Assembly (NCBI GenBank): GCA_903908715.1
Contig: CAIVSY010000115.1
Coordinates: forward strand, 35-64,034
Reading direction: 5' to 3'
Origin: an uncultured bacterium
GTDB taxonomy: Bacteria > Verrucomicrobiota > Kiritimatiellia > CAIKKV01 > CAITUY01
Length of the DNA: 64,000 nucleotides
Shown here: piece after piece, positions 1 through 64,000 of the stretch
How the letters are laid out: each line of letters begins with the position of its first letter
Numbering within the stretch: the first letter of the stretch is position 1
The notes under the pieces: generated by a model
The model's database searches: none
What the model was told of the DNA's origin: nothing
The model's input: the letters and a program-made list of their open reading frames with translations, nothing else
Translations under genes and position numbers: made by a program

Positions 1-7
1 GCCCCAA

Positions 8-1009
8 GTGAAGGACACTGTCGGATCCGTGAAATCCGTGGCGATCACCGGGACTGGATCCTATGTTCCGGAACGCGTCCTGACGAATGCCGATCTCGAG
101 AAGATGGTGGAGACCACGGACGAATGGATTGTGACCCGCAGCGGGATCCGTGAGCGGCATATCGCACGTCCCGATGAGGCGACTTCGGACATGGCGGCGG
201 AGGCTTCGCGCCGTGCCCTGGCGAACGCCGGCGTGGCGGCCGAGGATGTCGACCTGATCATCGTGGCCACGATCACGCCCGACATGGTCTTCCCGAGTAC
301 GGCCTGCTTTGTGCAGAACCTGATCGGTGCGAAGAACGCCACGTGCTTTGATCTGGAAGCCGCCTGCTCGGGCTTCCTGTATGCGATGAACGTCGCCAGC
401 CAGTTTATCCGCACCGGAGCGGCCCGTACGGCTCTGGTGATCGGGGCTGAAAAGCTCAGTTGTGTGACCGATTGGCAGGACCGCACAACCTGCGTGCTTT
501 TCGGGGATGGCGCGGGCGCGGTGGTCATACAGGCCAGTGATGCCCCCCGCGGGTTCCTTGCCACGGTGACCGGCTCGGATGGCGCTTTAACGGATCTACT
601 CAAGATTCCTGGCGGCGGAAGCCGGAACCCGACCTCCCTCGAAACGATCGAGAAACGCATGCATTACATGCAGATGGTCGGCAAGGAAGTCTTCAAGAAC
701 GCGGTGCGCAGCATGGGTGATGCGGCTCGTAAAGCATTGGAACAGAGCGGATTGACGTTGAATGACGTGGCATGCGTGGTGCCGCACCAGGCGAACATCC
801 GCATTGTCGAGGCCATTCGCGAACGCCTGGAGGTGGGGCCGGACAAGTTTTACGTCAATCTGGACCGTTTCGGGAACATGTCGGCAGCCTCAATCCCGGT
901 GGCCTTGGATGAAGCCATCCGTGTCGGCAGGATCAAGCGGGGCGACGTGGTTGTGATGGTGGCCTTCGGGGGTGGATTCACCTGGGGGGCTTCCGTGGTA
1001 CGCATGTAG
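8..1009 (+). CDS. fabH: 3-oxoacyl-ACP synthase III (FabH); GTG start at window edge, may be slightly truncated or extended
   Basis: 333-aa ORF. Motifs AITGTGSYVPERVLTNADLEKMVETTDEWIVTRSGIRERHIA and the C-terminal GGGFTWGA are typical of the KAS III family. Heads a fab operon. Confidence 0.9.
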   Translation: MKDTVGSVKSVAITGTGSYVPERVLTNADLEKMVETTDEWIVTRSGIRERHIARPDEATSDMAAEASRRALANAGVAAEDVDLIIVATITPDMVFPSTACFVQNLIGAKNATCFDLEAACSGFLYAMNVASQFIRTGAARTALVIGAEKLSCVTDWQDRTTCVLFGDGAGAVVIQASDAPRGFLATVTGSDGALTDLLKIPGGGSRNPTSLETIEKRMHYMQMVGKEVFKNAVRSMGDAARKALEQSGLTLNDVACVVPHQANIRIVEAIRERLEVGPDKFYVNLDRFGNMSAASIPVALDEAIRVGRIKRGDVVVMVAFGGGFTWGASVVRM

Positions 1010-1057
1010 GGAGGACGTAAGAAGGCCGGTAAGGTGTAGGGGAATAGAGGAATAGGG

Positions 1058-1096
1058 TTCAGGTGTCAGGTTTCAGGAGAATAACTGACACCTGAA
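1058..1096. promoter_or_regulatory. Perfect 12-bp inverted repeat (ttcaggtgtcag/ctgacacctgaa) with a 15-nt loop in the fabH-fabD spacer, followed by tandem CTGAAA/CTGGAA-type short repeats up to about 1140
   Basis: Read directly: arms at 1058-1069 and 1085-1096 are exact reverse complements. Local GC is lower than the flanking sequence. Confidence 0.4.
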
Positions 1097-1159
1097 AGCT
1101 GAAACCCGAAACCTGGAATCTGAACCCTGGAAGCTGAAATTGGATCAGGAGGACAAAGC

Positions 1160-2089
1160 ATGAAGAAAACAGCCGTTGTATTTGCCGGACAAGGTGCGCA
1201 GGCGGTTGGAATGGGTAAGGACCTTGTGGCGGCCCATGCCGAATGCAAGGATCTGTTTGACCGCGCGAGTGCGGTGCTGGGATTCGATCTTGCCCGTCTT
1301 TGCGCCGAGGGTCCCATCGAGGAGATCACGCGGTCCGACAATTGCCAGCCGGCAATTTTCGTGACGAGTGCGGCCTGTTTCACCGCTTTGAGGAAATTGC
1401 ACCCCGGTTTCGCAGCTTCCGGATTTGCCGGGTTGAGCCTTGGGGAGTGGACGGCGTTGTGGGCGGGCGGCGTGCTGTCGTTCGAGGACGCGGTCAAGGT
1501 GTTGAAGGTGCGCGGCAAGGCCATGCAGGAAGCCTGCGAGGAGCGGCAGGGCGGGATGGTCAGCGTGATGGGGCTGGCGTTGCCTGAACTGGAGAAGGTG
1601 TGCGCGGCGGCGGGCGTGCAGATGGCCAACATCAATTCGCCCGAGCAGATCGTGCTTTCGGGTGACAAGGCGAAGATTGCCGAGGCCGAGAAGCTGGCAC
1701 AGGCGGCGGGTGCGAAGAAGACGGTGGTGCTGCCCGTGGCCGGGGCGTTCCATTCCCCCCTGATGGCGTCGGCGGGCGCGAAACTGGAGCAGGTTCTCAA
1801 GGAAGTGTCCATCCAGGCGCCGGCGGTGCCTGTGGTCTCGAACGTGACCGGCAAGCCGCACGGGACGCCGGACGAGATCAGGGCGTTGATGGTGCGCCAG
1901 GTGACCTCCTCGGTGCAGTGGGTGGCCAGCATCGAGTGGTTCCGGCAGAATGGTGTTACGGACTATGTCGAATGCGGGCCGGGCAAGGTCCTGGCCGGCC
2001 TGATCAAGCGGATTGACAAGGATGCCGCGGCCGTGAGCATCGGGGATGTGGCGACCCTCGACAAGGCGGTGGCTGGGTTGAAGGGATAA
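1160..2089 (+). CDS. fabD: Malonyl-CoA:ACP transacylase (FabD)
   Basis: 309 aa. Active-site GLSLGEW motif, and fab operon context between fabH and fabG. RBS AGGAGGA upstream. Confidence 0.9.
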
Positions 2090-2114
2090 CAAGGGTTCTA
2101 CAAGGAGGCGCAAG

Positions 2115-2861
2115 ATGGGACAGATGGATGGGAAGGTGGCACTGGTAACGGGGGCGGCACGAGGGATCGGGCAGTCCATTGCCAGGAAGCTGGCGGAGGC
2201 GGGTTGTGATGTGGCGCTTTGCGATCTCAAGGCCGAGTGGCTGGCCGAGACGGCGGGACTGGTCGAGGCGGCGGGCCGCAAGGTGAAGTGCTTCGAGGCG
2301 GATGTGAGCCAGGCGGCGGCGGTGGATGCCGTGGTCAATGGCGTCATGGAAGCCTTCGGGAAGCTGGATGTCCTGGTCAACAACGCCGGGATCACCAAGG
2401 ACACACTGATGATCCGCATGTCCGAGCAGGACTGGGATGCGGTCCTGGATGTGAACCTCAAAGGTACGTTCCTGTTTACCAAGGCGGCGGCCCGGCCGAT
2501 GATGAAGCAGCGGTCCGGCGCGATCGTCAACGTGGCCTCAATTATTGGCTTGATCGGAAACGCCGGGCAGTGTAATTACGCTGCCTCAAAGGCCGGAGTG
2601 ATTGCCGTGACCAAGTCGGCGGCGAAGGAACTGGCCTCGCGTAACGTGAGGGTTAACGCGGTGGCGCCGGGATTCATCCAGACCCGGATGACCGACGCGT
2701 TGCCTGAAGAGGTGCGTAAGAAGATGTTGGATGCCATTCCGATGGGGCGGTTTGGGCAGCCTGATGACGTGGCCGACGTGGTGTTGTTCCTGGCGGGCAA
2801 TGCTTCCTCGTACATGACAGGGCAGGTGCTGACGGTCTGCGGTGGCATGGTGATGCAGTAA
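2115..2861 (+). CDS. fabG: 3-oxoacyl-ACP reductase (FabG), SDR family
   Basis: 248 aa. N-terminal TGAARGIG Rossmann motif and NNAGIT. YxxxK-type catalytic region (NYAASKAG). Confidence 0.9.
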
Positions 2862-2887
2862 GCAACAGCGTAAAGGAGGATAGGAAA

Positions 2888-3127
2888 ATGGCATTGGAAG
2901 ATAAAGTCAGGGATATCATTGTCGAGCAGTTGGGCGTGAACGCGGAGCAGGTGACCCGTGAGGCGTCCTTCATCGAGGATTTGGGCGCTGATTCGCTGGA
3001 TACAGTGGAACTGGTCATGGCGTTTGAAGAGGAATTCGGCGCCGAGATTCCGGACGAGGATGCCGAGAAGCTGACGAACGTCGGCGCGGTGATCGATTAT
3101 CTGAAGAGCAAGGGCTTGGGAGCCTGA
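2888..3127 (+). CDS. acpP: Acyl carrier protein
   Basis: 79 aa. Canonical phosphopantetheine site [21 protein letters not shown]. Confidence 0.95.
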
Positions 3128-3146
3128 GTTCGGAAGGTTTCTTGAA

Positions 3147-3174
3147 GCGGGGAGATGGCAACATCTCCCCGCGT
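3147..3174 (+). terminator. Intrinsic terminator or attenuator hairpin after acpP (11-bp perfect stem gcggggagatg/catctccccgc, GCAA loop, then GTTTGTATTG)
   Basis: Read directly from the sequence. acpP-fabF attenuation of this kind is common. Confidence 0.55.
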
Positions 3175-3213
3175 TTGTATTGACTTCGTCGCATTATACC
3201 TGGAAACGAGGAA

Positions 3214-4458
3214 ATGAGCATGAGCAGACGCAGAGTGGTAGTCACCGGTTTAGGGGTTGTTTCGCCTCTCGGATGCGATATCAACGTTTTCTGGCAGCGA
3301 CTTTGCGCGGGCACATCGGGGATCGGCAGGATCACCCGGTTTGATGCGTCGGCCATGGCTACGCAGATCGCGGCTGAAGTCAAGGAATTCGAAATCGACA
3401 AGTTTATTCCCAAGAAGGAACAGCGGCGCATGGACCCGTTCTGCCACTATGCGGTGGCTGCGGGCAAGCTGGCCATGCAGGATTCCGGGATCCAGATGAG
3501 CGCCGAGAATCCCGAGCGCGTCGGATGTATGGTGGGCTCGGGTGTGGGCGGCTTGATTACAATGGAAGATCAGCATTCCGTGCTGATCCAGAAGGGCCCG
3601 GATCGCTGTTCTCCTTTCATGATTCCCCAGATGATCGTCAACATGGCGTCCGGGCTGATTGCCATCGAACACGGGATGAAGGGACCGAATTACTGCGTGG
3701 TTTCGGCCTGCGCGAGCGGTGCCCATTCGATTGGCGAGGCGATCCGCCAGATCCAGTACGGGGAGGCGGATGTGATGGTGGCGGGCGGGACCGAAGCGGT
3801 GGTATGCCCCCTCGGCATCGCGGGCTTCTCGGCCATGCGGGCGATGAGTACCCGTAATGACGACCCCGCACGCGCAAGCCGTCCGTTTGACAAGGATCGG
3901 GATGGTTTTGTCATGGGTGAAGGCGCGGGGATCATTGTCATGGAGGAATATGATCGCGCGGTCAAGCGCGGGGCCCGGATCTATTGTGAACTGGCCGGTT
4001 ATGGCGCGACCTGTGATGCCAATCACATCACGGCTCCGGCGCCGGGCGGCGAAGGCGCGGCCCGGGCCATGTCCAAGGCGATCCGTGATGCCGGCCTGAC
4101 CCCTGACGTCATCGACTACGTCAATGCCCACGGAACCAGCACGCCGTTGAACGACAAGAACGAGACGGCGGCCATCAAGGCGGCGTTGGGCGAGCAAGCC
4201 AGGAAGGTGATGGTCAGCTCGACCAAATCCATGACGGGACATCTTCTCGGGGCGGCGGGCGGCATTGAGACGGTCATTTGCGCCCTGGCGATCAGCAGGG
4301 GCGTGGTGCCGGGTACAATGAACTACACGACTCCGGACCCGGATTGCGATCTGGATTATATTCCGAACGCGGCACGGGAGGTTAAGATACGCGCGTGCCT
4401 GAACAATTCGCTGGGCTTTGGCGGGCATAACTGCTCGCTCCTGATCAAGGCGGTCTGA
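3214..4458 (+). CDS. fabF: 3-oxoacyl-ACP synthase II (FabF)
   Basis: 414 aa. Active-site region CVVSACASGAHSIGEA, and the HGTSTPLND and GHLLGAAG motifs of KAS I/II. Follows acpP. Confidence 0.9.
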   Translation: MSMSRRRVVVTGLGVVSPLGCDINVFWQRLCAGTSGIGRITRFDASAMATQIAAEVKEFEIDKFIPKKEQRRMDPFCHYAVAAGKLAMQDSGIQMSAENPERVGCMVGSGVGGLITMEDQHSVLIQKGPDRCSPFMIPQMIVNMASGLIAIEHGMKGPNYCVVSACASGAHSIGEAIRQIQYGEADVMVAGGTEAVVCPLGIAGFSAMRAMSTRNDDPARASRPFDKDRDGFVMGEGAGIIVMEEYDRAVKRGARIYCELAGYGATCDANHITAPAPGGEGAARAMSKAIRDAGLTPDVIDYVNAHGTSTPLNDKNETAAIKAALGEQARKVMVSSTKSMTGHLLGAAGGIETVICALAISRGVVPGTMNYTTPDPDCDLDYIPNAAREVKIRACLNNSLGFGGHNCSLLIKAV

Positions 4459-4490
4459 TTCGGGCAAATCGGTCGGGGATGCGACAGCAA

Positions 4491-4525
4491 GCGGCAGGGT
4501 CCTGTTGGACCGTGCCGCTTTTTTT
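4491..4525 (+). terminator. Rho-independent terminator after fabF (about 12-bp stem gcggcagggtcc/ggaccgtgccgc with one mismatch, TGTT loop, T7 run)
   Basis: Hairpin at 4491-4518 followed by ttttttt at 4519-4525. Confidence 0.7.
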
Positions 4526-4690
4526 ACCGGTATACTTGACCGATCCCCCCTTGTTTGGCAGTCTCGACCTTTCTATGAAGCTCTTTTCCGGGTGGCTGCC
4601 AGTGCTGGGGTATCCCTTTCGTTTCGTGGGCTACTGCGGCTGGGGTGATTCGGAAGAGGCCGTTGGTTTGAACACCCAAGGGGAATAACC

Positions 4691-7600
4691 ATGCAGTGTG
4701 TCGCAAGAAAGTCCGCATTCCTGTCACTTGTCCTGATCCTTGCCGCTTGTCTGCCGCTTGCGGTCGGGGCCGGCGCCAATGATGCCAAGGCGCTGGACGA
4801 CTATAACTTCGCGGTTTGGCTTTACAACAGCGGCAAGTATGCTTTGGCGGCGGAGTCGTATGCCGCATTTCTCCGGAACTATCCGGATCATGATCGCAAG
4901 TTTGAAGCGCATTTCGGTCTGGCTCAGTCGTGGTTCCATGCGGATGCATTTGAGAAGGCGGCGGGTGAATATGAAAAGGTGCGGACGGGCAAGCCGGATT
5001 TTACGCAGTCCGCCGAAGTCTGGTTCCAGCTTGGGCAGAGCTATGTGGCTCTCGGCCGGTTCCAGGAGGCCCTGGATCTGTTTGCGCAAATGCGCGAGAA
5101 ATACGCAGGGCACTACCTGGCTGACTGGGCGCTGGCCCGTCAGGCGGCTTGCCAGGTCAGCCTGGAGAAATACCCGGAGGCCGAAGCCCTGCTGAAGCCG
5201 TTTGTGGAGAAGTATCCCGACCCGAAAGCGGCGGAGACCAAGGCCATGCTCCGGAAACTCGAGGAGGCCGGAATCAAGGCGGGGGATGCCTTCCTGGGCC
5301 TGATGGAAAGAAGCGCTTTCCATCTGGCTTTTGCGCAGTTCAACCAGAACCGGTTTGGGGATGCGCAGAAGTCCTTTGAGCGATTCCTGGACAAGTATCC
5401 ACGCAGTGATCTGGCGGAAGAGGCGGGGTTCCGTCTGGCGCAGGCCCTCTACCGGCAGGGTGCCTATGCCAAGGCGGCAGCCGGCTACGAGGCGGTGGCC
5501 GCAGGCAGCGGAGCGTTTGCGGAGCCTGCCGCCTATGAACGCGGACTGGCCTTCTACAAGGCGGGGAACCTGAAGGAAGCCTCGGCGGCTTTCGGGCAGA
5601 TGGCAGAGCGCTTTCCGCAGAGTGCGCAATCCGGAAAGGCTCGTCTATATGCCGGAACAGCCCTGTTCGAGGCGGGAGATTTCGCGGCAGCCATCGCGCT
5701 TCTGGGGCCCTTGGCGAAGGAAGCGAAGGAGCCTTCCGGCGAGGCGGCCTACTGGGTTGCCATGAGTTTACTCAGGCTGAACAAGGCCGAGGAGGCGGAA
5801 GCAGCTTTTCAGGCGGCTCTGCGTGATTTTCCGAAATCCGGTGTGGCGGGTGACATGCGTCTGGGCCTGGCGGATGCCTGCCTGGCGCGGGACAAGTTTC
5901 AGGAGGCCGCCGCGGCGTTCCAGGCGTATGCCGCGGACTACCCCGAGAGCGAGCCGGCGGCCCGCGCCCTGTATTCCGCGTGTGCCGCCCTGCACCGGGC
6001 GGACAAGTTTACCGAGTCCGAAACCGCTTGCCGGCGTTTTCTCGACAAGTACAAGGGGCATGAACTGCTGCCCCAGGTTCTTTTCCTCAGCGGGGAGAAC
6101 CGGTTCCTCCTGAAGCAATACTCTGAAGCGGCGGAGCGATACGAGGCTTTCCTTGCCCTGGCTGGACAGGCGGCGGACCGGGTGGCCCGCACCCAATACC
6201 GGATGGCATGGGTACATCACTACGCCAAGAAGAACCTGGAGGCGTTGAATCGCCTCCAGAAGGTTGACCGCAAGGCGGCCGGGGCCGCGATCGCAGCGGA
6301 ATCGGAGTATCTGGCGGGGATTTGCCGATTCGGAATGGAGCAGTATGATGAGGCCGTACAGTCCCTGCGCGCCTACCTTGATTCGCCTGACCACGGGCGG
6401 TTCGGCGATGATGCCCTGCTGAAGATTGCCCTGGCGTTCATGCGGCTCAACCGGAAGGTCGATGCGGCGAAGCATCTGGAGCGCTTTCTCCGCGAATATC
6501 CGAAGAGTGAGCTTCTGCCGCAGGTCCAGTACCAGATAGCCGAGTGCTATTACGACCAGAAGGCGTACGAAAAGGCCGCGGAGGCCTACTCGCGGTTGAC
6601 CGGGTTGGCGGAGACCAACACGCTGGTTCCCTATGCCCTGTTCGGGATCGGGATGTGCCATCTTGAACGGGAGCAGTGGGCTGCAGCGGTCGCCGCGTTT
6701 GAACAGGTTGTCCGCCAGTATCCGCAATCCGAGGTGGCTGCCCAGTCGTATTATCGCAAGGCTTGGAGCCTGATCCAACTCCGGAAGTGGGTGGAAGCCG
6801 AGGAGGCCGCGATGAAAGTCCGCACATTGTTCCCCCGGCATGAGCTTGCGCGGGCCGCCCTGATGGCGGCCGGCACTTGCCGTCAGGAACAGAAAAAATG
6901 GGAGGAAGCCGCGGCGGCCTTCAAGGCTGTGGCGGAAGAGTATCCCGCAGCGGAGGATCTGGCGCGGGTGCTGTATGAGCAGGCGTGGTCCTGGAGGCAG
7001 GCCGGCAAGGATGAACAGGCCCTTCAGTCGTTCCGTGTCCTCGCGGAAAAATGTCCCGCGGACCCGCTGGCAGCCGATGCCTGCTTCTATCTTGGGGAGG
7101 CCCGCTACAAGATCGCGCTGGAAGCGGCGGCGGCGGAAAAGCCGGAAGGACGAAATCGCCGGCTTCGCGATGCCCTGGAACTGTATGGCAAGGCGTTGGC
7201 GGTTACCAAGGATCAGCGCCTGGGCGACAAGGTTCTCTTCCGCATGGGGTGGAGCCACTGGCTGATGGACGAGTATGGCAAGGCGGCGGAAATGTTTGAC
7301 CGGATGACCCGGGAATTTCCGGACAGCGAACTCCATCTGGATGCCTTGTTGCAGGCGGGTCAGGCGTACGCCAAGGAAGGGCGCACCGAGGAGGCTGTCG
7401 AACGGTTCCGCCGGTTCAGCACGGACAAGCGGGCGGCGTCCCACGAACTCCTGCCGGATGCCTGCCTGGGTCTGGCCAACTGCCTGATCATCCTCGACCG
7501 GCATGCGGAGGCGGTGGAGCCGCTGGAGACGGTTCTCAAGAGCAGCCAGGAAGACCCCGTGCTGATCCAGGCGAACTTCCTGCTGGGGAAAGCCCGCTTC

Positions 7601-7930
7601 AACTTGCGGAAATATGATGCGGCGGAAGCCTGTTTCCAGGAGGTTACCCGGCGGACCAAATCGGAAACGGGGGCGGAGGCGCAGTTCTTCATCGGACAGG
7701 TTGCGCAGGCGAAGAATGACTTCCGGGCCGCCATCCTGGCGTACCTGAGGGTGATTGCCCTGTATGGCGCCTATCCCGAATGGGTCGCGGGAGCGCTGTT
7801 CGAGACCGGCAAGTGCCAGGAGGCGCTGGGCGAAAAGGCCGAGGCCGGAAAGTCGTACGACGAGATACTTCGGAACTTCAAGGGGACGAAGTGGGCCAAA
7901 CCTGCGGCGGAACGGCGTGGAAAAATATGA
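4691..7930 (+). CDS. Very large TPR-repeat lipoprotein (CpoB/YbgF-like TPR architecture, 1079 aa); first gene of the ExbB-ExbD-giant protein cluster
   Basis: Signal peptide with lipobox ILAAC. Dozens of 34-aa TPR-like units (for example AEVWFQLGQSYVALGRFQEALDLFAQM). RBS AAGGGGAA upstream. Confidence 0.7.
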   Translation: MQCVARKSAFLSLVLILAACLPLAVGAGANDAKALDDYNFAVWLYNSGKYALAAESYAAFLRNYPDHDRKFEAHFGLAQSWFHADAFEKAAGEYEKVRTGKPDFTQSAEVWFQLGQSYVALGRFQEALDLFAQMREKYAGHYLADWALARQAACQVSLEKYPEAEALLKPFVEKYPDPKAAETKAMLRKLEEAGIKAGDAFLGLMERSAFHLAFAQFNQNRFGDAQKSFERFLDKYPRSDLAEEAGFRLAQALYRQGAYAKAAAGYEAVAAGSGAFAEPAAYERGLAFYKAGNLKEASAAFGQMAERFPQSAQSGKARLYAGTALFEAGDFAAAIALLGPLAKEAKEPSGEAAYWVAMSLLRLNKAEEAEAAFQAALRDFPKSGVAGDMRLGLADACLARDKFQEAAAAFQAYAADYPESEPAARALYSACAALHRADKFTESETACRRFLDKYKGHELLPQVLFLSGENRFLLKQYSEAAERYEAFLALAGQAADRVARTQYRMAWVHHYAKKNLEALNRLQKVDRKAAGAAIAAESEYLAGICRFGMEQYDEAVQSLRAYLDSPDHGRFGDDALLKIALAFMRLNRKVDAAKHLERFLREYPKSELLPQVQYQIAECYYDQKAYEKAAEAYSRLTGLAETNTLVPYALFGIGMCHLEREQWAAAVAAFEQVVRQYPQSEVAAQSYYRKAWSLIQLRKWVEAEEAAMKVRTLFPRHELARAALMAAGTCRQEQKKWEEAAAAFKAVAEEYPAAEDLARVLYEQAWSWRQAGKDEQALQSFRVLAEKCPADPLAADACFYLGEARYKIALEAAAAEKPEGRNRRLRDALELYGKALAVTKDQRLGDKVLFRMGWSHWLMDEYGKAAEMFDRMTREFPDSELHLDALLQAGQAYAKEGRTEEAVERFRRFSTDKRAASHELLPDACLGLANCLIILDRHAEAVEPLETVLKSSQEDPVLIQANFLLGKARFNLRKYDAAEACFQEVTRRTKSETGAEAQFFIGQVAQAKNDFRAAILAYLRVIALYGAYPEWVAGALFETGKCQEALGEKAEAGKSYDEILRNFKGTKWAKPAAERRGKI

Positions 7931-7982
7931 GACCGTACTCTGCATCCGGATCCTGTAACGAGATTAAGGGAAGGGCAAAGGA

Positions 7983-8789
7983 ATGAGTAAACTCTGTGTG
8001 ATGGTGTTGTGTATCTTGGGAATTCTGATCCCGGTTCTGGCGGAGGGACAGGCGGTTGTTCCTTCTGTTGCACCGGAACGAGGGCATTCGCAACAGGCTG
8101 GGGCTGTTGCCGGGTCTACGGCTGCGGAACGGGATCAGCCGGTTCTGCCGGGCGGCGGTTTGACTCTGATTCAACTTCTGCAAAAAGGCGGCGTGGTGAT
8201 GTATCCCCTTTATCTCTGCAGCATCCTTGTTCTTGGTTTTGCGGTGGAGCGGCTCCTGACCCTGCGGCGCCGGAACGTGGCACCCGAGGGACTTCTCGGG
8301 GAATTGAGATCGATCCTGGATCGGCCGGAACGGACTGTGGACGCTGGCCAGGTGATGGCCCTGTGTGAAGGCCAGCGCAACCCGCTGGCCCGGATCGTAT
8401 CCGCAGGAGCGCGCCGGGCGAACCGGACCATTCTGGAGGTGGAAAAGGCCATGGAGGACACCTCCGCCCGGGAAGTGGTCCGGCTCCAGCGCAATAACCG
8501 GGTTTTCTCGGGCGTTGCCAGTGTGGCGCCGCTTCTTGGATTGCTGGGAACCGCCACTGGGATCATCCGTGCGTTCATGACTGTGGCGGCCATGCAGGAT
8601 GCCTTGGGAAAGAGCGAGTTGCTCGCGGGAGGTATCTACGAAGCCCTGGTCTCGACCGCCGCCGGGCTCAGCATCGCCATTGTCGCCCTCGTGCTCTACC
8701 TGTTCTTTCAGGAGCGGGTGGAGAAGCTGGTGTCGGAAATGGATGATGCCGCAACCGAATTGTCAGAACGGTTGGCGGTCAGGACCTGA
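7983..8789 (+). CDS. MotA/TolQ/ExbB-family proton-channel stator protein with N-terminal signal-like extension
   Basis: 268 aa with three transmembrane helices. The conserved C-terminal region LLGLLGTATGIIRAFMTVAA...GGIYEALVSTAAGLSIAIVALVLY matches ExbB/TolQ. Confidence 0.8.
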   Translation: MSKLCVMVLCILGILIPVLAEGQAVVPSVAPERGHSQQAGAVAGSTAAERDQPVLPGGGLTLIQLLQKGGVVMYPLYLCSILVLGFAVERLLTLRRRNVAPEGLLGELRSILDRPERTVDAGQVMALCEGQRNPLARIVSAGARRANRTILEVEKAMEDTSAREVVRLQRNNRVFSGVASVAPLLGLLGTATGIIRAFMTVAAMQDALGKSELLAGGIYEALVSTAAGLSIAIVALVLYLFFQERVEKLVSEMDDAATELSERLAVRT

Positions 8790-8801
8790 GGGAAACGTTC
8801 C

Positions 8802-9215
8802 ATGAGAACCAAGACCCTTGCCCACGATTTTTATGGCATCAACGTGATCCCGATGATCGACACGATGATGTTCCTGCTTGTCTTTTTCCTGATGGCCACG
8901 AAATTCGCGGATATTGAACGGGATGTCCAGGTCAAGCCGCCGGACAGTCATAATGCCCGGCCCGTGATGGCCATACCTCGCGAGTTGATCATCAATGTGG
9001 GGCAGGATGGACGGCTTTCGATTGCCGGCCAGCCGCGGCAGCCCGCGGATGTCGAGCGGCTGATTGCCCAGGCCAGGGAGGGCAATCCCGACCAGGCGGT
9101 GATTATCCGGGGGGATCGGCGTGCAGTCCTGCAACATGCCGTGGACGTGCTGGATCTCTGCGAGAAGCACGGGGTCAGGCATACCTTCCTCACGACCCGG
9201 CAGGAGGACCTGTAA
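8802..9215 (+). CDS. ExbD/TolR-family biopolymer transport protein
   Basis: 137 aa. N-terminal INVIPMIDTMMFLLVFFLMAT transmembrane segment, and periplasmic domain ending in DQAVIIRGDRRAVLQHAVDVLDLC. Immediately follows ExbB. Confidence 0.8.
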   Translation: MRTKTLAHDFYGINVIPMIDTMMFLLVFFLMATKFADIERDVQVKPPDSHNARPVMAIPRELIINVGQDGRLSIAGQPRQPADVERLIAQAREGNPDQAVIIRGDRRAVLQHAVDVLDLCEKHGVRHTFLTTRQEDL

Positions 9216-9245
9216 GGCGTCCGGCGGAATACTCGAGGGAATGCA

Positions 9246-12200
9246 TTGAACGATCATTCGCGAGCAGTGAGGCATCGTCTGTGGCTCTGGTTCCCGTTCG
9301 CCGTGGGACTCATGGCGGCCGTGGCGGTCAGCCTGCTGGCGCCTGTCAGCTGGACCGGATACTGGCGTTATCTCACGCTGCGTTTCGGCTGGCAGATCGT
9401 GGCGGCTATCCTGACGGCGGCAGTTCTGCTTCTGTTTTCCATGCTGGTGGCCGGACGGCGGAAGGAATCGGGGTTCCTTGCGCTGGGGATGTTCATCAGC
9501 ATTCTGATTCACATGATGATGGCTTCCATGTTTGGCGGCTATATCCTCCAGGACGGGGCGGCCCCCAGTGACGGCGATGAAAACGCGTTGGCCGTTTCCT
9601 CCGGTGTACCGCAATGGACCGAGAGTCAGCTGAGCGAGGAGGTCCGGAGCGAGTTCACCGCGGTAACGCCGCCCGATTTGCGCGAGATGGATGCCGGGCG
9701 GAATGATCAGGCGGGTTCTGCCGCAGGCGGGTTCCGTCGCTTCCGCGCGAATCCGGAGGCCCTGCAGTCCCATGACCCGGATCCCGGTGAACGGGTGCAG
9801 GCCGTAATGGCCTCCGCGGGCAAGGCGAAAATTGAGGATCGTCTGGCTGCCTCCGGGGAGCGGCAGGCGGAGGTCGAGCGGGCGGTGGTGGTGAAACTGA
9901 AGCAGGGCTCATTACCGTCCGGAGCCCGGCCGACTCAAGAGGTTCCGCGTGAGTTGCCGGATGCGGAGCCGTTACGCGGGGAGGACAGGATTCCTTCCCT
10001 GGACCGGGAGCGGCCCCAGGTGGCCGGAGGGATGGATGTGCAAAGGGCGCCAGTCCGCACAGAGGCATCCGTGGATGGCAGCCGGCGGATGATACAGCGT
10101 GAGGACGAAATCCTCCGTGCGGTTCCCGGAAGACAAACGATCGAAGCCCTGGATGTGCGCGCGGAGGCGATGACTGCGGAATGGAAGGAAGCGCAGCGGA
10201 GCGGACGTGCCGCGCCTGCGTTGGAGGCCGCCTACCAGAAGGGCGAAGGGCCCGATGTGTCCGCGCCGGAGCGGGCGGTTGGCGAATTCAATCCGGATGT
10301 TTCCGCTGTGTCTGTCGCCCGCCTGGCGGATCAGGCTCCGGCATCGGGCGAGCGCCGTGTTTCTCTCGAAGGGGCTGCCGCGAAAGTGCGCGAGATCCGT
10401 GCAAGGAGCGGGGATCCGGCGGTTGTGCTGGAGGTTGCCTTGCAGCCGTTGGCCCGCGAATCGGGCCCGTCTGTTCCTGTGGCGGAAAAAACTTCCGCCG
10501 TGGCGCGCGACGTCGGGCCCGGTCGGGCCGGGCAGGGAATGGGAATGGTGGCGGGCCCCGCAGGATCCGTTCGTGCCCAGGTGTCCTTGCAGGGGAGGGC
10601 GGCCGGGGAAAGGAAACTCACAGGAACCTCTTCTTTATCCGGCACCACCTCTGCCAGGGAATGGGCCGGGGTCGAAGATCGTTTACAGGCCGCGGGTCGC
10701 CGCACAACTCAAGGCGCAATGACGGCGGTTGGTGGCCGTGCCGAGGCGGTTGCATCCGTTGCCGGTCAGGGCATGGACGGGATATCTGGCGTCTCCGCCC
10801 GTCCTATTGCGGATGTCAAAGTCGACAAGCGCGGAATGGCCCCGGAAGGGATCGATTCCGGTTCAGGACGGGTTATGGCTGGAGGCGCATCGATGGAATG
10901 GGCGCTTGGGAATGCGGGCATCGGCGAGGAGACAGGGAGTGATGCCGGACTGGATATTGCTTCCGTTCAGGCCGTGTTTGCCCCGGTTCCGGAGGACCGC
11001 CAGGGCGAAGCCGGAATGCCGGCGGGGCGTGGGAGTTCGAAGGGATTAACGGGATTCGGGAGCGTGATGTCGGCGGATGCGCCAGTTCGGGTTTCGGATC
11101 GGGCGACAACAGGAACTGTTCAGTCAGCCAGTGCCGGGGCCTGGCAGGAATGGGGTACGGGGGAAGAAAAGGCTGGCGGAAGTTTCGGAAGCCATGAGGC
11201 GGGGAGCGCCTTTGCGCGGCAGGATGTTGAAGGCGCCTTCCTGGGAGTAACGGATCCGGGCGGATCCCTTGCGGGTGGATTCGAGCGGAGCGAGGTCAAG
11301 GGTCTTGCGGGAGGCCGGATGTTTGTCGAGGAGGCTGTCGCGGGCTCGGCGGTCAGCGTGGTGACGCGCGAAAAGGCAGGACACGGCACTGCGGCGCTGG
11401 CGGGCTCTATGCGGGGGATCACGTCCACGGATTCAGGCGCTGCCGAGGCGGGACGTGTGGGGGCAACCGGTGCAAGAGAGGCTGTGCCGATGTCGGTTGG
11501 CAAGGCTGCTTCGGGTTTCCCGGGTTCAGCGGATCACGGCAAGCCGGGTGGTGGCGGGAAAGGGGCGACCGAAATGCCGGTTACTGGAACGACGGATAGA
11601 CGGGGCGTCAGTCTTGCGGATGGGACCGGGGTGGCGATTCCGCATCGTGCGGTGCGGGGTGATGGGGTGGTGCCTGAAGGGGCTCTCGATGGGAGGACAT
11701 TCGGATTGCACGGCCAGGATCAGGGAACAGCATTTGGCACGGTGACGAAGAGTGAGGCGGCGGCTGGGGGAGCCTTGGCTGGAACGGGAAATTCCGGGTC
11801 CCGTACCGTGAGGGCTCCGGGCGATTTTCGGGTCGACAAGGCGGGCGGCGGCATGGGCGGCGCAGGGAGTTCCCCGCGACCCGACTGGCGCGATGTGGGG
11901 TCGGCCGGCCTTTCGCTCGCGGGCGGTAAGTCACACGGGCGGTTGGATGGGGGGGGTGCCGCAAGCGGGGTGGCGGACCGGATCGCGGCATCCGGCCGGG
12001 GTTCAGGAGGCGCGGGCACAGCCAGGGTGCTCATCACGGATGAGCTTTCCTCGGTCCCCGCGAAAGTGATCCAGAAGGCGATATACACCCTGCGTGCGCC
12101 GGAACGCCGCAAGGAGATTGCGCGTGAATTCGGCGGGTCGGAAAAGACCGAGCAGGCTGTGGAATCGGCGCTGGTATGGCTCGCGCAGTCGCAGAGCGAG

Positions 12201-13121
12201 GACGGGCGCTGGGATGTGGATGGTTTCAGGACCTTATCGCGATGCGGCGGACCTGGGGACCGGGCTGATGAAGATGTGGCCCTGACGGGACTGTGCCTGC
12301 TTTCGTATCTTGGCGCCGGGTACACGCACGTCAAAGGGGAGCACAAGGAAACTGTTCGCAAGGCCCTCAACTGGTTGATCGACGGGCAGAAGCCGGACGG
12401 AGACCTGCAGCGGGACGGCCAGATGTACGGGCAGGCGATGGCCACGGCCGCGCTGTGCGAATCCTACTCCATGACGGGCGACAAACGGTTGCTCGGGCCG
12501 ATTGAGAGGGCGGTGGCGTTCATTGCGCGGGCGCAGAATCCGGGTGCCGGCTGGCGATACGAGCCGCGGAAGGATTCGGATACATCCGTGACCGGGTGGC
12601 AGGTCCTGGCATTGAAGAGCGCGATGATTGCCGGCGTCCGGATTGATCCGGAGCATTTCCAGTGGGTTGAGGAATGGTTGGATGCGGTGCGGCGCGGCAG
12701 GGAAGGCGGACTTTATGCCTACATGCCCGGCCAGGGGGCCACGCCCACCATGACAGCGGAAGGCTGGTTCTGCCAGTTGATGATGCAGGAGAAGACCCGC
12801 ATGCGGGGGCAGGGGGAAACCATTCCGTATCTCATGGAACATCTGCCGGAGTGGTCCTCCCAGGAGAACGGTGTGAATCTGTATTTCTGGTACTACAGCA
12901 CGCTGGCCCTGTATATGTCCGGTGCGCCGGAATTCTCGGTGTGGAACAAGGCGCTGGTGGAGGCCCTGTTATCCGGGCAGGTCCAGCGGGGACCCGCCAA
13001 AGGCAGTTGGGATCCGGTGTGCGTGCTGGGCGCCCGAGGGGGCCGGATCTACATGACAGCCACGGCAGCGCTTTGCCTCGAGGTGTACTATCGCTATCTG
13101 CCCTTCTATAAGCAGAGGTAG
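9246..13121 (+). CDS. Giant membrane-anchored protein (1291 aa). Architecture: 3 N-terminal transmembrane helices, about 750 aa of Gly/Ala/Ser/Glu/Arg-rich low-complexity linker, then a C-terminal prenyltransferase/squalene-cyclase-like alpha/alpha-toroid repeat domain. TTG start.
   Basis: Uninterrupted 3.9-kb ORF in frame with clear transmembrane segments. C-terminal QW-type motifs LVWLAQSQSEDGRW, NWLIDGQKPDGDL and FIARAQNPGAGW. Directly downstream of ExbB/ExbD. Confidence 0.7.
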   Translation: MNDHSRAVRHRLWLWFPFAVGLMAAVAVSLLAPVSWTGYWRYLTLRFGWQIVAAILTAAVLLLFSMLVAGRRKESGFLALGMFISILIHMMMASMFGGYILQDGAAPSDGDENALAVSSGVPQWTESQLSEEVRSEFTAVTPPDLREMDAGRNDQAGSAAGGFRRFRANPEALQSHDPDPGERVQAVMASAGKAKIEDRLAASGERQAEVERAVVVKLKQGSLPSGARPTQEVPRELPDAEPLRGEDRIPSLDRERPQVAGGMDVQRAPVRTEASVDGSRRMIQREDEILRAVPGRQTIEALDVRAEAMTAEWKEAQRSGRAAPALEAAYQKGEGPDVSAPERAVGEFNPDVSAVSVARLADQAPASGERRVSLEGAAAKVREIRARSGDPAVVLEVALQPLARESGPSVPVAEKTSAVARDVGPGRAGQGMGMVAGPAGSVRAQVSLQGRAAGERKLTGTSSLSGTTSAREWAGVEDRLQAAGRRTTQGAMTAVGGRAEAVASVAGQGMDGISGVSARPIADVKVDKRGMAPEGIDSGSGRVMAGGASMEWALGNAGIGEETGSDAGLDIASVQAVFAPVPEDRQGEAGMPAGRGSSKGLTGFGSVMSADAPVRVSDRATTGTVQSASAGAWQEWGTGEEKAGGSFGSHEAGSAFARQDVEGAFLGVTDPGGSLAGGFERSEVKGLAGGRMFVEEAVAGSAVSVVTREKAGHGTAALAGSMRGITSTDSGAAEAGRVGATGAREAVPMSVGKAASGFPGSADHGKPGGGGKGATEMPVTGTTDRRGVSLADGTGVAIPHRAVRGDGVVPEGALDGRTFGLHGQDQGTAFGTVTKSEAAAGGALAGTGNSGSRTVRAPGDFRVDKAGGGMGGAGSSPRPDWRDVGSAGLSLAGGKSHGRLDGGGAASGVADRIAASGRGSGGAGTARVLITDELSSVPAKVIQKAIYTLRAPERRKEIAREFGGSEKTEQAVESALVWLAQSQSEDGRWDVDGFRTLSRCGGPGDRADEDVALTGLCLLSYLGAGYTHVKGEHKETVRKALNWLIDGQKPDGDLQRDGQMYGQAMATAALCESYSMTGDKRLLGPIERAVAFIARAQNPGAGWRYEPRKDSDTSVTGWQVLALKSAMIAGVRIDPEHFQWVEEWLDAVRRGREGGLYAYMPGQGATPTMTAEGWFCQLMMQEKTRMRGQGETIPYLMEHLPEWSSQENGVNLYFWYYSTLALYMSGAPEFSVWNKALVEALLSGQVQRGPAKGSWDPVCVLGARGGRIYMTATAALCLEVYYRYLPFYKQR

Positions 13122-13273
13122 ATGGTGTGGGATCTTGTCGGCGGGTGCGAAATGACGGTATGTCTGGTCACTCCCGTATGATCTTTCATTGATCCACTGG
13201 GGGGCGATAATCTACACTGACCTGCAATCATTTTGCTGCATTCTCGTCCGGCAGGAAGGACACACAATCGGAT

Positions 13274-14494
13274 ATGACCTGTTCACAGAAAGACAAGGAT
13301 CGCATTCGGGCTCTCGCGGAAAAGGTTGCGGCAATGGCCAGGGAACCCAGAATGGCCGCCATCAAGAAGCGTTGGGCGGATGTCAATGCCCTGCGCAAGC
13401 CCGACCGGGCACCGGTCTGGTGCAGGCCGGTGGGATGCTGGAAGGAGATCATTACAGACGATAGGCTCGAGTGCACGGATCCGTCATTGCGGCCGCTTGA
13501 GTATCGGTTCCTGCAGACGATTCACAAGAGGGATATCGACGATGATGAGCCCGTCGAGGATTATCTGGATATCGGGGCGGTTTTCAAGGTGGACCCCGAG
13601 AATGTCTGGGGCGTCACGGTCGGCCGGCACACCACCAGCGAGAAAGGCGGCGCGTGGGGGTATGACCCGCCGCTGAAGACGGTGGACGACCTGAGCAAGC
13701 TGCGGATCCCCGCGTTCGTCTATTGCAAAGACGAGACGCAGGCGCTCAAGACCCGTCTGGAGGATCTGCTGGGCGACATCCTGCCGGTGAAAGTGACGGT
13801 GGGTCCGCTTCTCGGTGCGACGCTGGGAATGGCCGCGGCGGACTTGCGCGGGCTGGAGCAGATGATGATGGACATGATTGCCGAACCCGAGCGGATGCAC
13901 CGTTTAATGGCTTATTTGCGCGACTCGACACTGGCTTCGATGGACTATATCGAAAGTACCGGGTTGATCACGCCGGGCAACAGCGGTCCCATGACCTGCA
14001 GTGATCCCATCGGCGAAACCGGAGTGAATGCGCGCCTGACCTGCAGAAATCTCTGGTGCATGGCGAATTCGCAGGAATTCGACCAGGTCTCGCCCGCCAT
14101 GTGGGAGGAATTCTGTCTGAACTACCAGAGGCCGATCTTCGCGAGATTCGGGCTTGTTGGATACGGGTGTTGTGAGAACCTGACCCACAAGATCGACGGG
14201 GTGCTATCGATCCCCAACCTGCGGATCTTTGTCTGCAGTGCGTGGACGGATCTGGACACCGTCCTGGAAAAAGCAGGCCGGGGCTACTGTATCATGTGGC
14301 GCCAGAAGGCCAGCGATGTGGTCTTCCCCGACTCTGCCACCCAGATCAAGGAGGACTTGATGAAAGGCGCCCGGAAGCTTCAGGGATACCGCTACCAGAT
14401 TGTACTCCGGGAGCTGGAGACCCTTGCCGGGCACCCGAACCGCTTGCACGAATGGACTCGCTACGCCAAGGAGGCGGCCGCCCAATACTCGTAA
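13274..14494 (+). CDS. Uroporphyrinogen decarboxylase (URO-D)-family protein, paralog 1 (MtaA/CmuA-like fold; substrate unknown)
   Basis: 406 aa. Global resemblance to the URO-D/methylcobamide:CoM methyltransferase family, and a similar domain layout to the downstream neighbour. Confidence 0.6.
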   Translation: MTCSQKDKDRIRALAEKVAAMAREPRMAAIKKRWADVNALRKPDRAPVWCRPVGCWKEIITDDRLECTDPSLRPLEYRFLQTIHKRDIDDDEPVEDYLDIGAVFKVDPENVWGVTVGRHTTSEKGGAWGYDPPLKTVDDLSKLRIPAFVYCKDETQALKTRLEDLLGDILPVKVTVGPLLGATLGMAAADLRGLEQMMMDMIAEPERMHRLMAYLRDSTLASMDYIESTGLITPGNSGPMTCSDPIGETGVNARLTCRNLWCMANSQEFDQVSPAMWEEFCLNYQRPIFARFGLVGYGCCENLTHKIDGVLSIPNLRIFVCSAWTDLDTVLEKAGRGYCIMWRQKASDVVFPDSATQIKEDLMKGARKLQGYRYQIVLRELETLAGHPNRLHEWTRYAKEAAAQYS

Positions 14495-14558
14495 AGCCGT
14501 GGTCCGCATGCCGCACAGGTTTCTGTGCGCTAACTTTATGTGGGAATCAGGAAACTGC

Positions 14559-15608
14559 ATGACTCAACGTGAGAATATTCTCAAGGCGATCCGGTTTGAA
14601 AAGCCCGACTTTATCCCCATGTCCTTCCAAATCAGTGCGGCATCCTGGAATCATTATGATCCGCAGGCGCTGCAGGACCTGATGGAAGCGCATCGTCTCC
14701 TCTTTCCGGATTTCATTCGTCAGGCAACCGTTACCCCGTATTACGGTCTCAATCAGCGCAAGGATGAGCCTTATACCGACGCATGGGGATGCGTGTGGTC
14801 CACCAGCGAGGATGGGATTACAGGGTCGGTCCATGGACATCCGTTGTCCTCCTGGGATTCGTTTTCCAGCTACACGCCGCCCGATCCGGAAAAGACGGAT
14901 GGAACCTATCCGGTCGACTGGCAGGGTCTTGGGTCCCATGTTCGTCAACAGAAGGTGGCGGGGCAGCTGGTCTGCGGCGGGCTTCCTCACGGGCATACGT
15001 TTCTCCGCCTCCAGGATATTCGCGGATACGAAAATCTGATCCTCGACATGATGGATGAAAGGCCTGAATTGTGGAAACTCGTCAGCATGGTCGAGGAATT
15101 CAACCACCACTTCGTGCTCAAGTGGCTGGAACTGGAGCCGGACATGATGAGTTATCCGGAGGACCTGGGCATGCAGGTCGGTCCCATGCTCAGCCCGGAA
15201 AGCTTCCGCAGGTTCATCCGGCCGGTTTATGAGAAACTGATGAAGCCAGCCCGTGAACGCGGCTGCATTGTCCATATGCATTCCGACGGTGACATCCGCA
15301 CGCTGGTCGATGACCTCATCGGAGGGGGTGTGGAGGTCATCAACCTGCAGGACCTTGTCAATGGGATCGATTGGATTGAAAAGAAGTTTGCGGGGCGCAC
15401 CTGCATTGACCTGGATATTGACCGGCAGGCCATCACGGCGCGGGGCACGCCTCAACAGATCGACCGTCTGATCCGCGAGGAAGTCACGAGGCTGGGGAGC
15501 CGGGAGGGCGGCCTGATGATGGTCTACGGGTTGTATCCGGGCGTGCCTCTGGAGAACGTGGAAGCTCTCATGGACGCCATGGAGAAGTACGCAGGGCATT
15601 TTGCCTGA
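14559..15608 (+). CDS. Uroporphyrinogen decarboxylase (URO-D)-family protein, paralog 2
   Basis: About 350 aa from the internal ATG (MTQRENILKAIRFEKPDFIPM). The upstream part of the annotated ORF overlaps the previous gene. URO-D family features. Confidence 0.6.
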   Translation: MTQRENILKAIRFEKPDFIPMSFQISAASWNHYDPQALQDLMEAHRLLFPDFIRQATVTPYYGLNQRKDEPYTDAWGCVWSTSEDGITGSVHGHPLSSWDSFSSYTPPDPEKTDGTYPVDWQGLGSHVRQQKVAGQLVCGGLPHGHTFLRLQDIRGYENLILDMMDERPELWKLVSMVEEFNHHFVLKWLELEPDMMSYPEDLGMQVGPMLSPESFRRFIRPVYEKLMKPARERGCIVHMHSDGDIRTLVDDLIGGGVEVINLQDLVNGIDWIEKKFAGRTCIDLDIDRQAITARGTPQQIDRLIREEVTRLGSREGGLMMVYGLYPGVPLENVEALMDAMEKYAGHFA

Positions 15609-15686
15609 AGGATGACCATGGTTCGGCCGGATCCCTCAGGGACCTGCCTCGAGGCAAGACCCGGGAATTGGTCCTGTTGTGGCGGA

Positions 15687-16778
15687 CTACTCCCGTTCTA
15701 CCGGAATGGCGGGGCGGCGTATGGAGATGACGATCCGCCGGTTTGCTGTATTGCCGTTATCCAGGTCGGCTTTTTCCTTGGGCTGACTAAACCCGAGGCC
15801 TGCGGTTTCCATGCGGTTTCTGGAGATCTTCCATTTCCCGCCGGCGAGGTAGTCCCGTACGGCTTCCGCCCGTTTACGGGTGAGTTCGAGGGCTTCCTTC
15901 TCGCTGTCATTCCGGCGCTGGTCGCAATGACCCTCGATCAGGGCTGTTGAGGCGGGGTGATCCTTCAGCATCCTGCCGATTACATCAAGCTGTTCAAAAT
16001 ACTGGGCCTCGACAGCGGTATTCCTGCCGGTGAACTCGATGTACAATTCGTGCCGATCCACAATCTGGGCGGGTGGCGTTTCGGGTGCGGCAAGGGGTTC
16101 CGCCCGGGGGGTGCCGGCAGACGGCGGTTCAGGTGCGGCGACAGGGATGATGGTCACGGGCACTTGCGCTGTCCCGCGGTGGCCGGGAGTCCAGGCAAGT
16201 CCGCAGTCGATTCGCGAGTTGGACTCGCTTTTTGTCACGGTGCCCGCCGCGAAATAACGGAAATCCACACGAAGCGACAGGGAGTCGGTCAGCCTTTGCA
16301 GGAGGCCGGCACCGGCGCGGGGGGTGAAGTCGAGCCCGTCGTTTTCGCCGATTTCCTCGCTGTAACGGAGAAAGCCCACGCCAGCCGACAGGTACGGATT
16401 CAGGGATTTCCCCGGCGCCAGGTAGTACAGGGCATCCACGGCGGCTCCTGCTGCCGAGGTTTCATCCTCGCCTGTGGCTTCCTGAAGGCGGTTGACCTGC
16501 AAAGGGGCCCCGGAGGAATAGTCGGTGTAGTAGTTTCCTTCCAGTGTGGGCACAAACGTGAGTGAAGCTTCAATGGAAAGCGAAGGCGACAGGGCATAAT
16601 CCAGCAGAAGGCTGGCGGTATAGGCGTCGTCCACATCCGCATCCCCTTCGGTGTCCAGCTTGCCGATTGCGGCGCTGAACCGCCAGGGGGACAGGCCGTC
16701 CCCTGCCGTGACAACGGTCGGCGCGGCCAGGATCAGGAACATGGCGATGAAAACGGTGATAGAGCGGAACAAGTTCAT
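15687..16778 (-). CDS. OmpA-family outer membrane protein (N-terminal beta-barrel plus C-terminal OmpA peptidoglycan-binding domain)
   Basis: Signal peptide. C-terminal LIEGHCDQRRNDSEKEALELTRKRAEAVRDYL...NRRIVISI is an OmpA_C motif. Confidence 0.8.
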   Translation of the reverse strand: MNLFRSITVFIAMFLILAAPTVVTAGDGLSPWRFSAAIGKLDTEGDADVDDAYTASLLLDYALSPSLSIEASLTFVPTLEGNYYTDYSSGAPLQVNRLQEATGEDETSAAGAAVDALYYLAPGKSLNPYLSAGVGFLRYSEEIGENDGLDFTPRAGAGLLQRLTDSLSLRVDFRYFAAGTVTKSESNSRIDCGLAWTPGHRGTAQVPVTIIPVAAPEPPSAGTPRAEPLAAPETPPAQIVDRHELYIEFTGRNTAVEAQYFEQLDVIGRMLKDHPASTALIEGHCDQRRNDSEKEALELTRKRAEAVRDYLAGGKWKISRNRMETAGLGFSQPKEKADLDNGNTANRRIVISIRRPAIPVERE

Positions 16779-16863
16779 AAGCGGCTCCTTGTTTCAGACG
16801 ATCTTGCAAGGGACATGACGAAAACTAGCACACGGCGATGCGAATGCAAATCCAACTTTCCGG

Positions 16864-17448
16864 TTACCCGCACCAGGGCTTCAGGAGCCTGTCGAGCTGC
16901 CGGAAAGGCAGGCCGATCACGGTGGCAAGATCGCCATGGATCCGTTCAACGAGAACGGCGGAACGCGGATCCTGCACGGCGTAGGAACCGGCCCATGCAA
17001 GGGGCCGGGTCAGGCGAACGTGGCGGCGCAGTCGTTCCTGCGGCCAGCGGCGCAGGGTTACCCAGGCTGTATCGATCATCCGGACGGTCTTCCGGTGCTT
17101 GCTTGGCCCCGAGGCGGGGAAGATGACGCAGGCCGCACTGCTGATCCGGTGGGTTCGCCCGCCGAGGCTCATCAGCATGCGGGTGGCGTCGGCAAGATTG
17201 ATGGGCTTGCCCAAGATGTTTCGCCCGAGGATGAGCGCGGTATCCGCTCCGATCACAACAGCCTGCGGATAAAGTTTCGCCACGGCTGCCGCCTTTGCCT
17301 CAGCCAGTTGCTCCACATGGTCTTCCAGGTGGGTGCCTTTGGGCGGGTCCGGCTCATCGAGATTCGATGGGACCCGTTCAAACACATAGCCGGCGGCTTT
17401 GAGCAGTGCGGCGCGTCCTTGCGAATGGGAAGCCAGGATGAGTTTCAT
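16864..17448 (-). CDS. maf: Maf-like nucleoside triphosphate pyrophosphatase or septum formation protein
   Basis: 194 aa. N-terminal LILASHSQGRAALLKAAG, and ADT/GAD/AVQ motifs of the Maf family. Confidence 0.8.
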   Translation of the reverse strand: MKLILASHSQGRAALLKAAGYVFERVPSNLDEPDPPKGTHLEDHVEQLAEAKAAAVAKLYPQAVVIGADTALILGRNILGKPINLADATRMLMSLGGRTHRISSAACVIFPASGPSKHRKTVRMIDTAWVTLRRWPQERLRRHVRLTRPLAWAGSYAVQDPRSAVLVERIHGDLATVIGLPFRQLDRLLKPWCG

Positions 17449-17523
17449 AGTCCAGATGCTCCTTGCGAATCCGTACAGCGGCGGTTATAAGGACAAAGAC
17501 GCCGCAAGAGAAGAGGAAAAACC

Positions 17524-17952
17524 ATGGCTTCGTTTAATCGTGCGATGTTGATCGGGAACCTGACTCGTGATCCGGAGGTACGCGCCACGCCCACAGGAAT
17601 CAGCGTGGCGGACCTGCGTCTGGCCGTCAATGAGGACTACAAGGACAAGAACGGGCAGGTCGTCAAGCGTACGTGCTTTGTCGATGTCGTGGTGTGGGAC
17701 AAGCAGGCGGAACTATGCAGGAAGTACCTGACCAGGGGAAGCACGGTGTATATCGAGGGCCGCCTCCAGATGGATGAATGGACGACCCAGGACGGACAGA
17801 AGCGAAGCAAGATTCGGGTCCGCGCGGACCGTGTCCAGTTCCTGGGCTCCCCGAAGGGGGCCGGAAGTGCGCCGCAAGGTTCAAGGGATGAGGATTTCCC
17901 GTTGCCGGCGGAGGATCTTGAGGAGGCCGCTCCGGTGGATGAGGCGGGCTAA
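17524..17952 (+). CDS. ssb: Single-stranded DNA-binding protein
   Basis: 142 aa. N-terminal OB fold NRAMLIGNLTRDPEVRATPTG...RLAVNE...FVDVVVWDKQAE. Acidic tail with DEDFPLP. Confidence 0.85.
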   Translation: MASFNRAMLIGNLTRDPEVRATPTGISVADLRLAVNEDYKDKNGQVVKRTCFVDVVVWDKQAELCRKYLTRGSTVYIEGRLQMDEWTTQDGQKRSKIRVRADRVQFLGSPKGAGSAPQGSRDEDFPLPAEDLEEAAPVDEAG

Positions 17953-17991
17953 GCGGCGGACAAGCGGGGTTCAACCAGGGGCGGGACAAGC

Positions 17992-18981
17992 ATGACCAGA
18001 TGGCATCAATGGAGCGGACGGGTTCTCTCGGGTGAGCCGATCGGGCGGGATCAGGCGTTGGAACTGCTGCGGTCCGGCGATGATGAATTGCTGCCGTTGC
18101 TGGATGCGGCGTTTGCGATCCGGAAGCATTACTTCGGGCGCGATGTGACCCTGCACGTCATCCGTAACGCCAAGAGCGGGGCGTGCAGTGAGGATTGCGC
18201 GTATTGCAGCCAGTCGGCCTCGGCCAGTTCCGGAGTGGCCTGTTATTCCATGCAGACGGTAGAAAAGATTGTGGAAGGAGCCCGCGCCGCCAAGGCGATT
18301 GGCGCGTACCGGTACTGTGTTGTGGCCAGCGGTCGGGCCCCCGCCGGGCAGGAGTTGGACACGATTTGCGAGGCGGCCCGCAGGATCAAGAAGGAGATCC
18401 CCATCCAGCTATGCACATCCCTCGGATTGCTCGCGCCAGACCAGGCGCGGCGGCTCAAGGCGGCGGGAGTGGATCGGTACAACCATAACCTGGAGACTTC
18501 CGAGCGGCATTACGCGGCGATTTGCACCACCCATAGTTACGGGGATCGTGTGGATACGGCCCGGGCGGTCAAGGACGCAGGCCTGGAGTTGTGCAGTGGA
18601 GGGCTGATCGGCATGGGCGAGACGCTGGAAGATCGTGTGGATTTGGCTTTCGGTTTACGGCGGACCGGTGCGGATTCCATTCCGGTCAATTTCCTGGACC
18701 CCAGGCCGGGGACGGCTCTCCACTCACTGCCCCGGATCGGCGCAAGGGACGCCCTGCGCACTCTGGCCATGTTCCGTTTTGTGAACCCCGACCGGGAAAT
18801 CCGGATTGCCGGCGGGCGCGAGGCGTGCCTTGGCTCGATGCAAGTGCTCAGCCTCTATCCTGCCAACTCGATGTTCACGGAAGGCTATCTGACAACGGGT
18901 GGCCAGGGGAACGAGCACGACCGCAGGATGATTGAGGCGGCCGGATTCCGGATCGCCGGGATTACGGATACCGGGGAGTGA
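17992..18981 (+). CDS. bioB: Biotin synthase (radical SAM)
   Basis: 329 aa. CSEDCAYCSQS radical-SAM cluster motif and a BioB-like C-terminal half. Confidence 0.9.
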   Translation: MTRWHQWSGRVLSGEPIGRDQALELLRSGDDELLPLLDAAFAIRKHYFGRDVTLHVIRNAKSGACSEDCAYCSQSASASSGVACYSMQTVEKIVEGARAAKAIGAYRYCVVASGRAPAGQELDTICEAARRIKKEIPIQLCTSLGLLAPDQARRLKAAGVDRYNHNLETSERHYAAICTTHSYGDRVDTARAVKDAGLELCSGGLIGMGETLEDRVDLAFGLRRTGADSIPVNFLDPRPGTALHSLPRIGARDALRTLAMFRFVNPDREIRIAGGREACLGSMQVLSLYPANSMFTEGYLTTGGQGNEHDRRMIEAAGFRIAGITDTGE

Positions 18982-19814
18982 CCCTGATGAATGGACACGG
19001 TGGTGGAGCCCGCGAGGATGGGTGCAAGGCAGGCAGTCGGGTCGGCTGGCTTTTCCTGCTTTGCTGGCTCGTAGTCTCCTGTCTCATGGTCGGGTGCCGT
19101 ACCGTACGCCACGATGAAGTCTTCCAGAATTCCACGATTGATGCGTTGCTCGCGGGTGTGTTTGACGGAGACCTGACCTGCGGGGAATTGCTTCAGCATG
19201 GGGATTTCGGCATTGGGACCTTCGACGCACTGGATGGGGAGATGATCCTCGTTGACGGCAGGCTGCGTCAGGTGAAGGCCGATGGCAGAGTCTATGCGCC
19301 TTCGCACAAGGTGAAAACGCCGTTTGCCACCGTCTGTCATTTCCGGCCTGACGCGACATTCGACATGTCCGGCCCCATGGATTTTGGCGCCGTCGGGAAG
19401 GCGGTGGACCGCGTGGTGCCCAATTTGAACGTTTTCTGCGCGATCCGCATTGAGGGGCGCTTCAGGATGATGCGGACCCGGAGTGTCCCCAGGCAGCAGA
19501 AACCTTATCCCGCTCTGCCGGAGGTCGCACGCGTGCAGCCGGAGTTTCCGATGGAGAATGTCGAGGGAACCATTGTCGGGTTCCGTTGTCCTTCCTTTGT
19601 CAAAGGCGTGAATGTTCCCGGATACCACCTGCATTTCCTGTCTGCGGATGAGTCGCGGGGCGGGCATATCCTGGCGCTTGAACTCGAGGCCGGGCGATGT
19701 TCTGTGGATAGGCTCGACCGGTTCTGTCTGCGGTTGCCCGGAACGGTGACGGATTTTGCCACGACGGATCTGGCAAAGGACCGGGTCAAGGAACTTGAGT
19801 CTGTCGAGCGGTAA
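18978..19814 (+). CDS. Alpha-acetolactate decarboxylase with signal/lipoprotein leader; exact start uncertain
   Basis: Strong full-length similarity pattern to ALDC (STIDALLAGVFDGDLTCGELL...GDFGIGTFDALDGEMI...VPGYHLHFLSADESRGGHIL). Leader ...SCLMVGC. 4-nt overlap with the bioB stop. Confidence 0.8.
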   Translation: MTLMNGHGGGAREDGCKAGSRVGWLFLLCWLVVSCLMVGCRTVRHDEVFQNSTIDALLAGVFDGDLTCGELLQHGDFGIGTFDALDGEMILVDGRLRQVKADGRVYAPSHKVKTPFATVCHFRPDATFDMSGPMDFGAVGKAVDRVVPNLNVFCAIRIEGRFRMMRTRSVPRQQKPYPALPEVARVQPEFPMENVEGTIVGFRCPSFVKGVNVPGYHLHFLSADESRGGHILALELEAGRCSVDRLDRFCLRLPGTVTDFATTDLAKDRVKELESVER

Positions 19815-19873
19815 GCGCTTCAGGTGCGGCGGCGCTCGCGGCACCTGCGGCCGGGATTTCCTGCAACAGCGTC

Positions 19874-21178
19874 TTATGTTCCGAGGATAGCCAGGATGAT
19901 CCCGGCCGCCACAACCGAACCCACCTGGCCGGCCACATTCGCCCCGAGCGCGTGCATCAGTAGGAAGTTGTGCGGATCGGCTTCCAATCCGAGCTTGTTC
20001 GAGACTCGCGCCGCCATCGGGAACGCCGAGACGCCCGCCGAACCGATCAGCGGGTTCACCGGATTCCGGGGTGAAACCCAGTTCATGACCTTCGCGAAAA
20101 GCACCCCGCCCGCCGTGCCCAGCGAGAAGGCAAGCAGCCCGAGCAACAGGATGCCGAGCGTGTCAAGCCGGACAAACTTGTCGCCTGACATCTGCATTCC
20201 CACTCCCAACCCCAGGAAGACCGTGGCGATATTCATCAGTTCGTTCTGCAAGGTCCTGGATATGCGTTCGATCACTCCGCTTTCCTTGATGAAATTCCCG
20301 AACGCGAAACAGCCCATCAGCGGCAGGGCCGAGGGCAGCAGCAGGGCGCACAACGCCAGCACCAGCAACGGGAAGAGGGCTCTTTCGAGCTTGCTGACCG
20401 GGCGCACCTGCTTCATGACGATCCGGCGCTCCGCCTTTGTGGTCAGGAGTTTCATGATGGGCGGCTGAATCAGCGGCACGAGGGCCATGTAGGAGTATGC
20501 GGCCACGGCAATGGACCCCAGAAGATGCGGGGCAAACCGGGCTGACACATAGATCGAGGTTGGCCCGTCGGCTCCCCCGATGATCGCGATCGAACAGGCT
20601 TCCTTAAGACTGAAGTCGAACCAGGGCAGGGCATTCAGGGCCACGACGCCCATAAGCGTGCCGAACACGCCGAACTGCGCCGCCGCCCCCAGGATTGCCA
20701 CACGCGGGCTGGCCAGCAGCGGACCGAAGTCGGACAGCGCCCCGATCCCCATGAAAACGATCAGGGGCAACAGCTCGTTCTCAATGCCATGCCGGAAGAT
20801 GAGGCCGAGCAGTCCGTGCTCCGATCCCATTCCGGCGAAAGGTACGTTTACGAAAATCGTGCCGAAGCCGATCGGGACCAGCAACAGAGGCTCGAAGTCC
20901 TTGACGACTCCGAGGTATAACAATACCCCGCCGGCGATGATCATCAGCAACGCCTTCCAGCCACCCGCCAGGAGGAACCCGTAGAGCCCCGTGCTTTTCG
21001 ATACGCTCGCCAGTCCCTTGACGAACGAGACGGTTTCCCCCGCCGCCCCGGCGGCCACTGGCGTACCCGCTTCAGGACCGGCGGCGAAGGCCGTCTGCAA
21101 AGCTCCGAGTCCGCCCAGCAGCAACAGGCCCGCGGCCATGCATAACACCGTTTTCCGCAATGTCAGCTTTGTATTCAT
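19874..21178 (-). CDS. oadB: Na+-translocating decarboxylase beta subunit (OadB family)
   Basis: 434 aa polytopic membrane protein. Conserved OadB/GcdB/MmdB regions ([22 protein letters not shown]). Confidence 0.85.
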
Positions 21179-21185
21179 GCCGTCA

Positions 21186-22976
21186 TCACCCTACGATTGC
21201 CAGGACTTGATCGGCCTTCACGGCAGTTCCAGCCTGCACCTTGAAGGTGACTGTGCCGGCCGCCCGACATTTGACCTCGAGTTGCATCTTCATGGCCTCC
21301 ATGACCAGCAACGTCGCCCCCGCTTGCACACGTTCCCCTTCTTCGCAGGTCAGGCGCAAAACGTCCCCGGGCATGGGGGCCAGAACCTTTTCGGAGGCTG
21401 CCGAAGCCGCCGTTGCCGTCGGTGCGGAAGGGGTGGATTCGCCGGCAGCCGGCTCAACGGCCACCTCGTAAGCCAGGCCATCGACCTCGAGGACGGCTGT
21501 GCCGCCTTCCTTGCCGGCCTTGCGGGCCACGGAATAGGTCTTCCCGTTGACGGCAACCTTGAAGCGACCGCTCCCCCCTGCGGCTGCGGGTTTTGCGGCC
21601 GGCTCAGGCGCCTCGAACGTGACAGGGCCCTTGTGGCGGCGCCCGAAAAACTGCAACGCCACCTGCGGGAACATGGCGTAGGTCAACACATCCTCCACCG
21701 GCACATGTGCGGCCTGGAGCTTGTGTTTCAATTCATCCTCGATCCTGCCCAGCTCGTTGGGGATCTCGTCCGCGGGCCGCCGGGTTACCGGCGCGTCCAG
21801 TTTCAGTTCAACCAGAGCCTGCCGGACCAGCTTTGGATCCGGCTCCGCGGGAGTGCGCCCGTAGCGGCCGGCGAGCAGGTCGCGCGACTCGGCCGTGAGG
21901 CGGGAATACCGCCCGAACAGTACGTTGAACAACGCCTGGGTCCCGACGATCTGCGAAGTGGGCGTGACCAGAGGAGGGTATCCGAAATCCCGCTGCACGA
22001 CTGCGACCTCGTCGAGTACGGCGTCGAGCTTGTCTTCGGCTTTCTGCTCGCGCAACTGGTTCTCCAGGTTGGAGAGCATTCCTCCAGGCACCTGCGCCGT
22101 CAGGATGCGGGTATCGGCTCCGAGAAACGAGGACTCGAACTGGCGGTATTTCCTGCGCACGGTCCGGAAACAGGCGGCCAGTTCGGCCAGCACTTTGAGG
22201 TCCAATCCCGTGTCATATTCCGTGCCGCACAGGATCTCGACCATCGTCTCGGTCGGCGAGTGGCTGGTGCCCATGGCAAGCGAGGAGATGGCTGTATCGA
22301 TGCGGTCGGCACCCGCCTCGATTCCCTTAAGAAGTGTGCCGACAGACATCCCCGTGGTGGCGTGCGTATGCAACTGGACCGGGAGGCCAACAATCTTCTT
22401 GAGGGTTGTCACCAGAGTGAAGGCGTCGTATGGCTTGAGCAGGCCGGCCATATCCTTGATGCACAATGAATCGGCGCCCATGGCTTTGAACTCCGCCGCC
22501 AGCCCCACATAGGCGTCCAGTGTATGCACGGGACTGGTGGCATAGCTGATTGTCGCCTGTGCGTGCTTGCCGGCCTTTTTCACCGCCCGGATCGAGGTCT
22601 CCAGGTTACGGGGGTCGTTCAGTGCGTCGAAAATGCGGAAAACATCCACGCCATGCCGGGCGGCGCAGGCGACAAATGCCTCCACCACGTCGTCGGCGTA
22701 ATGACGGTAACCCAGCAGGTTCTGGCCGCGCAGGAGCATCTGTTGCGGTGTGTTGGGCATGACTGCCTTGAGCTGCTGCAAACGGTCCCATGGATCCTCG
22801 TTCAGGAAACGGATGCAGGTGTCATACGTGGCGCCGCCCCAGGTCTCGACCGACCAGAAACCGGCCTGATCCATCCGGCTGCCCACCGGGATCATGTCCG
22901 CCGTCAGCATGCGTGTGGCAAACAAGGACTGATGAGCATCCCGCAGTGCCACATCTGTGATTCCCACTTTTCCCAT
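21186..22976 (-). CDS. oadA: Oxaloacetate (or related) decarboxylase alpha subunit: carboxyltransferase 5S domain plus C-terminal biotinyl domain
   Basis: 596 aa. N-terminal [11 protein letters not shown] carboxyltransferase region (the MGKVGIT stretch is only the start). C-terminal biotinylation motif EAMKMQ. Confidence 0.85.
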
Positions 22977-22979
22977 GGA

Positions 22980-23195
22980 TTACTCCTTGCGGCTGGCTGC
23001 CGCAGTTTCCGCATGCAGCGCCACGGCGATCGCCGCGAGCGCCTCCGGATTGATTTCTTCGCTTTCTTCCGCCGATTCCAGCCCGCGGGCCAGCCGGGCC
23101 GCTCCCTGTACGCAAAAAATCACAACCGCCAGGAACGCAAACACGAGGCCCATGCCCAGGGTCATGATGGTAAATGCCTGCCTGAATAGTTCCAT
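22980..23195 (-). CDS. oadG: Decarboxylase gamma subunit (OadG family small membrane anchor)
   Basis: 71 aa with a single transmembrane helix (TLGMGLVFAFLAVVIF) and an acidic C-terminus. Its stop overlaps the oadA start. Confidence 0.7.
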   Translation of the reverse strand: MELFRQAFTIMTLGMGLVFAFLAVVIFCVQGAARLARGLESAEESEEINPEALAAIAVALHAETAAASRKE

Positions 23196-23317
23196 GATAC
23201 CCTCCGCCCGATTTTCAAAGGAGCGCTAATTATGACGGAGACCATTCCGCCCCGCAAGCAGAACCGGAAAAAACCGACTCGCCCGGTCCCCGGAGGCGCA
23301 TTCCCTGCAGGGATGGA

Positions 23318-24082
23318 TCACGGGACGCGGCGGCGCTCGCGGGCCCAGACGAGCCAGATGCAGAGCTCGTGCAGGGCGATGAGCGGAATGGCCAGCAGGA
23401 GCTGGCTGAACGGGTCCTGAGTCGGAGTGATGACCATGGCCAGGATCAGGATCAGGACAATGGCGTGACGCCGTGTGCGTCGGAGCTGGGCTGATGTAAC
23501 CAATCCCAGATGTCCGAGCACGAGCAGGACCACGGGCAATTCAAATGTCAGGCCGAAGCTCAGCAGGAGCTTCAGCACAAATCCGACATAGCTGGTCACC
23601 AGGAAGTATTCCACCTTGAATCCGAGCCATTCATTGAACCAGAGCATGATCCGCAGGGCCGGTGTGAGGGCCAGGAAGTAGCCCATCAGGACTCCGCCGA
23701 TGAACAGTGCAAGGGCGAACAGGATTCCACCCAGAACTGTTCTCCGCTCGCGCGGGGTAAGGCCGGGAAAGACAAACCAGGCGATCGCGGCCAGAATGAC
23801 CGGGGCGCTGAAGAGCAGGCCGCCCCAGAAAACCGTCTGCATCGCCACGGAAACCCCGCCGGTGACGTCGATGTTGCGCAGAAAGGTTTCGGGATCCTCC
23901 ACCACGCCCCGGAGCGGCGCCTTGATCAGGCGGAAAATCGCGGGAGCGAACCGGAGGGCGACGAGCATGCCCGCCAGCAAGGCGGCCAGGGACCAGATGA
24001 ATGCGCGGCGCAGGTCGTCGAGGTGTTCCAGGATCGGTTTGACCGGCCATTCCCGGCCTTCGGTTTCATCCGGCAAAGTCAC
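23318..24082 (-). CDS. tatC: Sec-independent (twin-arginine) translocase subunit TatC; likely GTG start preceded by AAGGAG and overlapping the tatA 3' end
   Basis: Six transmembrane helices. N-terminal ILEHLDDLRR is a TatC signature. The annotated ATG would overlap tatA by about 80 nt, so an internal GTG was chosen. Confidence 0.8.
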   Translation of the reverse strand: MTLPDETEGREWPVKPILEHLDDLRRAFIWSLAALLAGMLVALRFAPAIFRLIKAPLRGVVEDPETFLRNIDVTGGVSVAMQTVFWGGLLFSAPVILAAIAWFVFPGLTPRERRTVLGGILFALALFIGGVLMGYFLALTPALRIMLWFNEWLGFKVEYFLVTSYVGFVLKLLLSFGLTFELPVVLLVLGHLGLVTSAQLRRTRRHAIVLILILAMVITPTQDPFSQLLLAIPLIALHELCIWLVWARERRRVP

Positions 24083-24332
24083 GGGGCGGTGGCTCCTTCG
24101 GTGGCTGTTTGGAATCCGGAGATTCCGGTTCCTCGGGATGGGTTTCATCGGCGTGGAGGACCTGATCCTTGAAGTCCTGGGAAGCCTTGCGCAAATCGGA
24201 AACCGTCCGGCTCACGGTCCGTGCAATTGATGGCAGGCGTTTACCTCCGAACAGGAGCAGGATCGCGGCAAAGACGACCAGGAGTTCGCCGCCGCCGACA
24301 TCGCCGAACAGGCCTAGGGGAAGCAGGTTCAT
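24066..24332 (-). CDS. tatA: Twin-arginine translocase subunit TatA/E
   Basis: 88 aa. N-terminal transmembrane helix plus amphipathic helix, ...LLFGGKRLPSIARTVSRTVSDLRKA. Confidence 0.8.
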   Translation of the reverse strand: MNLLPLGLFGDVGGGELLVVFAAILLLFGGKRLPSIARTVSRTVSDLRKASQDFKDQVLHADETHPEEPESPDSKQPPKEPPPRDFAG

Positions 24333-24447
24333 TCCTGGTACAAGGTAGCGATTCCCGCGTGGATATTCACGCTATTTCGCACAGTGTTGCGGCATCGGGG
24401 TGAGTGGGCGGGCCGCCCGACACATCCGCCGGGCTGTCCGCGGACAT

Positions 24448-24472
24448 AAAAAAAGCCCCGGTTTCCCGGGGC
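24448..24472 (-). terminator. Rho-independent terminator downstream of pal on the minus strand (gccccgg-gaaa-ccggggc followed by T7 on the minus strand)
   Basis: On the plus strand this reads aaaaaaagccccggtttcccggggc at 24448-24472. Confidence 0.75.
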
Positions 24473-24495
24473 TTCGCTGTACCGACACTCTGCGT

Positions 24496-25032
24496 TTACT
24501 TCACCACGACGAACTCGACGCGGCGGTTCACACTCCAGGCCGCTTCGTCATGTCCCTGATCCTTGGGCTGCTCTTCGCCAAGGCTCTTAGTCTGGACACG
24601 GGCGCCATCGATGCCGAGGCTCATGAGGTAGGCGCGCACGGACAGGGCGCGGCGCTCGCCGAGCGACATATTGTACTCGTTGCTTCCGCGCTCATCGCAA
24701 TGGCCTTCGAGGGTCACCATGCTGGAGGCGTTGCCCTTCAGGAATTCGGCTACGGCTTCGACCTTGGCGCGTTCAGTGTCGTCCACCTGGGCGCTGTCGT
24801 AGGCGAAGCGGACGGATTCAAACTGGCCGGCAACCAGGCTCTTGTCGTCGAATGCGCCGCGATCGGGCAGGGTGCTGCCTTCACCCAGGAGGCCGGGTCC
24901 GCTAACCATGTCGGACGGGGGCAGGCCGGAGGTTGAGCTCTTCTTGCCGAACCAACGCTTGCAGCCGGTAGATGCGACCGCCATTGCACAAACCAGGATT
25001 GCCACGCAGATTGTACGAATATTCATCTTCAT
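24496..25032 (-). CDS. pal: Peptidoglycan-associated lipoprotein Pal (OmpA-like domain)
   Basis: Lipobox AVASTGC. C-terminal LEGHCDERGSNEYNMSLGERRALSVRAYL...NRRVEF is an OmpA_C domain. Last gene of the tol-pal operon. Confidence 0.85.
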   Translation of the reverse strand: MKMNIRTICVAILVCAMAVASTGCKRWFGKKSSTSGLPPSDMVSGPGLLGEGSTLPDRGAFDDKSLVAGQFESVRFAYDSAQVDDTERAKVEAVAEFLKGNASSMVTLEGHCDERGSNEYNMSLGERRALSVRAYLMSLGIDGARVQTKSLGEEQPKDQGHDEAAWSVNRRVEFVVVK

Positions 25033-25058
25033 TCCGCCTTGTTATTAAAAGATCTTTG

Positions 25059-26309
25059 TTACTGAGCCGACCATGCCGGGGAAAACCAATTCCCATCATT
25101 GGGGGTCAAACATACGGGCGGGTCTCCCATGGTGTCAAGCATATATATTCGGCTTGAACGTCCGTCCTGCCGTGTGCAGACAATATGGCGCCCGTCGGAA
25201 GCCCAGGCGGGATCCTCGTAGTGAGTGTCGTCGGGACTGATCTGCCGTTCCTCGAGGGTGGAGGGGTGGATGATGTAGATGCCGTAGCGACCTCCGCGGC
25301 GGCTGCAGAAGGTAATCCAACCGTTGGCTCCCCAGTCGGGCGCCACATTTTCGCGGCCGCGTGCGGTCAGCCGCCTGCCGTTGCCGGAACGATTCATTAC
25401 GTAGACCTGGGGGGACCCCGGGCCTGCGAGGTCGGAAACGTAGGCGATCTGGGAGCCGTCGGGGGACCAGACCGGGCTGGCTTCCCCGGCGCGTGGCGTA
25501 TGGGTCAGCCTGTTGAGCCGTCCGGAAGCGAGATCCTTCAGGTACACTTCCGGGTTGCCGTCCTTTGAAAGGATCATGAGCGCCTCATTACCGCGCGGGG
25601 AAAGGCCGCCGGCCATGTTGATCCCCGGGTAATTGGCGATGCAGTTGCGCGCGCCGGACCGGAGGTCGATAAGGTAGATGTCGGGATAGCCGCGGCGGAA
25701 GGAGGTGTAGGCCACATGCGTGCCCGAAGCCGACCAATAGGGGGAAAGGCTGATGGACTTGTCTGCCGTGATCTGCCGGAGGTTACCTCCGTCAAAGTCG
25801 CACAGGTACACTTCCTTGTTGCCGGTCCGGTTGCCGACCATGACGATGCGTCCTGAACAGATGCCCCGGAATCCCTTAATGGCCATGATGATGTCATCGG
25901 CCGCCTTATGGGCCATCCGGCGGACGTTGGCCGCAGTATCGCTGTAGGTCTTGTTCATCACGACCTGTGACTGTGAGAGACTGGCAACCTGGCACTGGGC
26001 CGAAAGGGATCCGCCGCGGTCGTTGCAGGTGCCTGTGACTGCATAACTGGCGGGCCGTGACAGGGAAAACCAGCCGGAGCGGCGAAGATCCGATTCGAGG
26101 GTCTGGCGGAAAAGAGCGCCTGCGGATCCGGGGGCGCTGATGCCGGAGAGGTCCAGGCTGATCTTGGCGCCGCCGTCCTTTGACACCACGATTTCCTGCG
26201 CGGTGATGGGAAGGGCGAGCAGGGTGAGGAGGGCGAGTCCCGGCAGAAACCGGCGGAAGCGGTGCGGGAATGCCGTGCGTGAGAAGAGAGGCCTGCCTGT
26301 CGTTTTCAT
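25059..26309 (-). CDS. tolB: Tol-Pal system beta-propeller protein TolB
   Basis: About 416 aa from an internal ATG with AGGAG RBS. N-terminal TolB domain plus repeated PxWSPDG beta-propeller blades. Confidence 0.85.
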   Translation of the reverse strand: MKTTGRPLFSRTAFPHRFRRFLPGLALLTLLALPITAQEIVVSKDGGAKISLDLSGISAPGSAGALFRQTLESDLRRSGWFSLSRPASYAVTGTCNDRGGSLSAQCQVASLSQSQVVMNKTYSDTAANVRRMAHKAADDIIMAIKGFRGICSGRIVMVGNRTGNKEVYLCDFDGGNLRQITADKSISLSPYWSASGTHVAYTSFRRGYPDIYLIDLRSGARNCIANYPGINMAGGLSPRGNEALMILSKDGNPEVYLKDLASGRLNRLTHTPRAGEASPVWSPDGSQIAYVSDLAGPGSPQVYVMNRSGNGRRLTARGRENVAPDWGANGWITFCSRRGGRYGIYIIHPSTLEERQISPDDTHYEDPAWASDGRHIVCTRQDGRSSRIYMLDTMGDPPVCLTPNDGNWFSPAWSAQ

Positions 26310-26356
26310 TCGTGATGGCTCCTGGATTCTGTTTGATTCGCCGTGCATTGTGCGGA

Positions 26357-27148
26357 TCAGCGGCCGCCTGTCAATTCAAACGCCACGGTGATCCGCCGGT
26401 GCGAAAGGAAGAACTCGGCCGGAACGCCGCTGATGCGGCGGACCGATCGGGCGGCCCGCAGTACGGATTCGTCCATCGTTGAATTGCCGGATGGGCCGGT
26501 CAGCCGGCTGCTGCTGATGCCGCCATCCGGGCTGAAGGAAAACTCCACCCGTGTCACAAGTCCGGCGATTCCGAGGGAAGTCGGCTGATCCCAGGCGCGG
26601 TACATGGCCTGCTTGACGACGTCCAGGTAGACCAGTTCCCGGGTTGCTGGGTTTCCGTTCCCGAACCTGGAGTCGGAATTCAACAGGCGGCGCACGTCGG
26701 CGTCCGAGAGAGAGGCCTTGTTGCCGATCTTCGTGCCACGGTCGAGGAGGCGCTGGATCTCGGCCGCGGTCAGTTTCGTCTTGGAGGTCTTGTTGCGCCG
26801 GACCAGTTTCTTGCTGACCTCGATCTTGGGCTTCGGCGGTTTCTTGACTTCCGGTTTTGGGACGGGCTTCTTGACTTCCGGTTTCTTCTCCGGTTTCTTA
26901 TCCGGCTCGGGGATGTCATCCTTGTCCGGCTCCGGTTCCGGCGGGGTGGTTTCCTCCTCTTTCGGCTCCGGCTTGTCGTCCTCCAGGTCGGAGGGGGCTT
27001 CGACGATCAGTTCCATCGGCATGGTGATGTCCGACGGCCGGCTGCATCCCTTGAACAGGGCGACCACAAGAATGGCGGAAATCAGGATGCCATGGACGGT
27101 GGTGGCCAGCAGCAGGTGGCCGCTGTATCCTGGTGGACGGGCGCTCAT
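26357..27148 (-). CDS. tolA: TolA-like protein: N-terminal transmembrane anchor, Pro/Glu/Lys-rich spacer, C-terminal TonB/TolA-C domain
   Basis: 263 aa. Spacer PEPKEEETTPPEPEPDKDDIPEPDKKPEKKPEVKKP. C-terminal domain. Its start overlaps the tolR stop by 4 nt. Confidence 0.65.
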   Translation of the reverse strand: MSARPPGYSGHLLLATTVHGILISAILVVALFKGCSRPSDITMPMELIVEAPSDLEDDKPEPKEEETTPPEPEPDKDDIPEPDKKPEKKPEVKKPVPKPEVKKPPKPKIEVSKKLVRRNKTSKTKLTAAEIQRLLDRGTKIGNKASLSDADVRRLLNSDSRFGNGNPATRELVYLDVVKQAMYRAWDQPTSLGIAGLVTRVEFSFSPDGGISSSRLTGPSGNSTMDESVLRAARSVRRISGVPAEFFLSHRRITVAFELTGGR

Positions 27149-27564
27149 CGCTTGCGGGTATCGGGTTGCGTGACGAGGGCCATGCGTGCCAGTTTGGCCT
27201 CATGGAGAACCTGGAGCACCGCGACGAGGCGGCCGTAGGGGATGGTCTCGTCGGCGCGGACGAGGATGACGGTGTTGGGCGCCTTGCTGCCGAGTGCCTT
27301 CATATCGGCGGTGAACTTCTCCATGGAGCAGGCGAGGTCATCCACATAGATGGTGCCCCGCGCATCCAGGGAGATCGTGTGCTTGTCCTTGGTGGGGAGA
27401 TCGGCGGCCTTCTTTCCGCGCGGCAGGTTCACGGGAATGCCGGTCTGGACCAGCGGGAATGTGATCACGAAGGTGATCAGAAGCAGGAAGGTCAGGTCGA
27501 TCAGCGGGGTCAGGTTGATCTCGCCGATCGGATGCTGCAGACGTGCGGTTGCCTTGCGTGCCAC
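27145..27564 (-). CDS. tolR: TolR/ExbD-family protein
   Basis: 139 aa. EINLTPLIDLTFLLLITFVIT transmembrane signature. Confidence 0.8.
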   Translation of the reverse strand: MARKATARLQHPIGEINLTPLIDLTFLLLITFVITFPLVQTGIPVNLPRGKKAADLPTKDKHTISLDARGTIYVDDLACSMEKFTADMKALGSKAPNTVILVRADETIPYGRLVAVLQVLHEAKLARMALVTQPDTRKR

Positions 27565-27576
27565 GGGCGTTCCTTG

Positions 27577-28326
27577 TTATTCGGGCCGGCTGATGAAGGC
27601 CCGCTCGATGTCGTTGGTGAATTCCTCGGCGAAGTTATCCATCGCCAGGCAGATGCGTTTCATCTGGTTGGTCAGCAGGTTGTAGCCGATCAGCGAAGGC
27701 AGGGCGACGAGCAGGCCGACGACGGTCGTCAGGAGCGCGCCGGAAATGCCGGGGGCCACTTCCGAGAGGGTCACGGTTCCGCTGGCGGCCATGGCCTTGA
27801 AGGCGTCCATGACGCCCCAGACGGTGCCCAGGAGGCCGAGGAACGGGGCGGCGGTGACGGCGGTGGCCAGCAGGCCCATATCCTCCTCCAGGATGGCACC
27901 CAGATCCATGGCGGTGCGCTCCGCCAGTTTGCGGGCGGTATTGATCTCGAACGGGCTGATCTTCAGGGAGCCGAGGCTTGACGAGGTCCCGGCCAGCAGA
28001 TCGCTTGCGCGGGTTCGCGAACTCGCGTCGGTCATGACCGCCTCGCAGGCTTGGACGTAGATGGCGGCGAGCGGCCCCTCATACTTTCGTCCCTGCAAGT
28101 ATAGCGCGAAGGGGTGGTTTTCGCGGCGGTAAGCGGCAAGGAACCGGCGGGCATCCTCGCGGGCTTTCCGGAACTCGCGGGTCTTCGCCATCATGATTGA
28201 CCAGGCGAAGATCGATCCGACGACGAGCAGGATGACGACTGCCTTTCCGAACCAGTCGGAAGTGGAGAATGAATAGATGACGGTCGAGGCGAAGTTCGCC
28301 TGGATCAGGCCGGGAACGGGTATCAT
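27577..28326 (-). CDS. tolQ: TolQ/ExbB-family protein
   Basis: 249 aa with three transmembrane helices. Motif LGLLGTVWGVMDAF...VAPGISGALLTTVVGLLVALP. Confidence 0.8.
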   Translation of the reverse strand: MIPVPGLIQANFASTVIYSFSTSDWFGKAVVILLVVGSIFAWSIMMAKTREFRKAREDARRFLAAYRRENHPFALYLQGRKYEGPLAAIYVQACEAVMTDASSRTRASDLLAGTSSSLGSLKISPFEINTARKLAERTAMDLGAILEEDMGLLATAVTAAPFLGLLGTVWGVMDAFKAMAASGTVTLSEVAPGISGALLTTVVGLLVALPSLIGYNLLTNQMKRICLAMDNFAEEFTNDIERAFISRPE

Positions 28327-28482
28327 GGGTACTCCTCAAACGCTTGCATCATTGCGTGTGGAAGACTACCGTAAGGCAGGATACGGGTCAAAAAAATTGA
28401 TGCAGGCCGTAAGCGCAGGCGGGCGGACCTGTTGCCGGCCCCTCCTTGCAGGTGCCCGTTGTCCGGACCAAAAAATAATCTA

Positions 28483-28510
28483 TTGACATATTACGATAAC
28501 ACAATATATT
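28483..28510 (+). promoter_or_regulatory. Near-consensus sigma70-type promoter (TTGACA, 16 nt, TATATT) in the AT-rich divergent region between tolQ and the efflux operon, followed by RBS GGAGGAAGGAGG
   Basis: Read directly: ttgacatattacgataacacaatatatt, about 35 nt upstream of the ATG at 28545. Confidence 0.5.
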
Positions 28511-28544
28511 CTCCGTTCGAGAATGGTGGAGGAAGGAGGCTGGC

Positions 28545-29897
28545 ATGAAGGCAGGAGCAGGCGGTTGGTTGCGGTTGTGGGTGGTGGCTGCGGGGTTGGG
28601 CTGGTCGGCGCAGGGCGGGGAAGTGAACCTGGATGGTTGCATCCGGGCCGCACTGGCAGGCAACCCGGATCTTGCGGTGGTGGTGGCGCGTGCGGAGGCC
28701 GGTCGGGCGGCTGTGGGCGAGGCGCGGTCGGCATATGCCCCGCAGTTGACCCTTGGGGCCAACTGGACGCGCACGGATAATCCGCCTCAGGCGTTTTTCC
28801 TGCGATTGAACCAGAAGACGGCTTCCCTGCAGGAGGATTTCAACCGGCCGGAGGACACGGAGAATGTCCGGGGCAGTGTTGGCGCCCAATGGCGCTTGTA
28901 CGACGGCGGTCGCCGTTCAGCGGGTTTGCGCGCGGCGGGATATTCCAGCGAGGCGGCGGGCTGGATGGCCGAGGCGGCGCGGAATGACCTTGTCTTCCAG
29001 GTTACCCGGGCCTACTACTCGGTTCTGCAGGCCTCGGCGCTTCTGGAAGTGCAGCGGGAAGCCGTCGGGAGCATTGAGGGAAGCCTGCGGGTGGCGCAGG
29101 AACGGCTGAAGGTGGGCAATGCCATACGGACCGACGTGATGAACCTGGAAGTGCAGTTGTCCCAGGCGAAGGAGGACCTGATCCGGGCCGCGAACGGCCG
29201 GAAGCTGGCGATTGCGGCGTTGAACACAGTTGTCGGCCGCGAGATGTGGGACGGGGAGACCGTGGCTCCGGCCGCCTTTCCGCTGCCGGAACTTCCGCCG
29301 CCCGCGGGCTGCCCGGGAAGCATTGAAGGGAGGCCGGAACTGGCGTCGGTGCGGATGCAGGAGAAGGCCGCGGAGGCGATGGTGCGGAGGGCCCGAAGGG
29401 ATTATTACCCGGTGGTGAACCTTTTCGGATCGGCGGACTGGGACAGTGAGGCGCTGGACGATTTCGAGCAGAGCTATCTGGTGGGGGCATCGGCGGAACT
29501 GAACCTGTTCGACGGTTCCCGGACACGCAGCGCACTGGCCGGCGCACGGGCGATGTGGAGGTCGGCGTGCGCCATGGCGGAAAAGGTTCGCAACGAATTG
29601 AAGCTGGATCTCCAGCAGTCCCTGCTGCGGGAATCGGAGTCGCGGGAGCGGCTGGGGGTATCCGAGAAGGCGGTGGGAAGCGCGGTGGAATCCCTGCGGA
29701 TCACGAGGGAACGATATCAGCAGGGGTCGGCGGATATCACGGAGCTGATGACCGCCCAGGTCGGGGATACGGCAACCCGGGCGAGGTGGGTGGCGGCGCA
29801 TTATGATTGCCGGGTGGCGCAGGCGGATGTGGCCCGGGCGTGCGGATCCGCCGGGGAGGAGTGGAAGGCCCGCCCTGCGGAGGATGGGAAGCGCTGA
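28545..29897 (+). CDS. TolC-family outer membrane efflux protein (OMF)
   Basis: 450 aa with signal peptide. Two OEP repeat halves with the conserved start pattern (LDGCIRAALAGNPDL..., LTLGANWTR...) and coiled-coil segments. Confidence 0.75.
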   Translation: MKAGAGGWLRLWVVAAGLGWSAQGGEVNLDGCIRAALAGNPDLAVVVARAEAGRAAVGEARSAYAPQLTLGANWTRTDNPPQAFFLRLNQKTASLQEDFNRPEDTENVRGSVGAQWRLYDGGRRSAGLRAAGYSSEAAGWMAEAARNDLVFQVTRAYYSVLQASALLEVQREAVGSIEGSLRVAQERLKVGNAIRTDVMNLEVQLSQAKEDLIRAANGRKLAIAALNTVVGREMWDGETVAPAAFPLPELPPPAGCPGSIEGRPELASVRMQEKAAEAMVRRARRDYYPVVNLFGSADWDSEALDDFEQSYLVGASAELNLFDGSRTRSALAGARAMWRSACAMAEKVRNELKLDLQQSLLRESESRERLGVSEKAVGSAVESLRITRERYQQGSADITELMTAQVGDTATRARWVAAHYDCRVAQADVARACGSAGEEWKARPAEDGKR

Positions 29898-29917
29898 TCG
29901 AAGGTCAAATAGGAGAT

Positions 29918-30970
29918 ATGAGCATGAACGCGAAGAAATGGTTCGGTATCCTTTGGAAACCCGTGGCGGGGCTGGCTGGCCTGGCCGCGCTGGTCGTATG
30001 GTCGGTGGGAGCGCTGGAGTCGAAGGTGGCGCCCGGGAGCGTGGAGTATGCGCCGGGAATTCCGGTTCCGGCAGGGGCCAGCCCGGTTGTGGTGCGTGTG
30101 GCGGAGACCGCGGCACGGGTGGAGGTGGCGGGGACGCTGGCTTCCGAGCAGAAGATCCACCTGAGTGCACGTCTTCCCGCGTATGTGCAGGAGGTGCACG
30201 TGTCGGCCGGTGATGCCGTGACCCGCGGCCAGATCCTGGTGGTGTTGGATGACCGCGAACTGCGTGAACAACTTGCCGCGGCGGAGTCCCAGTACCGGCA
30301 GGCGGAAGCCGAATACGCCCGGGCGACGCAGTTGTTCCAGAAGGCGGCGACGACCGAGCAGGCCCGCATGGCCGCTGAGGCGGGTTATGAGGCAGCCAAG
30401 GCGCGGTTGCAGCAGGCGAAGGTCATGCTCGGCTATGCGCGGATTGTGTCTCCGATCGACGGAGTGGTGACCGACCGGAGGATTGAGGCCGGGGATCTGG
30501 CAGGGCCCGGGCAGGTTCTTCTTTCGGTGTATGACACGCGGCGTATGCGGCTGGAGATTCCCGTGCCGGTGCGGCTGGTTCCGCGTTTCTCGCTTGGAGG
30601 GGAGATGGATCTCCGCCTTGAGGGGGTGTCCGGAACGGTGAAGGGAAGCGTGCAGGAAATTGTCAGCGAGGTCGATCCCCAGACCCGGACCCAGAAGGTC
30701 AAGATCCGGATTGCGGACCCGGGCTTGCGCCTGATGCCCGGCGGATATGGCGTTGTCTGGGTGGATGGGGAAGTGCGCAAGACCCTTTGGGCGCCTTGTT
30801 CTGCGGTGTACCGGCTGGGGCAGCAGGAACTCGTGCAGGTGGTGGCGGGGGGGCGGGCGATCCGCCGTGCGGTCAAGACCGGCGTCACGCGGGACGGGCA
30901 GGTGGAAATCCTGTCGGGTCTGGATGATGGTGATTCTGTTCTGACGGAACCGGTGATGAAGGAGGACTGA
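29918..30970 (+). CDS. RND efflux periplasmic adaptor (membrane fusion protein, HlyD/AcrA family)
   Basis: About 350 aa from the ATG after AGGAG. N-terminal transmembrane anchor, coiled-coil hairpin (ELREQLAAAESQYRQAEAEYARATQLF), and beta-barrel/lipoyl-type regions. Confidence 0.8.
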   Translation: MSMNAKKWFGILWKPVAGLAGLAALVVWSVGALESKVAPGSVEYAPGIPVPAGASPVVVRVAETAARVEVAGTLASEQKIHLSARLPAYVQEVHVSAGDAVTRGQILVVLDDRELREQLAAAESQYRQAEAEYARATQLFQKAATTEQARMAAEAGYEAAKARLQQAKVMLGYARIVSPIDGVVTDRRIEAGDLAGPGQVLLSVYDTRRMRLEIPVPVRLVPRFSLGGEMDLRLEGVSGTVKGSVQEIVSEVDPQTRTQKVKIRIADPGLRLMPGGYGVVWVDGEVRKTLWAPCSAVYRLGQQELVQVVAGGRAIRRAVKTGVTRDGQVEILSGLDDGDSVLTEPVMKED

Positions 30971-30973
30971 GCC

Positions 30974-33900
30974 ATGGAAGAGCAAGAATCATGGATTTCG
31001 AGTATGGTCGGCGGTTTCCTGCGGGGCAACCTGGCGGTTCTGCTGATGATCATAGCCATTGCGGCCGGGGCTGTGGCGTTACTGGTCACGCCTCGCGAGG
31101 AGGAGCCGCAGATTGTGGTGCCCCTTGCGGATGTGATGGTGTCGTATCCCGGCGGCAGCGCCGAGGAGGTCGAGCGGCTGGTGGCGTCGAGGCTGGAACG
31201 CCTGCTCTACCAGATTGACGGTGTGGAGTACGTTTATTCCATGTCGCGGCCGGGCATGGCGGTGGTTACGGTACGGTTCCATGTGGGGCAGGACCGTGAA
31301 GCCAGTCTGATCAAGCTGTATAACAAGGTGTTCCAGAATATCGACAAGACGACGCCCGGGATAGCGGGCTGGATCCTCAAGCCGGTCGAGATCGATGATG
31401 TCCCGATTGTCAGCGCGGCGTTGTACAGCGATCGCTACGGCGAGCACGAACTGTACCGGGTGGCGGAGGAGGTGGCGGCCCGTTTGCAGCACATTCCCGA
31501 CAGTGCGCGCATTACCCTGCATGGCGGACGCCCGCGGACCGTCCAGGTCTTTCTCGACCCCGAGCGATTGTCGGCCTACAACATCAGCCCGATGGAAATT
31601 GCCGGAGCGCTCAAGGTCTCCAATGCCCAGATGGAGAGCGGGACATTCCAGCAGGCGAACCGTACCCTTCTGGTCGAGACCGGGCCGTTCCTGCGGGACG
31701 TGAACGAGACGGCTAATATCATGGTCGGCATGCAGGGGGACCGCCCGGTGTATCTGAGGGATGTAGCGCGCGTGGTCGACGGTCCGGACGAGGTCAATAC
31801 CTATTCGAGGATCGGGTTTGGGCCCGGGGAGAAACGGGACCCAGCGCTCCGGGGGCTGACGAAGGCCTCCGGGGCATCGTATCCGGTTGTCACCGTGGCG
31901 GTGGCCAAGAAGAAGGGCAGCAACGCGGTCTGGGTGTCCCGGGAGGTGGAGAGGACTCTGGAGGGTTTGCGCGGCAGTGTGATTCCGGACGAGGTGGAGG
32001 TCCGGATCACCCGCAACTACGGGGAGACGGCCAATGAGAAGGTCAACAACCTCGTGGAAAGCCTGGTAATCGCCATTGTGACCGTGATCGGCCTGATTGC
32101 TCTTGCGATGAACTGGCGGGTGGGGGCCATCGTGGTGCTGGCGGTGCCGATCACCTATTCCCTGACCCTGCTGGTTAACTACCTGGCGGGTTACACCATC
32201 AACCGGGTGACCTTGTTTGCCTTGATCCTGGCGCTGGGCCTTCTGGTGGACGACCCTATTGTGGGGGTGGAGAACATCTGGCGTCATCTGGCCATGGGGC
32301 GCCAGCCCCGCCTGCAGGCGATCATGACGGCGATGAATGAGGTGATGCCGCCGGTGGTGCTGGCGACCCTTTCCGTGATTGTGGCGTTCCTGCCGATGTT
32401 CTTCATCACCGGCATGATGGGACCCTACATGCGGCCGATGGCGCTGAATGTTCCGCTGGCAATGCTCAGTTCAATGATTGTGGCCTTTGCCATCACGCCC
32501 TGGGTTTCCAGCAAGCTGCTGAAGGTCAAGGGCACGCATACCGAGGAGGTGGACATACGGGGTACGGCGACCTATCGCCTTTATGCGCGGATCATGGGTC
32601 CGCTGGTTGCCTCCAGGGGGCGCACGGTCCTTCTGCTTCTGGCGATCGTCGCCTTGTTCGCGGGTTCGCTGTTCCTGGCGGCAACAGGGCGTGTGCCGCT
32701 GAAGATGCTGCCGTTTGACAACAAGAACGAGTTCCAGGTTGTCGTAGACCTGCCCGAGTCGGCCACCCTTGAGCGGACGGATGCGGTGGTCCGCGAGGTG
32801 GAGGATTATTTGCGGACGCTGCCGGAAGTGACGGATTTCACGTCGGCTGTGGGGTTTGCCTCGCCTATGGATTTCAACGGACTGGTGCGTCATTACTACC
32901 TGCGGCAGGGGTCCCATGTCGCGGATATCCGTGTCAACCTTCTGCCCCGCAAACAGCGGGCGATGGACAGCCATGCCCTGGTGCTGCGGATCCGGAAGGA
33001 TATCGAGGCAATTGCCCGCAGGACAGGGGCTTCTTTGAAGCTCGTCGAGGTGCCGCCCGGGCCGCCGGTGCTTTCCACGGTGGTGGCCGAGATATACGGA
33101 CAGCCGCACCACAAGTACACAGACCTTGTGGCCGCCGCGAAAACGGTCAGGGGTCGGATGGAGCAGGAGGAAGGCTTGGTGGATGTGGATGACTCCGTTG
33201 AGGCGCCGCAGGAGAAGTACTTTTTCCGTGTGGATCGCGAGAAGGCGGCGCGCAGTGGTATTGCGGTCGAGGATGTTGTGCAGACGCTCCGCATGGCTTT
33301 GAGCGGGATGCCGGCGGGCATCGTGCATGCGCCCGCTGAGCAGAATGAACTGCCGATCCTGCTTAAGGTGCCGCGTGAGCGGCGTTCCGATCCGGAGTGG
33401 CTCAAGACCCTGGTGGTCAAGGGGAGCATGGGGGGGAATGCGGTGCCGCTGGGCGAACTGGGTCGTTTCGAGGAGCAGGGGAATGAAACGGCCATTTACC
33501 ACAAGAACCAGGAGCGGGTGGTTTATGTGACCGGTGAAATGGCGGGCAAGGGCCCGGCCTATGCGGTTCTCAGTCTCCAGTCCTGGTTCCGCAAGAACCC
33601 CCTGCCGTCCGGGATCCGGGCGGAATGGGCCGGGGAAGGCGAATGGAAGATCACAGTGGATGTGTTCCGTGATCTGGGGATCGCCTTCTCGGCTGCATTG
33701 ATCGGGATCTATATTCTTCTTGTGTACGAGACCAAGTCGTATGCGCTGCCGGTGGTCATCATGATGTCCATTCCTTTGACTCTCATCGGGATCATGCCCG
33801 GCTTCTGGCTGTTGAATCTTGTGGTGAACCGGCCGGTCGGGGGATATGAGAATCCTGTGTTCTTTACCGCGACGGCGATGATCGGCATGATTGCGCTGGC

Positions 33901-34207
33901 CGGGATTGTGGTGCGGAACGGGATCATCCTGATCGATTTCGTCAGAACGTCCGTGGAGCGGGGTATGGCGATACGGGATGCGATCCTCGAGTCCGGCGCA
34001 GTCCGGTTCCGTCCGATCTTCCTGACGGCCGGAACCACGCTGCTCGGAGCCTGGCCGATCACGCTGGATCCCATTTTCAGCGGGCTGGCCTGGTCGATCA
34101 TATTCGGTTTGTTCGTGTCCACGGCATTCACGCTTGTGGTGATTCCGCTGGTGTACTACTGGCTGTTCGGGGGTGGGGCCGCAACGAGGGAGGAACCGCA
34201 GGTATGA
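30974..34207 (+). CDS. RND efflux transporter permease (AcrB/CzcA superfamily)
   Basis: 1077 aa with a 12-TM layout and two large periplasmic loops. Conserved LALGLLVDDPIVGVEN-type motif. Confidence 0.9.
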   Translation: MEEQESWISSMVGGFLRGNLAVLLMIIAIAAGAVALLVTPREEEPQIVVPLADVMVSYPGGSAEEVERLVASRLERLLYQIDGVEYVYSMSRPGMAVVTVRFHVGQDREASLIKLYNKVFQNIDKTTPGIAGWILKPVEIDDVPIVSAALYSDRYGEHELYRVAEEVAARLQHIPDSARITLHGGRPRTVQVFLDPERLSAYNISPMEIAGALKVSNAQMESGTFQQANRTLLVETGPFLRDVNETANIMVGMQGDRPVYLRDVARVVDGPDEVNTYSRIGFGPGEKRDPALRGLTKASGASYPVVTVAVAKKKGSNAVWVSREVERTLEGLRGSVIPDEVEVRITRNYGETANEKVNNLVESLVIAIVTVIGLIALAMNWRVGAIVVLAVPITYSLTLLVNYLAGYTINRVTLFALILALGLLVDDPIVGVENIWRHLAMGRQPRLQAIMTAMNEVMPPVVLATLSVIVAFLPMFFITGMMGPYMRPMALNVPLAMLSSMIVAFAITPWVSSKLLKVKGTHTEEVDIRGTATYRLYARIMGPLVASRGRTVLLLLAIVALFAGSLFLAATGRVPLKMLPFDNKNEFQVVVDLPESATLERTDAVVREVEDYLRTLPEVTDFTSAVGFASPMDFNGLVRHYYLRQGSHVADIRVNLLPRKQRAMDSHALVLRIRKDIEAIARRTGASLKLVEVPPGPPVLSTVVAEIYGQPHHKYTDLVAAAKTVRGRMEQEEGLVDVDDSVEAPQEKYFFRVDREKAARSGIAVEDVVQTLRMALSGMPAGIVHAPAEQNELPILLKVPRERRSDPEWLKTLVVKGSMGGNAVPLGELGRFEEQGNETAIYHKNQERVVYVTGEMAGKGPAYAVLSLQSWFRKNPLPSGIRAEWAGEGEWKITVDVFRDLGIAFSAALIGIYILLVYETKSYALPVVIMMSIPLTLIGIMPGFWLLNLVVNRPVGGYENPVFFTATAMIGMIALAGIVVRNGIILIDFVRTSVERGMAIRDAILESGAVRFRPIFLTAGTTLLGAWPITLDPIFSGLAWSIIFGLFVSTAFTLVVIPLVYYWLFGGGAATREEPQV

Positions 34208-34584
34208 CGCAGGCGGGATGGGACAACTGGGTCCGGATGGCGGACCAGGAGGTGTCCCGTACGTTGGGAAGTCTGCCGCGGCAGTTGCGGGTCGAGGCGT
34301 CTGCCGTTCCGGTCCTTTTCCAACGACGCCCCTCCCGGGCCATGGAGCGCGATGGTGTCGATCCCGATACAATGGGACTGTTTGTCGGCGTGCCGTTCGC
34401 GGAGGAAATGCGATCCGGGGAGGATATTCCGGCGCAGGTGATTCTTTTCCTCGAGGTGATCCTCGACGAGGTGAACGGGGACGAGGCCGTGTTCCGGCGC
34501 GAAGTCCGGCAGACCTACCTTCACGAACTGGGCCATTTCCTCGGTCTGGATGAATCCGGTCTGGAGGAGCGGGACCTGGGATAG
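34204..34584 (+). CDS. Small zincin-like metallopeptidase-family protein (HExxH: HELGHFLGLDE), translationally coupled to the RND gene
   Basis: 126 aa. HELGHxxGLDE motif, as in the DUF1025-type putative Zn peptidase family. 4-nt overlap with the RND stop. Confidence 0.55.
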   Translation: MTQAGWDNWVRMADQEVSRTLGSLPRQLRVEASAVPVLFQRRPSRAMERDGVDPDTMGLFVGVPFAEEMRSGEDIPAQVILFLEVILDEVNGDEAVFRREVRQTYLHELGHFLGLDESGLEERDLG

Positions 34585-34678
34585 GGGTGGGGCGCGCGAT
34601 TTGAGGACCGGATGAATCGCGAATTGACAAGGGGTGTGTGGTGTGGTTCTTATGGGCAAATTTTCCGGGAGAGGGATC

Positions 34679-35701
34679 ATGGTTCAGACATCACATGGAT
34701 TGCTGTTGCAGGGGGATGCCTCCCTTCTCGACAACGAGATGAGGAAATTCCTTGCCCAGCCGGTCGACATGGAGTGGGTGCCTGAACAGGATACGGCGGG
34801 GCGTTTCCTGACCACGTTGAAGGATCCGGTTTCGGTTTCAGGGCCCGGCACGTTTTTCGGGAAGGCCCGGCGGACTCTCCGGTTCGAGCCCTGCGAGACG
34901 GAGGGCTGGTGGCTGGACCGCACCGACCTGCCCGATTCCATGCCGATCCGCGTGGCGGCCAACAACATCTGGACGACGCAGCGCAATATTGTGCTCTGCA
35001 GCGGTTCCCCTCACAATTATGTCCGCATGGTCGAGCATATCGTTGCGTTGCGCCTGGGTTTGCGCCTGGACAATGTGAGAATCAGGATGGATTCCGGCGA
35101 TCCGCCGCTTTTCGATCGGGGCAGCATGGATTTGGTGGAAGCCCTGGATCGTGCGGGGATTTGTGAAACCACCCGGCCGGTTACGTATGTTACCGTGCGC
35201 GAGCCGGTGGCCATCCTGGGGCCGGGCGGAAGTTTCCTGACGGTCCAGCCCTGTGCCGCGGGACGGCCGGTCCTGGACCTGGACTGCGCGGTTGATTTCA
35301 AGACTGCGATCGGTCGTCAGCGGATCCGGATGCGGTTGACGCCGGAGACTGCCCGTCACGGAGCGCTGGCGCGCACCAATTGCTCCTTTGCGCAGATGGC
35401 GTTCGTCAAGACCATCGGCCGTTTTTTTGCCGACATGCGCAACCTGGGTTACACGACGCGGAACATCCTCATCGCCGGGCGCTGGGGATACTACAACACG
35501 CCCCTGCTGCTGAATGATGGCAAATCGCTCGAGGCGGTCTGGCATCGAGCGATCCTCGACCTTGTGGCGGCCCTGTCCCTGGTGCATACGGGCCGCTTTG
35601 TCGGCACGGTGCAGTCCTATAAGGCCGGCCACGCGCTGGATTGCACGCTGGTCCGCCTGTTGTACGAGCGTGACCTGCTTTGTCCTGTGTCCGCCGGCTG
35701 A
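34679..35701 (+). CDS. Divergent LpxC-family (UDP-3-O-acyl-GlcNAc deacetylase-like) protein with about 45-aa N-terminal extension
   Basis: Start after RBS GGGAGAGGG. Blocks VEHIVALRLGLRLDNVRI...DSGDPPLFDRGSMDLVEALDRAGI and HRAILDLVAAL...YKAGHALD align to the LpxC catalytic regions, but the His-to-Asp spacing in the second block is shifted by one residue. Confidence 0.55.
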   Translation: MVQTSHGLLLQGDASLLDNEMRKFLAQPVDMEWVPEQDTAGRFLTTLKDPVSVSGPGTFFGKARRTLRFEPCETEGWWLDRTDLPDSMPIRVAANNIWTTQRNIVLCSGSPHNYVRMVEHIVALRLGLRLDNVRIRMDSGDPPLFDRGSMDLVEALDRAGICETTRPVTYVTVREPVAILGPGGSFLTVQPCAAGRPVLDLDCAVDFKTAIGRQRIRMRLTPETARHGALARTNCSFAQMAFVKTIGRFFADMRNLGYTTRNILIAGRWGYYNTPLLLNDGKSLEAVWHRAILDLVAALSLVHTGRFVGTVQSYKAGHALDCTLVRLLYERDLLCPVSAG

Positions 35702-35818
35702 TTCCGCGCCAAGCCTTGTGCGCCGGGCCGGGTTCGCTTTACGCTTGATCCTCCGCTCCTCTCTGCTTTAATGCCGCACCTGTGAGTTAGATATCTACTA
35801 TTAGGAGACATGTAGTAT

Positions 35819-36556
35819 ATGAGGCGGTTGGGGTTGTGGCTGGGCTGGCTGGTTTGCGCGGTTGCCGCGGAAGCGCAATGGAAGGCGGGGGATATCGCCT
35901 TCGTGGCTTATAATACGGATGACACGGATGATTTCGCCTGGGTAACCCTGCGGAGCATTCCGGCCAACACGACCCTTTGCTTTACCGACGCATCCGTCAG
36001 CAATGCCTTCTATCGCTGGACGGAACATCTGGGGGATATCGTGGCGCCGGGTCCGCTGCAGTGGACACACACGAATGTCGTTGCGGCCGGAACCGTGATC
36101 CGCTGGTGCGGGGGGACACCGGGGGCATGGTCCCTTGGACAGTCCGCGGGCGGCCGGATGAACCTGAGCAGTGACGGAGATCAGGTTATAGCTTACCGGG
36201 GTACGATAGCCCGGGATACTGCGCTGCCGTCGCCGTGGCAGGGGAATCCCTCGAATGCCATACCGTTGTATGCCTTGAATTTCGCCAATGGCGGATGGGA
36301 TAATGTCCTGGGGGGTGACAGCCAGACCAGTTTTGTTCCCCCGGGTCTTGTGGAGGCCCGGACGGCCCTGCACGTCAGCGGCCTGGACAACGCCTATTAT
36401 GATGGTCCGACGGAGGGGAGTGCGGAGACGCTCCTCAGGGCCATAGCCGATCCTGCAAACTGGAAGGGTTCCAATGAGGTGTTCCGCGTTTTTGCCTGGA
36501 GCGGCGACAAGGCGTTCCGGGTCCAGCCGGCCGGGACAGTGCTGTCGATCCAGTAA
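35819..36556 (+). CDS. Secreted hypothetical protein (signal peptide; no family recognised)
   Basis: 245 aa. N-terminal WLGWLVCAVAAEAQ leader. Preceded by a locally AT-rich spacer with GGAG RBS. Confidence 0.5.
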   Translation: MRRLGLWLGWLVCAVAAEAQWKAGDIAFVAYNTDDTDDFAWVTLRSIPANTTLCFTDASVSNAFYRWTEHLGDIVAPGPLQWTHTNVVAAGTVIRWCGGTPGAWSLGQSAGGRMNLSSDGDQVIAYRGTIARDTALPSPWQGNPSNAIPLYALNFANGGWDNVLGGDSQTSFVPPGLVEARTALHVSGLDNAYYDGPTEGSAETLLRAIADPANWKGSNEVFRVFAWSGDKAFRVQPAGTVLSIQ

Positions 36557-36562
36557 GAAGAA

Positions 36563-36593
36563 GGGCTCCCGCGGCCGTTTGACCGGGGAGCCC
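36563..36593. terminator. GC-rich hairpin (gggctccc...ggggagccc) between the convergent secreted-protein gene and ppdK; candidate bidirectional terminator
   Basis: Read directly. 8-9 bp stem. No strong T-run. Confidence 0.35.
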
Positions 36594-36613
36594 TGTTCAT
36601 CCTCTGTGTGTCT

Positions 36614-39337
36614 TCAACCCTGGATGGCGGCCTGTGCGGCTGCCAGCCGTGCGATCGGCACGCGGTAAGGGCTGCACGAGACGTAGTTCAGGCCTGACTT
36701 GAAGCAGAAGCGGACCGAGTCCGGATCGCCGCCCTGTTCGCCGCAGATGCCGACCTTCAGCGCCGAGTTGGTCTTGCGACCATTGGTCACAGCGCACTTG
36801 ATCAGCTGTCCCACGCCATCCTGATCGATGGTTTGGAACGGATCCGCCGCGATAATTTTCTTATCCAGGTAGTCCTGCATGAATCCGCCGATATCGTCGC
36901 GGCTGAAACCGAAGGTCATCTGGGTCAGGTCGTTCGTGCCGAACGAGAAGAACTGCGCCTCCTGGGCCATGCGGTCCGCCAGCAGGGCCGCGCGGGGGAT
37001 CTCGATCATGGTTCCGAAGAGGTGCGGGATCTCGTCGATCTTCTTGCGGGCGATCACATCCTCGTAGATGCGGCGGCAGATGGCCTTCTGGTGTTTCAGT
37101 TCGTTCATGTCGCAGGTCACGGGAATCATGATTTCCGGATGGCACTTCTTGCCGCTCTTGATGAGTTCCGCCGCCGCCTCGAAGATGGCGCGGATCTGCA
37201 TCTCGGTGATTTCCGGATAGGTGATGCCGAGGCGCACGCCGCGGTGTCCCATCATGGGGTTCGACTCGTGCAGAGAGTCGCCGCGGGCCTTGACCTCCTT
37301 GGCGGTGATGCCGAGGCTGGCGGCCAGTTCCTGCTGCTTGGCCGGGTTTTGGGGCACGAACTCATGCAGGGGCGGATCGAGCAGGCGCACGGTGACCGGC
37401 AGGCCGTCCATGGCCGCAAGGGTTGCCTTGATGTCGCTCTTCACGAAGCGGAAGAGTTTCTTCAAGGACGCCTGGCGTTCCTCAGGGGTCTTGCTGAGGA
37501 TCATCTTGCGGAGCAGGAAGAGGGGTTCATCGCTGCCCTTGCCGTAGAACATGTGCTCGGTACGGAACAGGCCGATACCCTCGGCGCCGAAGGCGCGGGC
37601 CTTGCGGGCGTCCTCGGCCGTGTCGGCGTTGGCGCGCACACCCATCGTGCGGTACTTGTCCACCAGCGTCATGAAATGCTGGAACCGCGGGTTCTCCGAG
37701 GCGTCCATCAGGGCGATCTGTCCGGCGTAGACATGGCCGCGTGTGCCGTTCAGGGTTACCAGGGCGCCTTCCTTCAGCGTCTGGCTTCCGACCTTCAGTT
37801 CCTTCTTGTGGGCGTTGACATGCATCGCGCCGGCGCCGACGATGCAGCACTTGCCCCAGCCGCGGGCCACAAGGGCCGCATGGCTGGTCATGCCGCCGCG
37901 GGCGGTCAGGATGCCTTCGGCGGCGCGCATGCCTTCGACATCTTCGGGATTCGTTTCTTCGCGGACGAGGATGACGGTCTTGCCGGCCTTGGCCCATTTC
38001 ACCGCGTCATTGGCGGTGAAAACGATCTGGCCGCAGGCGCCGCCGGGCCCTGCGGGCAGGCCCTTGCAGAGCAGCTTGGCCATGATTTCCGCCTTCGGGT
38101 CCACGATCGGGTGCAGCAGTTCATCCAGCTGGGAGGGCTTCACGCGCAGGACGGCGGTCTTCTCGTTGATCAGCTGTTCCTCGAGCATGTCCATGGCCAT
38201 GTTCAGGGCCGCTGTGCCGGTGCGTTTTCCGCTGCGGCACTGGAGCATGTAGAGCTTACCTTCCTGGATGGTGAACTCGATGTCCTGCATGTCCTTGTAA
38301 TGCTTCTCGAGTGTTGCGCGGATGCCCAGGAGCTGCTTGTAGGTCTGGGGCATCTGTTCCTCGAGCGACAGCAGGTGCTTGTTCTGGTCGTTCTTGGTGT
38401 CGTTGTTCAGGGGGCTTGGGGTACGGATGCCCGCCACCACATCCTCGCCCTGCGCATTGATCAGCCATTCGCCGTAGAACTTGTTCTCGCCGGTGGCCGG
38501 GTTGCGCGTGAACGCCACGCCGGTGGCTGAGGAATCCCCCATGTTGCCGAATACCATGGCCTGCACGTTCACTGCGGTTCCCCATGAATCCGGGATGTTC
38601 TCGATCCGGCGGTAGGAAATCGCGCGCTTGCCGTTCCAGCTCTTGAAGACGGCGCCGATGCCGCCCCACAACTGCTCCATCGGATCATCCGGGAAGGGCT
38701 TGCCGAGGACCTTCTTGACGCGTTCCTTGAACTTCTCGCAGAGGGTTTTCAGGTCCGCGGTGGTCATATCCGTGTCGGACTTGTAGCCCTTCTTGCTCTT
38801 GAGCTCGTGCATGATGCCTTCCAACTGCATACGGATGCCCTTGCCCTCGGCGGGTTCGATCCCCTCGGACTTTTCCATGACGACGTCGGAGTACATCATG
38901 ATCAGTCGGCGGTAGGAGTCATACACGAAACGCTCGTTGCCGGTTTTCTCGATCAGGCCGGGGATGGTGCGGGTACACAGGCCGACATTCAGGACGGTTT
39001 CCATTATGCCGGGCATCGAGGTGCGGGCTCCCGAGCGGCAGGAAACCAGCAGGGCGTTCCGGGTGTCGCCGAACTTCATGTTCATATCCGATTCCATGCG
39101 GCGCAGGGCGGCTTCCACCTGGCCGGTCAGGTTCGCCGGGAACCGGGAATCGTTCTCGAAATAATCCGCACAGCATTCGGTTGAAACGGTGAAACCGGCC
39201 GGCACGGGCAGGCCGAGTCGGCACATTTCCGCCAGGTTGGCGCCCTTGCCGCCCAGCAGGTTCTTCTGGTCGGCGTTGCCGTCCGTCTTGCTGGGTCCGA
39301 AACTGTACACATACTGCTTGCCGCTCTTCGTCGTCAT
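36614..39337 (-). CDS. ppdK: Pyruvate, phosphate dikinase
   Basis: About 907 aa from the internal ATG preceded by GAGGAG. PEP-utilising enzyme motifs (GGMTSHAALVARGWG, phosphohistidine region). Full-length PPDK architecture. Confidence 0.95.
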   Translation of the reverse strand: MTTKSGKQYVYSFGPSKTDGNADQKNLLGGKGANLAEMCRLGLPVPAGFTVSTECCADYFENDSRFPANLTGQVEAALRRMESDMNMKFGDTRNALLVSCRSGARTSMPGIMETVLNVGLCTRTIPGLIEKTGNERFVYDSYRRLIMMYSDVVMEKSEGIEPAEGKGIRMQLEGIMHELKSKKGYKSDTDMTTADLKTLCEKFKERVKKVLGKPFPDDPMEQLWGGIGAVFKSWNGKRAISYRRIENIPDSWGTAVNVQAMVFGNMGDSSATGVAFTRNPATGENKFYGEWLINAQGEDVVAGIRTPSPLNNDTKNDQNKHLLSLEEQMPQTYKQLLGIRATLEKHYKDMQDIEFTIQEGKLYMLQCRSGKRTGTAALNMAMDMLEEQLINEKTAVLRVKPSQLDELLHPIVDPKAEIMAKLLCKGLPAGPGGACGQIVFTANDAVKWAKAGKTVILVREETNPEDVEGMRAAEGILTARGGMTSHAALVARGWGKCCIVGAGAMHVNAHKKELKVGSQTLKEGALVTLNGTRGHVYAGQIALMDASENPRFQHFMTLVDKYRTMGVRANADTAEDARKARAFGAEGIGLFRTEHMFYGKGSDEPLFLLRKMILSKTPEERQASLKKLFRFVKSDIKATLAAMDGLPVTVRLLDPPLHEFVPQNPAKQQELAASLGITAKEVKARGDSLHESNPMMGHRGVRLGITYPEITEMQIRAIFEAAAELIKSGKKCHPEIMIPVTCDMNELKHQKAICRRIYEDVIARKKIDEIPHLFGTMIEIPRAALLADRMAQEAQFFSFGTNDLTQMTFGFSRDDIGGFMQDYLDKKIIAADPFQTIDQDGVGQLIKCAVTNGRKTNSALKVGICGEQGGDPDSVRFCFKSGLNYVSCSPYRVPIARLAAAQAAIQG

Positions 39338-39632
39338 GTTGCGATGCTCCTCTGCTCCCTTGCTGGTGTCTCGCGGACATGCGGACACCGGTTGTTAAAA
39401 AAACCTGCAGGCGGATCCGCGCCGGGTCCGGACGCAAAAGATCCCGCTTTCCGCCCAATCAAGGCACGAAGAAACCTCGTGACATATAATCAGGGGCCGC
39501 GGGAATTGCGGACTGGACAACCGTACACGAATCGCTACGATTAACCGCCTCAATATAGGAAAAGAAGCGCAGGGGCGCAAGGTGTTTCGATAATTTTTAA
39601 ACGAAAAGTTACAGACAACAAGGAGACACAGG

Positions 39633-41624
39633 GTGAGCAAGCAGATGATCATGGCGGCCAACACGATTCGCGGGTTGGCCATGGATGGTGTGCAGAAGGC
39701 GAATTCAGGGCATCCGGGAATGCCGATGGGAATGGCGGATGTCGCGGCGGTCCTGTTCCTCAAGTATTTGAATCATTGCCCGTCCCGGCCGGACTGGGCG
39801 AACCGCGATCGTTTTGTTTTGTCCGGCGGGCACGGTTCGATGCTGCTGTACAGCCTGCTGCATCTGACAGGGTACGGTTTGCCGATCGACGAGTTGAAGC
39901 GTTTCCGCCAGTGGGGCAGCAAGACGCCCGGTCATCCCGAGTATGGACACACGGTCGGTGTGGAGACGACATCCGGCCCGCTGGGCCAGGGTTGCGGGAA
40001 TGGTGTCGGGATGGCGCTGGCCGAGCGGATGATGGCGGCGCGGTTCAATTCCGGCGTGTTCACGCCGGTGGATCATTACACCTATGTCTTTTGCGGGGAT
40101 GGCGACATGATGGAGGGGATTTCGCATGAAGCCTTCTCGCTCGCCGGTCATCTCGGCTTGAACAAGCTGATCGTCTTCTACGATTACAACAACATCACGA
40201 TCGAGGGGGACACCCGGTTGGCCTACTCGGATGATGTGCGGAAGCGTTTCCTGGGTTACAGGTGGAACGTGCTGGAGATCGACGGTCACGACATGGGCGA
40301 GATCGAGAAGGCGATCGAGGCGGCCAGGCAGGAGAAGGAACGTCCGACGCTCGTCATTACGAGGACCCATATCGCGCAGGGGTCCCCGAACCTGCATGAT
40401 TCCCACAAGGCGCATGGTGAGCCCCTGGGGGCCGAAGAGGTCAAGGCTACAAAGCGCAATATCGGGCTTCCGGAAGGCGAGGACTTCCACGTGCCGGAGG
40501 CGGTTCGCGATCTCTTCGCGGCGCGGGCGCGTGAAATGGATGCGAGGGCGGCAGCCTGGGATGCCGAATTCCGGAAATATGCGGCGGCGCATCCGGATCT
40601 GGCGGGATTGTGGCATGCCTGCGCGAAGCAGGAACTGCCCGCGGATCTGCAGAAGCAGTTGCCGGTTTTTGATGTGGCCAAGCCTGAGGCGACGCGTGTT
40701 TCGTCCGGCAAGGTGATGCAGAAGCTTGCCAAAGCTATGCCCTGGTTCGTCGGTGGTGCGGCGGACCTGGCGCCGAGCACCAAGACGTTCCTGGAAGGCC
40801 TGCCTTCGGTCGGTCCCGGCGCCTTCGAGGGGCGGAACCTGCACTTTGGTATCCGTGAGCACGGCATGGCGGCGATCCTGAACGGCATGCAGCTCCACGG
40901 CGGATTCCGGGTGTTCGGGGCGACGTTCTTCGTGTTCGCCGATTATTGCCGGCCGACGATCCGCCTGTCGGCGCTGATGCAACTGCCGGTTGTCTATGTG
41001 TTCACGCATGACAGTTTCTATGTGGGCGAGGATGGTCCGACCCATGAGCCGGTGGAGCACATAGCCAGCTTCCGCTGTATGCCGAATGTATCGGTCATCC
41101 GTCCTGCGGATGCCACGGAGACCGCGGCGGCCTGGGTGGCGGCTCTCAGGAATACGACTGGGCCGACGCTGCTGCTGCTGACCCGGCACAATCTTCCGGT
41201 GCTGGACCGATCAGTCTATCCGGCGGCCTCGAACCTGGAGAAGGGCGCCTATGTGCTCTGGCAGAGCGCGGCGGGAGTTCCTGATCTGATCCTGATCGCC
41301 AGCGGTTCGGAAGTGAGCCTGGCGCTTGATTCCGGAAAGGAACTGGCGAAGGAAGGAAAGATCATCCGTGTGGTGAGCATGCCCTCGTGGGATCTCTTCG
41401 AAAAGCAGGCTCCGGAATACCGCGCCGAAGTCCTCCCTCCCGACTGCAAGAAGCGGGTGGCCGTCGAGGCGGGGTCCGGCATGGGCTGGCAGAAGTACGT
41501 GGGTTGCAAAGGCCGCCTCATATCACTGGATCGTTTCGGAGCGTCGGCTCCGTTCAAGGCGCTGGCCGAAGAGTTCGGTTTCACGACCGCGAATGTCGTC
41601 AAGGTGGCCCGGGAGATCCTGTAA
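39633..41624 (+). CDS. tkt: Transketolase (GTG start)
   Basis: 663 aa. N-terminal TPP motif [12 protein letters not shown]...[17 protein letters not shown] and the full transketolase three-domain layout. Confidence 0.95.
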
Positions 41625-41628
41625 GGAG

Positions 41629-44493
41629 ATGAATATGCAGTTCCGGGTTCCCGCGGGTGAGGTCACGTTCGACCGCAAGTCTTTCCGGGTGGGTGGCCGG
41701 CGCGTCTGGCTGCATGCCGGGGACTTGCATTACTTCCGTCACCCTTGCGAGTTGTGGGAGGAAGCGCTGCGGCGGGTCAAGGCGGCGGGACTGAACACCA
41801 TCAGCACCTACGTGGCGTGGAACTTCCATGCGCCCCGGGAGGACCAGGTGGATTTCACGGGTGACCGTGACCTGGGCCGGTTCCTGGACCTGGTGCAGAG
41901 TCTGGGGATGTTCGCCGTGGTCCGTCCGGGTCCCTACATCTGCAGCGAGTGGGATGGCGGCGGGCTTCCGGCCTGGCTGCTGGGGAAACCCGGGATCCAG
42001 ACCCGTGATGATGATCCGGTCTACATGAAATATGTGGAACGATGGTTTCAGCAGGTCCTGCCCCATGTGGCGCCGCGCCAGACTTCCCGCGGCGGGCCGG
42101 TCATCCTGGTGCAAAACGAGAACGAGTATAACGGCGGCTGGAACGAATCGACCCGCAGCTACATGCGCAAGATTAACGCCATGTTCCGCGCCGGCGATAT
42201 CGACGTGCCGATCATCGCCTGCAACTGCCATGGCCGCCCGCCCTATGACATCGTGATCAACGGGACCGCTGACCCGGCGGACCAGTTTGTATCGCCGGAC
42301 ATGATCTTGACCTACAACTGGGGGCCGGGCGCCGAACCGGTCCGCAAGTTGCAGGCGCGGCAGCCGGACAAGCCCCTTTTCATGACGGAGTATTGGTCCG
42401 GTCCGCAGGTCTACTGGGGGAAACCCATCGGCGATTATTGTGCGGCGCCGGAATATGCCCGCTCCATGCTGGAGTTCGCGTCGCTGGGCTGCCAGATCAC
42501 CTATTACATGTTCGATGGCGGCACCAATTTCGAGTACTGGTCGGGACGCAACATCGCCACCTCCTACCAGTCGAACTATCCGGTGCGCGAAGGGGGCGCC
42601 CTCGGGGACAAGTATTACCGGCTGAACCCGGTGAACCATTTCATCACGCAGTTCGCGGACGAGCTGGCGGAAAGTGACGAGGTGGTTGACCGGCTGGGCC
42701 TCTCCGTGTCCGACGGTGTACGCCTGGTGGTTCGCAAGACACCGGCCGGTCATCTGCTGTTTGTTTCCCATGAGGGGGTGCGGCCCCGGGTGAATATCGG
42801 GCTACCCGGCGGGGAGTCGCTGGAGGTGGCCTGGCCGTCCATCCGCGCGTTTGCCTTGCCGCTGGACTTGGAGGTGCTGCCGGGACTGCGTCTGGAATCC
42901 TCGAACCTCGGACTGCTGGGGAGGAGTGCCGGGATGCGTGCCGTGGTGCTTTGGGGGCGTGCCGGCACGGAGGGCTGTTTCCGCGTCAACGGGCGGCAGG
43001 AGAAATTCACGATTCCCGCGGATCGCGTGCTGGATATCCCGGCGGGTGACGCAAGGATCCTGGTGGTGGATGAGGGCATGGCGGGCCGGACCTGGTTTCC
43101 GGGCGACGGCCGGATTGTTTTCGGATCCGATTTTGCGGAGCTTTCAGGGAAGGGTTCGCTGGTGATCCGTCATAGCGACGTGACATCCCGCATCTGTGTG
43201 CTGGATCGCGATGGGCTTTCGCCGGTTGCATGTCCTGCGGTCGCGCCCCTGCCTGGACTGCCTGCCCTGACCGACTGGCGCAGGCAGGAATGCCCCGAAC
43301 GGATGGCGGAAGGCGAAGGTTGGCAGCCGCTCCCGGACGGGCCGAAATCGCACGAGGACCTGGGGCGCCTGTACGGATATGTCTGGTACCGGGCGGAATA
43401 CGAGGCGAAGGAGGACGGCTTTGTCCCGCTTTTTGCGCCGATGCGTTCGACGCGGCTGAGCGTGTATGTCAACGGGGTGTACAGCGGCACCAGCGGGGAG
43501 CTCTCGCGGTTCGTGGAGTTCTGCGGGTACCGGCATCCGGCCGATGCGTGGCAACAGGATCAGGTTGAAGTGCCGATCCGGAAAGGCATCAACCGGTTCG
43601 TGTTCCTTTCTGACCATCTCGGGCGTTGGTTCAACGGAAAGCCGGACATCCAGGGTTTGCGCGGGCCCGTGTATCTCGGGGCCCGGCGCGTGAGCCTGGC
43701 CGGCGCGAAGACGTTTGCGCCGGCTCCGATCCTGGAGGAGGCATTTCCCTCCTTGTACCACCGGGAATTCCGCACGCCCCAGCCGCTGCCGGGCGTGGAG
43801 ATGACGGTGGACGTGCCGCGCGGAACGGATGGATGCCTGATCCTGCCTTCCGGTCTGGTCAACATTGCCGTGAGCGTGGATGGCCGGCATGTCGCGGCCA
43901 TGCCCAAGGCCAAATTCCCTTCCAGTTTCGTGCGGTTGCCGGAGTGGATATCGGGCAGGCGGATCGTGTTGCGCATCCAGAGCGAGGCCGTTGGCGGCTT
44001 TGCCCCTTGTCTGGAACACGTGGGATTGTTCCTGTTTTCGCGCCGCAACACCTTGCGCGGATGGGCATGGAAGGCGGGCGGCGAGTGGCCCGTGGACGGG
44101 ATGACCGGTTCTTCGGCGAATGCCGTTTCCACCCGTGGCGAAGCGGAAGCGTGGGAAGGGCTGATGCCCGACCAGAAGAATCCGGCCGGCACGGGCGCCA
44201 AGCCCGCCTATTACATCACTTCGTTTGAAAGGCCGGCCGGCGATCTTCCGCTGTTCCTGAACATCGGCAAACTGCACAAGGGTCAGCTTTTCCTGAACGG
44301 AAGGAACCTCGGGCGATTCTGGCAGGTTGGCGGATTCGCAGGCGGGAACGGGGTCCAGAGCCGTTATTATCTTCCGCGCCCGTGGTTGCGCAAGCAGAAC
44401 GTCCTGGTGGTGTTCGAGGAGTACGGCTTACCTCCGCAGGAAGTTTCCCTTTGCTGGGGAGTCGGGTCCAATCCGGCGGACCTGAGCCGGTAA
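41629..44493 (+). CDS. Glycoside hydrolase family 35 beta-galactosidase
   Basis: About 955 aa. N-terminal GH35 catalytic TIM-barrel (ISTYVAWNFHAP...PGPYICSEWDGGGLPAWL...VQNENEY), followed by beta-sandwich domains. Confidence 0.85.
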   Translation: MNMQFRVPAGEVTFDRKSFRVGGRRVWLHAGDLHYFRHPCELWEEALRRVKAAGLNTISTYVAWNFHAPREDQVDFTGDRDLGRFLDLVQSLGMFAVVRPGPYICSEWDGGGLPAWLLGKPGIQTRDDDPVYMKYVERWFQQVLPHVAPRQTSRGGPVILVQNENEYNGGWNESTRSYMRKINAMFRAGDIDVPIIACNCHGRPPYDIVINGTADPADQFVSPDMILTYNWGPGAEPVRKLQARQPDKPLFMTEYWSGPQVYWGKPIGDYCAAPEYARSMLEFASLGCQITYYMFDGGTNFEYWSGRNIATSYQSNYPVREGGALGDKYYRLNPVNHFITQFADELAESDEVVDRLGLSVSDGVRLVVRKTPAGHLLFVSHEGVRPRVNIGLPGGESLEVAWPSIRAFALPLDLEVLPGLRLESSNLGLLGRSAGMRAVVLWGRAGTEGCFRVNGRQEKFTIPADRVLDIPAGDARILVVDEGMAGRTWFPGDGRIVFGSDFAELSGKGSLVIRHSDVTSRICVLDRDGLSPVACPAVAPLPGLPALTDWRRQECPERMAEGEGWQPLPDGPKSHEDLGRLYGYVWYRAEYEAKEDGFVPLFAPMRSTRLSVYVNGVYSGTSGELSRFVEFCGYRHPADAWQQDQVEVPIRKGINRFVFLSDHLGRWFNGKPDIQGLRGPVYLGARRVSLAGAKTFAPAPILEEAFPSLYHREFRTPQPLPGVEMTVDVPRGTDGCLILPSGLVNIAVSVDGRHVAAMPKAKFPSSFVRLPEWISGRRIVLRIQSEAVGGFAPCLEHVGLFLFSRRNTLRGWAWKAGGEWPVDGMTGSSANAVSTRGEAEAWEGLMPDQKNPAGTGAKPAYYITSFERPAGDLPLFLNIGKLHKGQLFLNGRNLGRFWQVGGFAGGNGVQSRYYLPRPWLRKQNVLVVFEEYGLPPQEVSLCWGVGSNPADLSR

Positions 44494-44525
44494 CCGTGTA
44501 TCCTGCTTACCGGAGGAGTGATGGC

Positions 44526-45803
44526 ATGGAAGAAATGAACAGCTCCCGATGGGTTCTGGAAAGCTTGATGGAGCCGGGTGCGTTTGGCGGGAAACCGGAG
44601 CACTGGGAAGAGGCGATGGCGGCCCTGCCGGCGGGCCTTCCTCCGTTTCTGGATCCGGCGGCCTTGCCCGGTCGACGGGCCGCGGTCGGCCTGCCGTCTG
44701 CGCGCGATTCGGTTTTGCTCGAGATGGCCGAACGGGTGGCGAAGGATCCGGCCCTCCTGCGGTATGCGTGGTACCTGTACTGGTTCATGTTTCCGGTTCC
44801 GGTGCGTGGGGTTCCATGGGGCGCGCCTTCGCTGGAGAAGCGCCTGGGCCGGCAAAGCGGTTTGTTTTACGAGCTGATCGCGCTGGAGTTCTTCCCGCGC
44901 CTTGCCCTGTGGCATCGCAAGGCCGGTTACCCGGAGTCGGTCACCGTCGAAACCGCCCGGCAGGTAGCTCTGTTTGACGACAACCATATGCGCGGCGAGG
45001 GTGTGCCCGGCGTGTATCCGCGCCAGTTCGTGTGGCTGGCGGTGTATTTCGAGAATCCCTATGTGCGGCTGGGGCGTTTTGAATTTGCCCTGACGACCCA
45101 CTATGGGGCCAATGCCTGGAAACGGCTGCGGGACGGCCGGGTTCTGGCGCTGGCGGATGACGGCTTACGTGTAGCCGAGGATGGACTATGCCTGCCCGCA
45201 GATGCGCCCGCACAGGAGGGATGGTCCACCCGCCTGGAGGAACAGGAGGACGGCGCCCGTGGCTATCCGGTTGATCCCGCAGGCCACGTGATCCGCAAGA
45301 AGGTATATCTCGATGCACGCGAGTGGGTGCCTTGCCTGCGAAAAGGGGATCAGGTGCTGGATCTGCACATTCCCGCCGGTGGCGGCATGGGGTGGGAGGC
45401 GGTGACCGCCAGCTTCGCCCAGGCGCTTGAGTTCTTTGCGCGGCATCATTCCGACAAGCCGTTCCAAGCCCTCGTTTGCAGGACCTGGTTTCTGGACGGG
45501 CGCCTTTGCCAGATCCTGCCGCCCGGCGCCAACATTCTCCAGTTCCAGCGCATGGTCTACCTGGTTCCGATTCCGCCCGACCGGGGCGGCCTCTGGTTTG
45601 TTTTCCTCCGCGATACATCCAACGCCGATCCGGACACGCTGCCTTGTGATACAGCCTTGCAGAAGACGCTGGTTGAATTCCTCCGGACACGTGGCGGCTG
45701 GAATGGCGGCGCGATGTTCCTTCTCAAGGAGCATATGAAGTCCTTGCGCGAGGACGTCTATCGCGAAGGATTCCCGGCCCTGCGCGCCGATCTGGGCTTC
45801 TGA
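44526..45803 (+). CDS. Hypothetical protein (no family recognised)
   Basis: About 425 aa. Start ATG preceded by GGAGGAG. Uninterrupted ORF. Lies downstream of the GH35 gene. Confidence 0.5.
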   Translation: MEEMNSSRWVLESLMEPGAFGGKPEHWEEAMAALPAGLPPFLDPAALPGRRAAVGLPSARDSVLLEMAERVAKDPALLRYAWYLYWFMFPVPVRGVPWGAPSLEKRLGRQSGLFYELIALEFFPRLALWHRKAGYPESVTVETARQVALFDDNHMRGEGVPGVYPRQFVWLAVYFENPYVRLGRFEFALTTHYGANAWKRLRDGRVLALADDGLRVAEDGLCLPADAPAQEGWSTRLEEQEDGARGYPVDPAGHVIRKKVYLDAREWVPCLRKGDQVLDLHIPAGGGMGWEAVTASFAQALEFFARHHSDKPFQALVCRTWFLDGRLCQILPPGANILQFQRMVYLVPIPPDRGGLWFVFLRDTSNADPDTLPCDTALQKTLVEFLRTRGGWNGGAMFLLKEHMKSLREDVYREGFPALRADLGF

Positions 45804-45847
45804 TCGTATCCGTGCCGCGCAAGAGCCGCAGAAGCGATGAAGGCCGT

Positions 45848-46885
45848 TCAGAAATCAATCATCGCCTTCACGACGCCCTGCTGATAACCGGCGACCATAT
45901 CGAAAGCCGCCTGTGTTTCGGCAAAGGGGAAGCGGTGGGTCACCATCATGGCAACGTTGACCTGCCGCCGCGCGATCATGTCCAGGGCCGGTTGCACACA
46001 GTGATTCTGGCGGCGGACGTTCTGGATGCAGATTTCCTTGCGGCGGAGATTGTCGATCTGGAAGGACACACGGTCGAGGGTCGGCGGGATGCCGACCAGC
46101 ATGAGTTTACCGCCTGGCTTCAGCAGGGCGATGGCCTGATCCAGCGCCTCCTGTTGCCCGCAGCACTCGAACACAACGTCCAGTTGGTCCGGTTCCTCCG
46201 TGGTGATCGCCTGCACCACGTTTGTTTCCGAGGGATTTCCGGTCCAATCGGCTCCCGCATTACGCGCCAGGGCCAGGCGCGAGTCGATCAGGTCTGTTGT
46301 GTAGATGCGGCCGGCACCGAAGTGGCGCGCGACAAGGAGCACACTGAGCCCGATGGGGCCGGCGCCGAGAATCCCGACCGTGCGGCCCCGCATGGGGATC
46401 GACTGCCGCACCGAATAGAGTCCGATGGAGAGCGGTTCGGAGAGGGCGCCTTGATCGTCGTCCAATGAAGGCGGCAGGGGAAAGCAGCTGGTTTCCGGCA
46501 TGACCAGGAGTTCGGAGAGGCATCCGTCCGCCTGTCCGGGACATCCGAGGAAAAGCATTTTACGACAGGTGTGAGGCCGGTTCGCGAGGCATTGATCGCA
46601 CGACCAGCACGGCATGGCGGGTTCGATGGCGATCCGGTCGCCGGGCTTGACGCGCGAGACGGCTGAACCGACTTGTTTGACGATGCCGGCGCCCTCGTGT
46701 CCCACGGTGAAGGGATACCGGGCCACCTGGCATCCGATCCGGCCCTCGGTGTAGTAGTGTACATCCGATCCGCAGACGCCGACGCGGGTCATCTGGATCA
46801 GCACGTCGGTGTCATGGCGAAGGTCCGGGTCGGGGATCGTATGCATTTCCATATTCCGGATACCGGTCAGTCGCATGGCTTTCAT
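45848..46885 (-). CDS. Zn-dependent alcohol/polyol dehydrogenase (MDR family; sorbitol/threonine dehydrogenase-like)
   Basis: 345 aa from the ATG preceded by AAGGAAAC. Motifs GVCGSDVHY, GHEGAG, and the Rossmann GILGAGPIGL. The upstream 270 codons of the annotated 615-aa ORF are non-coding overlap. Confidence 0.85.
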   Translation of the reverse strand: MKAMRLTGIRNMEMHTIPDPDLRHDTDVLIQMTRVGVCGSDVHYYTEGRIGCQVARYPFTVGHEGAGIVKQVGSAVSRVKPGDRIAIEPAMPCWSCDQCLANRPHTCRKMLFLGCPGQADGCLSELLVMPETSCFPLPPSLDDDQGALSEPLSIGLYSVRQSIPMRGRTVGILGAGPIGLSVLLVARHFGAGRIYTTDLIDSRLALARNAGADWTGNPSETNVVQAITTEEPDQLDVVFECCGQQEALDQAIALLKPGGKLMLVGIPPTLDRVSFQIDNLRRKEICIQNVRRQNHCVQPALDMIARRQVNVAMMVTHRFPFAETQAAFDMVAGYQQGVVKAMIDF

Positions 46886-47020
46886 GAGAGTTTCCTTGCT
46901 GGGTGAGAGACAAGATAGCGGGGTGCTGGGAAAAAGCCAAAGACTGTTTTGCCGTCGTGTTTGACTTCTCCGTATACCTTGTGGCACGTTCTCCTGCGAG
47001 AAAGGCATCAAGGTACAGCC

Positions 47021-48295
47021 ATGTCCCGTTTCATCATTCATGGAGGCCGGAGGATCGGCGGGGTTCTGGTCCCGTCGGGAAACAAGAATGCCGTGCTGCC
47101 GATGCTTGCGGCCTGTGTACTGACCGAGGAGCCGGTCACGCTGGAGAATGTACCGTTGATCGACGATGTTCGCACGATGCTGGAACTGCTGGACGGCATC
47201 GGGGTGGAGGTTTCGGTCCAGGGGCATACGGTCCGGTTGTGTGCGAAGGGTTTGCGGAGAAGCCGGCTGGATCCCGCGTTGTGCGGCAAGGTCCGGTCTT
47301 CGATTTTGCTGGCGGGCCCGTTGGCGGCGCGCCTGGGCCGGGCGACGTTGTCGCCGCCGGGCGGTGATGTCATCGGGCGCCGCCGCGTGGATACCCATTT
47401 CCAGGGGTTGGCGGCGCTGGGCATTGAGGTTGAGGGCGGCCGGGATTTTGTGTTTCGCCGCCGCCGGCTGGAGGGGGCGGACATGGTGCTTGACGAGGCC
47501 AGTGTAACGGCGACCGAGAATGTCCTGATGGCCAGTGTTCTTGCGCAGGGCCGCACCACGATTTTCAATGCCGCCTGCGAGCCGCATGTGGGGGACCTGG
47601 CGCTCCTGCTCAACAAGATGGGTGCGCGGATTCGGGGGATCGGGACCAACCGCCTGGAGGTCGAGGGGGTTGAGGGGCTCGGCGGGGCTGTGCACAAGGT
47701 GCAGCCGGATGTGATTGAGATCGGCAGCTACATGGTGGCGGCTGCGGTGACAGGCGGGGAGTTGCGGGTGACAGGTGTCGAGCCGGAGCCGATGATGATT
47801 GTTGGAAGAACCTTCCAGCGGCTTGGATTACGGATGCAGTGGGCCGGGGCGGACACCGTGGTCCAGCCGAGGCAGAGGCTCAAGGTGGTCAAGGATTTCG
47901 GTGCCGCAATTCCGAAGATCGAGGACGGTCCTTGGCCGATGTTTCCGTCCGACCTCATGAGTGTCCTGCTGGTTGCGGCGACGCAGGCACAGGGCACCAT
48001 CCTGTTCTTCGAGAAGATGTTCGAGAGCCGGATGTATTTCGTGGATCATCTGATCAGCATGGGGGCGGGGATTGTCGTGTGCGATCCGCATCGCGTGCTG
48101 GTGACCGGTCCCGCGCGTCTGCACAGCATCAGCATGGCCAGTCCGGATATCCGGGCCGGTGTGGCCCTTCTGATCGCGGCCCTGTGTGCCAAGGGCGAAA
48201 GCGTGGTTCACAGTGCCCAGACCATTGATCGCGGTTATGAGCGTGTCGAGGAGAAACTCCGGGCGCTGGGCGCGGATATTGTGAGGGAGGAATAG
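47021..48295 (+). CDS. murA: UDP-N-acetylglucosamine 1-carboxyvinyltransferase
   Basis: About 425 aa. EPSP-synthase-like fold with MurA motifs (LPSGNKNAVLP, KVRSSILLAGPL, the GAR..G..C stretch). Confidence 0.95.
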   Translation: MSRFIIHGGRRIGGVLVPSGNKNAVLPMLAACVLTEEPVTLENVPLIDDVRTMLELLDGIGVEVSVQGHTVRLCAKGLRRSRLDPALCGKVRSSILLAGPLAARLGRATLSPPGGDVIGRRRVDTHFQGLAALGIEVEGGRDFVFRRRRLEGADMVLDEASVTATENVLMASVLAQGRTTIFNAACEPHVGDLALLLNKMGARIRGIGTNRLEVEGVEGLGGAVHKVQPDVIEIGSYMVAAAVTGGELRVTGVEPEPMMIVGRTFQRLGLRMQWAGADTVVQPRQRLKVVKDFGAAIPKIEDGPWPMFPSDLMSVLLVAATQAQGTILFFEKMFESRMYFVDHLISMGAGIVVCDPHRVLVTGPARLHSISMASPDIRAGVALLIAALCAKGESVVHSAQTIDRGYERVEEKLRALGADIVREE

Positions 48296-48338
48296 TGCCC
48301 GGGCGGCCTTCCTGGTTGGAAGGCGAAAGGAGTCAAGC

Positions 48339-49487
48339 ATGCCCCAGCCACAACTGAATCGTCATGCACTGCGGATCAAGCCGCTCCGGGAGCGGCGGAA
48401 CAAGGTGCAGGCGGAAAAGGACTTTCCCGATCCTGACGGTGCCTTGCCGGGGCCTGCCCTGCCGGAGGAAGCCATGGGGGAGATTGTCGGCCGGATCCGG
48501 TCCGCGCGGCAGGCGGGACGACCGGTGATCCTCGCGTTTGGTGCGCATACCATCAAGAACGGGCTTGGTCCGGTGCTGATCCGCTTGATGGAGGACGGCT
48601 GGCTCTCGCATCTGGCCACGAATGGAGCGGGTATAATCCATGACTGGGAGTTCGCCTTCCAGGGCGCGAGCAGCGAGGATGTGAAGGGCAACGTGGCGCG
48701 CGGGGAATTCGGGATCTGGCAGGAGACCGGATCCCTGATCAATCTGGCCATCGTGGTGGGGGCTTATGAGGGATTGGGATACGGGGAATCGGTTGGGAAG
48801 ATGATTGAACGCGAGGGTTTGGAGATCCCGGCGGCGGAGATGCTGAAGGCGGCGTTGGCGGGGAATGCCCCTCACCCTGGCCCTCTCCCGCAAGGTGAGA
48901 GGGAAAAGGGGGGCGTGAGGTGGGAGCGCGCGGCGGCCGCGGCGGACTTGCTTGGCGTGCTGGAACGGTTCCCCCTTAAGCCGGGATGGATGTCCATTCC
49001 GCATCCCTTCAAGCAATACAGTGCGCAGGCGGCGGCTTTCCGGCTGGGGATTCCTTTCACGGGGCATCCGATGTTCGGGCACGATATCATCTACTGCCAT
49101 CCCATGAACCATGGAGCGGCGATCGGCCGGGCGGCCGAGCGTGATTTCCTTACGTTTGCCCATTCGGTGGCGCAGATACAGGAGGGTGTCTATCTTTCTG
49201 TTGGCTCAGCGGTAATGTCGCCGATGATTTTCGAGAAGGCGCTGTCCATGGCGCAGAATCTGGCCTTGCAGAAGGGCGGGCCGATCGATCGCCACTACAT
49301 CGCGGTGGTTGATCTGGCCGAATCCAGGTGGGACTGGGGGCGGCAGGGGGAACCGCCGGTGGATAATCCGGCGTATTATCTGCGGTACTGCAAGACATTC
49401 AGCCGTATGGGCGGTTCCCTGCGCTACCTGTGCGCCGACAATCGCAGTTTCCTGATGGCCTTGCGGCGCAGGCTGGGGAACGGATGA
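48339..49487 (+). CDS. Deoxyhypusine-synthase-like (Rossmann-type) protein carrying an in-frame REP-like repeat insertion
   Basis: 382 aa. GAHTIKNGLGPVLIRLMEDGWLSHLATNGAGIIHDWE resembles the DHS NAD-binding core. The tentative call is from weak pattern similarity only. Confidence 0.4.
   Translation: MPQPQLNRHALRIKPLRERRNKVQAEKDFPDPDGALPGPALPEEAMGEIVGRIRSARQAGRPVILAFGAHTIKNGLGPVLIRLMEDGWLSHLATNGAGIIHDWEFAFQGASSEDVKGNVARGEFGIWQETGSLINLAIVVGAYEGLGYGESVGKMIEREGLEIPAAEMLKAALAGNAPHPGPLPQGEREKGGVRWERAAAAADLLGVLERFPLKPGWMSIPHPFKQYSAQAAAFRLGIPFTGHPMFGHDIIYCHPMNHGAAIGRAAERDFLTFAHSVAQIQEGVYLSVGSAVMSPMIFEKALSMAQNLALQKGGPIDRHYIAVVDLAESRWDWGRQGEPPVDNPAYYLRYCKTFSRMGGSLRYLCADNRSFLMALRRRLGNG
48868..48925. 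repeat. REP-like palindromic unit (cccctcaccctggccctctcccgcaaggtgagaggg...gggcgtgaggtggg) located inside the CDS 48339-49487, read through in frame
   Basis: Near-identical to the units at 56881-56917 and 63875-63911. Encodes ...APHPGPLPQGEREKGGVRWE... within the protein. Confidence 0.6.
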
Positions 49488-49590
49488 TGGGATTTTTTTC
49501 GTCGGGGATTAGGTGCATGGGGAATGGGGAGTTCAGGGGGGGGCGGGTTGGGGAATGACAGCCCCGGCGCTGGAATCAGGGCGTGATCTC

Positions 49591-50175
49591 ATGACGGACG
49601 GGTTTATCAGGGTTTTTGTGGCGCTGGACATTGGCGATGCCGTGCGCAAGGCCCTTGTGGAGGAAGTCCGCGACCTGCGCAAAACCCATCCGCGAGTCAA
49701 ATGGGTGGCGCCGGATAACATTCATCTTACGCTTGCATTCCTCGGTGATATTCCCGGCGAACGTGTGGGAGAGATCGGGAAGTCCCTGGAGAGTGTCGCG
49801 TCCGGATTCGAGGTTTTCGAGTGCTCCGTGAAAGGACTGGGCTGGTTTGGTTCACCCCGCTCCCCGCGGGTGGTCTGGGCCGGGATGCCGGAGAACGCGG
49901 AACTGATGCTTCTTCAAGCGGGTATCGCGGAAGCGTTGCGGCAACTCGGCTATACGCCTGAGGACCGGCCTTTCCATCCGCACCTTACGCTCGGGCGGGT
50001 GAAGTTCTCGAAGGATGCAGCGGGGCTGGCCGGGCTTCTTCAGTCACGCGCAGACAAGGAAATAGGCCCCTTCAGGGTGGACCGGATCCTGACCCTTCGC
50101 AGTGAGCTGCAGCCGCGGGGGCCGCTCTACAGTGTCCTGCACGAAGCGGCCCTGTTGCCCGTCAATCGTGGGTGA
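49591..50175 (+). CDS. thpR: RNA 2',3'-cyclic phosphodiesterase or 2'-5' RNA ligase (LigT/ThpR, 2H phosphoesterase)
   Basis: About 194 aa. Two H-x-T-x motifs (HLTLAF, HLTLGR). Confidence 0.75.
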   Translation: MTDGFIRVFVALDIGDAVRKALVEEVRDLRKTHPRVKWVAPDNIHLTLAFLGDIPGERVGEIGKSLESVASGFEVFECSVKGLGWFGSPRSPRVVWAGMPENAELMLLQAGIAEALRQLGYTPEDRPFHPHLTLGRVKFSKDAAGLAGLLQSRADKEIGPFRVDRILTLRSELQPRGPLYSVLHEAALLPVNRG

Positions 50176-50427
50176 AGACCATCTTTTTGGCTTCCACGCC
50201 GTGAATGCTGTCCAGGGCCTTCAGGATCGACAGGCATTTCCGGGTATCGCCCACAAGTTCCAGCAGGATGATTCCATTGGGTGAGGAGAAATCTCCGGAC
50301 ACCTCATGCAGGCCGAGGCGGGTCTTGATGTTGGCGCCGTAGCGGGTGAGGACTTTCTGGACTGCGCCGGCATGCCGGACACGGTCTGTCACGTGAATTC
50401 CGACGATCAGATGGTTTGCCTCTTTCA
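50162..50427 (-). CDS. Small (88 aa) conserved-looking protein, possibly ACT/NikR-C-like regulatory domain; function unknown
   Basis: Compact ORF from ATG (MKEANHLIVGIHVTD...). Immediately downstream of the repeat protein on the same strand. The longer annotated ORF extension is low-complexity. Confidence 0.4.
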
Positions 50428-50487
50428 TGATGCGAATGTAGCACAGAGGCGGAAGAAGGGGAGAGTTTTTTTGCGGGTGGGACCTGT

Positions 50488-52854
50488 TCAGGGCTTCACT
50501 GTTTTCAGCAACGCCTGCTTCTTGTCTTCCGGGAGAGACGATTGGAGGATCCAGGCTTCCGCAGCGGAGGCATCGGCCTGGAGCCATTGTCGTCCGATAT
50601 TCTCCGTGATAGCGTTGCGCTGAGCCGGATCGGAGATGACGCCGACCCAGGTAGTGGCGATTTCGGGATAATCCCGGGCAATGGCGCTGATATAGGCTGG
50701 GACCAGTTTTTCGTAGGCGGAATCGGAGTTCATGGAGGAGAGCCATTTGCCTGCGGACGTCGGGTCCGTAAGGGCCCAGGATTCGGTGGCGGTCTGCAGG
50801 GCCCGGGTGCGTTCCTCGCCGGCGGGGAACGTGGCGGCCCAGGTGGCGGCCGCCTTTGGGTCGTTTGCGGACCAGGCGGACACCACGGTTTGGACGGCAC
50901 GGCTTTGTGCCGCTCCCGCCGGTTGACCGGCCACGAATTCGGCGGCCTGCTCCGGCGAAATCCGGGCCAGGGCTCCTGCGGCCCCTTCCACAAAAGCATC
51001 TCGGGCTTCCCCTTGCGGCATCGCGTTGGCGTACTCGATTGTGGATTTTACGTTCTGGGAGCCCATGGTTCCGGCGATGCTGCGAAACAGCGCGTTCCTT
51101 GTATTGCCGGCGGGCAGACTTTCCACGAACGACAAAGCGCCTTTCAGATCATTATTAGCCCATGTCGGAACCACCTGGGCGAGGGCATCCTGTGAAGCCT
51201 TGCCTTCCGGCAGGGATTGGATCCATTCCACAGCCCGCACAGGATCGGTGTTCGCCCACAGGCTTGCGACGGAGCGGATGAAATCAGTGCGGGTTCCGCC
51301 TGTCGGCAGGGAATCGATCATGGCGGCGGCGGATTCCGGATCGTGTTGGCCGAGGGTCCAGATCAACTGTTGCATGGCGCTGCGCCGGGCGGCGCCCTCC
51401 GGCAGGGACTCATACAATTCCACGGCGGCATAGGGATCATTGTTGGCCAGGCTGGAAATGGCCGGAACGATTGCCCGGGTCTGCTGCGGCCCGGCCGGGA
51501 GGGAGGCGGCGAAGGCCAGTGCGGTCTTGGGATCCTGCCACGAGAGTTGCTGGACGATGGCCTGGAGGATGTTGTTCCGTTCTGCGCCGGTCGGGATCGA
51601 ATTCAGGAACTGCAGGGTTGCCTTCGGGTCCTCCTGCGCCCAGTTGCTGAGGGCTTGTCCGAGCATACGTGTCCGGTTCTCACTCGGTCGAAGGTTCTGG
51701 ATGAAGGCCAAGGCATCCTTCGGGGCCGAGGCAGCCCAGACCTGACACAACTGTTGGAGGATCATTTCCCGGGTGGCGTCATCAGGCAGTGACCGGGTCC
51801 ATGCGATGGCGCCCTCCAGGTCGGTATTGGCCCAGTTGGCGGAAATGGACCGCAGGGTATTCTGGCGCGTTTGCCCTGCGGGGAGGGAGTTGGCGTAGTC
51901 GGCGGCCTGTCGCGGGTCGGATCCGCACCACTGGGAAAGGATGGTGGAGATGACGTTATTCTTCTGCTGGCTCATCGGGAGTGAATCGGCCCATGCCAGG
52001 GCGGCCCTTGGATCCTTGCTGCCCCAGGAACTGCCGAGGGCCTGGATGGCCATGTTCAGTTCGTTATAGGTGAGCGCGTCCATCTTCCGGATGGCTTCGG
52101 CGGGATTCGACTGGCCCCAGTTCTGGAAGATCGCATAGATGGCGCCGCTGTAGACGGGGGACTTGGGCTGTCGCTGGTACAGATCGAAAGCGGCCGCCGG
52201 ATTCCTGGCCGAAGAGCCGTTGATCAGTGCGGTGATCGCCTGCTTTCGCGTCATGCCCTGGGGCAGGGTGTTCACCCAGGCCTCCGCGGCGACGGGGTCC
52301 TGGGCGCCCCATGCGGACACCACGGATTGTACGGCGCTGGAATACCAGTTCTTTTCCTTGATCCGGGCGGTGTACTGGATGGCGGCGCGAGGGTCCGATT
52401 CGGCCCAGCGGGCGATCAGTTGCTGCCGGGCGGAGTTGCGGAGGTTGATGTTCGGAATGGCCTCGATCAGATGTATGGCCTGCGCCATGTCCTCCTTGCG
52501 GAGGCCGGCGAGCAGGGAATTGATGCTCTGCCACTGGCGGGACGGCGGCTGGCGGATCAGGTCCTGGACTTTTGCGGTGAGGTCCGACAGCGTGGTTTCC
52601 GTTTTTGCGGCGGCTGATTCCTGCTGTGCGGTTTTTGCCTGCTTCTGCGGAGCATCGGCGGCGCCAGCCGGCACAGCGGGGTCCGGTTGCGGAGGTGTGA
52701 CAGAAGGTGCGGGGGTTGGCGGTTGCAGTGCGGCGAGGGTTGCGCGGAGTTCCCGGATCTGGCGGTATTGCCAGCCTGCGAGAAGGGTCAGAAGGAGCAG
52801 GAGGCAGAGGACAGCGGGGTGACGGAGGGTTGGTCGCATGCTGAAAACTCCCAT
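50488..52854 (-). CDS. Signal-anchored protein composed of about 20 tandem 32-aa repeats (consensus W(A/G)xxDPxxAxxWxxSLPxGxxRxxxxxxxxxx); no family recognised
   Basis: 788 aa. N-terminal hydrophobic anchor, Pro-rich and coiled-coil segment, then the regular repeat array read directly from the translation. Confidence 0.6.
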   Translation of the reverse strand: MGVFSMRPTLRHPAVLCLLLLLTLLAGWQYRQIRELRATLAALQPPTPAPSVTPPQPDPAVPAGAADAPQKQAKTAQQESAAAKTETTLSDLTAKVQDLIRQPPSRQWQSINSLLAGLRKEDMAQAIHLIEAIPNINLRNSARQQLIARWAESDPRAAIQYTARIKEKNWYSSAVQSVVSAWGAQDPVAAEAWVNTLPQGMTRKQAITALINGSSARNPAAAFDLYQRQPKSPVYSGAIYAIFQNWGQSNPAEAIRKMDALTYNELNMAIQALGSSWGSKDPRAALAWADSLPMSQQKNNVISTILSQWCGSDPRQAADYANSLPAGQTRQNTLRSISANWANTDLEGAIAWTRSLPDDATREMILQQLCQVWAASAPKDALAFIQNLRPSENRTRMLGQALSNWAQEDPKATLQFLNSIPTGAERNNILQAIVQQLSWQDPKTALAFAASLPAGPQQTRAIVPAISSLANNDPYAAVELYESLPEGAARRSAMQQLIWTLGQHDPESAAAMIDSLPTGGTRTDFIRSVASLWANTDPVRAVEWIQSLPEGKASQDALAQVVPTWANNDLKGALSFVESLPAGNTRNALFRSIAGTMGSQNVKSTIEYANAMPQGEARDAFVEGAAGALARISPEQAAEFVAGQPAGAAQSRAVQTVVSAWSANDPKAAATWAATFPAGEERTRALQTATESWALTDPTSAGKWLSSMNSDSAYEKLVPAYISAIARDYPEIATTWVGVISDPAQRNAITENIGRQWLQADASAAEAWILQSSLPEDKKQALLKTVKP

Positions 52855-52889
52855 GAAGGGGGCGGGATGTCAACTGCCGTCGGAGGCAA

Positions 52890-52917
52890 GAAAAAGGGCA
52901 GGGGGATTCCCTGCCCT
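52890..52917 (-). terminator. Rho-independent terminator downstream of tsf (minus strand: gggcaggg-aatcccc-ctgccc then T-run)
   Basis: On the plus strand this reads gaaaaagggcagggggattccctgccc. Confidence 0.65.
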
Positions 52918-52943
52918 GTGCCGACTTTCTGGAAAGGATCGCC

Positions 52944-53781
52944 TTATTCCCCCATCTGCCAGCGGACGAAGCGCCGGATGGTTAGCGTATCGCCGATCTC
53001 CTTGCCCTTGGCTTCCAGCATTTTCGTGATCGAGGTGTCGGGTTCCTTGACGAATCCCTGCTCGATCAGGCAGATCTGGGAATAGAACTTGCCCATCTTG
53101 CCGTCCACGATTTTATCCACGATGTTCGCGGGTTTGCCGGTCACCTGCTTGGCGTAGATTTCGCGTTCGGCGGCGATGACGTCAGCCGTCACCTGGTCCC
53201 GTGTCAGGTACTTTGGTGCGCAGGCGGCGATATGAAGGGTCAAGTCCTTGACCAGTTCCTGGACGGAGGCATTGGCGGCGGAGGCATCCTTGCCGCAGCC
53301 GACTTCGATCATCACGCCGAGCTTGCCGTTCAGGTGGATATAGGTTGCCACCAGGCCGGGCCCCTGCAGGGTGAAGCGGACATTGCGCTTCGCGATCAGG
53401 TTCTCGCCGATTTCCGCGACCTTGGCGGCCATGGCGTCCTTTGTCACGGTGCCGATCGTGTTATCCTCCATGTCGAGGGCCTGTTCGGCGAGTCCCTTGA
53501 CGAACTTCTGGAAGTTTTCGTTCTTGGCCACGAAGTCCGTTTCGCAATTTACCTCGATCAGGGCGCCGGTCTTGCCGCCGCGCAGTGCGGCGCCGACGAG
53601 TCCCTGGTTGGCGGCGCGGGATGCCTTCTTGGCGGCGATGGCCACGCCGCGTTCCCGGAGCAGGCGGATCGCCTTTTCCTTGTCACCGCCGGCTTCGACG
53701 AGGGCGCGCTTGCATTCCATCATGCCCACGTTGGTGGCTTCCCGTAATTCCTGGACCATTGCTGCTGTGATTTCTGCCATT
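52944..53781 (-). CDS. tsf: Translation elongation factor Ts
   Basis: About 278 aa from the ATG preceded by AGGAAGA. N-terminal ITAAMVQELREATNVGMMECKRAL UBA-like motif. Confidence 0.9.
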
Positions 53782-53867
53782 GTCGTATCTTCCTGTGTTG
53801 CAGGGCTGGCGATCCGTGGGATGCCAGCCCGGTTTATGATGATCAATCAGGAACCGCGCATGGCGGT

Positions 53868-54773
53868 TCACGCCTTTGGTGCTGCCTCCGGAGCGGCTTC
53901 CGGCTTGGCTTCGGCCTTGCCGGGGGCTGTCTTGGGCCGCGGAGCGCGGCGACGCAGACCGCTGGTGGCGGTGCGCGGGCGGCGGGCGCCGGGTCTGGCG
54001 GCGGAATCGCCTGTGCCGGTGGCAGGGGCGGCGGCGTCACGCCGGCGGGCCTCCTCGACGGCGATCTTGGAATACTCCGCCACACCCTTCTGGATGGCCT
54101 GGGCCAGGGCGCCGGCAATCAGCCGGATGCCGCGGATGGCGTCATCGTTTCCGGGGATCGGGTATTCGATGGGATCGGGGTTGCAATTCGTGTCCACAAT
54201 GGCGATCACCGGGATGTGGAGGCGGTTGGCCTCCTGGACGGCGATGGCTTCGCGGTTGATATCAATCACGAACAATGCGCCGGGCACTTCGTTCATGTTC
54301 GCCAGGCCGGCGAGGTTCTTGCGCAGCTTTTCCAGTTCGCGGCGCAGGACGGAGACTTCCTTCTTCGGCATTTTGTCGAAATCGCCGTTCTTTTCCATGT
54401 TCTCCAGTTCGCGCAGGTACTTGATGCGGCGCCGGATCGTCTGGCTGTTGGTCAGGGTTCCGCCGAGCCAGCGGCTGTTGACATACGGCTGGCCGGAAGC
54501 GGTTGCGATCTCCTTGGTGATCTGCTGGGCCTGTTTCTTAGTGCCGACGAACAGGATCGGCCGGCCGCGCCCGGCGATTTCCAGCACGAACTGCTTGGCC
54601 TTTTCGAGTTGTTCCAGGCTCTTTTCGAGGTCGATGATGTGGATCCCGTTCCGCTTGTCGAAGACAAACGGCTTCATCTTGGGATTCCAGCGCTTGGTCT
54701 GATGACCGAAATGCAACCCGGCATCGAGCAGGGCTTGCAGGGTGACTTCCGACGGTACTTGGGCAGTATCCAC
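53868..54773 (-). CDS. rpsB: 30S ribosomal protein S2 with about 70-aa Ala/Pro/Lys/Arg-rich C-terminal extension; probable GTG start after GGAGGAAAG
   Basis: LLDAGLHFGHQTKRWNPKM and IIDLEKS signatures. rpsB-tsf order is conserved. Confidence 0.9.
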   Translation of the reverse strand: MDTAQVPSEVTLQALLDAGLHFGHQTKRWNPKMKPFVFDKRNGIHIIDLEKSLEQLEKAKQFVLEIAGRGRPILFVGTKKQAQQITKEIATASGQPYVNSRWLGGTLTNSQTIRRRIKYLRELENMEKNGDFDKMPKKEVSVLRRELEKLRKNLAGLANMNEVPGALFVIDINREAIAVQEANRLHIPVIAIVDTNCNPDPIEYPIPGNDDAIRGIRLIAGALAQAIQKGVAEYSKIAVEEARRRDAAAPATGTGDSAARPGARRPRTATSGLRRRAPRPKTAPGKAEAKPEAAPEAAPKA

Positions 54774-55014
54774 TCTTTCCTCCAGTATGTTGGTCCCGCA
54801 AAGGCGGGACAATCCGCTTTGGTCCTGCCGGAGGCCGGCAGAGACGCTCGCTTCCGTCCGGTCACTTGCCGGACTTCTTGAAAGGTGCGCATCCTATCGT
54901 ATTGCGGATGTAAGGCAAGCGTTATTTCGTGATTTTACGGCTTTTTTGGAGCATGGCGGTTCGATAGGATAAGTGCGTTCCAAAGGGTGACGTCAGGAAT
55001 GGAGGGGCGGGAGA

Positions 55015-55692
55015 ATGGATAAGGCGCTGGTTTTGTTATCGGGCGGGATGGATTCCACGACCCTGCTGCATCATGTGGTCAAGGGGCTGGGCGTGGGCGA
55101 GGTCTCTGCGCTGTCCTTCCTGTACGGACAAAAGCATGGGCGCGAACTGGAGGCGGCGGTCTGGCAGGCGCGGGCGGCGGGTGTGAAGGCGCATGATGTG
55201 GTGGATATGGGTTTCTTTGGAAGACTGACGGCGGGCGGGTCGGCCCTGACTGATCCGGCGATTGCCGTGCCGCGCATGGCGGACCTGTCCGGGCCGATGC
55301 TGAACCAGCCTCCGACGTATGTCCCGAACCGGAACATGATTCTGCTGTCCCTTGCGGCGGCGTATGCCGAGGCGCGCGGGATCGCGGATGTCTTCTACGG
55401 CGCCCAGCGGCAGGACCGTTACGGCTACTGGGATTGCACGCCGGAATTCCTGGAGCGGATCAATGGCGTGCTGGGACTCAACCGCGGGCGGGGTGTGCGG
55501 ATTCACGCGCCTTTCATCGGGATGAGCAAGGCGGATGAACTTCGGCTTGGCGCGGAATTGGGAGTGGACTACGGGCACACCTGGACGTGCTATCGTGGCG
55601 AGGCGAGACCCTGCGGCGAGTGTCCGTCCTGCGTCGAGCGGGCCGGAGCATTTGAGGCGGCCGGGATGATGGACCCCTTGCTTGCCTCCTGA
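55015..55692 (+). CDS. queC: 7-cyano-7-deazaguanine synthase
   Basis: 225 aa. PP-loop LLSGGMDST, and the C-terminal Zn-binding CGECPSC cluster. Confidence 0.85.
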   Translation: MDKALVLLSGGMDSTTLLHHVVKGLGVGEVSALSFLYGQKHGRELEAAVWQARAAGVKAHDVVDMGFFGRLTAGGSALTDPAIAVPRMADLSGPMLNQPPTYVPNRNMILLSLAAAYAEARGIADVFYGAQRQDRYGYWDCTPEFLERINGVLGLNRGRGVRIHAPFIGMSKADELRLGAELGVDYGHTWTCYRGEARPCGECPSCVERAGAFEAAGMMDPLLAS

Positions 55693-55723
55693 CGATCTCA
55701 CGCGGCGGGGAAAGCGTCTTGTT

Positions 55724-56851
55724 ATGAAAGTGGTGGTTTCATTCGATTCCTTCAAGGGGAGTCTGACAGCTTCCCGCGCCTGCCGCATTGCCGCGGATGC
55801 ACTGCGCAAGGAATGGCCTGGCTGCCGGGTTGTCACAGTCCCGATGGCGGATGGCGGCGAGGGGACGGCGGAAGCGCTGTTGAGTTCGGGACTTGGGGTC
55901 TGGCGCCCGCGGCGCGTGATGGGCCCGTTGCCGGACATGGAGGTGGACGCCGGCACGGCGTGGTTTCCCGCAGAACGGTCGGCCTTGGTGGAGATGGCGT
56001 CCGCCAGCGGGATCACCCATCTTCGTGCTGATCAGTTGAACCCGATGGCAACCACCACGTACGGGACCGGCCAGTTGATCCGGGCGGTGCTGGACGATAA
56101 GCCGGGAGTGATCCGGCTGGCTGTTGGAGGCAGTGCGACCACGGACGGCGGTGTGGGTGCGGCGATGGCATTGGGTTGGCGGTTCCTGGACGCCGGCGGG
56201 CGGGATGTCGGGTTGGGCGGTGCGGCGCTGGAGCGGATTGCGGAGATCCTGCCGCCGTTCCGCGGCTGGAGTCTTCCGCCGGTGGAAGTCCTGTGCGATG
56301 TGGATAATCCCCTGTGCGGGCCCGATGGTGCGGCGGCGGTGTACGGCCCGCAGAAGGGGGCCACGCCGGAAATGGTGGTGCGGCTGGATCAGGGTCTGGC
56401 CAGGCTGGCCGAACGGGTGAAGCAGCGGTTCGGAACGGACATGGCCGGGATTCGTGGGGCGGGGGCGGCCGGCGGATTGGCTGGCGGGGCCGTGGCTTTT
56501 TTGGGCGCGAGCCTGGTGCCCGGTATCCGGACAATCCTTTGTTCTTCCGGACTTGAGCGGGAAATCAAGGATGCCGACTGGGTGATAACCGGCGAGGGCT
56601 CCTTTGATTCCCAGTCGTTCCGCGGCAAGGTTGTCTCCGGTGTGCTGGAAGCGGCTCTGCATACAGGGGCCAAGGTGGCGGTTTTGGCCGGACGGATCAC
56701 GGTTCCCGAGGAACGGTGGCGGCAGGCTGGTGTAAGCGCGGCGCTGGCGCTGGCCGTGCCCGGGATGCCGACGGAGGAGGCGATGGGCCGTGCGGAGGAA
56801 TTGCTGCGGGAACGGGTCAGGGAACTTGCCGCCAGGATCCGGAAGGCTTAG
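55724..56851 (+). CDS. Glycerate kinase
   Basis: About 375 aa. N-terminal VVVSFDSFKGSLTA and the MADGGEGT motif of the GlxK/GarK family. Confidence 0.85.
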   Translation: MKVVVSFDSFKGSLTASRACRIAADALRKEWPGCRVVTVPMADGGEGTAEALLSSGLGVWRPRRVMGPLPDMEVDAGTAWFPAERSALVEMASASGITHLRADQLNPMATTTYGTGQLIRAVLDDKPGVIRLAVGGSATTDGGVGAAMALGWRFLDAGGRDVGLGGAALERIAEILPPFRGWSLPPVEVLCDVDNPLCGPDGAAAVYGPQKGATPEMVVRLDQGLARLAERVKQRFGTDMAGIRGAGAAGGLAGGAVAFLGASLVPGIRTILCSSGLEREIKDADWVITGEGSFDSQSFRGKVVSGVLEAALHTGAKVAVLAGRITVPEERWRQAGVSAALALAVPGMPTEEAMGRAEELLRERVRELAARIRKA

Positions 56852-56880
56852 CCGGAGCGATTCAGTTACCGGATGCAATT

Positions 56881-57062
56881 CCCCTCACCTCGATCCTCTC
56901 CCGCAAGGGGAGAGGAAATGGCAACGACTCCCTTTAAGCCGTCACCAGAAGGTGATACCGCTGGAGTCTCGCAACGATTCGGAATTCCTTCTCTCTTTAC
57001 GGGGGATGACAAGATCCATCCCTGCCTCTCCCTTGACGGGTCAGGGTTGGGGTGAGGGTGTT
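56881..57062. repeat. Composite roughly 180-bp palindromic element. It has two inverted REP-like units (cccctcacc-tcgat-cctctcccgcaaggggagagg at the left; cctctccc...gggtcagg-gttgg-ggtgaggg at the right) flanking an approximately 110-bp core. MITE/BIME-like, non-coding.
   Basis: Read directly. The terminal 8-9 nt are exact inverted repeats (ccctcacc/ggtgaggg). The same unit recurs at 48868 and 63875. Confidence 0.6.
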
Positions 57063-57116
57063 TCGAACTGAGTCTTTCCGGCTTAGGCACGGATTTGCGC
57101 GGGCAGGCTTCTGGCA

Positions 57117-57989
57117 TTATAGCCAGCGCGGCAGGATGCCCGGCGAGGCGGCGTCCAGTTGACCGGAGGCGAGGATCTGGTCGAGCGTTGCAAGAAGCGC
57201 CGGCTTGTCGCGGGGCAGTCGTGCTTCCAGCGGGATCACATTGGACGTGTGGTTTGCGCGGAAGACGGTATTCGTCAATTCCAGGTGCTGGACCAGGGTG
57301 CGGAGTTCCTGTACCACGCCTGCCTCGCTGATCGGGGTAAACCGGCCTGCTGCCACATCCGTGTGCAGTTCGGTGCCCGGCACGGGGACGACCCGCAAAG
57401 CGGAAAGGAGCCGGGGTTGCATCCGGTTCAAGGCGGCAGCCGTGGCCCCGGCATGTTGGCGGGAACCGGCGGGGCCCCCGAGTCCGAGCAGGATCATCAC
57501 GGAAACGCGGAGCCCGGCGGTCTGGGCACGGCGGCCGGCTTCGATCATGTTGGCGGCCGTTTCCGCTTTGCGGACCCTGCGGAGGGTTTCTTCATCACCG
57601 CTTTCGAGCCCCAGGTATAGGGTGTGGAGTTTCCGGGCACGCAGGGTCAGCAATTGTTCCGGGGTCTTATCCAGAATGGAGAGGCCGGTGGCGTAGGTGT
57701 TCACCCGGGCGAGATCCGGGAAACGGGTGGCTAGGAGGTCCAGGATTTCCAGCAGATCCTTGCAGGGGCGGCGCATCACATCGCCGTCCGCGAGGAAGAT
57801 CCGGCGGGCGTCCGGTTCCTGGCGTGCTTCCGCCATAATCAGGCGGGCGACTTCCTCCAGGGGGCGTTGCCGGTACGAAAGGCCGCGGTACATACCGCAG
57901 AAGGTGCAACGGTTATAGGGACAGCCGATGTCCGTCTGCAGGATCAGACTTCCGGCTTCGGCGGGCGGCCTGAAAAGGGGGTGGTTCAT
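57117..57989 (-). CDS. Radical SAM domain protein (CxxxCxxC = CPYNRCTFC); specific function unknown
   Basis: 290 aa. Cluster motif near the N-terminus, and a GLESGDEETL-type sIGvQS-like segment. Confidence 0.7.
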   Translation of the reverse strand: MNHPLFRPPAEAGSLILQTDIGCPYNRCTFCGMYRGLSYRQRPLEEVARLIMAEARQEPDARRIFLADGDVMRRPCKDLLEILDLLATRFPDLARVNTYATGLSILDKTPEQLLTLRARKLHTLYLGLESGDEETLRRVRKAETAANMIEAGRRAQTAGLRVSVMILLGLGGPAGSRQHAGATAAALNRMQPRLLSALRVVPVPGTELHTDVAAGRFTPISEAGVVQELRTLVQHLELTNTVFRANHTSNVIPLEARLPRDKPALLATLDQILASGQLDAASPGILPRWL

Positions 57990-58001
57990 GCGGGTGTGCG
58001 G

Positions 58002-58283
58002 CTAGAGCATTTCCGTCTCGATCGTGACGAGGTGATAGCGCGGATCCGAATGGAGGAAGTCGCTGATTTCCGAGATGCGTTTCTGGACGGTTTCGCTTTC
58101 CGCGGCGACGGTTACGAAAGCCAGCTCGGCGGTTTTCCATGCGTCCTGGTGGCCTACCTCGGCGACGCTCACGTTCATCCTGCCGACGGCGCGGTCCTTC
58201 AGGCTTCTCAGGACGGAGCGCTTATCCTTCAGGGAGCGCGAATCTGGAATGGCCAGAGTGGTTTTGACGATGCCGATAATCAT
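58002..58283 (-). CDS. DUF503 (YlxP-like) family small protein
   Basis: 93 aa. MIIGIVKTTLAIPDSRSLKDKRSVLRSLKDR... matches the DUF503 pattern. 12-nt gap from the radical SAM gene. Confidence 0.65.
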   Translation of the reverse strand: MIIGIVKTTLAIPDSRSLKDKRSVLRSLKDRAVGRMNVSVAEVGHQDAWKTAELAFVTVAAESETVQKRISEISDFLHSDPRYHLVTIETEML

Positions 58284-58381
58284 GGGTCTTTCCGTGTGGG
58301 TATGAAGGTAGAATACCGGAGCGGGAATCCCTCATGCAAAGGGAATTGTTATCTGGCGCAAAATCCGTATGATGGCTTGCC

Positions 58382-59890
58382 GTGAATACATCCACTCCAA
58401 GGGTCATGATCTGTGACCTTAAGACGATGGCCGGGCAGACGGTTCAACTGCGCGGCTGGTTGCATGGCAAACGTTCGAGCGGCAAGGTGTGTTTTCTTGT
58501 CATGCGCGACGGCACGGGCATTTGCCAGTGTATTGTCGAGGCGGCCATGGCGGATGCATTTGCCGGGGCGCTGGCGCTGACGCATGAGTCCTCGTTCGAG
58601 GTGACCGGTACGGTCAGGCTGGATGAGCGGTCGCCGGGCGGCGCGGAAGTGGCGGTCAGTGGCTTGCGTTGTTTCCAGGTGGCCGATGAGTTTCCGATCA
58701 CGCGCAAGGCGCACGGGATCGATTTTCTGATGAATAACCGTCACCTGTGGTTGCGGTCGAATCGGCCGACGGCCATTCTGCGGGTGCGGCATACTGTGAT
58801 CAAGGCGATTCGGGATTTCTTTGATGGGCAGGGCTTTACGCTGGTCGACATGCCGATTCTGGTTCCCGGTGCCGGGGAAGACCGGCAGTCCCTCTTTCCG
58901 GTGGAGTATTTTGATGAGAAGGTATTCCTGACCCAGACGGGGCAGTTGTACCTTGAAGGCGCGTGCATGGCGCTGGGCAAGGTGTACTGTTTCGGCCCGA
59001 CCTTTCGGGCGGAGAAATCCAAGACGCGGCGGCATCTGACGGAATTCTGGATGGTGGAGCCCGAGGTGGCCTTTGCCGAACTGGAGGATGTGATGGCGCT
59101 GGCCGAGGACATGATCTGCGCGGTTGCGGGCGCGGTGGTTTCGGCGAATCGTGCCGAGCTGGAATTCCTGGGACGGGATGTGGAGGCGCTGGGGAAGATT
59201 GCCAAGCCGTTCCACCGGCTGACCTACAGCGAGGCTGTCGAGAGGCTCCGCGGGGAGCCGATCCGCCGGGCGCTGGAGGAGGAGTTGGAGCGCGACACGG
59301 TCCGGTTGCAGGGGCTGGTGGCGGAACTGGAGGCTTGCGAGCAGTCGCTGGCCGGCGCCAAGAAGGGTTGGCAGCAGGACAAGATCGATGCGCGCATCCG
59401 CGAGTTGCGCGAGAACGTTCAGGATCTCGAGCAGGACATTCGGGCGCGGCCGGAACACATCCGCCTGGCCCAATCCTTTACCTGGGGCAAGGATCTGGGC
59501 GGCAGTGATGAAACCATTCTTTCGCGCCAGTTTGACCGGCCGGTATTTGTGACCGAGTATCCGCGGGATGCCAAGGCGTTCTATATGAAGGTCTCGCCTC
59601 GGGATCCGAGGGTTGTGCGCAACTTCGACCTGCTGGCCCCGGAAGGGTACGGGGAGATCATCGGCGGGAGCCAGCGCGAGGAGAATATCGGGACGATCGG
59701 GGAAAGCATGCGCGCGAAAGGGTTGGATCCGGAGGATTATCCTTGGTATCTCGACCTGCGGCGCTACGGCAGTGTCCCGCATGGCGGATTCGGGCTGGGC
59801 GTGGAGCGGACCGTGGCCTGGCTATGCGGGCTCAAGCATGTCCGGGAGACCATTGCCTTTCCGCGCACGATGGGGCGCGTGTATCCGTAA
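58382..59890 (+). CDS. asnS: Asparagine--tRNA ligase (class IIb) with about 70-aa coiled-coil insertion; start may be the internal ATG at 58406
   Basis: OB-fold N-terminus (VQLRGWLHGKRSSGKVCFLVMRDG). Class II motifs FRAE, TEFWMVEPE, GGSQRE, and C-terminal GGFGLGVERTV. PFHRLTYSEA is AsnRS-like. Confidence 0.8.
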   Translation: MNTSTPRVMICDLKTMAGQTVQLRGWLHGKRSSGKVCFLVMRDGTGICQCIVEAAMADAFAGALALTHESSFEVTGTVRLDERSPGGAEVAVSGLRCFQVADEFPITRKAHGIDFLMNNRHLWLRSNRPTAILRVRHTVIKAIRDFFDGQGFTLVDMPILVPGAGEDRQSLFPVEYFDEKVFLTQTGQLYLEGACMALGKVYCFGPTFRAEKSKTRRHLTEFWMVEPEVAFAELEDVMALAEDMICAVAGAVVSANRAELEFLGRDVEALGKIAKPFHRLTYSEAVERLRGEPIRRALEEELERDTVRLQGLVAELEACEQSLAGAKKGWQQDKIDARIRELRENVQDLEQDIRARPEHIRLAQSFTWGKDLGGSDETILSRQFDRPVFVTEYPRDAKAFYMKVSPRDPRVVRNFDLLAPEGYGEIIGGSQREENIGTIGESMRAKGLDPEDYPWYLDLRRYGSVPHGGFGLGVERTVAWLCGLKHVRETIAFPRTMGRVYP

Positions 59891-59926
59891 GGCGGGCGAG
59901 GGGAGTGTGCCGGGCGGCCCCGCGGG

Positions 59927-61090
59927 CTAGCGGGGAAGCGGGCGGCGGATGTGTACGGCGACCTGGAAAAGGATCATTGCGGCCAGCAGGACGGCGCCGA
60001 TCAGGAACGGATAGACATACGACCGGCTGAAGTCCGAAAGGATGCCCGCGGATGCCGGAGCCAGGAATCCCGTCAGGCCCACGACAACCTCGTTCATGGA
60101 GACATACCGCACGCTGCGCGTCGGGTGGACGAGGGAATGGTAGACCAGGTAGAAGAAGAACGATCCGATATACGATCCTGACAGGATGGCGGAAACACAC
60201 AGGCCGCCCAGGCTGCGCGAGAAGGCGAATCCCGCGGCGCCCAGCACACCGATGATTCCGAAGAAGAGGATCCACGAGGGGCGGTACATCCAGGTGCGGC
60301 TGCGGTAAAAGGCCAGACCGGTCAGTGCCTGTGCCATTGAGATCAGGAACAGAACGAGCCCCTGTCGGCTTTCCGGCAGGCCGATCTCCTTTTCCGCCAT
60401 GGCGGGGAACAGGCTGCGGATCGTTGCGACCACGCTCAGGGAGGCGAGTGCGGTGACCCAGCCGAGCCACGCAAGGTCCGGCGCCTTTTTGGACGGGGCT
60501 TTCGCCGCCGCGTTTGTTTGTGGTGCCGGAGCGGCCGGCGGATGGCCGTTCCGGTTTATCCGCCAGATGCCTGCGCCCGATGCCAGCGCCACCAGTCCGC
60601 TGAGAAGGTAGCTGAGCTTCCAGCCCGACGGGCCGGACTCGAGGATAAAACCGGAGACGAAAGGTCCCAGCGCGAATCCGGTGCTCCAGGCAAAGGTGTA
60701 GAGGGCGGTCGAGAAGGCCAGGGATTGTTCCGCGCGGCTGCCGGTGGTCTTCATGAACACCTGGAAGGCCGGGAAAAAGCAACTGGTCGCGATGGCGTTG
60801 ACAATCGTGAGCGCCGCGATGCTGATGGCGCCTGTTGTAAAGGGAAAGACGATGGATTGGGCGACAATCAGGCCGCAGGCGGCCAGCATGAACCGGGCGG
60901 CATTGTTCTCGTTCATGAACCGCGGTACCAGCAGGCAGCAGCAGACGTACGGGAGGCTCCAGATCGACCAGATGCCCGAGATGAGCCAGTCTGCGGCGCC
61001 CATCTTCGCGAGGCGGATCCCGTTGACGAACAGCGTCTGGGCCACGACCGAATCCATCAGCGCGGGTAAGAGGTAGATCCAAAGGTTCAT
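59927..61090 (-). CDS. MFS-type transporter
   Basis: 387 aa. About 12 predicted transmembrane helices in a 6+6 layout with a central hydrophilic loop. Confidence 0.7.
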   Translation of the reverse strand: MNLWIYLLPALMDSVVAQTLFVNGIRLAKMGAADWLISGIWSIWSLPYVCCCLLVPRFMNENNAARFMLAACGLIVAQSIVFPFTTGAISIAALTIVNAIATSCFFPAFQVFMKTTGSRAEQSLAFSTALYTFAWSTGFALGPFVSGFILESGPSGWKLSYLLSGLVALASGAGIWRINRNGHPPAAPAPQTNAAAKAPSKKAPDLAWLGWVTALASLSVVATIRSLFPAMAEKEIGLPESRQGLVLFLISMAQALTGLAFYRSRTWMYRPSWILFFGIIGVLGAAGFAFSRSLGGLCVSAILSGSYIGSFFFYLVYHSLVHPTRSVRYVSMNEVVVGLTGFLAPASAGILSDFSRSYVYPFLIGAVLLAAMILFQVAVHIRRPLPR

Positions 61091-61182
61091 CGGGTTGGGC
61101 TGGGGTTGGCCGGCTCCGGTGGCCGGTCACGGGCGGGAGGTTTGCCCGGCCGACCGGTGCCGTTTGTCCTGCTGGTTCCTGT

Positions 61183-63750
61183 TCATGCCTCCAGGTTGAT
61201 GGGGCACGGTTTCAGGTGCCAGATATCCTGTGCGTATTCCTGGATGGTCCTGTCCGAGCTGAAGTAGCCCATGTTCGCGATGTTGCGGATGCACATTTCG
61301 GTCCATGTGCCCGCGTCGTGATACACCTCGTCCACCCGCTGCTGGATCTCGAGGTAGGAGGCGAAATCCGCGAGGTGCAGGTAATAGTCGCCGAATTCCA
61401 GGAGGGCTTCGCGGATCGGCCGGTACAGGCCGGGCTGTTCCAGGTTCAGGAAATCGCCGGAGAGACAGTCCAGGATATGCCGCATTTCCGGCGAGTGGTT
61501 GTAATAATCCCACGGGTTGTGGGATCCGGCGGAGCGGATCGCCTTGACCTCGTCGATGGTCTTGCCGAACGCGAAGAAGTTCTCTGCGCCGACCGCTTCG
61601 CGGATCTCGATGTTCGCCCCGTCCAGCGTACCGATGGTCAGCGCGCCGTTGAGGGAGAACTTCATGTTGCCGGTGCCGCTGGCTTCGGTGCCGGCGGTGC
61701 TGATCTGTTCACTCAGGTCACTGGCGGGTATGATGCGTTCCGCGAGGGAGACGCGGTAATCGCCCAGGAAAACGACCTTCATGCGGCCGCGGACATCGGG
61801 GTCGGCGTTGATCACGCCGGCCACATCGTTGATCAGTTTGATGATCAGCTTGGCCATGGCGTAGCCCGGCGCGGCCTTGCCGCCGAAGATGAATGTGCGC
61901 GGCGGCACATGGCTGGCGGGGTTCTCCTTGATCCGGTAATAGCGGTAAAGGACATGGAGGATGTTCAACAGCTGGCGCTTGTATTCATGGATCCGCTTGA
62001 CCTGGACATCGAACAGCGAGTGGGGGTCCACCTCGATCCCGTTTGTCACATGGATATACTCCGCCAGGCGTTTCTTGTTTTCCAGCTTGATGGCGCGGAC
62101 CTGGGCCTTGAAATCCGGATCTGCGGCGAACTTCTCCAGTTTCCTGAGCTGGTGGAGGTTCTTGATCCAGCCGTCGCCGATCCGGCGGGTGATGAGCGAG
62201 GCGAGTGACGGATTGCTTTTCAGCAGCCAGCGCCGCTGGGTGATGCCGTTGGTCTTGTTGTTGAACTTCGACGGCCAGAGTTCGTGGAAATCCTTGAACA
62301 GGGTTTCCGTCAGGAGTTCCGAGTGCAGTTTGGCCACGCCGTTCACGCTATGGCTGCCCACGACGGCCAGGTGGGCCATACGCACCTGTTTCTCGCCGCC
62401 TTCCTCGATCAGCGACATGCGGCGCAGGCGGTCGTGGTCCTCGGGGAACTTGTTCATCACCTGGCGGAGGAAGCGGCGGTTGATCTCGTAAATGATCAGC
62501 AGGTGCCGGGGCAGGAGTTCCTCGAACATGCGGACGGGCCATTTTTCCAGCGCTTCGGGCATGATGGTGTGGTTGGTATAGCCGAAGACCCGCACAGTCA
62601 GGTCCCAGGCGGGATCCCATCCGAGGCCATGCTGATCCATCAGCAGGCGCATCATTTCGGCGATGGCGATGGCGGGATGGGTGTCGTTCAACTGGATGGC
62701 CACCTTGTCGGGCAGCACATTCCAGTCCTGGTTCGAGGCTCGGAACCGGCGCAGGATATCCTGGAGGGAGCAGGACACGAAGAAGTACTGCTGCTTGAAG
62801 CGCAGTTCGCGGCCTTTCTCGATCCGGTCGTTTGGGTAGAGGATTTTGGTGATGTTCTCGCGCATGAGTTTCTGCTCATAGGCGCCGATGTAGTCCCCGT
62901 TGTTGAAGAAGGCCAGGTCGAATTCCTCGGAGGCCTTGGCGGTCCAGAGGCGGAGGTTGTTCACGGTGTTGTTGCCGTAGCCTGCGATCGGCATGTCGTA
63001 GGGCATGCCGAGGACGGTGTCGTAATGCAGCCAGCGGGTGGCGGAGCGGCCTTGTTCGTCGCGTTCCTCCTTGATCTCGCCGCCGAAATGGACGGGGAAC
63101 TGGTATTCGGGTCGCTCGATTTCCCACGGGTTTCCGTCGCGCAGCCAGTTGTCGGGTTCCTCCACCTGGTGCCCGTCGCGGATCACCTGCCGGAAGATGC
63201 CGTAATCGTAGTGGATGCCGTAGCCGTAGCCGGGCAGTTCATGGGTGGCCATGGAATCCAGGAAGCATGCGGCGAGACGGCCGAGGCCGCCGTTACCGAG
63301 CGCGGCGTCCCGCTCCAGTTCGCGCATATAGTTCCAGTCAAGGCCGAGGTCGCTCATGGCCTGGACGACGATGCGGTCGAGGCCCAGGTTGATGACGTTG
63401 TTGCCCATGGCGCGGCCCATGAGGTATTCCAGCGACAAGTAGTAGACACGCTTCACATTGCGGGCCACGTAGGTCTGGTTTGTCTGGATCCAGCGGCCCA
63501 CGAGGCGGTCGCGGATGGCCATGGCGAGGGCGTAGTAGCGGTCGTGGTCGGTGGCTGAATACTGGTCGCGGGCGAGGGTGTAGCGCAGGTGGTTCTCGAA
63601 GTTGATTTTCAGGGCGGCCACCGTATCGAGGGTGCGGAAGCTGCGCATATCGCCGCAGGGTGTGGCGGCTTTGCGGCTTTTCGCGCGGGAAGGGGGGTTG
63701 CGCGAGCCCGCCTTGGTCTTGGACGTGTTTCCGGCTTGGTTCGATTTCAT
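61183..63750 (-). CDS. glgP: Glycogen/alpha-glucan phosphorylase (start may be the internal ATG near 63648)
   Basis: 855 aa. Pyridoxal-phosphate signature EASGTGNMKFSLNGALTIGTLDGANIE and the full GT35 layout. Confidence 0.9.
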   Translation of the reverse strand: MKSNQAGNTSKTKAGSRNPPSRAKSRKAATPCGDMRSFRTLDTVAALKINFENHLRYTLARDQYSATDHDRYYALAMAIRDRLVGRWIQTNQTYVARNVKRVYYLSLEYLMGRAMGNNVINLGLDRIVVQAMSDLGLDWNYMRELERDAALGNGGLGRLAACFLDSMATHELPGYGYGIHYDYGIFRQVIRDGHQVEEPDNWLRDGNPWEIERPEYQFPVHFGGEIKEERDEQGRSATRWLHYDTVLGMPYDMPIAGYGNNTVNNLRLWTAKASEEFDLAFFNNGDYIGAYEQKLMRENITKILYPNDRIEKGRELRFKQQYFFVSCSLQDILRRFRASNQDWNVLPDKVAIQLNDTHPAIAIAEMMRLLMDQHGLGWDPAWDLTVRVFGYTNHTIMPEALEKWPVRMFEELLPRHLLIIYEINRRFLRQVMNKFPEDHDRLRRMSLIEEGGEKQVRMAHLAVVGSHSVNGVAKLHSELLTETLFKDFHELWPSKFNNKTNGITQRRWLLKSNPSLASLITRRIGDGWIKNLHQLRKLEKFAADPDFKAQVRAIKLENKKRLAEYIHVTNGIEVDPHSLFDVQVKRIHEYKRQLLNILHVLYRYYRIKENPASHVPPRTFIFGGKAAPGYAMAKLIIKLINDVAGVINADPDVRGRMKVVFLGDYRVSLAERIIPASDLSEQISTAGTEASGTGNMKFSLNGALTIGTLDGANIEIREAVGAENFFAFGKTIDEVKAIRSAGSHNPWDYYNHSPEMRHILDCLSGDFLNLEQPGLYRPIREALLEFGDYYLHLADFASYLEIQQRVDEVYHDAGTWTEMCIRNIANMGYFSSDRTIQEYAQDIWHLKPCPINLEA

Positions 63751-63869
63751 GGTGGATATCTCCGTAAGCGGTCAGATCATATCTGGATCCTGCGCGTCCC
63801 GGCGAGCAAAATCCACCCGAAGGGCGCCGCGTGAGCGCGTTGGCTGCGGTAGCGTGGAATGATTGAGTT

Positions 63870-64000
63870 CAAGACACCCTCATTCCGACCTTCTCCCGTC
63901 AAGGGAGAGGGAATCCTGTGTCGTTGCGATGCGTCCGTTTCCGCGGGGGTGGAGCACGATTTGTCATCCGTTCCCATTCAGGCATGGTTTTGCGTTTGAC
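63870..64000. repeat. Partial copy of the REP-like palindromic element family (unit caccctcattccgaccttctcccgtcaagggagaggg plus core-like sequence), upstream of glgP and running off the window end
   Basis: Shares the ccctca(c/t)...c(c/t)tctccc-loop-gggagagg unit, and the tcgttgcga and ttgtcatcc core motifs, with the element at 56881-57062. Confidence 0.5.

Follow-up and report, generated by a model that had tools for sequence, protein, structure and literature searches.

What does a proton-driven stator act on when neither a TonB nor a TolA gene lies beside it? The question is raised by a locus in a 64,000-nucleotide stretch of DNA (here called the window) from an uncultured bacterium of the Kiritimatiellia, in which four open reading frames on the plus strand encode a TPR protein, an ExbB-like protein, an ExbD-like protein and a protein of 1291 amino acids, in that order (Table 1). 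The genes are separated by 52, 12 and 30 nucleotides, in agreement with a preliminary description of four co-directional, tightly spaced genes at these coordinates, and public gene calls yield an identical 1291-aa product. The cassette is flanked by fabF upstream and by genes for URO-D-like methyltransferases downstream. With Pfam, none of the four proteins proved to contain a TonB_C or TolA domain. The cassette has no TonB or TolA gene as a neighbor in the window, nor is such a neighbor conserved at the loci in other genomes, in keeping with the preliminary description. In our view, the four genes are likely to encode a single machine of the cell envelope, a force transducer driven by the proton motive force and equipped with a new head domain.

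Table 1. Features of the four-gene cassette, given as positions in the window.
Feature	Position	Strand	Remarks
TPR protein, 1079 aa	4691..7930	+	First cassette gene; N-terminal signal sequence; about 12 TPR units of the CpoB/YbgF type
ExbB/TolQ-family proton-channel subunit, 268 aa	7983..8789	+	N-terminal signal-like segment; extension of about 45 aa ahead of TM1
ExbD/TolR-family subunit, 137 aa	8802..9215	+	Membrane-helix Asp D20 in PMIDTMMFLL
Putative force transducer, 1291 aa	9246..13121	+	Three N-terminal membrane helices, long linker, C-terminal toroid
S-x3-H motif (S85-I-L-I-H89)	9498..9512	+	Third membrane helix; counterpart of TonB S16/H20 and TolA SHLS
Candidate motor-box strand E112-NALAVSSGVP-122	9579..9611	+	About 25 residues past the membrane helix; sequence pattern only
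Low-complexity linker, about 820-830 residues	9612..12077	+	G 16%, A 16%, S 9%, R 9%, P 5%
C-terminal (alpha/alpha)6 toroid, aa 945-1291	12078..13121	+	QW-like repeats; terminates in near-invariant LEVYYRYLP

The motor subunits are clear members of their families. The ExbB-like protein matched the Pfam family MotA_ExbB (1.6e-28, 99.4 bits, cut-off 22.9) and carries the GLLGT and E..ST motifs (Thr/Glu) in TM2 and TM3, and the ExbD-like protein matched the family ExbD (5.6e-22, 78.6 bits, cut-off 25.4). The channel Asp is kept in all 23 cassette ExbD sequences that have a membrane helix inside the examined N-terminal stretch, out of 25 open reading frames examined. The two proteins would combine in the inner membrane into a Ton/Tol-type stator that conducts protons. 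The ExbB-like protein scores below the equivalog cut-offs for both TolQ (80 bits versus 221) and ExbB (57 versus 206), and its N-terminal extension is kept in the orthologs. It is 36-50% identical to the cassette ExbB proteins of other phyla, compared to 35% over 85 amino acids only to TolQ of the same genome; for the ExbD-like protein, the identity is 28-55% to the ExbD proteins of cassettes elsewhere and 22% to TolR of the same genome. Across phyla, the cassette ExbB and ExbD proteins match each other with E-values of 1e-30 to 1e-63. Cassette motors of different phyla are orthologs of one another and are separate from TolQR of the same genome, to which they are only remotely related.

A separate tolQ-tolR-tolA-tolB-pal cluster is located on the minus strand at positions 24496-28326, 11.4 kb from the cassette. 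The top NCBIfam matches of its genes are tolQ, tolR, tolA/tonB_Cterm, tolB and Pal, with most scores under the equivalog cut-offs. Gene order and top matches agree with the earlier identification of a canonical Tol-Pal operon on the other strand, and the system described here is additional to Tol-Pal in the source organism and not its housekeeping version, as also proposed earlier.

The 1291-aa protein is the putative transducer of this motor. An S-x3-H motif within a hydrophobic helix was identified in 66 of the 78 full-length open reading frames of the family at a hydrophobicity threshold of 1.0; in four more (L030, L042, L077 and L082) the motif is present with a hydrophobicity just under this threshold, giving a range of 66-70. 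The search admitted any of S, A, G, T and C at the fourth residue before the His; 64 of the 66 motifs start with S and two with A. In terms of the full SHLS motif (S-x3-H-x6-L-x3-S), which has a role in motor binding (PMC12204202), the first Ser and the His are kept, the Leu position is just generally hydrophobic and the final Ser is not conserved. A short segment with alternating hydrophobic residues, 35-45 residues past the Ser, is kept within each subfamily, whereas the rest of the linker diverges. An example is the segment ELITVTLISPDDE in the family member L031, which we compared with the segment PISVTMVTPADLE in TonB of E. coli. We envisage that the S-x3-H helix would dock onto the outside of the stator, like TonB and TolA, that the short strand would probably also touch the periplasmic domain of ExbD, and that the flow of protons would be converted into pulling or rotation of the 1291-aa protein.

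Neither Pfam domains nor, as judged from a self-BLAST search, repeats were identified in the linker of the window protein, and 70-80% of its residues are disorder-promoting. The shortest linkers in the family have about 100 residues and the longest about 1075. The linker in the window protein is rich in Gly and Ala, unlike a polyproline or helical rod, and its length of about 830 residues far exceeds what is needed to cross the periplasm. In the proposed machine, it would span the periplasm and allow the toroid to reach a ligand at the peptidoglycan or the outer membrane; no partner of either kind was found to be encoded within the cassette.

The proposal required that the gene order be conserved in related genomes, and this is the case. 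In a sample of 80 species-representative genomes with the toroid domain, the conserved neighbors were ExbD (55 loci), ExbB (47 loci) and a TPR gene of about 1050 codons (39 loci), all of them upstream and on the same strand; no further gene cluster was common to more than 11 loci. ExbD is located directly upstream in 51 of the 66 full-length members with the S-x3-H motif (at least 600 nucleotides of upstream sequence required), and many of the ExbD-toroid junctions overlap by 4 nucleotides. Among the 57 loci for which 5 kb or more of upstream sequence was available, 30 have all three genes. The genes flanking the cassette vary between genomes, and the unit of TPR, ExbB, ExbD and toroid genes is a self-contained cassette in the Planctomycetota, the Victivallales and the Sumerlaeia. 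About 15 members with the S-x3-H motif have no adjacent ExbD, including the entire subfamily with the LPAWLxS motif, and ExbD is wholly missing from the cassettes of the Isosphaerales. None of the four paralogs without the S-x3-H motif and with intact upstream DNA (L005, L036, L037 and L047) has an adjoining motor.

The TPR protein matched many TPR families in Pfam (TPR_6, 4e-76; TPR_16, 1e-55) and the NCBIfam model TIGR02795 (tol_pal_ybgF) with 356 bits over 12 stretches. The repeats are of the type named in the preliminary description, which had found the protein reminiscent of an enormously expanded CpoB/YbgF, but its score against the CpoB equivalog NF008068 is 121 bits, far under the cut-off of 383. 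CpoB/YbgF is a protein of about 260 amino acids in which a coiled coil at the N-terminus precedes a single TPR domain at the C-terminus, whereas the cassette protein is four times as long. The preliminary description had also called it a lipoprotein. This part we could not support: the window protein has L-A-A-C at residues 17-20, but the hydrophobic stretch runs on to an A-G-A site, and the lipobox Cys is missing from the nearest ortholog (L006) and most others. The protein is more likely to be secreted to the periplasm, where it would serve as a CpoB-like adaptor or scaffold.

A stator, a transducer with an S-x3-H helix and a TPR protein of the CpoB/YbgF type are all found in the Tol-Pal system, and TolB-type PD40 repeats are fused into the transducer in the Phycisphaerae versions. 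Unlike Tol-Pal, the cassette contains neither Pal nor TolA domain III, and its motor proteins are remote from TolQ and TolR in the same window. Because of the CpoB-type TPR protein and the fused PD40 repeats, our guess is that the output of the machine could be Tol-like, that is, maintenance of the envelope. Similarities to the Ton system include the ExbB/ExbD stator with its channel Asp, the S-x3-H helix at the N-terminus, the short candidate strand motif, the extended linker and the adjacency of the genes; like a TonB or TolA transducer, the 1291-aa protein is encoded next to its motor, here 30 nucleotides from ExbD. However, Pfam and NCBIfam gave no TonB_C, TonB_2 or TolA match to this protein, whose C-terminal domain is all-helical and has neither the TonB_C nor the TolA domain III fold. 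The cassette also differs from Ton in that SHLS is not conserved at its Leu and second Ser, proline is not enriched in the linker, the motor proteins fall under the ExbB/ExbD equivalog cut-offs and no TonB-dependent receptor is associated with it.

We also considered the possibility that the toroid protein replaces TonB and opens a channel or receptor in the outer membrane for the uptake of nutrients or polymers. Coupling to the motor would be the same as in the force transducer that we favor, and the output alone would differ. We regard such an importer as unlikely: genes for outer-membrane barrels are not among the conserved neighbors of the cassette, its accessory proteins resemble those of Tol, and TonB works with a small alpha/beta domain that engages its partner by beta-strand addition, an element that is lacking in the 350-aa toroid.

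The sole Pfam match of the 1291-aa protein is SQHop_cyclase_C with 21.0 bits, under the cut-off of 26.1, and the scores are far from the curated cyclase thresholds of TIGR01787 (26 bits versus 323) and TIGR01507 (22 versus 431). The family profile, however, matched squalene-hopene cyclase at 8e-18, orthologs clear the SQHop_cyclase_C cut-off with 29-33 bits, and the closest structural matches are class II cyclases. The domain is a terpene-cyclase-type alpha/alpha toroid with QW repeats, a fold that we assign with confidence; the earlier toroid call stands for the family, whereas the window protein on its own falls short of the Pfam threshold. Its identity to class II terpene cyclases (squalene-hopene cyclase, the single-domain SHC-like proteins 8paj/8pak, MstE and drimenyl-PP synthase) is 13-18%, and it differs from these in being single, periplasmic and long-tethered, with no conserved DxDD motif. 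At the position of DxDD, equated by pattern and not by superposition, the family columns read D (31 of 88), A/S, D (83 of 88) and T/V, and the window protein has D-E-D-V, which is neither DxDD nor DxDTT. Because the DxDD motif is lacking, the toroid is probably not a cyclase. Likewise, no Cys is invariant across the family that could complete the Asp, Cys and His ligands of a prenyltransferase zinc site. We suggest that the toroid would act as a binding head rather than as a terpene cyclase.

Databases label the family, which falls into about 9,600 clusters at the 50% identity level, as terpene cyclase/mutase or squalene-hopene cyclase. An alternative is that the 1291-aa protein is a membrane-anchored periplasmic enzyme, either an active terpene cyclase, a prenyltransferase or a glycan-modifier, with the adjacency to ExbBD reflecting co-regulation or motor-assisted positioning rather than the transmission of force. 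The structural matches are in line with these names, as are the many invariant aromatic residues and D1010, which occupies the cyclase-motif position and is found in 83 of 88 sequences and through which the toroid may have a non-canonical catalytic role. We nonetheless judge the enzyme explanation to be improbable. Apart from the missing DxDD and zinc-site residues, there is a single toroid and no beta-gamma didomain, the anchor helix bears a motor-binding motif, and the toroid is the tip of a disordered tether of 100-1000 residues in the periplasm, far from isoprenoid substrates embedded in the membrane. In line with a binding role, the domain also recurs in tandem copies, behind PD40 repeats, ahead of CarboxypepD_reg domains and as the extracytoplasmic portion of a Ser/Thr kinase, where it would serve as a sensor module.

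A force transducer with an unfamiliar head is no longer without precedent, since an analogous cassette was proposed in 2025 (Williams-Jones et al., Mol Biol Evol 2025, PMC12204202). In PVC bacteria, transducers with a vWA head and an SHLS helix sit behind TPR-tolQ-tolR genes; they were found starting from Tichowtungia aerotolerans in the Kiritimatiellota (PMC12204202). The gene order of TPR, tolQ-like, tolR-like and SHLS transducer is the same and the phyla overlap, but the vWA cassette has two heterologous tolR genes and a linker of about 100 residues, whereas the cassette described here has an (alpha/alpha)6 toroid head, one ExbD and, in the window protein, a linker of about 830 residues. 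The toroid-headed type is absent from that article and its supplements, and we found no published description of it. The preliminary description, which knew of no characterized system of this composition driven by the proton motive force, is qualified by the vWA-headed analog.

Gliding was suggested for the vWA cassette by its authors (PMC12204202), and the stator could by analogy with Agl-Glt or GldLM move an adhesin complex for surface motility or adhesion, with the TPR protein as a scaffold. The TPR protein indeed has weak matches to the motility and secretion TPR lipoproteins PorW/SprE and Tgl, but these are far under the cut-offs (113 bits versus 250 and 29 versus 225), the conserved neighbors include no adhesin, secretin or other Glt/Gld component, and the cassette is present across the sampled lineages of the Planctomycetota. 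We find a motility motor very unlikely. Finally, a Zorya-type anti-phage defense system, which likewise has a MotAB-like stator with a long tail, is effectively refuted, since apart from a weak match of ExbB to ZorA (5.7e-6, 23.6 bits; PADLOC) the other three proteins have no PADLOC match, nuclease or helicase partners (ZorC/D or ZorE) are lacking, and the order is conserved in many species representatives among housekeeping genes, unlike in defense islands.

Our findings indicate that the toroid-headed cassette is probably an undescribed class of force-transmission systems in the cell envelope, conserved in the Planctomycetes and their relatives. According to published surveys, Pal was not found in the Planctomycetota and TonB in just four of the genomes examined; the absence of pal is credited to Witwinowski et al. 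in the supplement to PMC12204202. The Planctomycetota may have the cassette as their main system of this kind. A bolder and more tentative hypothesis, which we consider possible though not the likelier outcome, is that it represents a third major class of proton-driven force transduction in the periplasm beside Ton and Tol, the principal one in the Planctomycetota, in which a toroid, pulled by the motor, captures a glycan or isoprenoid lipid of the envelope and thereby maintains the outer membrane or the peptidoglycan much like Tol-Pal. If so, thousands of PVC proteins now annotated as terpene or squalene-hopene cyclases would be mis-named force transducers.

Ton and Tol are the textbook routes by which the energy of the inner membrane is delivered to the outer envelope in Gram-negative bacteria. 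The four-gene cassette in the window appears to pair a proton motor of the 5:2 type with a putative force transducer of the SHLS type, the head domain of which is apparently undescribed, and our data support the interpretation of the module in the preliminary description. The four ORFs are located on the plus strand exactly where they had been placed (Table), with intergenic gaps of 52, 12 and 30 nt, and the same products result from the public gene calls for this contig. A cluster of tol and pal genes, in which tolA has a tonB_Cterm match above the cut-off, is present on the minus strand of the same window, and the module is therefore a system additional to the canonical Tol-Pal system, as had been claimed.

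Table. Coordinates of the cassette genes and of the tol-pal gene cluster in the window.
Feature	Position (nt)	Strand	Remarks
TPR protein	4691-7930	+	1079 aa; many TPR families in Pfam
ExbB-like protein	7983-8789	+	268 aa; Pfam MotA_ExbB, 99 bits
ExbD-like protein	8802-9215	+	137 aa; Pfam ExbD, 79 bits
Toroid-headed protein	9246-13121	+	1291 aa; SQHop_cyclase_C sub-threshold only
tolQ, tolR, tolA, tolB, pal cluster	24496-28326	-	gene order and best family matches

The ExbB-like and ExbD-like proteins scored far under the equivalog cut-offs of the Tol and Ton models alike (NCBIfam). Twelve TPR units of the CpoB/YbgF type were identified in the 1079-aa protein, which did not reach the CpoB equivalog (NCBIfam). 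This protein had been described as a lipoprotein, which was not borne out: Cys20 forms part of a hydrophobic signal that extends beyond it up to A-G-A, and the lipobox is absent from the nearest orthologue and most others, suggesting that it is probably no lipoprotein.

The cassette is flanked upstream by fabH-fabD-fabG-fabF and downstream by two URO-D/MtaA-like methyltransferase genes, none of which is related to the four cassette genes. The two URO-D-fold genes adjoin each other directly 3' of the cassette (13274-15608, plus strand) and are not kept beside it in other genomes; the second resembles the MtaA/CmuA methylcobamide methyltransferases with a score well below the cut-off. Their listed coordinates overlap by about 95 nt, and the start codon of one of the two has probably been misassigned. 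A scan of positions 4300-13500 for promoters and terminators gave counts no higher than in shuffled sequence and therefore does not delimit the operon.

The 1291-aa protein starts with three hydrophobic helices, the third of which (GFLALGMFISILIHMMMASMFGG) contains S85-x3-H89, with the same spacing as S16/H20 in TonB and the SHLS motif in TolA. Motifs of the SHLS type are the means by which TonB and TolA bind their motors (PMC12204202). In the toroid family, S/A-x3-H was identified within a hydrophobic helix just N-terminal of the linker in 66 of 78 full-length ORFs. Ser occupies the first position in 64 of them and Ala in the other 2; four further cases slightly below the hydrophobicity threshold would bring the total to 70 of 78. 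The consensus around the motif is RWGxxxPLxKCxxL-S-L-L-A-H-LLL; only the S and the H of SHLS are conserved across the family, and the L and the second S showed no conservation. These patterns suggest a TonB-like anchor throughout the toroid family. Paralogs of about 550 aa that lack S-x3-H have no adjoining motor genes.

A short alternating-hydrophobic segment, ENALAVSSGVP, follows about 25 residues past the S-x3-H helix in the 1291-aa protein. Across the family, a short strand-like segment located 35-45 residues past the Ser is kept within each subfamily, whereas the linker beyond it diverges. In the toroid protein of locus L031 this segment is ELITVTLISPDDE, which is similar to PISVTMVTPADLE of E. 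coli TonB. The strand-like segment is a candidate counterpart of the “motor box” in TonB and TolA (PMC12204202). The linker of the 1291-aa protein comprises about 820 residues, is rich in Gly, Ala, Ser, Arg and Glu, and consists to 70-80% of disorder-promoting residues, with no repeats and no Pfam domain. The GC content of the window rises from about 62% overall to 66.8% at positions 10001-12000, because the Gly/Ala/Arg-rich linker is encoded there; this rise is a compositional consequence and no sign of foreign DNA.

The family to which the protein belongs is very large. A word-indexed search with the toroid domain gave more than 2,100 close homologs, and an exhaustive profile search gave 9,599 clusters at 50% identity (E <= 1e-30). 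We surveyed the best 80 of at least 599 toroid matches in species-representative genomes, searching these loci with the ExbB, ExbD and TPR proteins of the window and clustering all ORFs all-against-all. The 80 loci come from Phycisphaerae, Planctomycetia, Pirellulales, Isosphaerales, anammox bacteria, Victivallales and Sumerlaeia, and the Victivallales are the nearest relatives among them (59-60% identity). ExbD was identified at 55 of these loci, starting at a median distance of 433 nt upstream of the toroid gene, ExbB at 47 (1357 nt upstream) and a TPR gene that encodes about 1050 aa at 39 (4522 nt upstream), all on the same strand as the toroid gene, whereas any other ORF cluster, antisense shadows aside, occurred at 11 loci at most. 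The order of ExbB and ExbD followed by a giant toroid protein is thus conserved at many of these 80 loci. Of the 66 full-length S-x3-H members whose upstream DNA spans at least 600 nt, 51 have ExbD as the immediate upstream neighbor, and a 4-nt overlap was observed at many ExbD-toroid gene junctions. Since the genes that flank the cassette are completely different from genome to genome, and ExbD, ExbB and TPR are the sole widely common neighbors, the cassette is a self-contained unit of four genes without TonB, TolA or an outer-membrane partner. Likewise, no TonB or TolA gene was found among the gene families common to many loci. Furthermore, ExbB and ExbD of the cassette have matches across phyla at E-values of 1e-30 to 1e-63, whereas TolQ and TolR of the same genome match them with only 46 and 27 bits, which indicates that the motor was inherited together with the toroid protein.

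Several variants of this arrangement were observed. Four Isosphaerales cassettes, at L041:4598-11179 (Singulisphaera sp. Ch08), L053, L077 and L082, contain TPR, ExbB and toroid genes but no ExbD, with 97 nt from ExbB to the toroid gene, and are comparable to the tolR-less vWA family (PMC12204202). All four toroid proteins retain S-x3-H, and the two N-termini that were read (L041 and L053) have an extra helix beginning R-A-D-[VA]-G-[VA]-W, the Asp of which might substitute for that of ExbD. The Phycisphaerae versions (L014:6950-11716, L010:7049-11725 and others) are 1400-1590 aa long. In these, the S-x3-H helix is preceded by an additional N-terminal membrane helix and by some 330 residues of PD40 repeats of the TolB type, a CarboxypepD_reg domain is located C-terminal of the toroid, and another conserved motif, Q[IV]RGxLT, is found directly past the motor-box-like strand. 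Yet another subfamily (L001, L034, L046, L050, L058, L067 and L075) has the anchor motif LP[AS]W[LI][IV]S-x3-H, linkers of about 100-130 aa and neither ExbB nor ExbD adjoining; in L001, a gene for a MoxR-type AAA ATPase is located upstream on the opposite strand. The homologous protein P0063 is a member of the orphan LPAWLxS subfamily.

The C-terminal domain (residues 945-1291), with the invariant residues E969, E1072, R1104, D1112 and W1118, a WYY motif and LEVYYRYLP at the C-terminus, had been called a toroid. The fold is correct, but the call holds only at the level of the family and the structure, since the window protein by itself has SQHop_cyclase_C as its sole Pfam match, at 21.0 bits and below the cut-off of 26.1. 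Databases name its homologs terpene cyclase/mutase, prenyltransferase/squalene oxidase repeat protein or squalene-hopene cyclase, and an enzymatic role is kept as a rival reading. The columns that resemble the DxDD motif of the cyclases are D (31/88), A/S, D (83/88) and T/V, as judged from the sequence pattern, and the family alignment has no conserved Cys for the zinc site of the prenyltransferases. With these columns degenerate and the zinc-site Cys missing, the domain is probably neither a canonical cyclase nor a canonical prenyltransferase. CGEQ is the thioester site in the TED domains of alpha-2-macroglobulin; a thioester site of this kind was rejected for the toroid, as the Cys that is conserved in part of the family at column 1000 lies outside any such motif.

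We favor the interpretation that the toroid would be a binding head, because the cyclase motif is missing, because the domain is located at the end of a periplasmic tether, and because it recurs as a module. It adjoins PD40 and CarboxypepD_reg domains in other proteins. Among the homologous proteins P0141 (2074 aa), P0137, P0132 and P0140, it occurs in tandem copies and also makes up the extracytoplasmic portion of a Ser/Thr protein kinase, together with a right-handed beta-helix and a CarboxypepD_reg domain, which suggests a general ligand-sensing module.

The best-supported reading is that ExbB and ExbD would form the stator, on which the 1291-aa protein would dock as a TonB/TolA-type transducer by means of its S-x3-H helix. 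The linker would then serve as a long flexible tether, the toroid head would bind some ligand in the periplasm or at the outer membrane, and the secreted CpoB-like TPR protein would be an adaptor. Given that the TPR protein is of the CpoB type and that fusions of the TolB type occur, we lean toward a Tol-like output in envelope maintenance. Import and motility are kept as rivals to this output, whereas a role in anti-phage defense is excluded by a PADLOC search.

Two other regions of the window deserve mention. A 788-aa ORF (50488-52854, minus strand) matches ELYS, a eukaryotic nuclear-pore assembly family, over the whole protein in Pfam (41.2 bits, cut-off 28.8, E 2e-10), with no individual stretch above the cut-off by itself. 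Such a match is odd for a bacterium and is reminiscent of the eukaryote-like membrane-coat proteins reported from PVC bacteria. The region 19874-22976 (minus strand) encodes the beta and alpha subunits of a Na+-translocating oxaloacetate decarboxylase and is adjoined by genes for alpha-acetolactate decarboxylase and biotin synthase, a gene content that fits a PVC bacterium with an anaerobic, fermentative metabolism.

Among the systems described so far, the nearest is that of the vWA-headed transducers, which were reported in 2025 for Tichowtungia (Kiritimatiellota) and further PVC bacteria (PMC12204202). It follows the same logic, but the toroid cassette differs in its single ExbD, its far longer linker and its head. 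A cyclase-like or toroid head is not mentioned in that article or its supplements, nor is a toroid-headed transducer in two recent reviews of 5:2 motors. Likewise, a literature search of incomplete coverage gave no paper that ties squalene cyclase, prenyltransferase or toroid annotations to ExbB, ExbD, TolQ or a force transducer.

Our findings suggest that the anchor-plus-linker module of TonB and TolA is a portable chassis, with three kinds of heads so far: TonB_C, vWA and the toroid. The cassette should be of interest to envelope biologists as a very large and conserved family, an interest tempered by the vWA precedent. Naming toroid proteins as terpene cyclase/mutase or squalene-hopene cyclase probably represents a widespread mis-annotation, and conclusions drawn from environmental genomes about the biosynthesis of hopanoids and sterols could be skewed by it. 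TonB and its receptors were found in only four of the analyzed Planctomycetes genomes (PMC3422733), and pal is absent from the phylum according to Witwinowski et al., as cited in the supplement of PMC12204202; among the Planctomycetota, the principal system of this type may therefore be the cassette. With a motor, a transducer that bears the motor-binding motif, a head domain of a new kind and a partner resembling CpoB, it represents a concrete, conserved and testable candidate for the delivery of energy to the envelope in the Planctomycetes and their relatives.

Follow-up and report, generated by a model that had tools for sequence, protein, structure and literature searches.

A toroid-headed protein encoded behind an ExbB–ExbD pair as a putative TonB/TolA-like force transducer in PVC bacteria

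The stretch of DNA analysed here (64,000 nucleotides, hereafter the window) carries a 1,291-aa open reading frame (ORF; 9246..13121, + strand) directly behind an exbB–exbD gene pair. [quoted passage not shown] On balance, the gene and protein sequences lead us to favor the reading that this protein transduces force, in the manner of TonB or TolA, as a subunit of a second ExbB–ExbD-type motor driven by the proton-motive force (PMF). We describe the anatomy and fold of the toroid protein, its synteny, its anchor motif and its family distribution, and we weigh the alternatives against them.

Results

The toroid ORF is the last of four genes on the + strand, in the order TPR, exbB, exbD and toroid ORF. 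Successive genes are 52, 12 and 30 nt apart, the last of these distances separating the exbD stop from the ORF start. The first gene (4691..7930) encodes a secreted multi-TPR protein of 1,079 aa that matches Pfam TPR_6/TPR_16 and NCBIfam TIGR02795 (tol_pal_ybgF, 12 stretches, E = 8e-108); it is built from ~12 YbgF/CpoB-like TPR units and starts with a signal peptide, in which LAAC (Cys20) may be a lipobox. It is followed by an ExbB/TolQ-type proton-channel subunit of 268 aa (7983..8789; PF01618 MotA_ExbB, E = 1.6e-28), whose match to TIGR02796 tolQ (2e-22) lies below the cutoff, and by an ExbD/TolR-type subunit of 137 aa (8802..9215; PF02472 ExbD, E = 5.6e-22). The ExbB protein has the transmembrane (TM) motifs LGLLGTATG and ALVSTAAGL, and the ExbD protein keeps the conserved TM aspartate, Asp20 (VIPMIDTMMFLL). 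The retained aspartate and the TM Thr motifs support a functional motor.

To place this arrangement in context, we compared 65 related loci from Planctomycetota, Lentisphaerota and Kiritimatiellota, each with at least 1.5 kb of upstream sequence. ExbD is encoded directly 5′ of the toroid gene at 47 of the 65 loci, ExbB upstream at 44 and a large TPR ORF (~1,000 aa) upstream at 36. Counting against a transducer, sixteen loci have no adjacent motor, among them paralogs with the same TM motif, and locus L001 has a MoxR/DUF58 neighborhood in place of the motor genes. When the neighbors of 54 motor-linked loci were clustered, only TPR, exbB, exbD and the toroid gene proved conserved, and no conserved downstream partner emerged; what follows the toroid gene in the window, URO-D-like genes and an OmpA-like gene, is lineage-specific. 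The toroid protein is not alone in its size: among 49 motor-linked relatives whose upstream sequence is long enough, 22 have 1,070–1,589 aa. A preliminary description of this DNA had overlooked both the position of the gene directly behind exbB–exbD and the conservation of the four genes as a module in PVC bacteria. The family comprises ~10,000 clusters at 50% identity, and JGI annotates some of its members as ‘TonB’ (P0053 and P0119).

The N-terminal membrane anchor (aa 1–102; 9246..9551, + strand) contains three TM helices, as had been proposed. Hydropathy places hydrophobic segments at aa 12–38, 43–72 and 74–101, and AF2 predicts helices at aa 3–31, 40–69 and 73–103. Basic residues at the N terminus and in the TM2–TM3 loop fit an N-in/C-out topology. 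TM3 (aa ~74–101), which follows the basic cytoplasmic loop GRRKES, contains an S84-x3-H88 motif (SILIH) that the preliminary description, comparing the protein with TonB and TolA by spacer length only, had missed. Although the motif-bearing helix is the last of three, the positive-inside rule still predicts that it runs from inside to outside. A word-based homolog search returned no match for the N-terminal 151 aa. Anchor conservation was instead read from the ORFs of the related loci, and S-x3-H is present in 41 of the 54 motor-linked relatives. The motif lines up with the TM helix of the window’s own TolA that contains His (ATTVH, with Ala at −4) and with Escherichia coli TonB and TolA. Of the full SHLS pattern (S-x3-H-x6-L-x3-S), in which the His is essential, the toroid protein keeps S-x3-H only, a further point against a transducer: position +7, often Leu in its relatives, is Phe, and position +11 is Ile. 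The role of SHLS and of the ‘motor box’ has been described (Williams-Jones et al. 2025; PMC12204202). A candidate motor box strand in the toroid protein, assigned on position and pattern only, spans aa ~111–120 (DENALAVSSG; 9576..9605, + strand). Its ALAVSS segment lies 24–29 residues past His88, and alternating-hydrophobic segments occur equally far from the TM His both in the window’s TolA (PMELIV) and in relatives (FELAV, VQVALVS, IHVRIV and VHVSLV); E. coli TonB and TolA likewise have a strand-like segment 24–29 residues past the His. AF2 predicts no strand at ALAVSS.

The CTD (aa 930–1291; 12033..13121, + strand) is modeled by AF2 as an all-α domain (pLDDT 90, pTM 0.91). Foldseek returns a probability of 1.0 to many toroids, with single-domain SHC-like cyclases as the best PDB matches (8pak: E = 7e-7, TM 0.6) and with MstE, RabGGTase-β, GH76 and the C3/C4 TED among the others; identity to every structural match is 9–20%. 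A family profile searched against the PDB matched SHC (E = 1.8e-18) and insect TEP1 (1e-4). QxxDGxW-type motifs are conserved across 100 homologs, and the family-invariant residues comprise E1072, W1103, R1104 (98%), Y1105, D1112, S1114, G1117, W1118, Y1213, Y1216, Y1217, W1233, R1267, E1279, Y1282 and R1283. The predicted structure and the profile matches place the domain in the terpenoid-cyclase/prenyltransferase-β/TED α/α-toroid superfamily. The toroid and the QW-type repeats had both been anticipated from the sequence; the domain is, however, ~360 aa long and not ~400 aa.

A search for catalytic Asp motifs, suggested earlier as a way to tell an enzyme from a binder, found neither DxDD nor DDxxD in the CTD, and CGEQ is likewise absent; of the window’s D1008-E-D1010 (‘DED’), D1010 alone is conserved in the family (93%). 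Scores stay below the class II terpene cyclase cutoffs (PF13243, 21 bits versus 26.1; TIGR01787, 26 bits versus 322.7). For the prenyltransferase-β Zn triad, the family has no invariant Cys, H1028 is 90% conserved without a D-x-C context and the module includes no prenyltransferase α-subunit gene. The missing DxDD, DDxxD and CGEQ motifs favor a binding module over an enzyme.

We nevertheless considered that the protein is a membrane-tethered periplasmic enzyme. Its six-hairpin toroid would then be catalytic and held away from the inner membrane, acting on glycans as a hydrolase, lyase or epimerase or on terpenoids or lipids as a non-canonical cyclase, and the ExbBD neighborhood would reflect co-regulation or energized positioning instead of force on a bound partner. 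Foldseek TM-scores of ~0.55–0.6 to the SHC-like cyclases 8pak/8paj, MstE, GH76 mannanases, AprG and cellobiose 2-epimerase are consistent with this reading, as are weak Pec_lyase (PF09492) matches among relatives. Invariant E1072, D1112 and E1279, with many Trp, Tyr and Arg residues, resemble carbohydrate-active sites. An enzyme active site could equally well be made of such invariant Glu, Asp, Arg and aromatic residues, which counts against a transducer. We consider a tethered enzyme unlikely, given the absent Asp motifs and the low identity to all structural matches. Moreover, the family profile leaves the SHC catalytic region unaligned, the window protein scores below the gathering threshold of every Pfam enzyme family, and a simple tethered enzyme would not need a conserved TonB-like anchor and motor synteny.

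The window also contains a canonical tolQRAB-pal cluster on the − strand, comprising tolQ (28326-27577), tolR (27564-27145), tolA with a TonB_C/TolA C terminus (27148-26357), tolB (26348-25059; TIGR02800, E = 4e-80) and pal (25032-24496). The four-gene module is therefore a second motor system. Its order of YbgF-like TPR, TolQ-like, TolR-like and transducer genes resembles tol-pal, and Phycisphaerales and Kiritimatiellia homologs include TolB-like PD40 repeats in the same polypeptide, which could suggest that the toroid protein is the organism’s TolA and the module the form that Tol-Pal takes in PVC bacteria, its head having diverged. The canonical cluster largely refutes such a replacement for the host genome. 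The two motors are only distantly similar (ExbB to TolQ, 35% identity over 85 aa; ExbD to TolR, 22%), and no Pal or TolB gene is conserved beside the module, leaving this reading very unlikely.

Still more improbable is an α2-macroglobulin/TED-like capture or defense protein or a Zorya-like anti-phage motor system. C3, C4 and TEP1 TED domains are among the fold and profile matches, but the CTD has no CGEQ or C.EQ thioester motif and Pfam finds no macroglobulin domains. The module ExbB has a weak, generic ZorA match (E = 6e-6) and the other three proteins have none, so a Zorya system (ZorAB with ZorC/D/E) was rejected; PADLOC gives no match for the toroid ORF, ExbD or the TPR protein, and the module, which several phyla share, is flanked by housekeeping fab genes.

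Between anchor and toroid lies a linker of ~830 aa (aa 102–929; 9549..12032, + strand) in which we found no internal repeats and no Pfam match. The preliminary description had correctly recognized a very long low-complexity spacer but put it at ~750 aa, and had called it almost devoid of hydrophobic and aromatic residues. Aromatics are indeed scarce (23 residues, 2.8%), whereas hydrophobics are not (V 9%, L 5%; FILMWY 8–14 per 100 residues). Overall composition is G16 A16 V9 R9 S9 E7 P5 %, with no Cys and with 93 K+R versus 105 D+E. Three sub-regions can be distinguished: a coil (aa 104–278), an E/R/A-rich segment of weak helical propensity (aa 279–404) and a G/A/S/T/V-rich coil (aa 405–929).

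The linker is likely to be intrinsically disordered, as had been predicted. In a single-sequence AF2 run, pLDDT was <50 for 761 of 930 residues and ~30 across aa 405–930. The linker cannot be aligned with those of relatives at 53–75% CTD identity, and its sequence is unconserved even in the relative with 75% CTD identity. The weakly helical aa 279–404 qualify the prediction, as does a Uversky charge–hydropathy plot, which classes the linker as ‘ordered’, since it treats Ala, Val and Gly as hydrophobic and the positive and negative charges nearly cancel. Linkers across the family range from 144 to 1,028 aa, a seven-fold variation in length; short-linker members are Pro-rich, and the window protein is at the long, Gly-rich extreme. 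Despite fast evolution, the length class is kept in the three closest genomes (830, 807 and 1,015 aa).

The TTG start implied by the preliminary description is borne out: it is the first in-frame start 3′ of the upstream stop, it follows a Shine–Dalgarno-like GAGGGA (9235-9240; with the start codon, 9235..9248, + strand) at a GAGG-to-TTG spacing of 7 nt, and two independent ENA assemblies call the 1,291-aa product from the identical start, one of them with D1134E as its sole residue change. The same agreement excludes a hidden frameshift, so that the ORF is not split into separate genes. Long spurious ORFs are common at 62–67% GC, and several 100–250-aa ORFs overlap the toroid gene in other frames, but there is only a negligible chance that the long ORF is itself artefactual, either fused by a frameshift or left open by accident because of the high GC content; that reading is refuted by the identical ORF in three assemblies, by full-length relatives of 1,269 and 1,477 aa with matching architecture in Victivallales genomes, and by the conservation of anchor and CTD in one shared frame.

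Discussion

A toroid-headed force transducer would work as follows. Three TM helices would hold the protein in the inner membrane, its C terminus outside; the S-x3-H face of TM3 would dock on the ExbB pentamer, and the short strand ~25 residues past His88 would pair with the periplasmic ExbD dimer. The flexible, non-conserved tether of ~830 residues would cross the periplasm to the α/α toroid, which, taking the place of the TonB_C/TolA_C domain, would serve as a non-catalytic ligand-binding head gripping a target in the outer envelope, on which the rotating motor could then pull. In this scheme we infer physical coupling to the motor from synteny and a short motif, and a head that binds rather than catalyzes. 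The secreted TPR protein, conserved along with the toroid gene, probably acts as a partner in the periplasm or at the outer membrane. Trp, Tyr, Arg, Asp and Glu abound on the presumed conserved surface, and for this reason our first guess is that the target may be a glycan or peptidoglycan-like polymer, or else a component of the outer membrane.

We tentatively extend this scheme to an undescribed class of PMF-driven trans-envelope machine, composed of the TPR protein, ExbB, ExbD and the toroid transducer. Such a machine would occur in nearly all Planctomycetota and also in Lentisphaerota and Kiritimatiellota, would operate alongside Tol-Pal and would grip a glycan, peptidoglycan or outer-membrane component through its head, with a linker length that tracks the width of the PVC periplasm, itself unusually variable. 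The broader proposal is less secure than the transducer assignment itself. The module could possibly energize the uptake or handling of polysaccharides; the lineages concerned are reported to be poor in TonB-dependent receptors.

The cell envelope of Planctomycetes and their uptake of macromolecules are poorly understood, and TonB and TolA are, as far as we know, the only well-understood routes by which inner-membrane energy reaches the outer envelope in Gram-negative bacteria. If our reading is true, the toroid-headed type is a new major branch, with its ~10,000 sequence clusters and its dominance in Planctomycetes. It would also supply concrete, testable parts, namely the anchor with H88, D20 of ExbD, a putative pocket with the invariant E1072 and D1112, and a tether with a seven-fold length range. 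For annotation, the finding is a warning that the name ‘terpene cyclase/mutase family protein’ probably misleads in thousands of cases among PVC bacteria. A vWA-headed third type of transducer was proposed only in 2025 (PMC12204202). That paper was the only relevant one when the searchable literature on Planctomycetes was queried for ExbD or TonB combined with a squalene-cyclase, prenyltransferase or toroid domain, and the toroid-headed transducer family is apparently undescribed there.

Like the genes for TonB and TolA, the toroid gene lies directly 3′ of exbB–exbD. Its product shares with them a TM helix with S-x3-H after a basic cytoplasmic segment, a candidate strand-like segment ~25 residues past the TM His, and a long low-complexity spacer leading to a globular C-terminal head, the spacer being Pro-rich, as in TonB, in short-linker family members. 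It differs in its head, an all-α toroid of 360 aa instead of the ~90-aa TonB_C/TolA_C fold, which binds its target by β-strand addition (Pfam and NCBIfam give no TonB_C or TolA match in the protein), and in keeping SHLS only in part while the window encodes a separate canonical TolA. Its anchor has three TM helices (two or three in relatives), in contrast to the single pass of TonB and TolA, a point against the transducer reading. The spacers of E. coli TonB and TolA are roughly 100–250 aa long and Pro-rich or helical, as opposed to ~830 aa and Gly/Ala-rich here.

The putative vWA-headed force transducers found behind TPR-tolQ-tolR in PVC bacteria (PMC12204202) were proposed on the same logic and thus provide a precedent. 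They differ in carrying a vWA domain where our protein has a toroid, in a heterologous tolR pair as against one tolR-like gene and in a ‘domain II of approximately 100 residues’ as against the ~830-aa linker; a toroid or cyclase-like head is unmentioned in that paper. With SHC, MstE, RabGGTase-β and the C3/A2M TED, the window protein shares the toroid fold and the QW-type repeats. Unlike those proteins, it lacks DxDD, DDxxD, a conserved Zn-ligand triad and a thioester, and its toroid is a single domain, predicted to be periplasmic and fused to a TonB-like anchor.

The ORF closes a conserved motor gene module

The ORF (9246–13121, +) encodes 1,291 residues from a TTG codon, which is the first start codon in frame and has a GAGG core 7 nt upstream; the gene before it ends 30 nt away. 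Gene calls in two independent metagenome assemblies give the same start and the same 1,291-residue product, with D1134E as the single residue difference in one of them. These calls bear out the TTG start implied by the preliminary description. Because the same product recurs in independent assemblies, an unnoticed frameshift splitting the ORF, the case raised there against its own reading, does not hold.

The ORF comes last in a compact module whose genes all share one strand. Pfam and NCBIfam matches identify the preceding genes as encoding a secreted protein of 1,079 residues with ~12 YbgF/CpoB-like TPR units (4691–7930, +), a MotA/TolQ/ExbB-family protein (7983–8789, +) and an ExbD/TolR-family protein that keeps its transmembrane aspartate (8802–9215, +). 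Coming last behind exbB–exbD-type genes, the ORF is therefore placed exactly as tonB or tolA.

When one genome per species was scanned, at least 592 relatives of the C-terminal domain (CTD) were found, of which the best 80 loci were analysed. Among the 65 of these whose upstream sequence reaches 1.5 kb or more, ExbD is encoded directly upstream in 47, ExbB in 44 and a ~1,000-residue TPR protein in 36. Clustering of all neighbouring ORFs at 54 motor-linked loci left the four module genes as the only conserved neighbours; no conserved gene was found downstream of the toroid gene across these loci. Taxonomically, the loci belong to Pirellulales, Planctomycetaceae, Isosphaeraceae, Phycisphaerae, Kiritimatiellia and Victivallales; the closest matches of the scan are from Victivallales (CTD identity 59–63%). 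The toroid family is very large: among 1.84 billion cluster representatives searched with a profile, 9,763 match at E ≤ 1e-30.

Several family members depart from this arrangement. Ten of the loci encode a paralogous subfamily of 600–790 residues without adjacent ExbBD, with a conserved PAWL(V/I)SL(L/V)xHL helix (S-x3-H again) at residues ~200–300 and an xITLSxxVS strand after it; possibly they are orphan transducers relying on a motor whose genes lie elsewhere. At locus L001, that of protein P0061, a toroid paralog without a motor adjoins MoxR-AAA, DUF58 and TgpA-transglutaminase genes, a Bat-like (aerotolerance-operon-like) neighbourhood. Among the protein at locus L011 (residues 1371–1452) and representatives P0137–P0147, some carry a CarboxypepD_reg domain behind the toroid, and others reach 1,800–2,279 residues with two or three toroid-matching stretches.

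A multi-pass anchor carries part of the TonB/TolA motif

Three transmembrane helices had been proposed, and both hydropathy (segments at residues 12–38, 43–72 and 74–101) and an AlphaFold2 (AF2) model of residues 1–930 (helices at 3–31, 40–69 and 73–103; pLDDT 63–78) agree with that count. Basic residues at the N terminus and in the TM2–TM3 loop (GRRKES), with an acidic stretch past TM3, fit a predicted N-in/C-out topology by the positive-inside rule.

TM3 contains FISILIHMMM, with S84-x3-H88 and a basic loop before it. The last transmembrane helix of 41 of the 54 motor-linked relatives carries the same S-x3-H pattern (for example SAVLH, SALLH, SLLVH or SLLAH), usually after RWGxSxPLxKC or LSLLARC. 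The helix of the window's own TolA is in register with the ORF and its relatives on the His, with Ala at −4 (ATTVH), as are the helices of Escherichia coli TolA (SAVLH) and TonB (SVCIH). An alternating-hydrophobic, strand-like segment lies 24–29 residues past the His in all aligned proteins: ALAVSS in the ORF, FELAV, VQVALVS, IHVRIV and VHVSLV in relatives, PMELIV in the window TolA, and IDAVMV and ISVTMV in E. coli TolA and TonB. Two elements mediate the engagement of TonB and TolA with their motors (PMC12204202), the SHLS helix (S-x3-H-x6-L-x3-S) and the motor box, for which this segment is the candidate in the ORF. The match of the ORF to SHLS is partial, with Phe at +7 and Ile at +11.

Whereas TonB and TolA have one transmembrane helix, the ORF has three; comparison with its relatives accounts for the additional ones. 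The anchor is a two-helix hairpin in Pirellulales. In Phycisphaerales and Kiritimatiellia, TM1 is followed by a periplasmic loop that holds a PD40 (TolB-like) β-propeller of ~330 residues, then by TM2 and the helix with S-x3-H. These three helices recur in the proteins of the window and of Victivallales, where the loop is merely short. The propeller was found at 14 loci, at residues ~50–400, and in these homologs a single anchor would present toroid and propeller alike to the periplasm.

The linker is probably a flexible tether

The linker (residues ~102–929) is composed of 16% Gly, 16% Ala, 9% each of Val, Arg and Ser, 7% Glu and 5% Pro, with 2.8% aromatics, no Cys and near-balanced charge (93 Lys + Arg versus 105 Asp + Glu). 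Searches found neither internal repeats nor a Pfam match within it. Its sequence is unconserved: in a relative with 75% CTD identity, alignability ends just N-terminal of residue ~930, and the linkers of the two closest genome-derived homologs (CTD 53–61% identical) cannot be aligned with it but are similar in size (807 and 1,015 versus 830 residues). In the AF2 model, run on single-sequence input, 761 of 930 residues fall below a pLDDT of 50, and values are ~30 across residues 405–930. Two observations run against the disorder predicted in the preliminary description, namely low-confidence helices in an E/R/A-rich stretch (residues 279–404) and a position on the 'ordered' side of the charge–hydropathy plot; the latter reflects the hydrophobic scores of Ala, Val and Gly and a net charge close to zero. 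The linker is likely a flexible, largely unstructured tether. By our own polymer-scaling estimate, ~830 disordered residues would measure ~30 nm from end to end when relaxed and ~300 nm along the contour, enough for a normal or enlarged periplasm.

Counted from motif helix to CTD in 41 proteins, family linkers range from 144 to 1,028 residues. Short ones are Pro-rich (9–27% Pro), resembling the TonB spacer, and long ones are Ala/Ser/Gly-rich; motor-linked members fall into two length classes (596–805 and 1,070–1,589 residues). At 841 residues by this measure, the window linker is the second longest of the 41, with the lowest Pro (5%) and joint-highest Gly (16%) content. The anchor–linker–toroid architecture is a family trait, of which the window protein is a long, Gly-rich extreme.

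The C-terminal head is an α/α toroid

An AF2 model of residues 930–1291, built from an alignment with 99 homologs, is all-α (pLDDT 90, pTM 0.91), with the alternating helices of an α/α toroid. Foldseek matches to the PDB, all at 9–20% identity, are led by 8pak/8paj, single-domain squalene–hopene-cyclase-like proteins (E = 7e-7, TM 0.6), followed by AprG, GH76 mannanases, the class II cyclase MstE, RabGGTase-β and, at lower rank, the complement C3/C4 TED. The family profile matches squalene–hopene cyclase through QW-type repeats (E = 1.8e-18) and insect TEP1 (1e-4). From these matches, the toroid fold first read from QW motifs is correct at superfamily level.

The main alternative to a binding head is an enzyme. 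In the motif check proposed in the preliminary description to decide between the two, we found no DxDD or DDxxD in the CTD; CGEQ and an Asp/Cys/His zinc triad are absent as well, and of the window's D1008-E-D1010 only D1010 is conserved. Residues E1072, D1112, R1267, E1279 and R1283 are invariant in the family, together with a dense set of Trp and Tyr (W1103, Y1105, W1118, Y1213, Y1216, Y1217, W1233 and Y1282), and R1104 is 98% conserved. The invariant acidic residues and the aromatics would suit an enzyme as well as a binder. Residue sets of this kind are typically seen where proteins bind or process carbohydrates, which we regard only as a lead.

The module is a second motor system

The same window contains a complete canonical tol–pal cluster (24496–28326, −): tolQ (28326–27577), tolR (27564–27145), tolA (27148–26357; TonB_C/TolA-type, 263 residues, Pro/Lys/Glu-rich), tolB (26348–25059; TIGR02800, E = 4e-80) and pal, encoding a Pal-like lipoprotein (25032–24496), all on the reverse strand. 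The two motors are only 22–35% identical. We therefore reject the ORF as the organism's TolA, and the toroid module is a second, distinct motor system of this genome. PADLOC returned a weak, generic ZorA match for ExbB only, so a Zorya-type defence system is unsupported.

After pal comes tatC (24148–23318, −); no cpoB/ybgF gene comes after pal, while the toroid module has the giant YbgF-like TPR protein.

Surroundings of the module

The TPR gene is immediately preceded by a fatty-acid synthesis cluster, fabH–fabD–fabG–(gap)–fabF (8–4458, +); the gap is probably acpP, and the fabF–TPR junction recurs in an independent assembly. Directly downstream of the ORF are two tandem URO-D-like (uroporphyrinogen-decarboxylase-fold) paralogs (13274–14494 and ~14559–15608, +), the first under the Pfam gathering score and without an NCBIfam match; such genes are not conserved beside the module in other lineages. 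An OmpA-like outer-membrane protein with an N-terminal β-barrel and a C-terminal OmpA peptidoglycan-binding domain is encoded 2.5 kb downstream of the ORF on the opposite strand (15687–16778, −), kept in a near-identical assembly and not in other loci. Two further large ORFs lack NCBIfam matches: 50488–52854 (−; 788 residues) has a weak Pfam ELYS match only, and 58349–59782 (−; 477 residues) has no Pfam match. GC skew is positive nearly throughout the window (cumulative 0.1 to 7.8, briefly flat at 20–24 kb), and no tRNA genes were found in its 64 kb.

Proposed mechanism and comparison with known systems

From the anatomy, fold, synteny and motif established for the ORF, we infer motor coupling, ligand binding and a target for the toroid head. 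The motor would be of the proton-motive-force-driven ExbB5–ExbD2 type, with S84 and H88 of TM3 as the docking face and the candidate strand at residues ~112–120 engaging ExbD. The tether would span the periplasm, and the head would bind a ligand in the outer envelope for the motor to pull on. The TPR protein, conserved along with the other module genes, is probably a partner in the periplasm or at the outer membrane.

The working mode that we propose is TonB/TolA-like. The ORF lacks two defining features of those proteins, a TonB_C/TolA_C head and a single-pass anchor, so we do not assign it to the TonB/TolA family proper. Toroid or cyclase-like heads are not mentioned in PMC12204202, and we found no description of a toroid-headed family in the literature within reach of our search; databases name members 'prenyltransferase/squalene oxidase repeat-containing', 'terpene cyclase/mutase family' or, occasionally, 'TonB'. 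The window gene is one member of thousands, and the interest is real at the level of the family. We rate the ORF as a transducer of TonB/TolA-like kind in which both head and anchor are new.

Follow-up and report, generated by a model that had tools for sequence, protein, structure and literature searches.

A BoxC-type repeat read in frame within a predicted surface loop of a GSU2086-family protein

The window, as the whole analysed stretch of 64 kb is called here, carries a gene for a protein of 382 aa, with a murA-like gene on one side and a LigT-like gene on the other (Table 1). The protein is a member of the GSU2086 family (NCBIfam NF052581, E = 1.7e-99), and a Pfam search of it matched no family. 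A total of 5645 homologs were found, and the nearest named relatives are from Kiritimatiellaeota, Verrucomicrobiae, and Lentisphaerae. In a fold search, the protein appeared distantly similar to deoxyhypusine synthase and LOR-SDH-like proteins. Its AlphaFold model has mean pLDDT of 84 and pTM of 0.86. The sole long low-confidence coil of the model comprises residues 174–191, between helices 166–173 and 192–210, and pLDDT falls below 50 at residues 185–189. In this coil, a short palindromic repeat that is also present between genes of the window is read in frame. The original prediction had placed such a unit at 48868 without interruption of the reading frame, and the ORF indeed has PHPGPLPQGEREKGGVRWE at residues 178–196. 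According to the model, the segment sits in a predicted disordered and flexible surface loop, which agrees with the tolerated surface-loop insertion suggested at first.

Table 1. Host gene, inserted segment, and BoxC copies with their blocks in the 64-kb window
Feature	Position	Strand	Basis or remark
Host gene, 382 aa	48339..49487	+	ORF list; GSU2086 family
Inserted segment, 15 codons, A177–G191	48867..48911	+	Codon alignment with P0002 and P0003
BoxC copy 1 (genic)	48869..48903	+	Sequence; in frame in the 382-aa ORF
BoxC block 1, CCCTCACCC	48869..48877	+	Sequence; strict three-block pattern match
BoxC block 2, CCCTCTCCC, 5' hairpin arm	48881..48889	+	Sequence; predicted fold
Hairpin loop GCAAG of the genic copy	48890–48894		Between blocks 2 and 3
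BoxC block 3, GTGAGAGGG, 3' hairpin arm	48895..48903	+	Sequence; predicted fold
BoxC copy 2, intergenic	56882..56916	+	About 30 nt past the glycerate kinase gene stop codon; C-rich strand sense
BoxC copy 3, degenerate	63856..63913	+	Upstream of the glycogen phosphorylase gene (minus strand)
BoxC copy 4, intergenic	57024..57079	-	About 38 nt past the stop codon of a convergent radical-SAM gene

The repeat is real and far beyond chance. Its 21-nt core CCTCTCCCGCAAGGKGAGAGG is present exactly at 48882 and 56895, with 0.00 occurrences expected from 100 dinucleotide-preserving shuffles, and a repeat finder grouped positions 48864–48905 with 56877–56918 (83% identity) and 63872–63913 (69%). A profile HMM built of 152 copies from other genomes recognized exactly four sites, with E-values of 2.5e-7 (the genic copy), 1.6e-7, 0.006, and 0.09, and no fifth site in the 64 kb. 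The two intergenic copies described at first, at 56881 and 63875, were found again on the plus strand, the latter in a degenerate form, and a fourth copy on the minus strand (57024–57079) had been overlooked; the repeat finder showed it as an inverted repeat at 57025–57079. Copy 4 has a 5' extension in common with copy 3, and the similarity between them covers 55 nt. Copies 2 and 4 form an inverted pair, about 106 nt apart and with hairpins facing inward. Flanks of the four copies are mutually unrelated, and the repeat is thus multicopy and interspersed. For the genic copy, a hairpin was predicted with MFE of -23.8 kcal/mol (centroid -16.4, z = -1.8). Its block 3 differs from GGGNGAGGG by one substitution or bulge, and the MFE hairpin contains a 1-nt bulge. 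Four G-tracts are visible in the sequence of the minus strand of this copy.

The repeat unit has the layout CCCTCACCC-N3-CCCTCTCCC-loop-GGGAGAGGG. On the opposite strand, it reads CCCTCNCCC-N3-6-GGGNGAGGG-N3-GGGNGAGGG, and this is the published pattern of the BoxC element of Escherichia coli. The pattern is also given as CCCTCNCCC-N3-CCCTCNCCC-loop-GGGNGAGGG, with a four-tract G-quadruplex or triplex motif on the other strand. BoxC, with its three 9-nt C/G blocks, has been known from E. coli since the 1990s, and the names PIT (potential intrastrand triplex), TMECO, and HPGQ1/2 designate the same element (PMC4666352; Kaplan et al. 2016, PMC5100583). Membership requires the three-block pattern and allows no more than one mismatched position (Holder et al. 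2015, PMC4666352). The minus strand of 48869–48903 reads CCCTCTCAC-CTTGC-GGGAGAGGG-CCA-GGGTGAGGG; the single substitution is in block 1, and the genic copy conforms to this sequence definition of BoxC/PIT/TMECO. Judged by sequence, the window repeat is a member of this family. Across the 64 kb, every Rfam family stayed below its gathering score, and a permissive Rfam scan of positions 56800–57200 returned chance-level matches only. A reading of the copies as intrinsic terminators was rejected, as a T-run follows none of the four window copies, and a terminator scan of 56700–57300, the region of copies 2 and 4, found an unrelated site only.

Scans of genome collections for the BoxC pattern give lower bounds from non-random samples: at least 120 loci in GTDB genomes (one genome per species) and at least 120 loci in IMG/VR contigs. 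Proteobacteria, Cyanobacteria, Planctomycetes, Verrucomicrobia, Chloroflexi, Acidobacteriota, Omnitrophica, and other phyla are represented among the matches listed. Blocks are conserved across phyla, loops are variable, and flanks are unrelated. The E. coli K-12 genome carries 23 copies, often as inverted pairs and all intergenic; the elements are said to be "always located intergenically", with "none within" ORFs (PMC4666352, PMC5100583). In vitro, BoxC formed triplex, G-quadruplex, and hairpin structures, and it has been tied to local genomic instability (PMC4666352, PMC5100583). As cited in PMC4666352, Hoyne & Maher (2000, 2002) reported promoter and terminator activity to be absent from PIT elements.

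The window repeat and the BoxC of E. coli have the three-block pattern, the variable loop, the multicopy interspersed spread, and the wide distribution in common, as well as the inverted pairs, the hairpin (predicted here), and the G-rich triplex/G4 motif of the opposite strand. The inverted pair of copies 2 and 4, however, is oriented opposite to the pairs of type B and type A in E. coli, and the genic copy at 48869–48903 breaks the intergenic rule, being in frame in a conserved ORF. Intergenic location has been reported for the copies of E. coli and does not belong to the sequence definition of the family. The repeat is a known one, which is new here in a recurrent in-frame setting. The original prediction had called it REP-like. 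As a description of an interspersed palindromic repeat this stands, but the class has to be changed from REP to BoxC/PIT/TMECO. REP families are species-specific and have a GTAG or CGTC head, and the RAYT proteins that go with them are Y1 transposases of the IS200/IS605 type. Neither head was seen in the sequences of the four window copies.

When 34 orthologs are aligned, a single stretch is hypervariable, the one from '...EGLxIP' to 'RxAAAADLL'. The segment is part of it, and the loop there has 32 aa in the window protein against the family baseline of 17–18 aa. P0002, which at 81% identity is the nearest relative, shares both the insert and its codon position. The insert is missing from P0003 (78–81% identity) and from P0004–P0008, and about two thirds of the 89 homologs in which the loop could be anchored have a loop of 14–21 aa without the segment. 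The alignment thus confirmed that about 15–16 codons are absent from P0003–P0008 and from most orthologs. The addition had been estimated at about 19 aa, which is too long: in insertion-free orthologs EWER or WDR is kept, so the W-E-R after the segment is ancestral, and the insert has 15–16 codons, counted as the 15 of 48867–48911 and one more that is extra relative to P0003 (GTG at 48915–48917). No very close empty-site allele was found among the homologs. The nearest insertion-free ortholog is only 78–81% identical, and an alignment with P0003, in which a target-site duplication was looked for, was too diverged to show one or to fix the precise ends of the insert. The pairwise dN values among the window gene, P0002, and P0003 are nearly equal (0.108, 0.113, and 0.119), and with three such equidistant genes, the insert may have been lost in P0003 instead of gained in the ancestor of the window gene and P0002.

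Outside the loop, dN/dS between the window gene and P0002 is 0.106 at dS of about 1, and the comparison with the insertion-free P0003 gave 0.115, also at dS of about 1. Since a dN/dS of about 0.1 was obtained against a relative sharing the insert, the gene is functional and has been under strong purifying selection since the insertion. Our preferred reading, to which a probability of about 85% is assigned, is that a BoxC copy was inserted into the DNA for a disordered loop of a GSU2086-family enzyme and that the gene was kept functional. The copy would have entered the DNA encoding the loop between helices 166–173 and 192–210 before the split from the P0002 lineage. It would owe its retention to an open reading frame and to its place in a permissive coil, and it would persist as a part of the protein under purifying selection. 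Its most likely source is an element with BoxC that is akin to the BoxC-DUF559-BoxC modules of other genomes (described below), and copying by break repair or template switching may have been the route of entry.

The element now evolves as coding sequence. The window protein and P0002 agree in all of the first ten inserted residues, PHPGPLPQGE, and their genes differ at only 4 of the 33 nt of inserted codons 1–11, three of these changes being synonymous. At dS of about 1 this is far fewer changes than neutral drift would leave, and constraint on the peptide or the DNA, instead of mere tolerance, is therefore possible. Such a pattern would be expected if the insert had been co-opted, either as a functional peptide (for interaction or as a flexible lid) or as an mRNA hairpin slowing translation between the two halves of the protein. 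The native loop just upstream differs at 5 of 11 positions, and for both genes the predicted hairpin is stable, which also points in this direction. On the other hand, the sample is of 11 codons only, the insert has changed freely in its 3' part (EKGGVR in the window protein, GRDG-G in P0002), and most orthologs function without the insert. The predicted hairpin is retained with a bulge in the window copy and with uncompensated stem changes in P0002, and gene conversion from other BoxC copies could also maintain the similarity. Some constraint on the peptide, or homogenization by other BoxC copies, may be acting on these 11 codons; co-option itself is rather unlikely, and it would be compatible with the preferred reading as a later step.

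The loop has received repeats more than once. In P0009, P0010, P0014, P0018, P0029, and P0087, CACCCTCACCCCAACCCTCTCCCCTGAAGGGAGAGGG is present in the same loop. This second clade reads BoxC in another codon phase (APSPQPSPLKGEG, compared with PHPGPLPQGE of the window protein), has a different spacer and loop, and ends a few codons nearer to the conserved 'ER'. In a quick neighbour-joining tree, the two BoxC-bearing groups form separate clades with BoxC-free sequences between them. Considering the different reading frame and the separate clades, at least two independent BoxC insertions in this loop are the parsimonious explanation. All eight BoxC-type peptides found among the 120 closest homologs are in this loop, and 28 of the 89 anchored homologs have it expanded by other repeat-like inserts. 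This recurrence in another lineage is also unlike the picture known from E. coli BoxC.

Because the loop is the one long low-confidence coil in the model, we favour selection as the filter: the loop would be a permissive site in which repeats accumulate in genomes where they are active. The same recurrence could be explained at the DNA level, with the loop as an insertion hot spot in which a G-rich target like GGGGAGTGGGAG invites insertion guided by microhomology or by an endonuclease. The empty site of P0003 reads GGGGCATGGGGAGTGGGAG and resembles the GGGNGAGGG blocks, the two BoxC insertions are a few codons apart and in the same orientation, and several other repeat types have entered the same 17-aa loop. 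Selection alone, however, predicts this pattern, as there is no other long low-confidence coil in the model; in other proteins, too, in-frame copies are found in inter-domain linkers, and in other genes both orientations occur. A hot spot of this kind was judged improbable, though still worth considering, next to the preferred reading of an insertion filtered by selection.

That the segment is an ancestral, native Pro/Gly-rich linker whose likeness to the intergenic repeat is a coincidence is very improbable. The identity of PHPGPLPQGE in the window protein and P0002 would fit such a linker, but the segment is missing from P0003–P0008 and from most of the anchored homologs, the genic copy matched the profile of foreign copies, and all 21 nt of its core are as in the intergenic copy 8 kb away. 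Moreover, this DNA motif is translated in a different frame in the other BoxC-bearing clade. Had the segment been ancestral, its similarity would be expected at the protein level only; instead, there are orthologs without it, and its DNA matches the intergenic copies. The gene is just as improbable as a decaying pseudogene recently inactivated by the insertion, which the original prediction had offered as the second possibility and for which only the presence of a foreign element speaks. Its frame of 382 codons is intact, every invariant residue of the family is kept, P0002, at a dS of about 1.0 and a dN/dS of 0.106 outside the loop, carries the insert too, and the pair with P0003 is similarly constrained; a recent inactivation was rejected on these grounds. 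An assembly or chimera artefact can be dismissed: short repeats are able to mis-join metagenomic contigs, but records of the identical protein exist for five contigs, the two fetched loci, from two different ENA assemblies, have the same repeat DNA and the same neighbouring genes, and to both sides the gene order and the protein alignment remain colinear.

In-frame BoxC copies are not confined to this family. An open frame with at least 60 codons on each side was found at 48 of the 152 BoxC pattern matches listed from other genomes. Among the genes confirmed by Pfam, the BoxC peptide is placed between or inside domains. In other phyla, these are genes for MetRS (metG), Mfd (mfd, which holds two inverted copies), an ABC exporter (the peptide separates membrane and ATPase domains), IcmF (it separates MeaB from the mutase domain), lipoamide dehydrogenase (it lies in the linker that follows the lipoyl domain), a GH31 glycosidase, and LigA (ligA, in the adenylation domain); a gene for a YgiQ-type radical SAM protein was confirmed as well. 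Two further cases, a PrpD tandem and a truncated AcrB, are ambiguous. Both orientations of the element occur among the in-frame copies in other genes, and such copies depart from the strictly intergenic habit described for E. coli. Of the six frames of the BoxC consensus, a single one contains a stop codon, and the encoded peptide is rich in Pro, Gly, Ser, and Glu; for these reasons, an in-frame copy in a permissive loop would spare the protein.

Rickettsia palindromic elements are 100–150 bp long and restricted to Rickettsia. As Ogata and colleagues (Ogata et al. 2000) reportedly found, they lie in frame in protein-coding genes and add surface segments without destroying function. The window BoxC is like them a palindromic interspersed repeat in frame in a gene of which the function is kept. 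Unlike them, it is about 35–45 nt long, is built of G/C blocks, occurs in many phyla, and has an unrelated sequence. The likeness to these elements, noted in the original prediction, holds as an analogy, with length, sequence, and host all different. BoxC/PIT/TMECO has been known for three decades without an established function or mobility mechanism. Short repeats of G/C blocks would repeatedly supply bacterial proteins with insertions in loops and linkers, and they would also yield odd low-complexity peptides, such as PSPxPSP...GEG and PHPxPLP, in annotated proteomes.

The metG gene of Variovorax (locus L009) contains two inverted BoxC copies around a DUF559 module (PF04480, Vsr-like PD-(D/E)XK), all in frame. 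A DUF559 homolog was identified in six of the 120 BoxC-selected genome loci listed, with BoxC within about 170 nt in all six, and in three of the 120 viral-contig loci listed, with BoxC adjacent in all three. In the reverse direction, 80 metagenomic loci were chosen by a peptide pattern of the DUF559 core and not by BoxC. A three-block BoxC is present within 250 nt in 56 of the 80 (70%, a figure that holds for this DUF559 subfamily, as the loci are the closest relatives of the BoxC-associated queries) and on both sides in 29. The dominant layout is hairpin-GGGTGAGGG 20–60 nt upstream and CCCTCACCC-hairpin 3–50 nt downstream of the DUF559 gene. BoxC density at DUF559 loci is 2.93 per kb in the near flanks and 0.17 per kb farther out, and zero in shuffles. 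No DUF559 gene was found by tblastn in the 64-kb window.

REP/REPIN sequences are short palindromes, often arranged as inverted doublets flanking the single-copy, transposase-like RAYT gene, and most of their copies are 3' of genes. BoxC resembles this system in being short, palindromic, and often paired, in having inverted repeats around a single nuclease gene, and in lying mostly 3' of genes. It differs in that the flanked gene encodes a DUF559 endonuclease of the PD-(D/E)XK (Vsr-like) type and in that the BoxC core is kept from phylum to phylum. I-Bth0305I, the endonuclease of a group I intron (PMC3424549), belongs to the Vsr/DUF559 clade, and the fold of DUF559 is akin to that of a known homing endonuclease. 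With a small endonuclease ORF in frame in an essential gene, metG of L009 is comparable to homing endonuclease genes and inteins, but no splicing elements of an intron or intein were seen there, and the module is apparently translated within the host protein. The window differs from homing endonuclease systems further, as only a solo BoxC is present in the gene.

As BoxC copies flank DUF559 genes as inverted repeats, DUF559 is a candidate mobilizing enzyme, and from these sequence patterns we infer that it may mobilize BoxC. The literature searched contained no paper joining BoxC/TMECO with DUF559/ycjD, and the link may still be published. Milman et al. found DUF559 proteins 14-fold enriched among predicted targets of programmed inversion, and this fits inverted flanking repeats. 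A wider scheme can be proposed tentatively, with the odds somewhat against it. BoxC would represent the inverted flanks of selfish DUF559 modules, and solo or paired copies, such as the 23 of E. coli K-12 and the in-frame copy of the window, would be non-autonomous derivatives or footprints. A stop codon in one of six frames would let them colonize loops and linkers across phyla, including those of the essential genes metG, ligA, and mfd, and they would thus be a general source of protein insertions. The DUF559 link offers a concrete candidate enzyme that is testable in E. coli, where ycjD is the only DUF559 gene of strain K-12. This gene terminates in a degenerate BoxC hairpin (...RRSPSP-stop), and a canonical TMECO lies about 170 nt downstream of it.

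Inverted BoxC copies flank genes coding for DUF559 proteins (PF04480, Vsr-like endonucleases). Among metagenomic loci chosen by protein, BoxC lies beside the DUF559 gene in 56 of 80, on both sides in 29, and among the BoxC-selected loci listed it flanks the gene in all nine DUF559 matches. Within 250 nt of a DUF559 gene, the density of BoxC is 17-fold that of more distant DNA. In E. coli, a degenerate BoxC hairpin forms the end of ycjD, itself a DUF559 gene, and overlaps its stop codon; a partial copy of the ycjD 3' end follows on the 3' side, and then the canonical BoxC copy TMECO no. 9. The BoxC pattern was also found on at least 120 predicted viral contigs from IMG/VR (L209-L328), which may include host flanks of prophages; an earlier report had described no association of BoxC with phages or plasmids (PMC4666352).

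A complete BoxC-DUF559-BoxC module lies in frame within a methionyl-tRNA synthetase gene, with tRNA-synt_1g (the catalytic/anticodon part) on one side and the C-terminal tRNA_bind domain on the other. Pfam-confirmed genes in other phyla contain in-frame BoxC as well, mostly in inter-domain linkers.

The loop that carries the BoxC insert of the window's GSU2086-family protein holds other repeat-like inserts in orthologs, and it is expanded in 28 of 89 anchored homologs. One insert is palindromic, with one arm translated as GLQCGRRTPCGDSS and the other as RRTECASH, and the two arms were verified at DNA level as mutual reverse complements. Inserts of the SEQWTVNSG and GRWEV types also occur, as does EVGNQRSEI in a short tandem.

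Of the intergenic copies in the window, 3 and 4 are similar over 55 nt (80%) and have in common a 5' extension, GAGTTCRARACA, ahead of the BoxC blocks. A comparable GGTCGGAAATA / GGTCAGAAGCA stretch precedes BoxC in orthologs P0010 and P0014, which suggests a longer subfamily unit. Two convergent genes, one coding for glycerate kinase and the other for a radical SAM protein, each have a BoxC 30-40 nt past the stop codon (copies 2 and 4). The C-rich strand is in the sense orientation for copies 2 and 4 and the genic copy alike.

No Rfam family reached the gathering score over window positions 1-64000, tRNA, rRNA, and riboswitch families included. A 788-aa ORF has an internal periodic repeat of 96 nt (32 aa), and its product looks like a solenoid repeat protein.

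Coordinates of the features (L, fetched loci; P, homologs of the GSU2086-family protein)
Feature	Location	Strand	Remark
ycjD region	L208:1541-2328		E. coli K-12 NC_000913.3 1351040-1351827
BoxC-flanked DUF559	L009:1308-1793		Variovorax MAG JANOCL010000198.1
Further DUF559 loci	L028, L070, L078, L081, L110, L128-L207, L267, L288, L289
In-frame module, methionyl-tRNA synthetase	L009:2-2161	+
In-frame BoxC, Mfd	L013:1065-4649	-
In-frame BoxC, ABC exporter	L018:4529-6676	+
In-frame BoxC, IcmF	L022:2926-6423	+
In-frame BoxC, YgiQ-type radical SAM protein	L026:1361-3151	+
In-frame BoxC, lipoamide dehydrogenase	L086:247-2226	-
In-frame BoxC, GH31	L098:941-2335	+
In-frame BoxC, NAD-dependent DNA ligase	L100:3173-6157	-
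Other loop inserts, loci	L005:88-1269; L004:49-1248		P0018; P0010
Other loop inserts, proteins			P0009, P0011, P0019, P0020, P0025, P0038, P0040, P0041, P0089
Similarity of copies 3 and 4	window 63856-63910; 57025-57079	+; -
Convergent pair, copies 2 and 4	window 56852-57116
788-aa ORF	window 50488-52854	-
Direct repeat family D1	window 51202-51810		within 788-aa ORF
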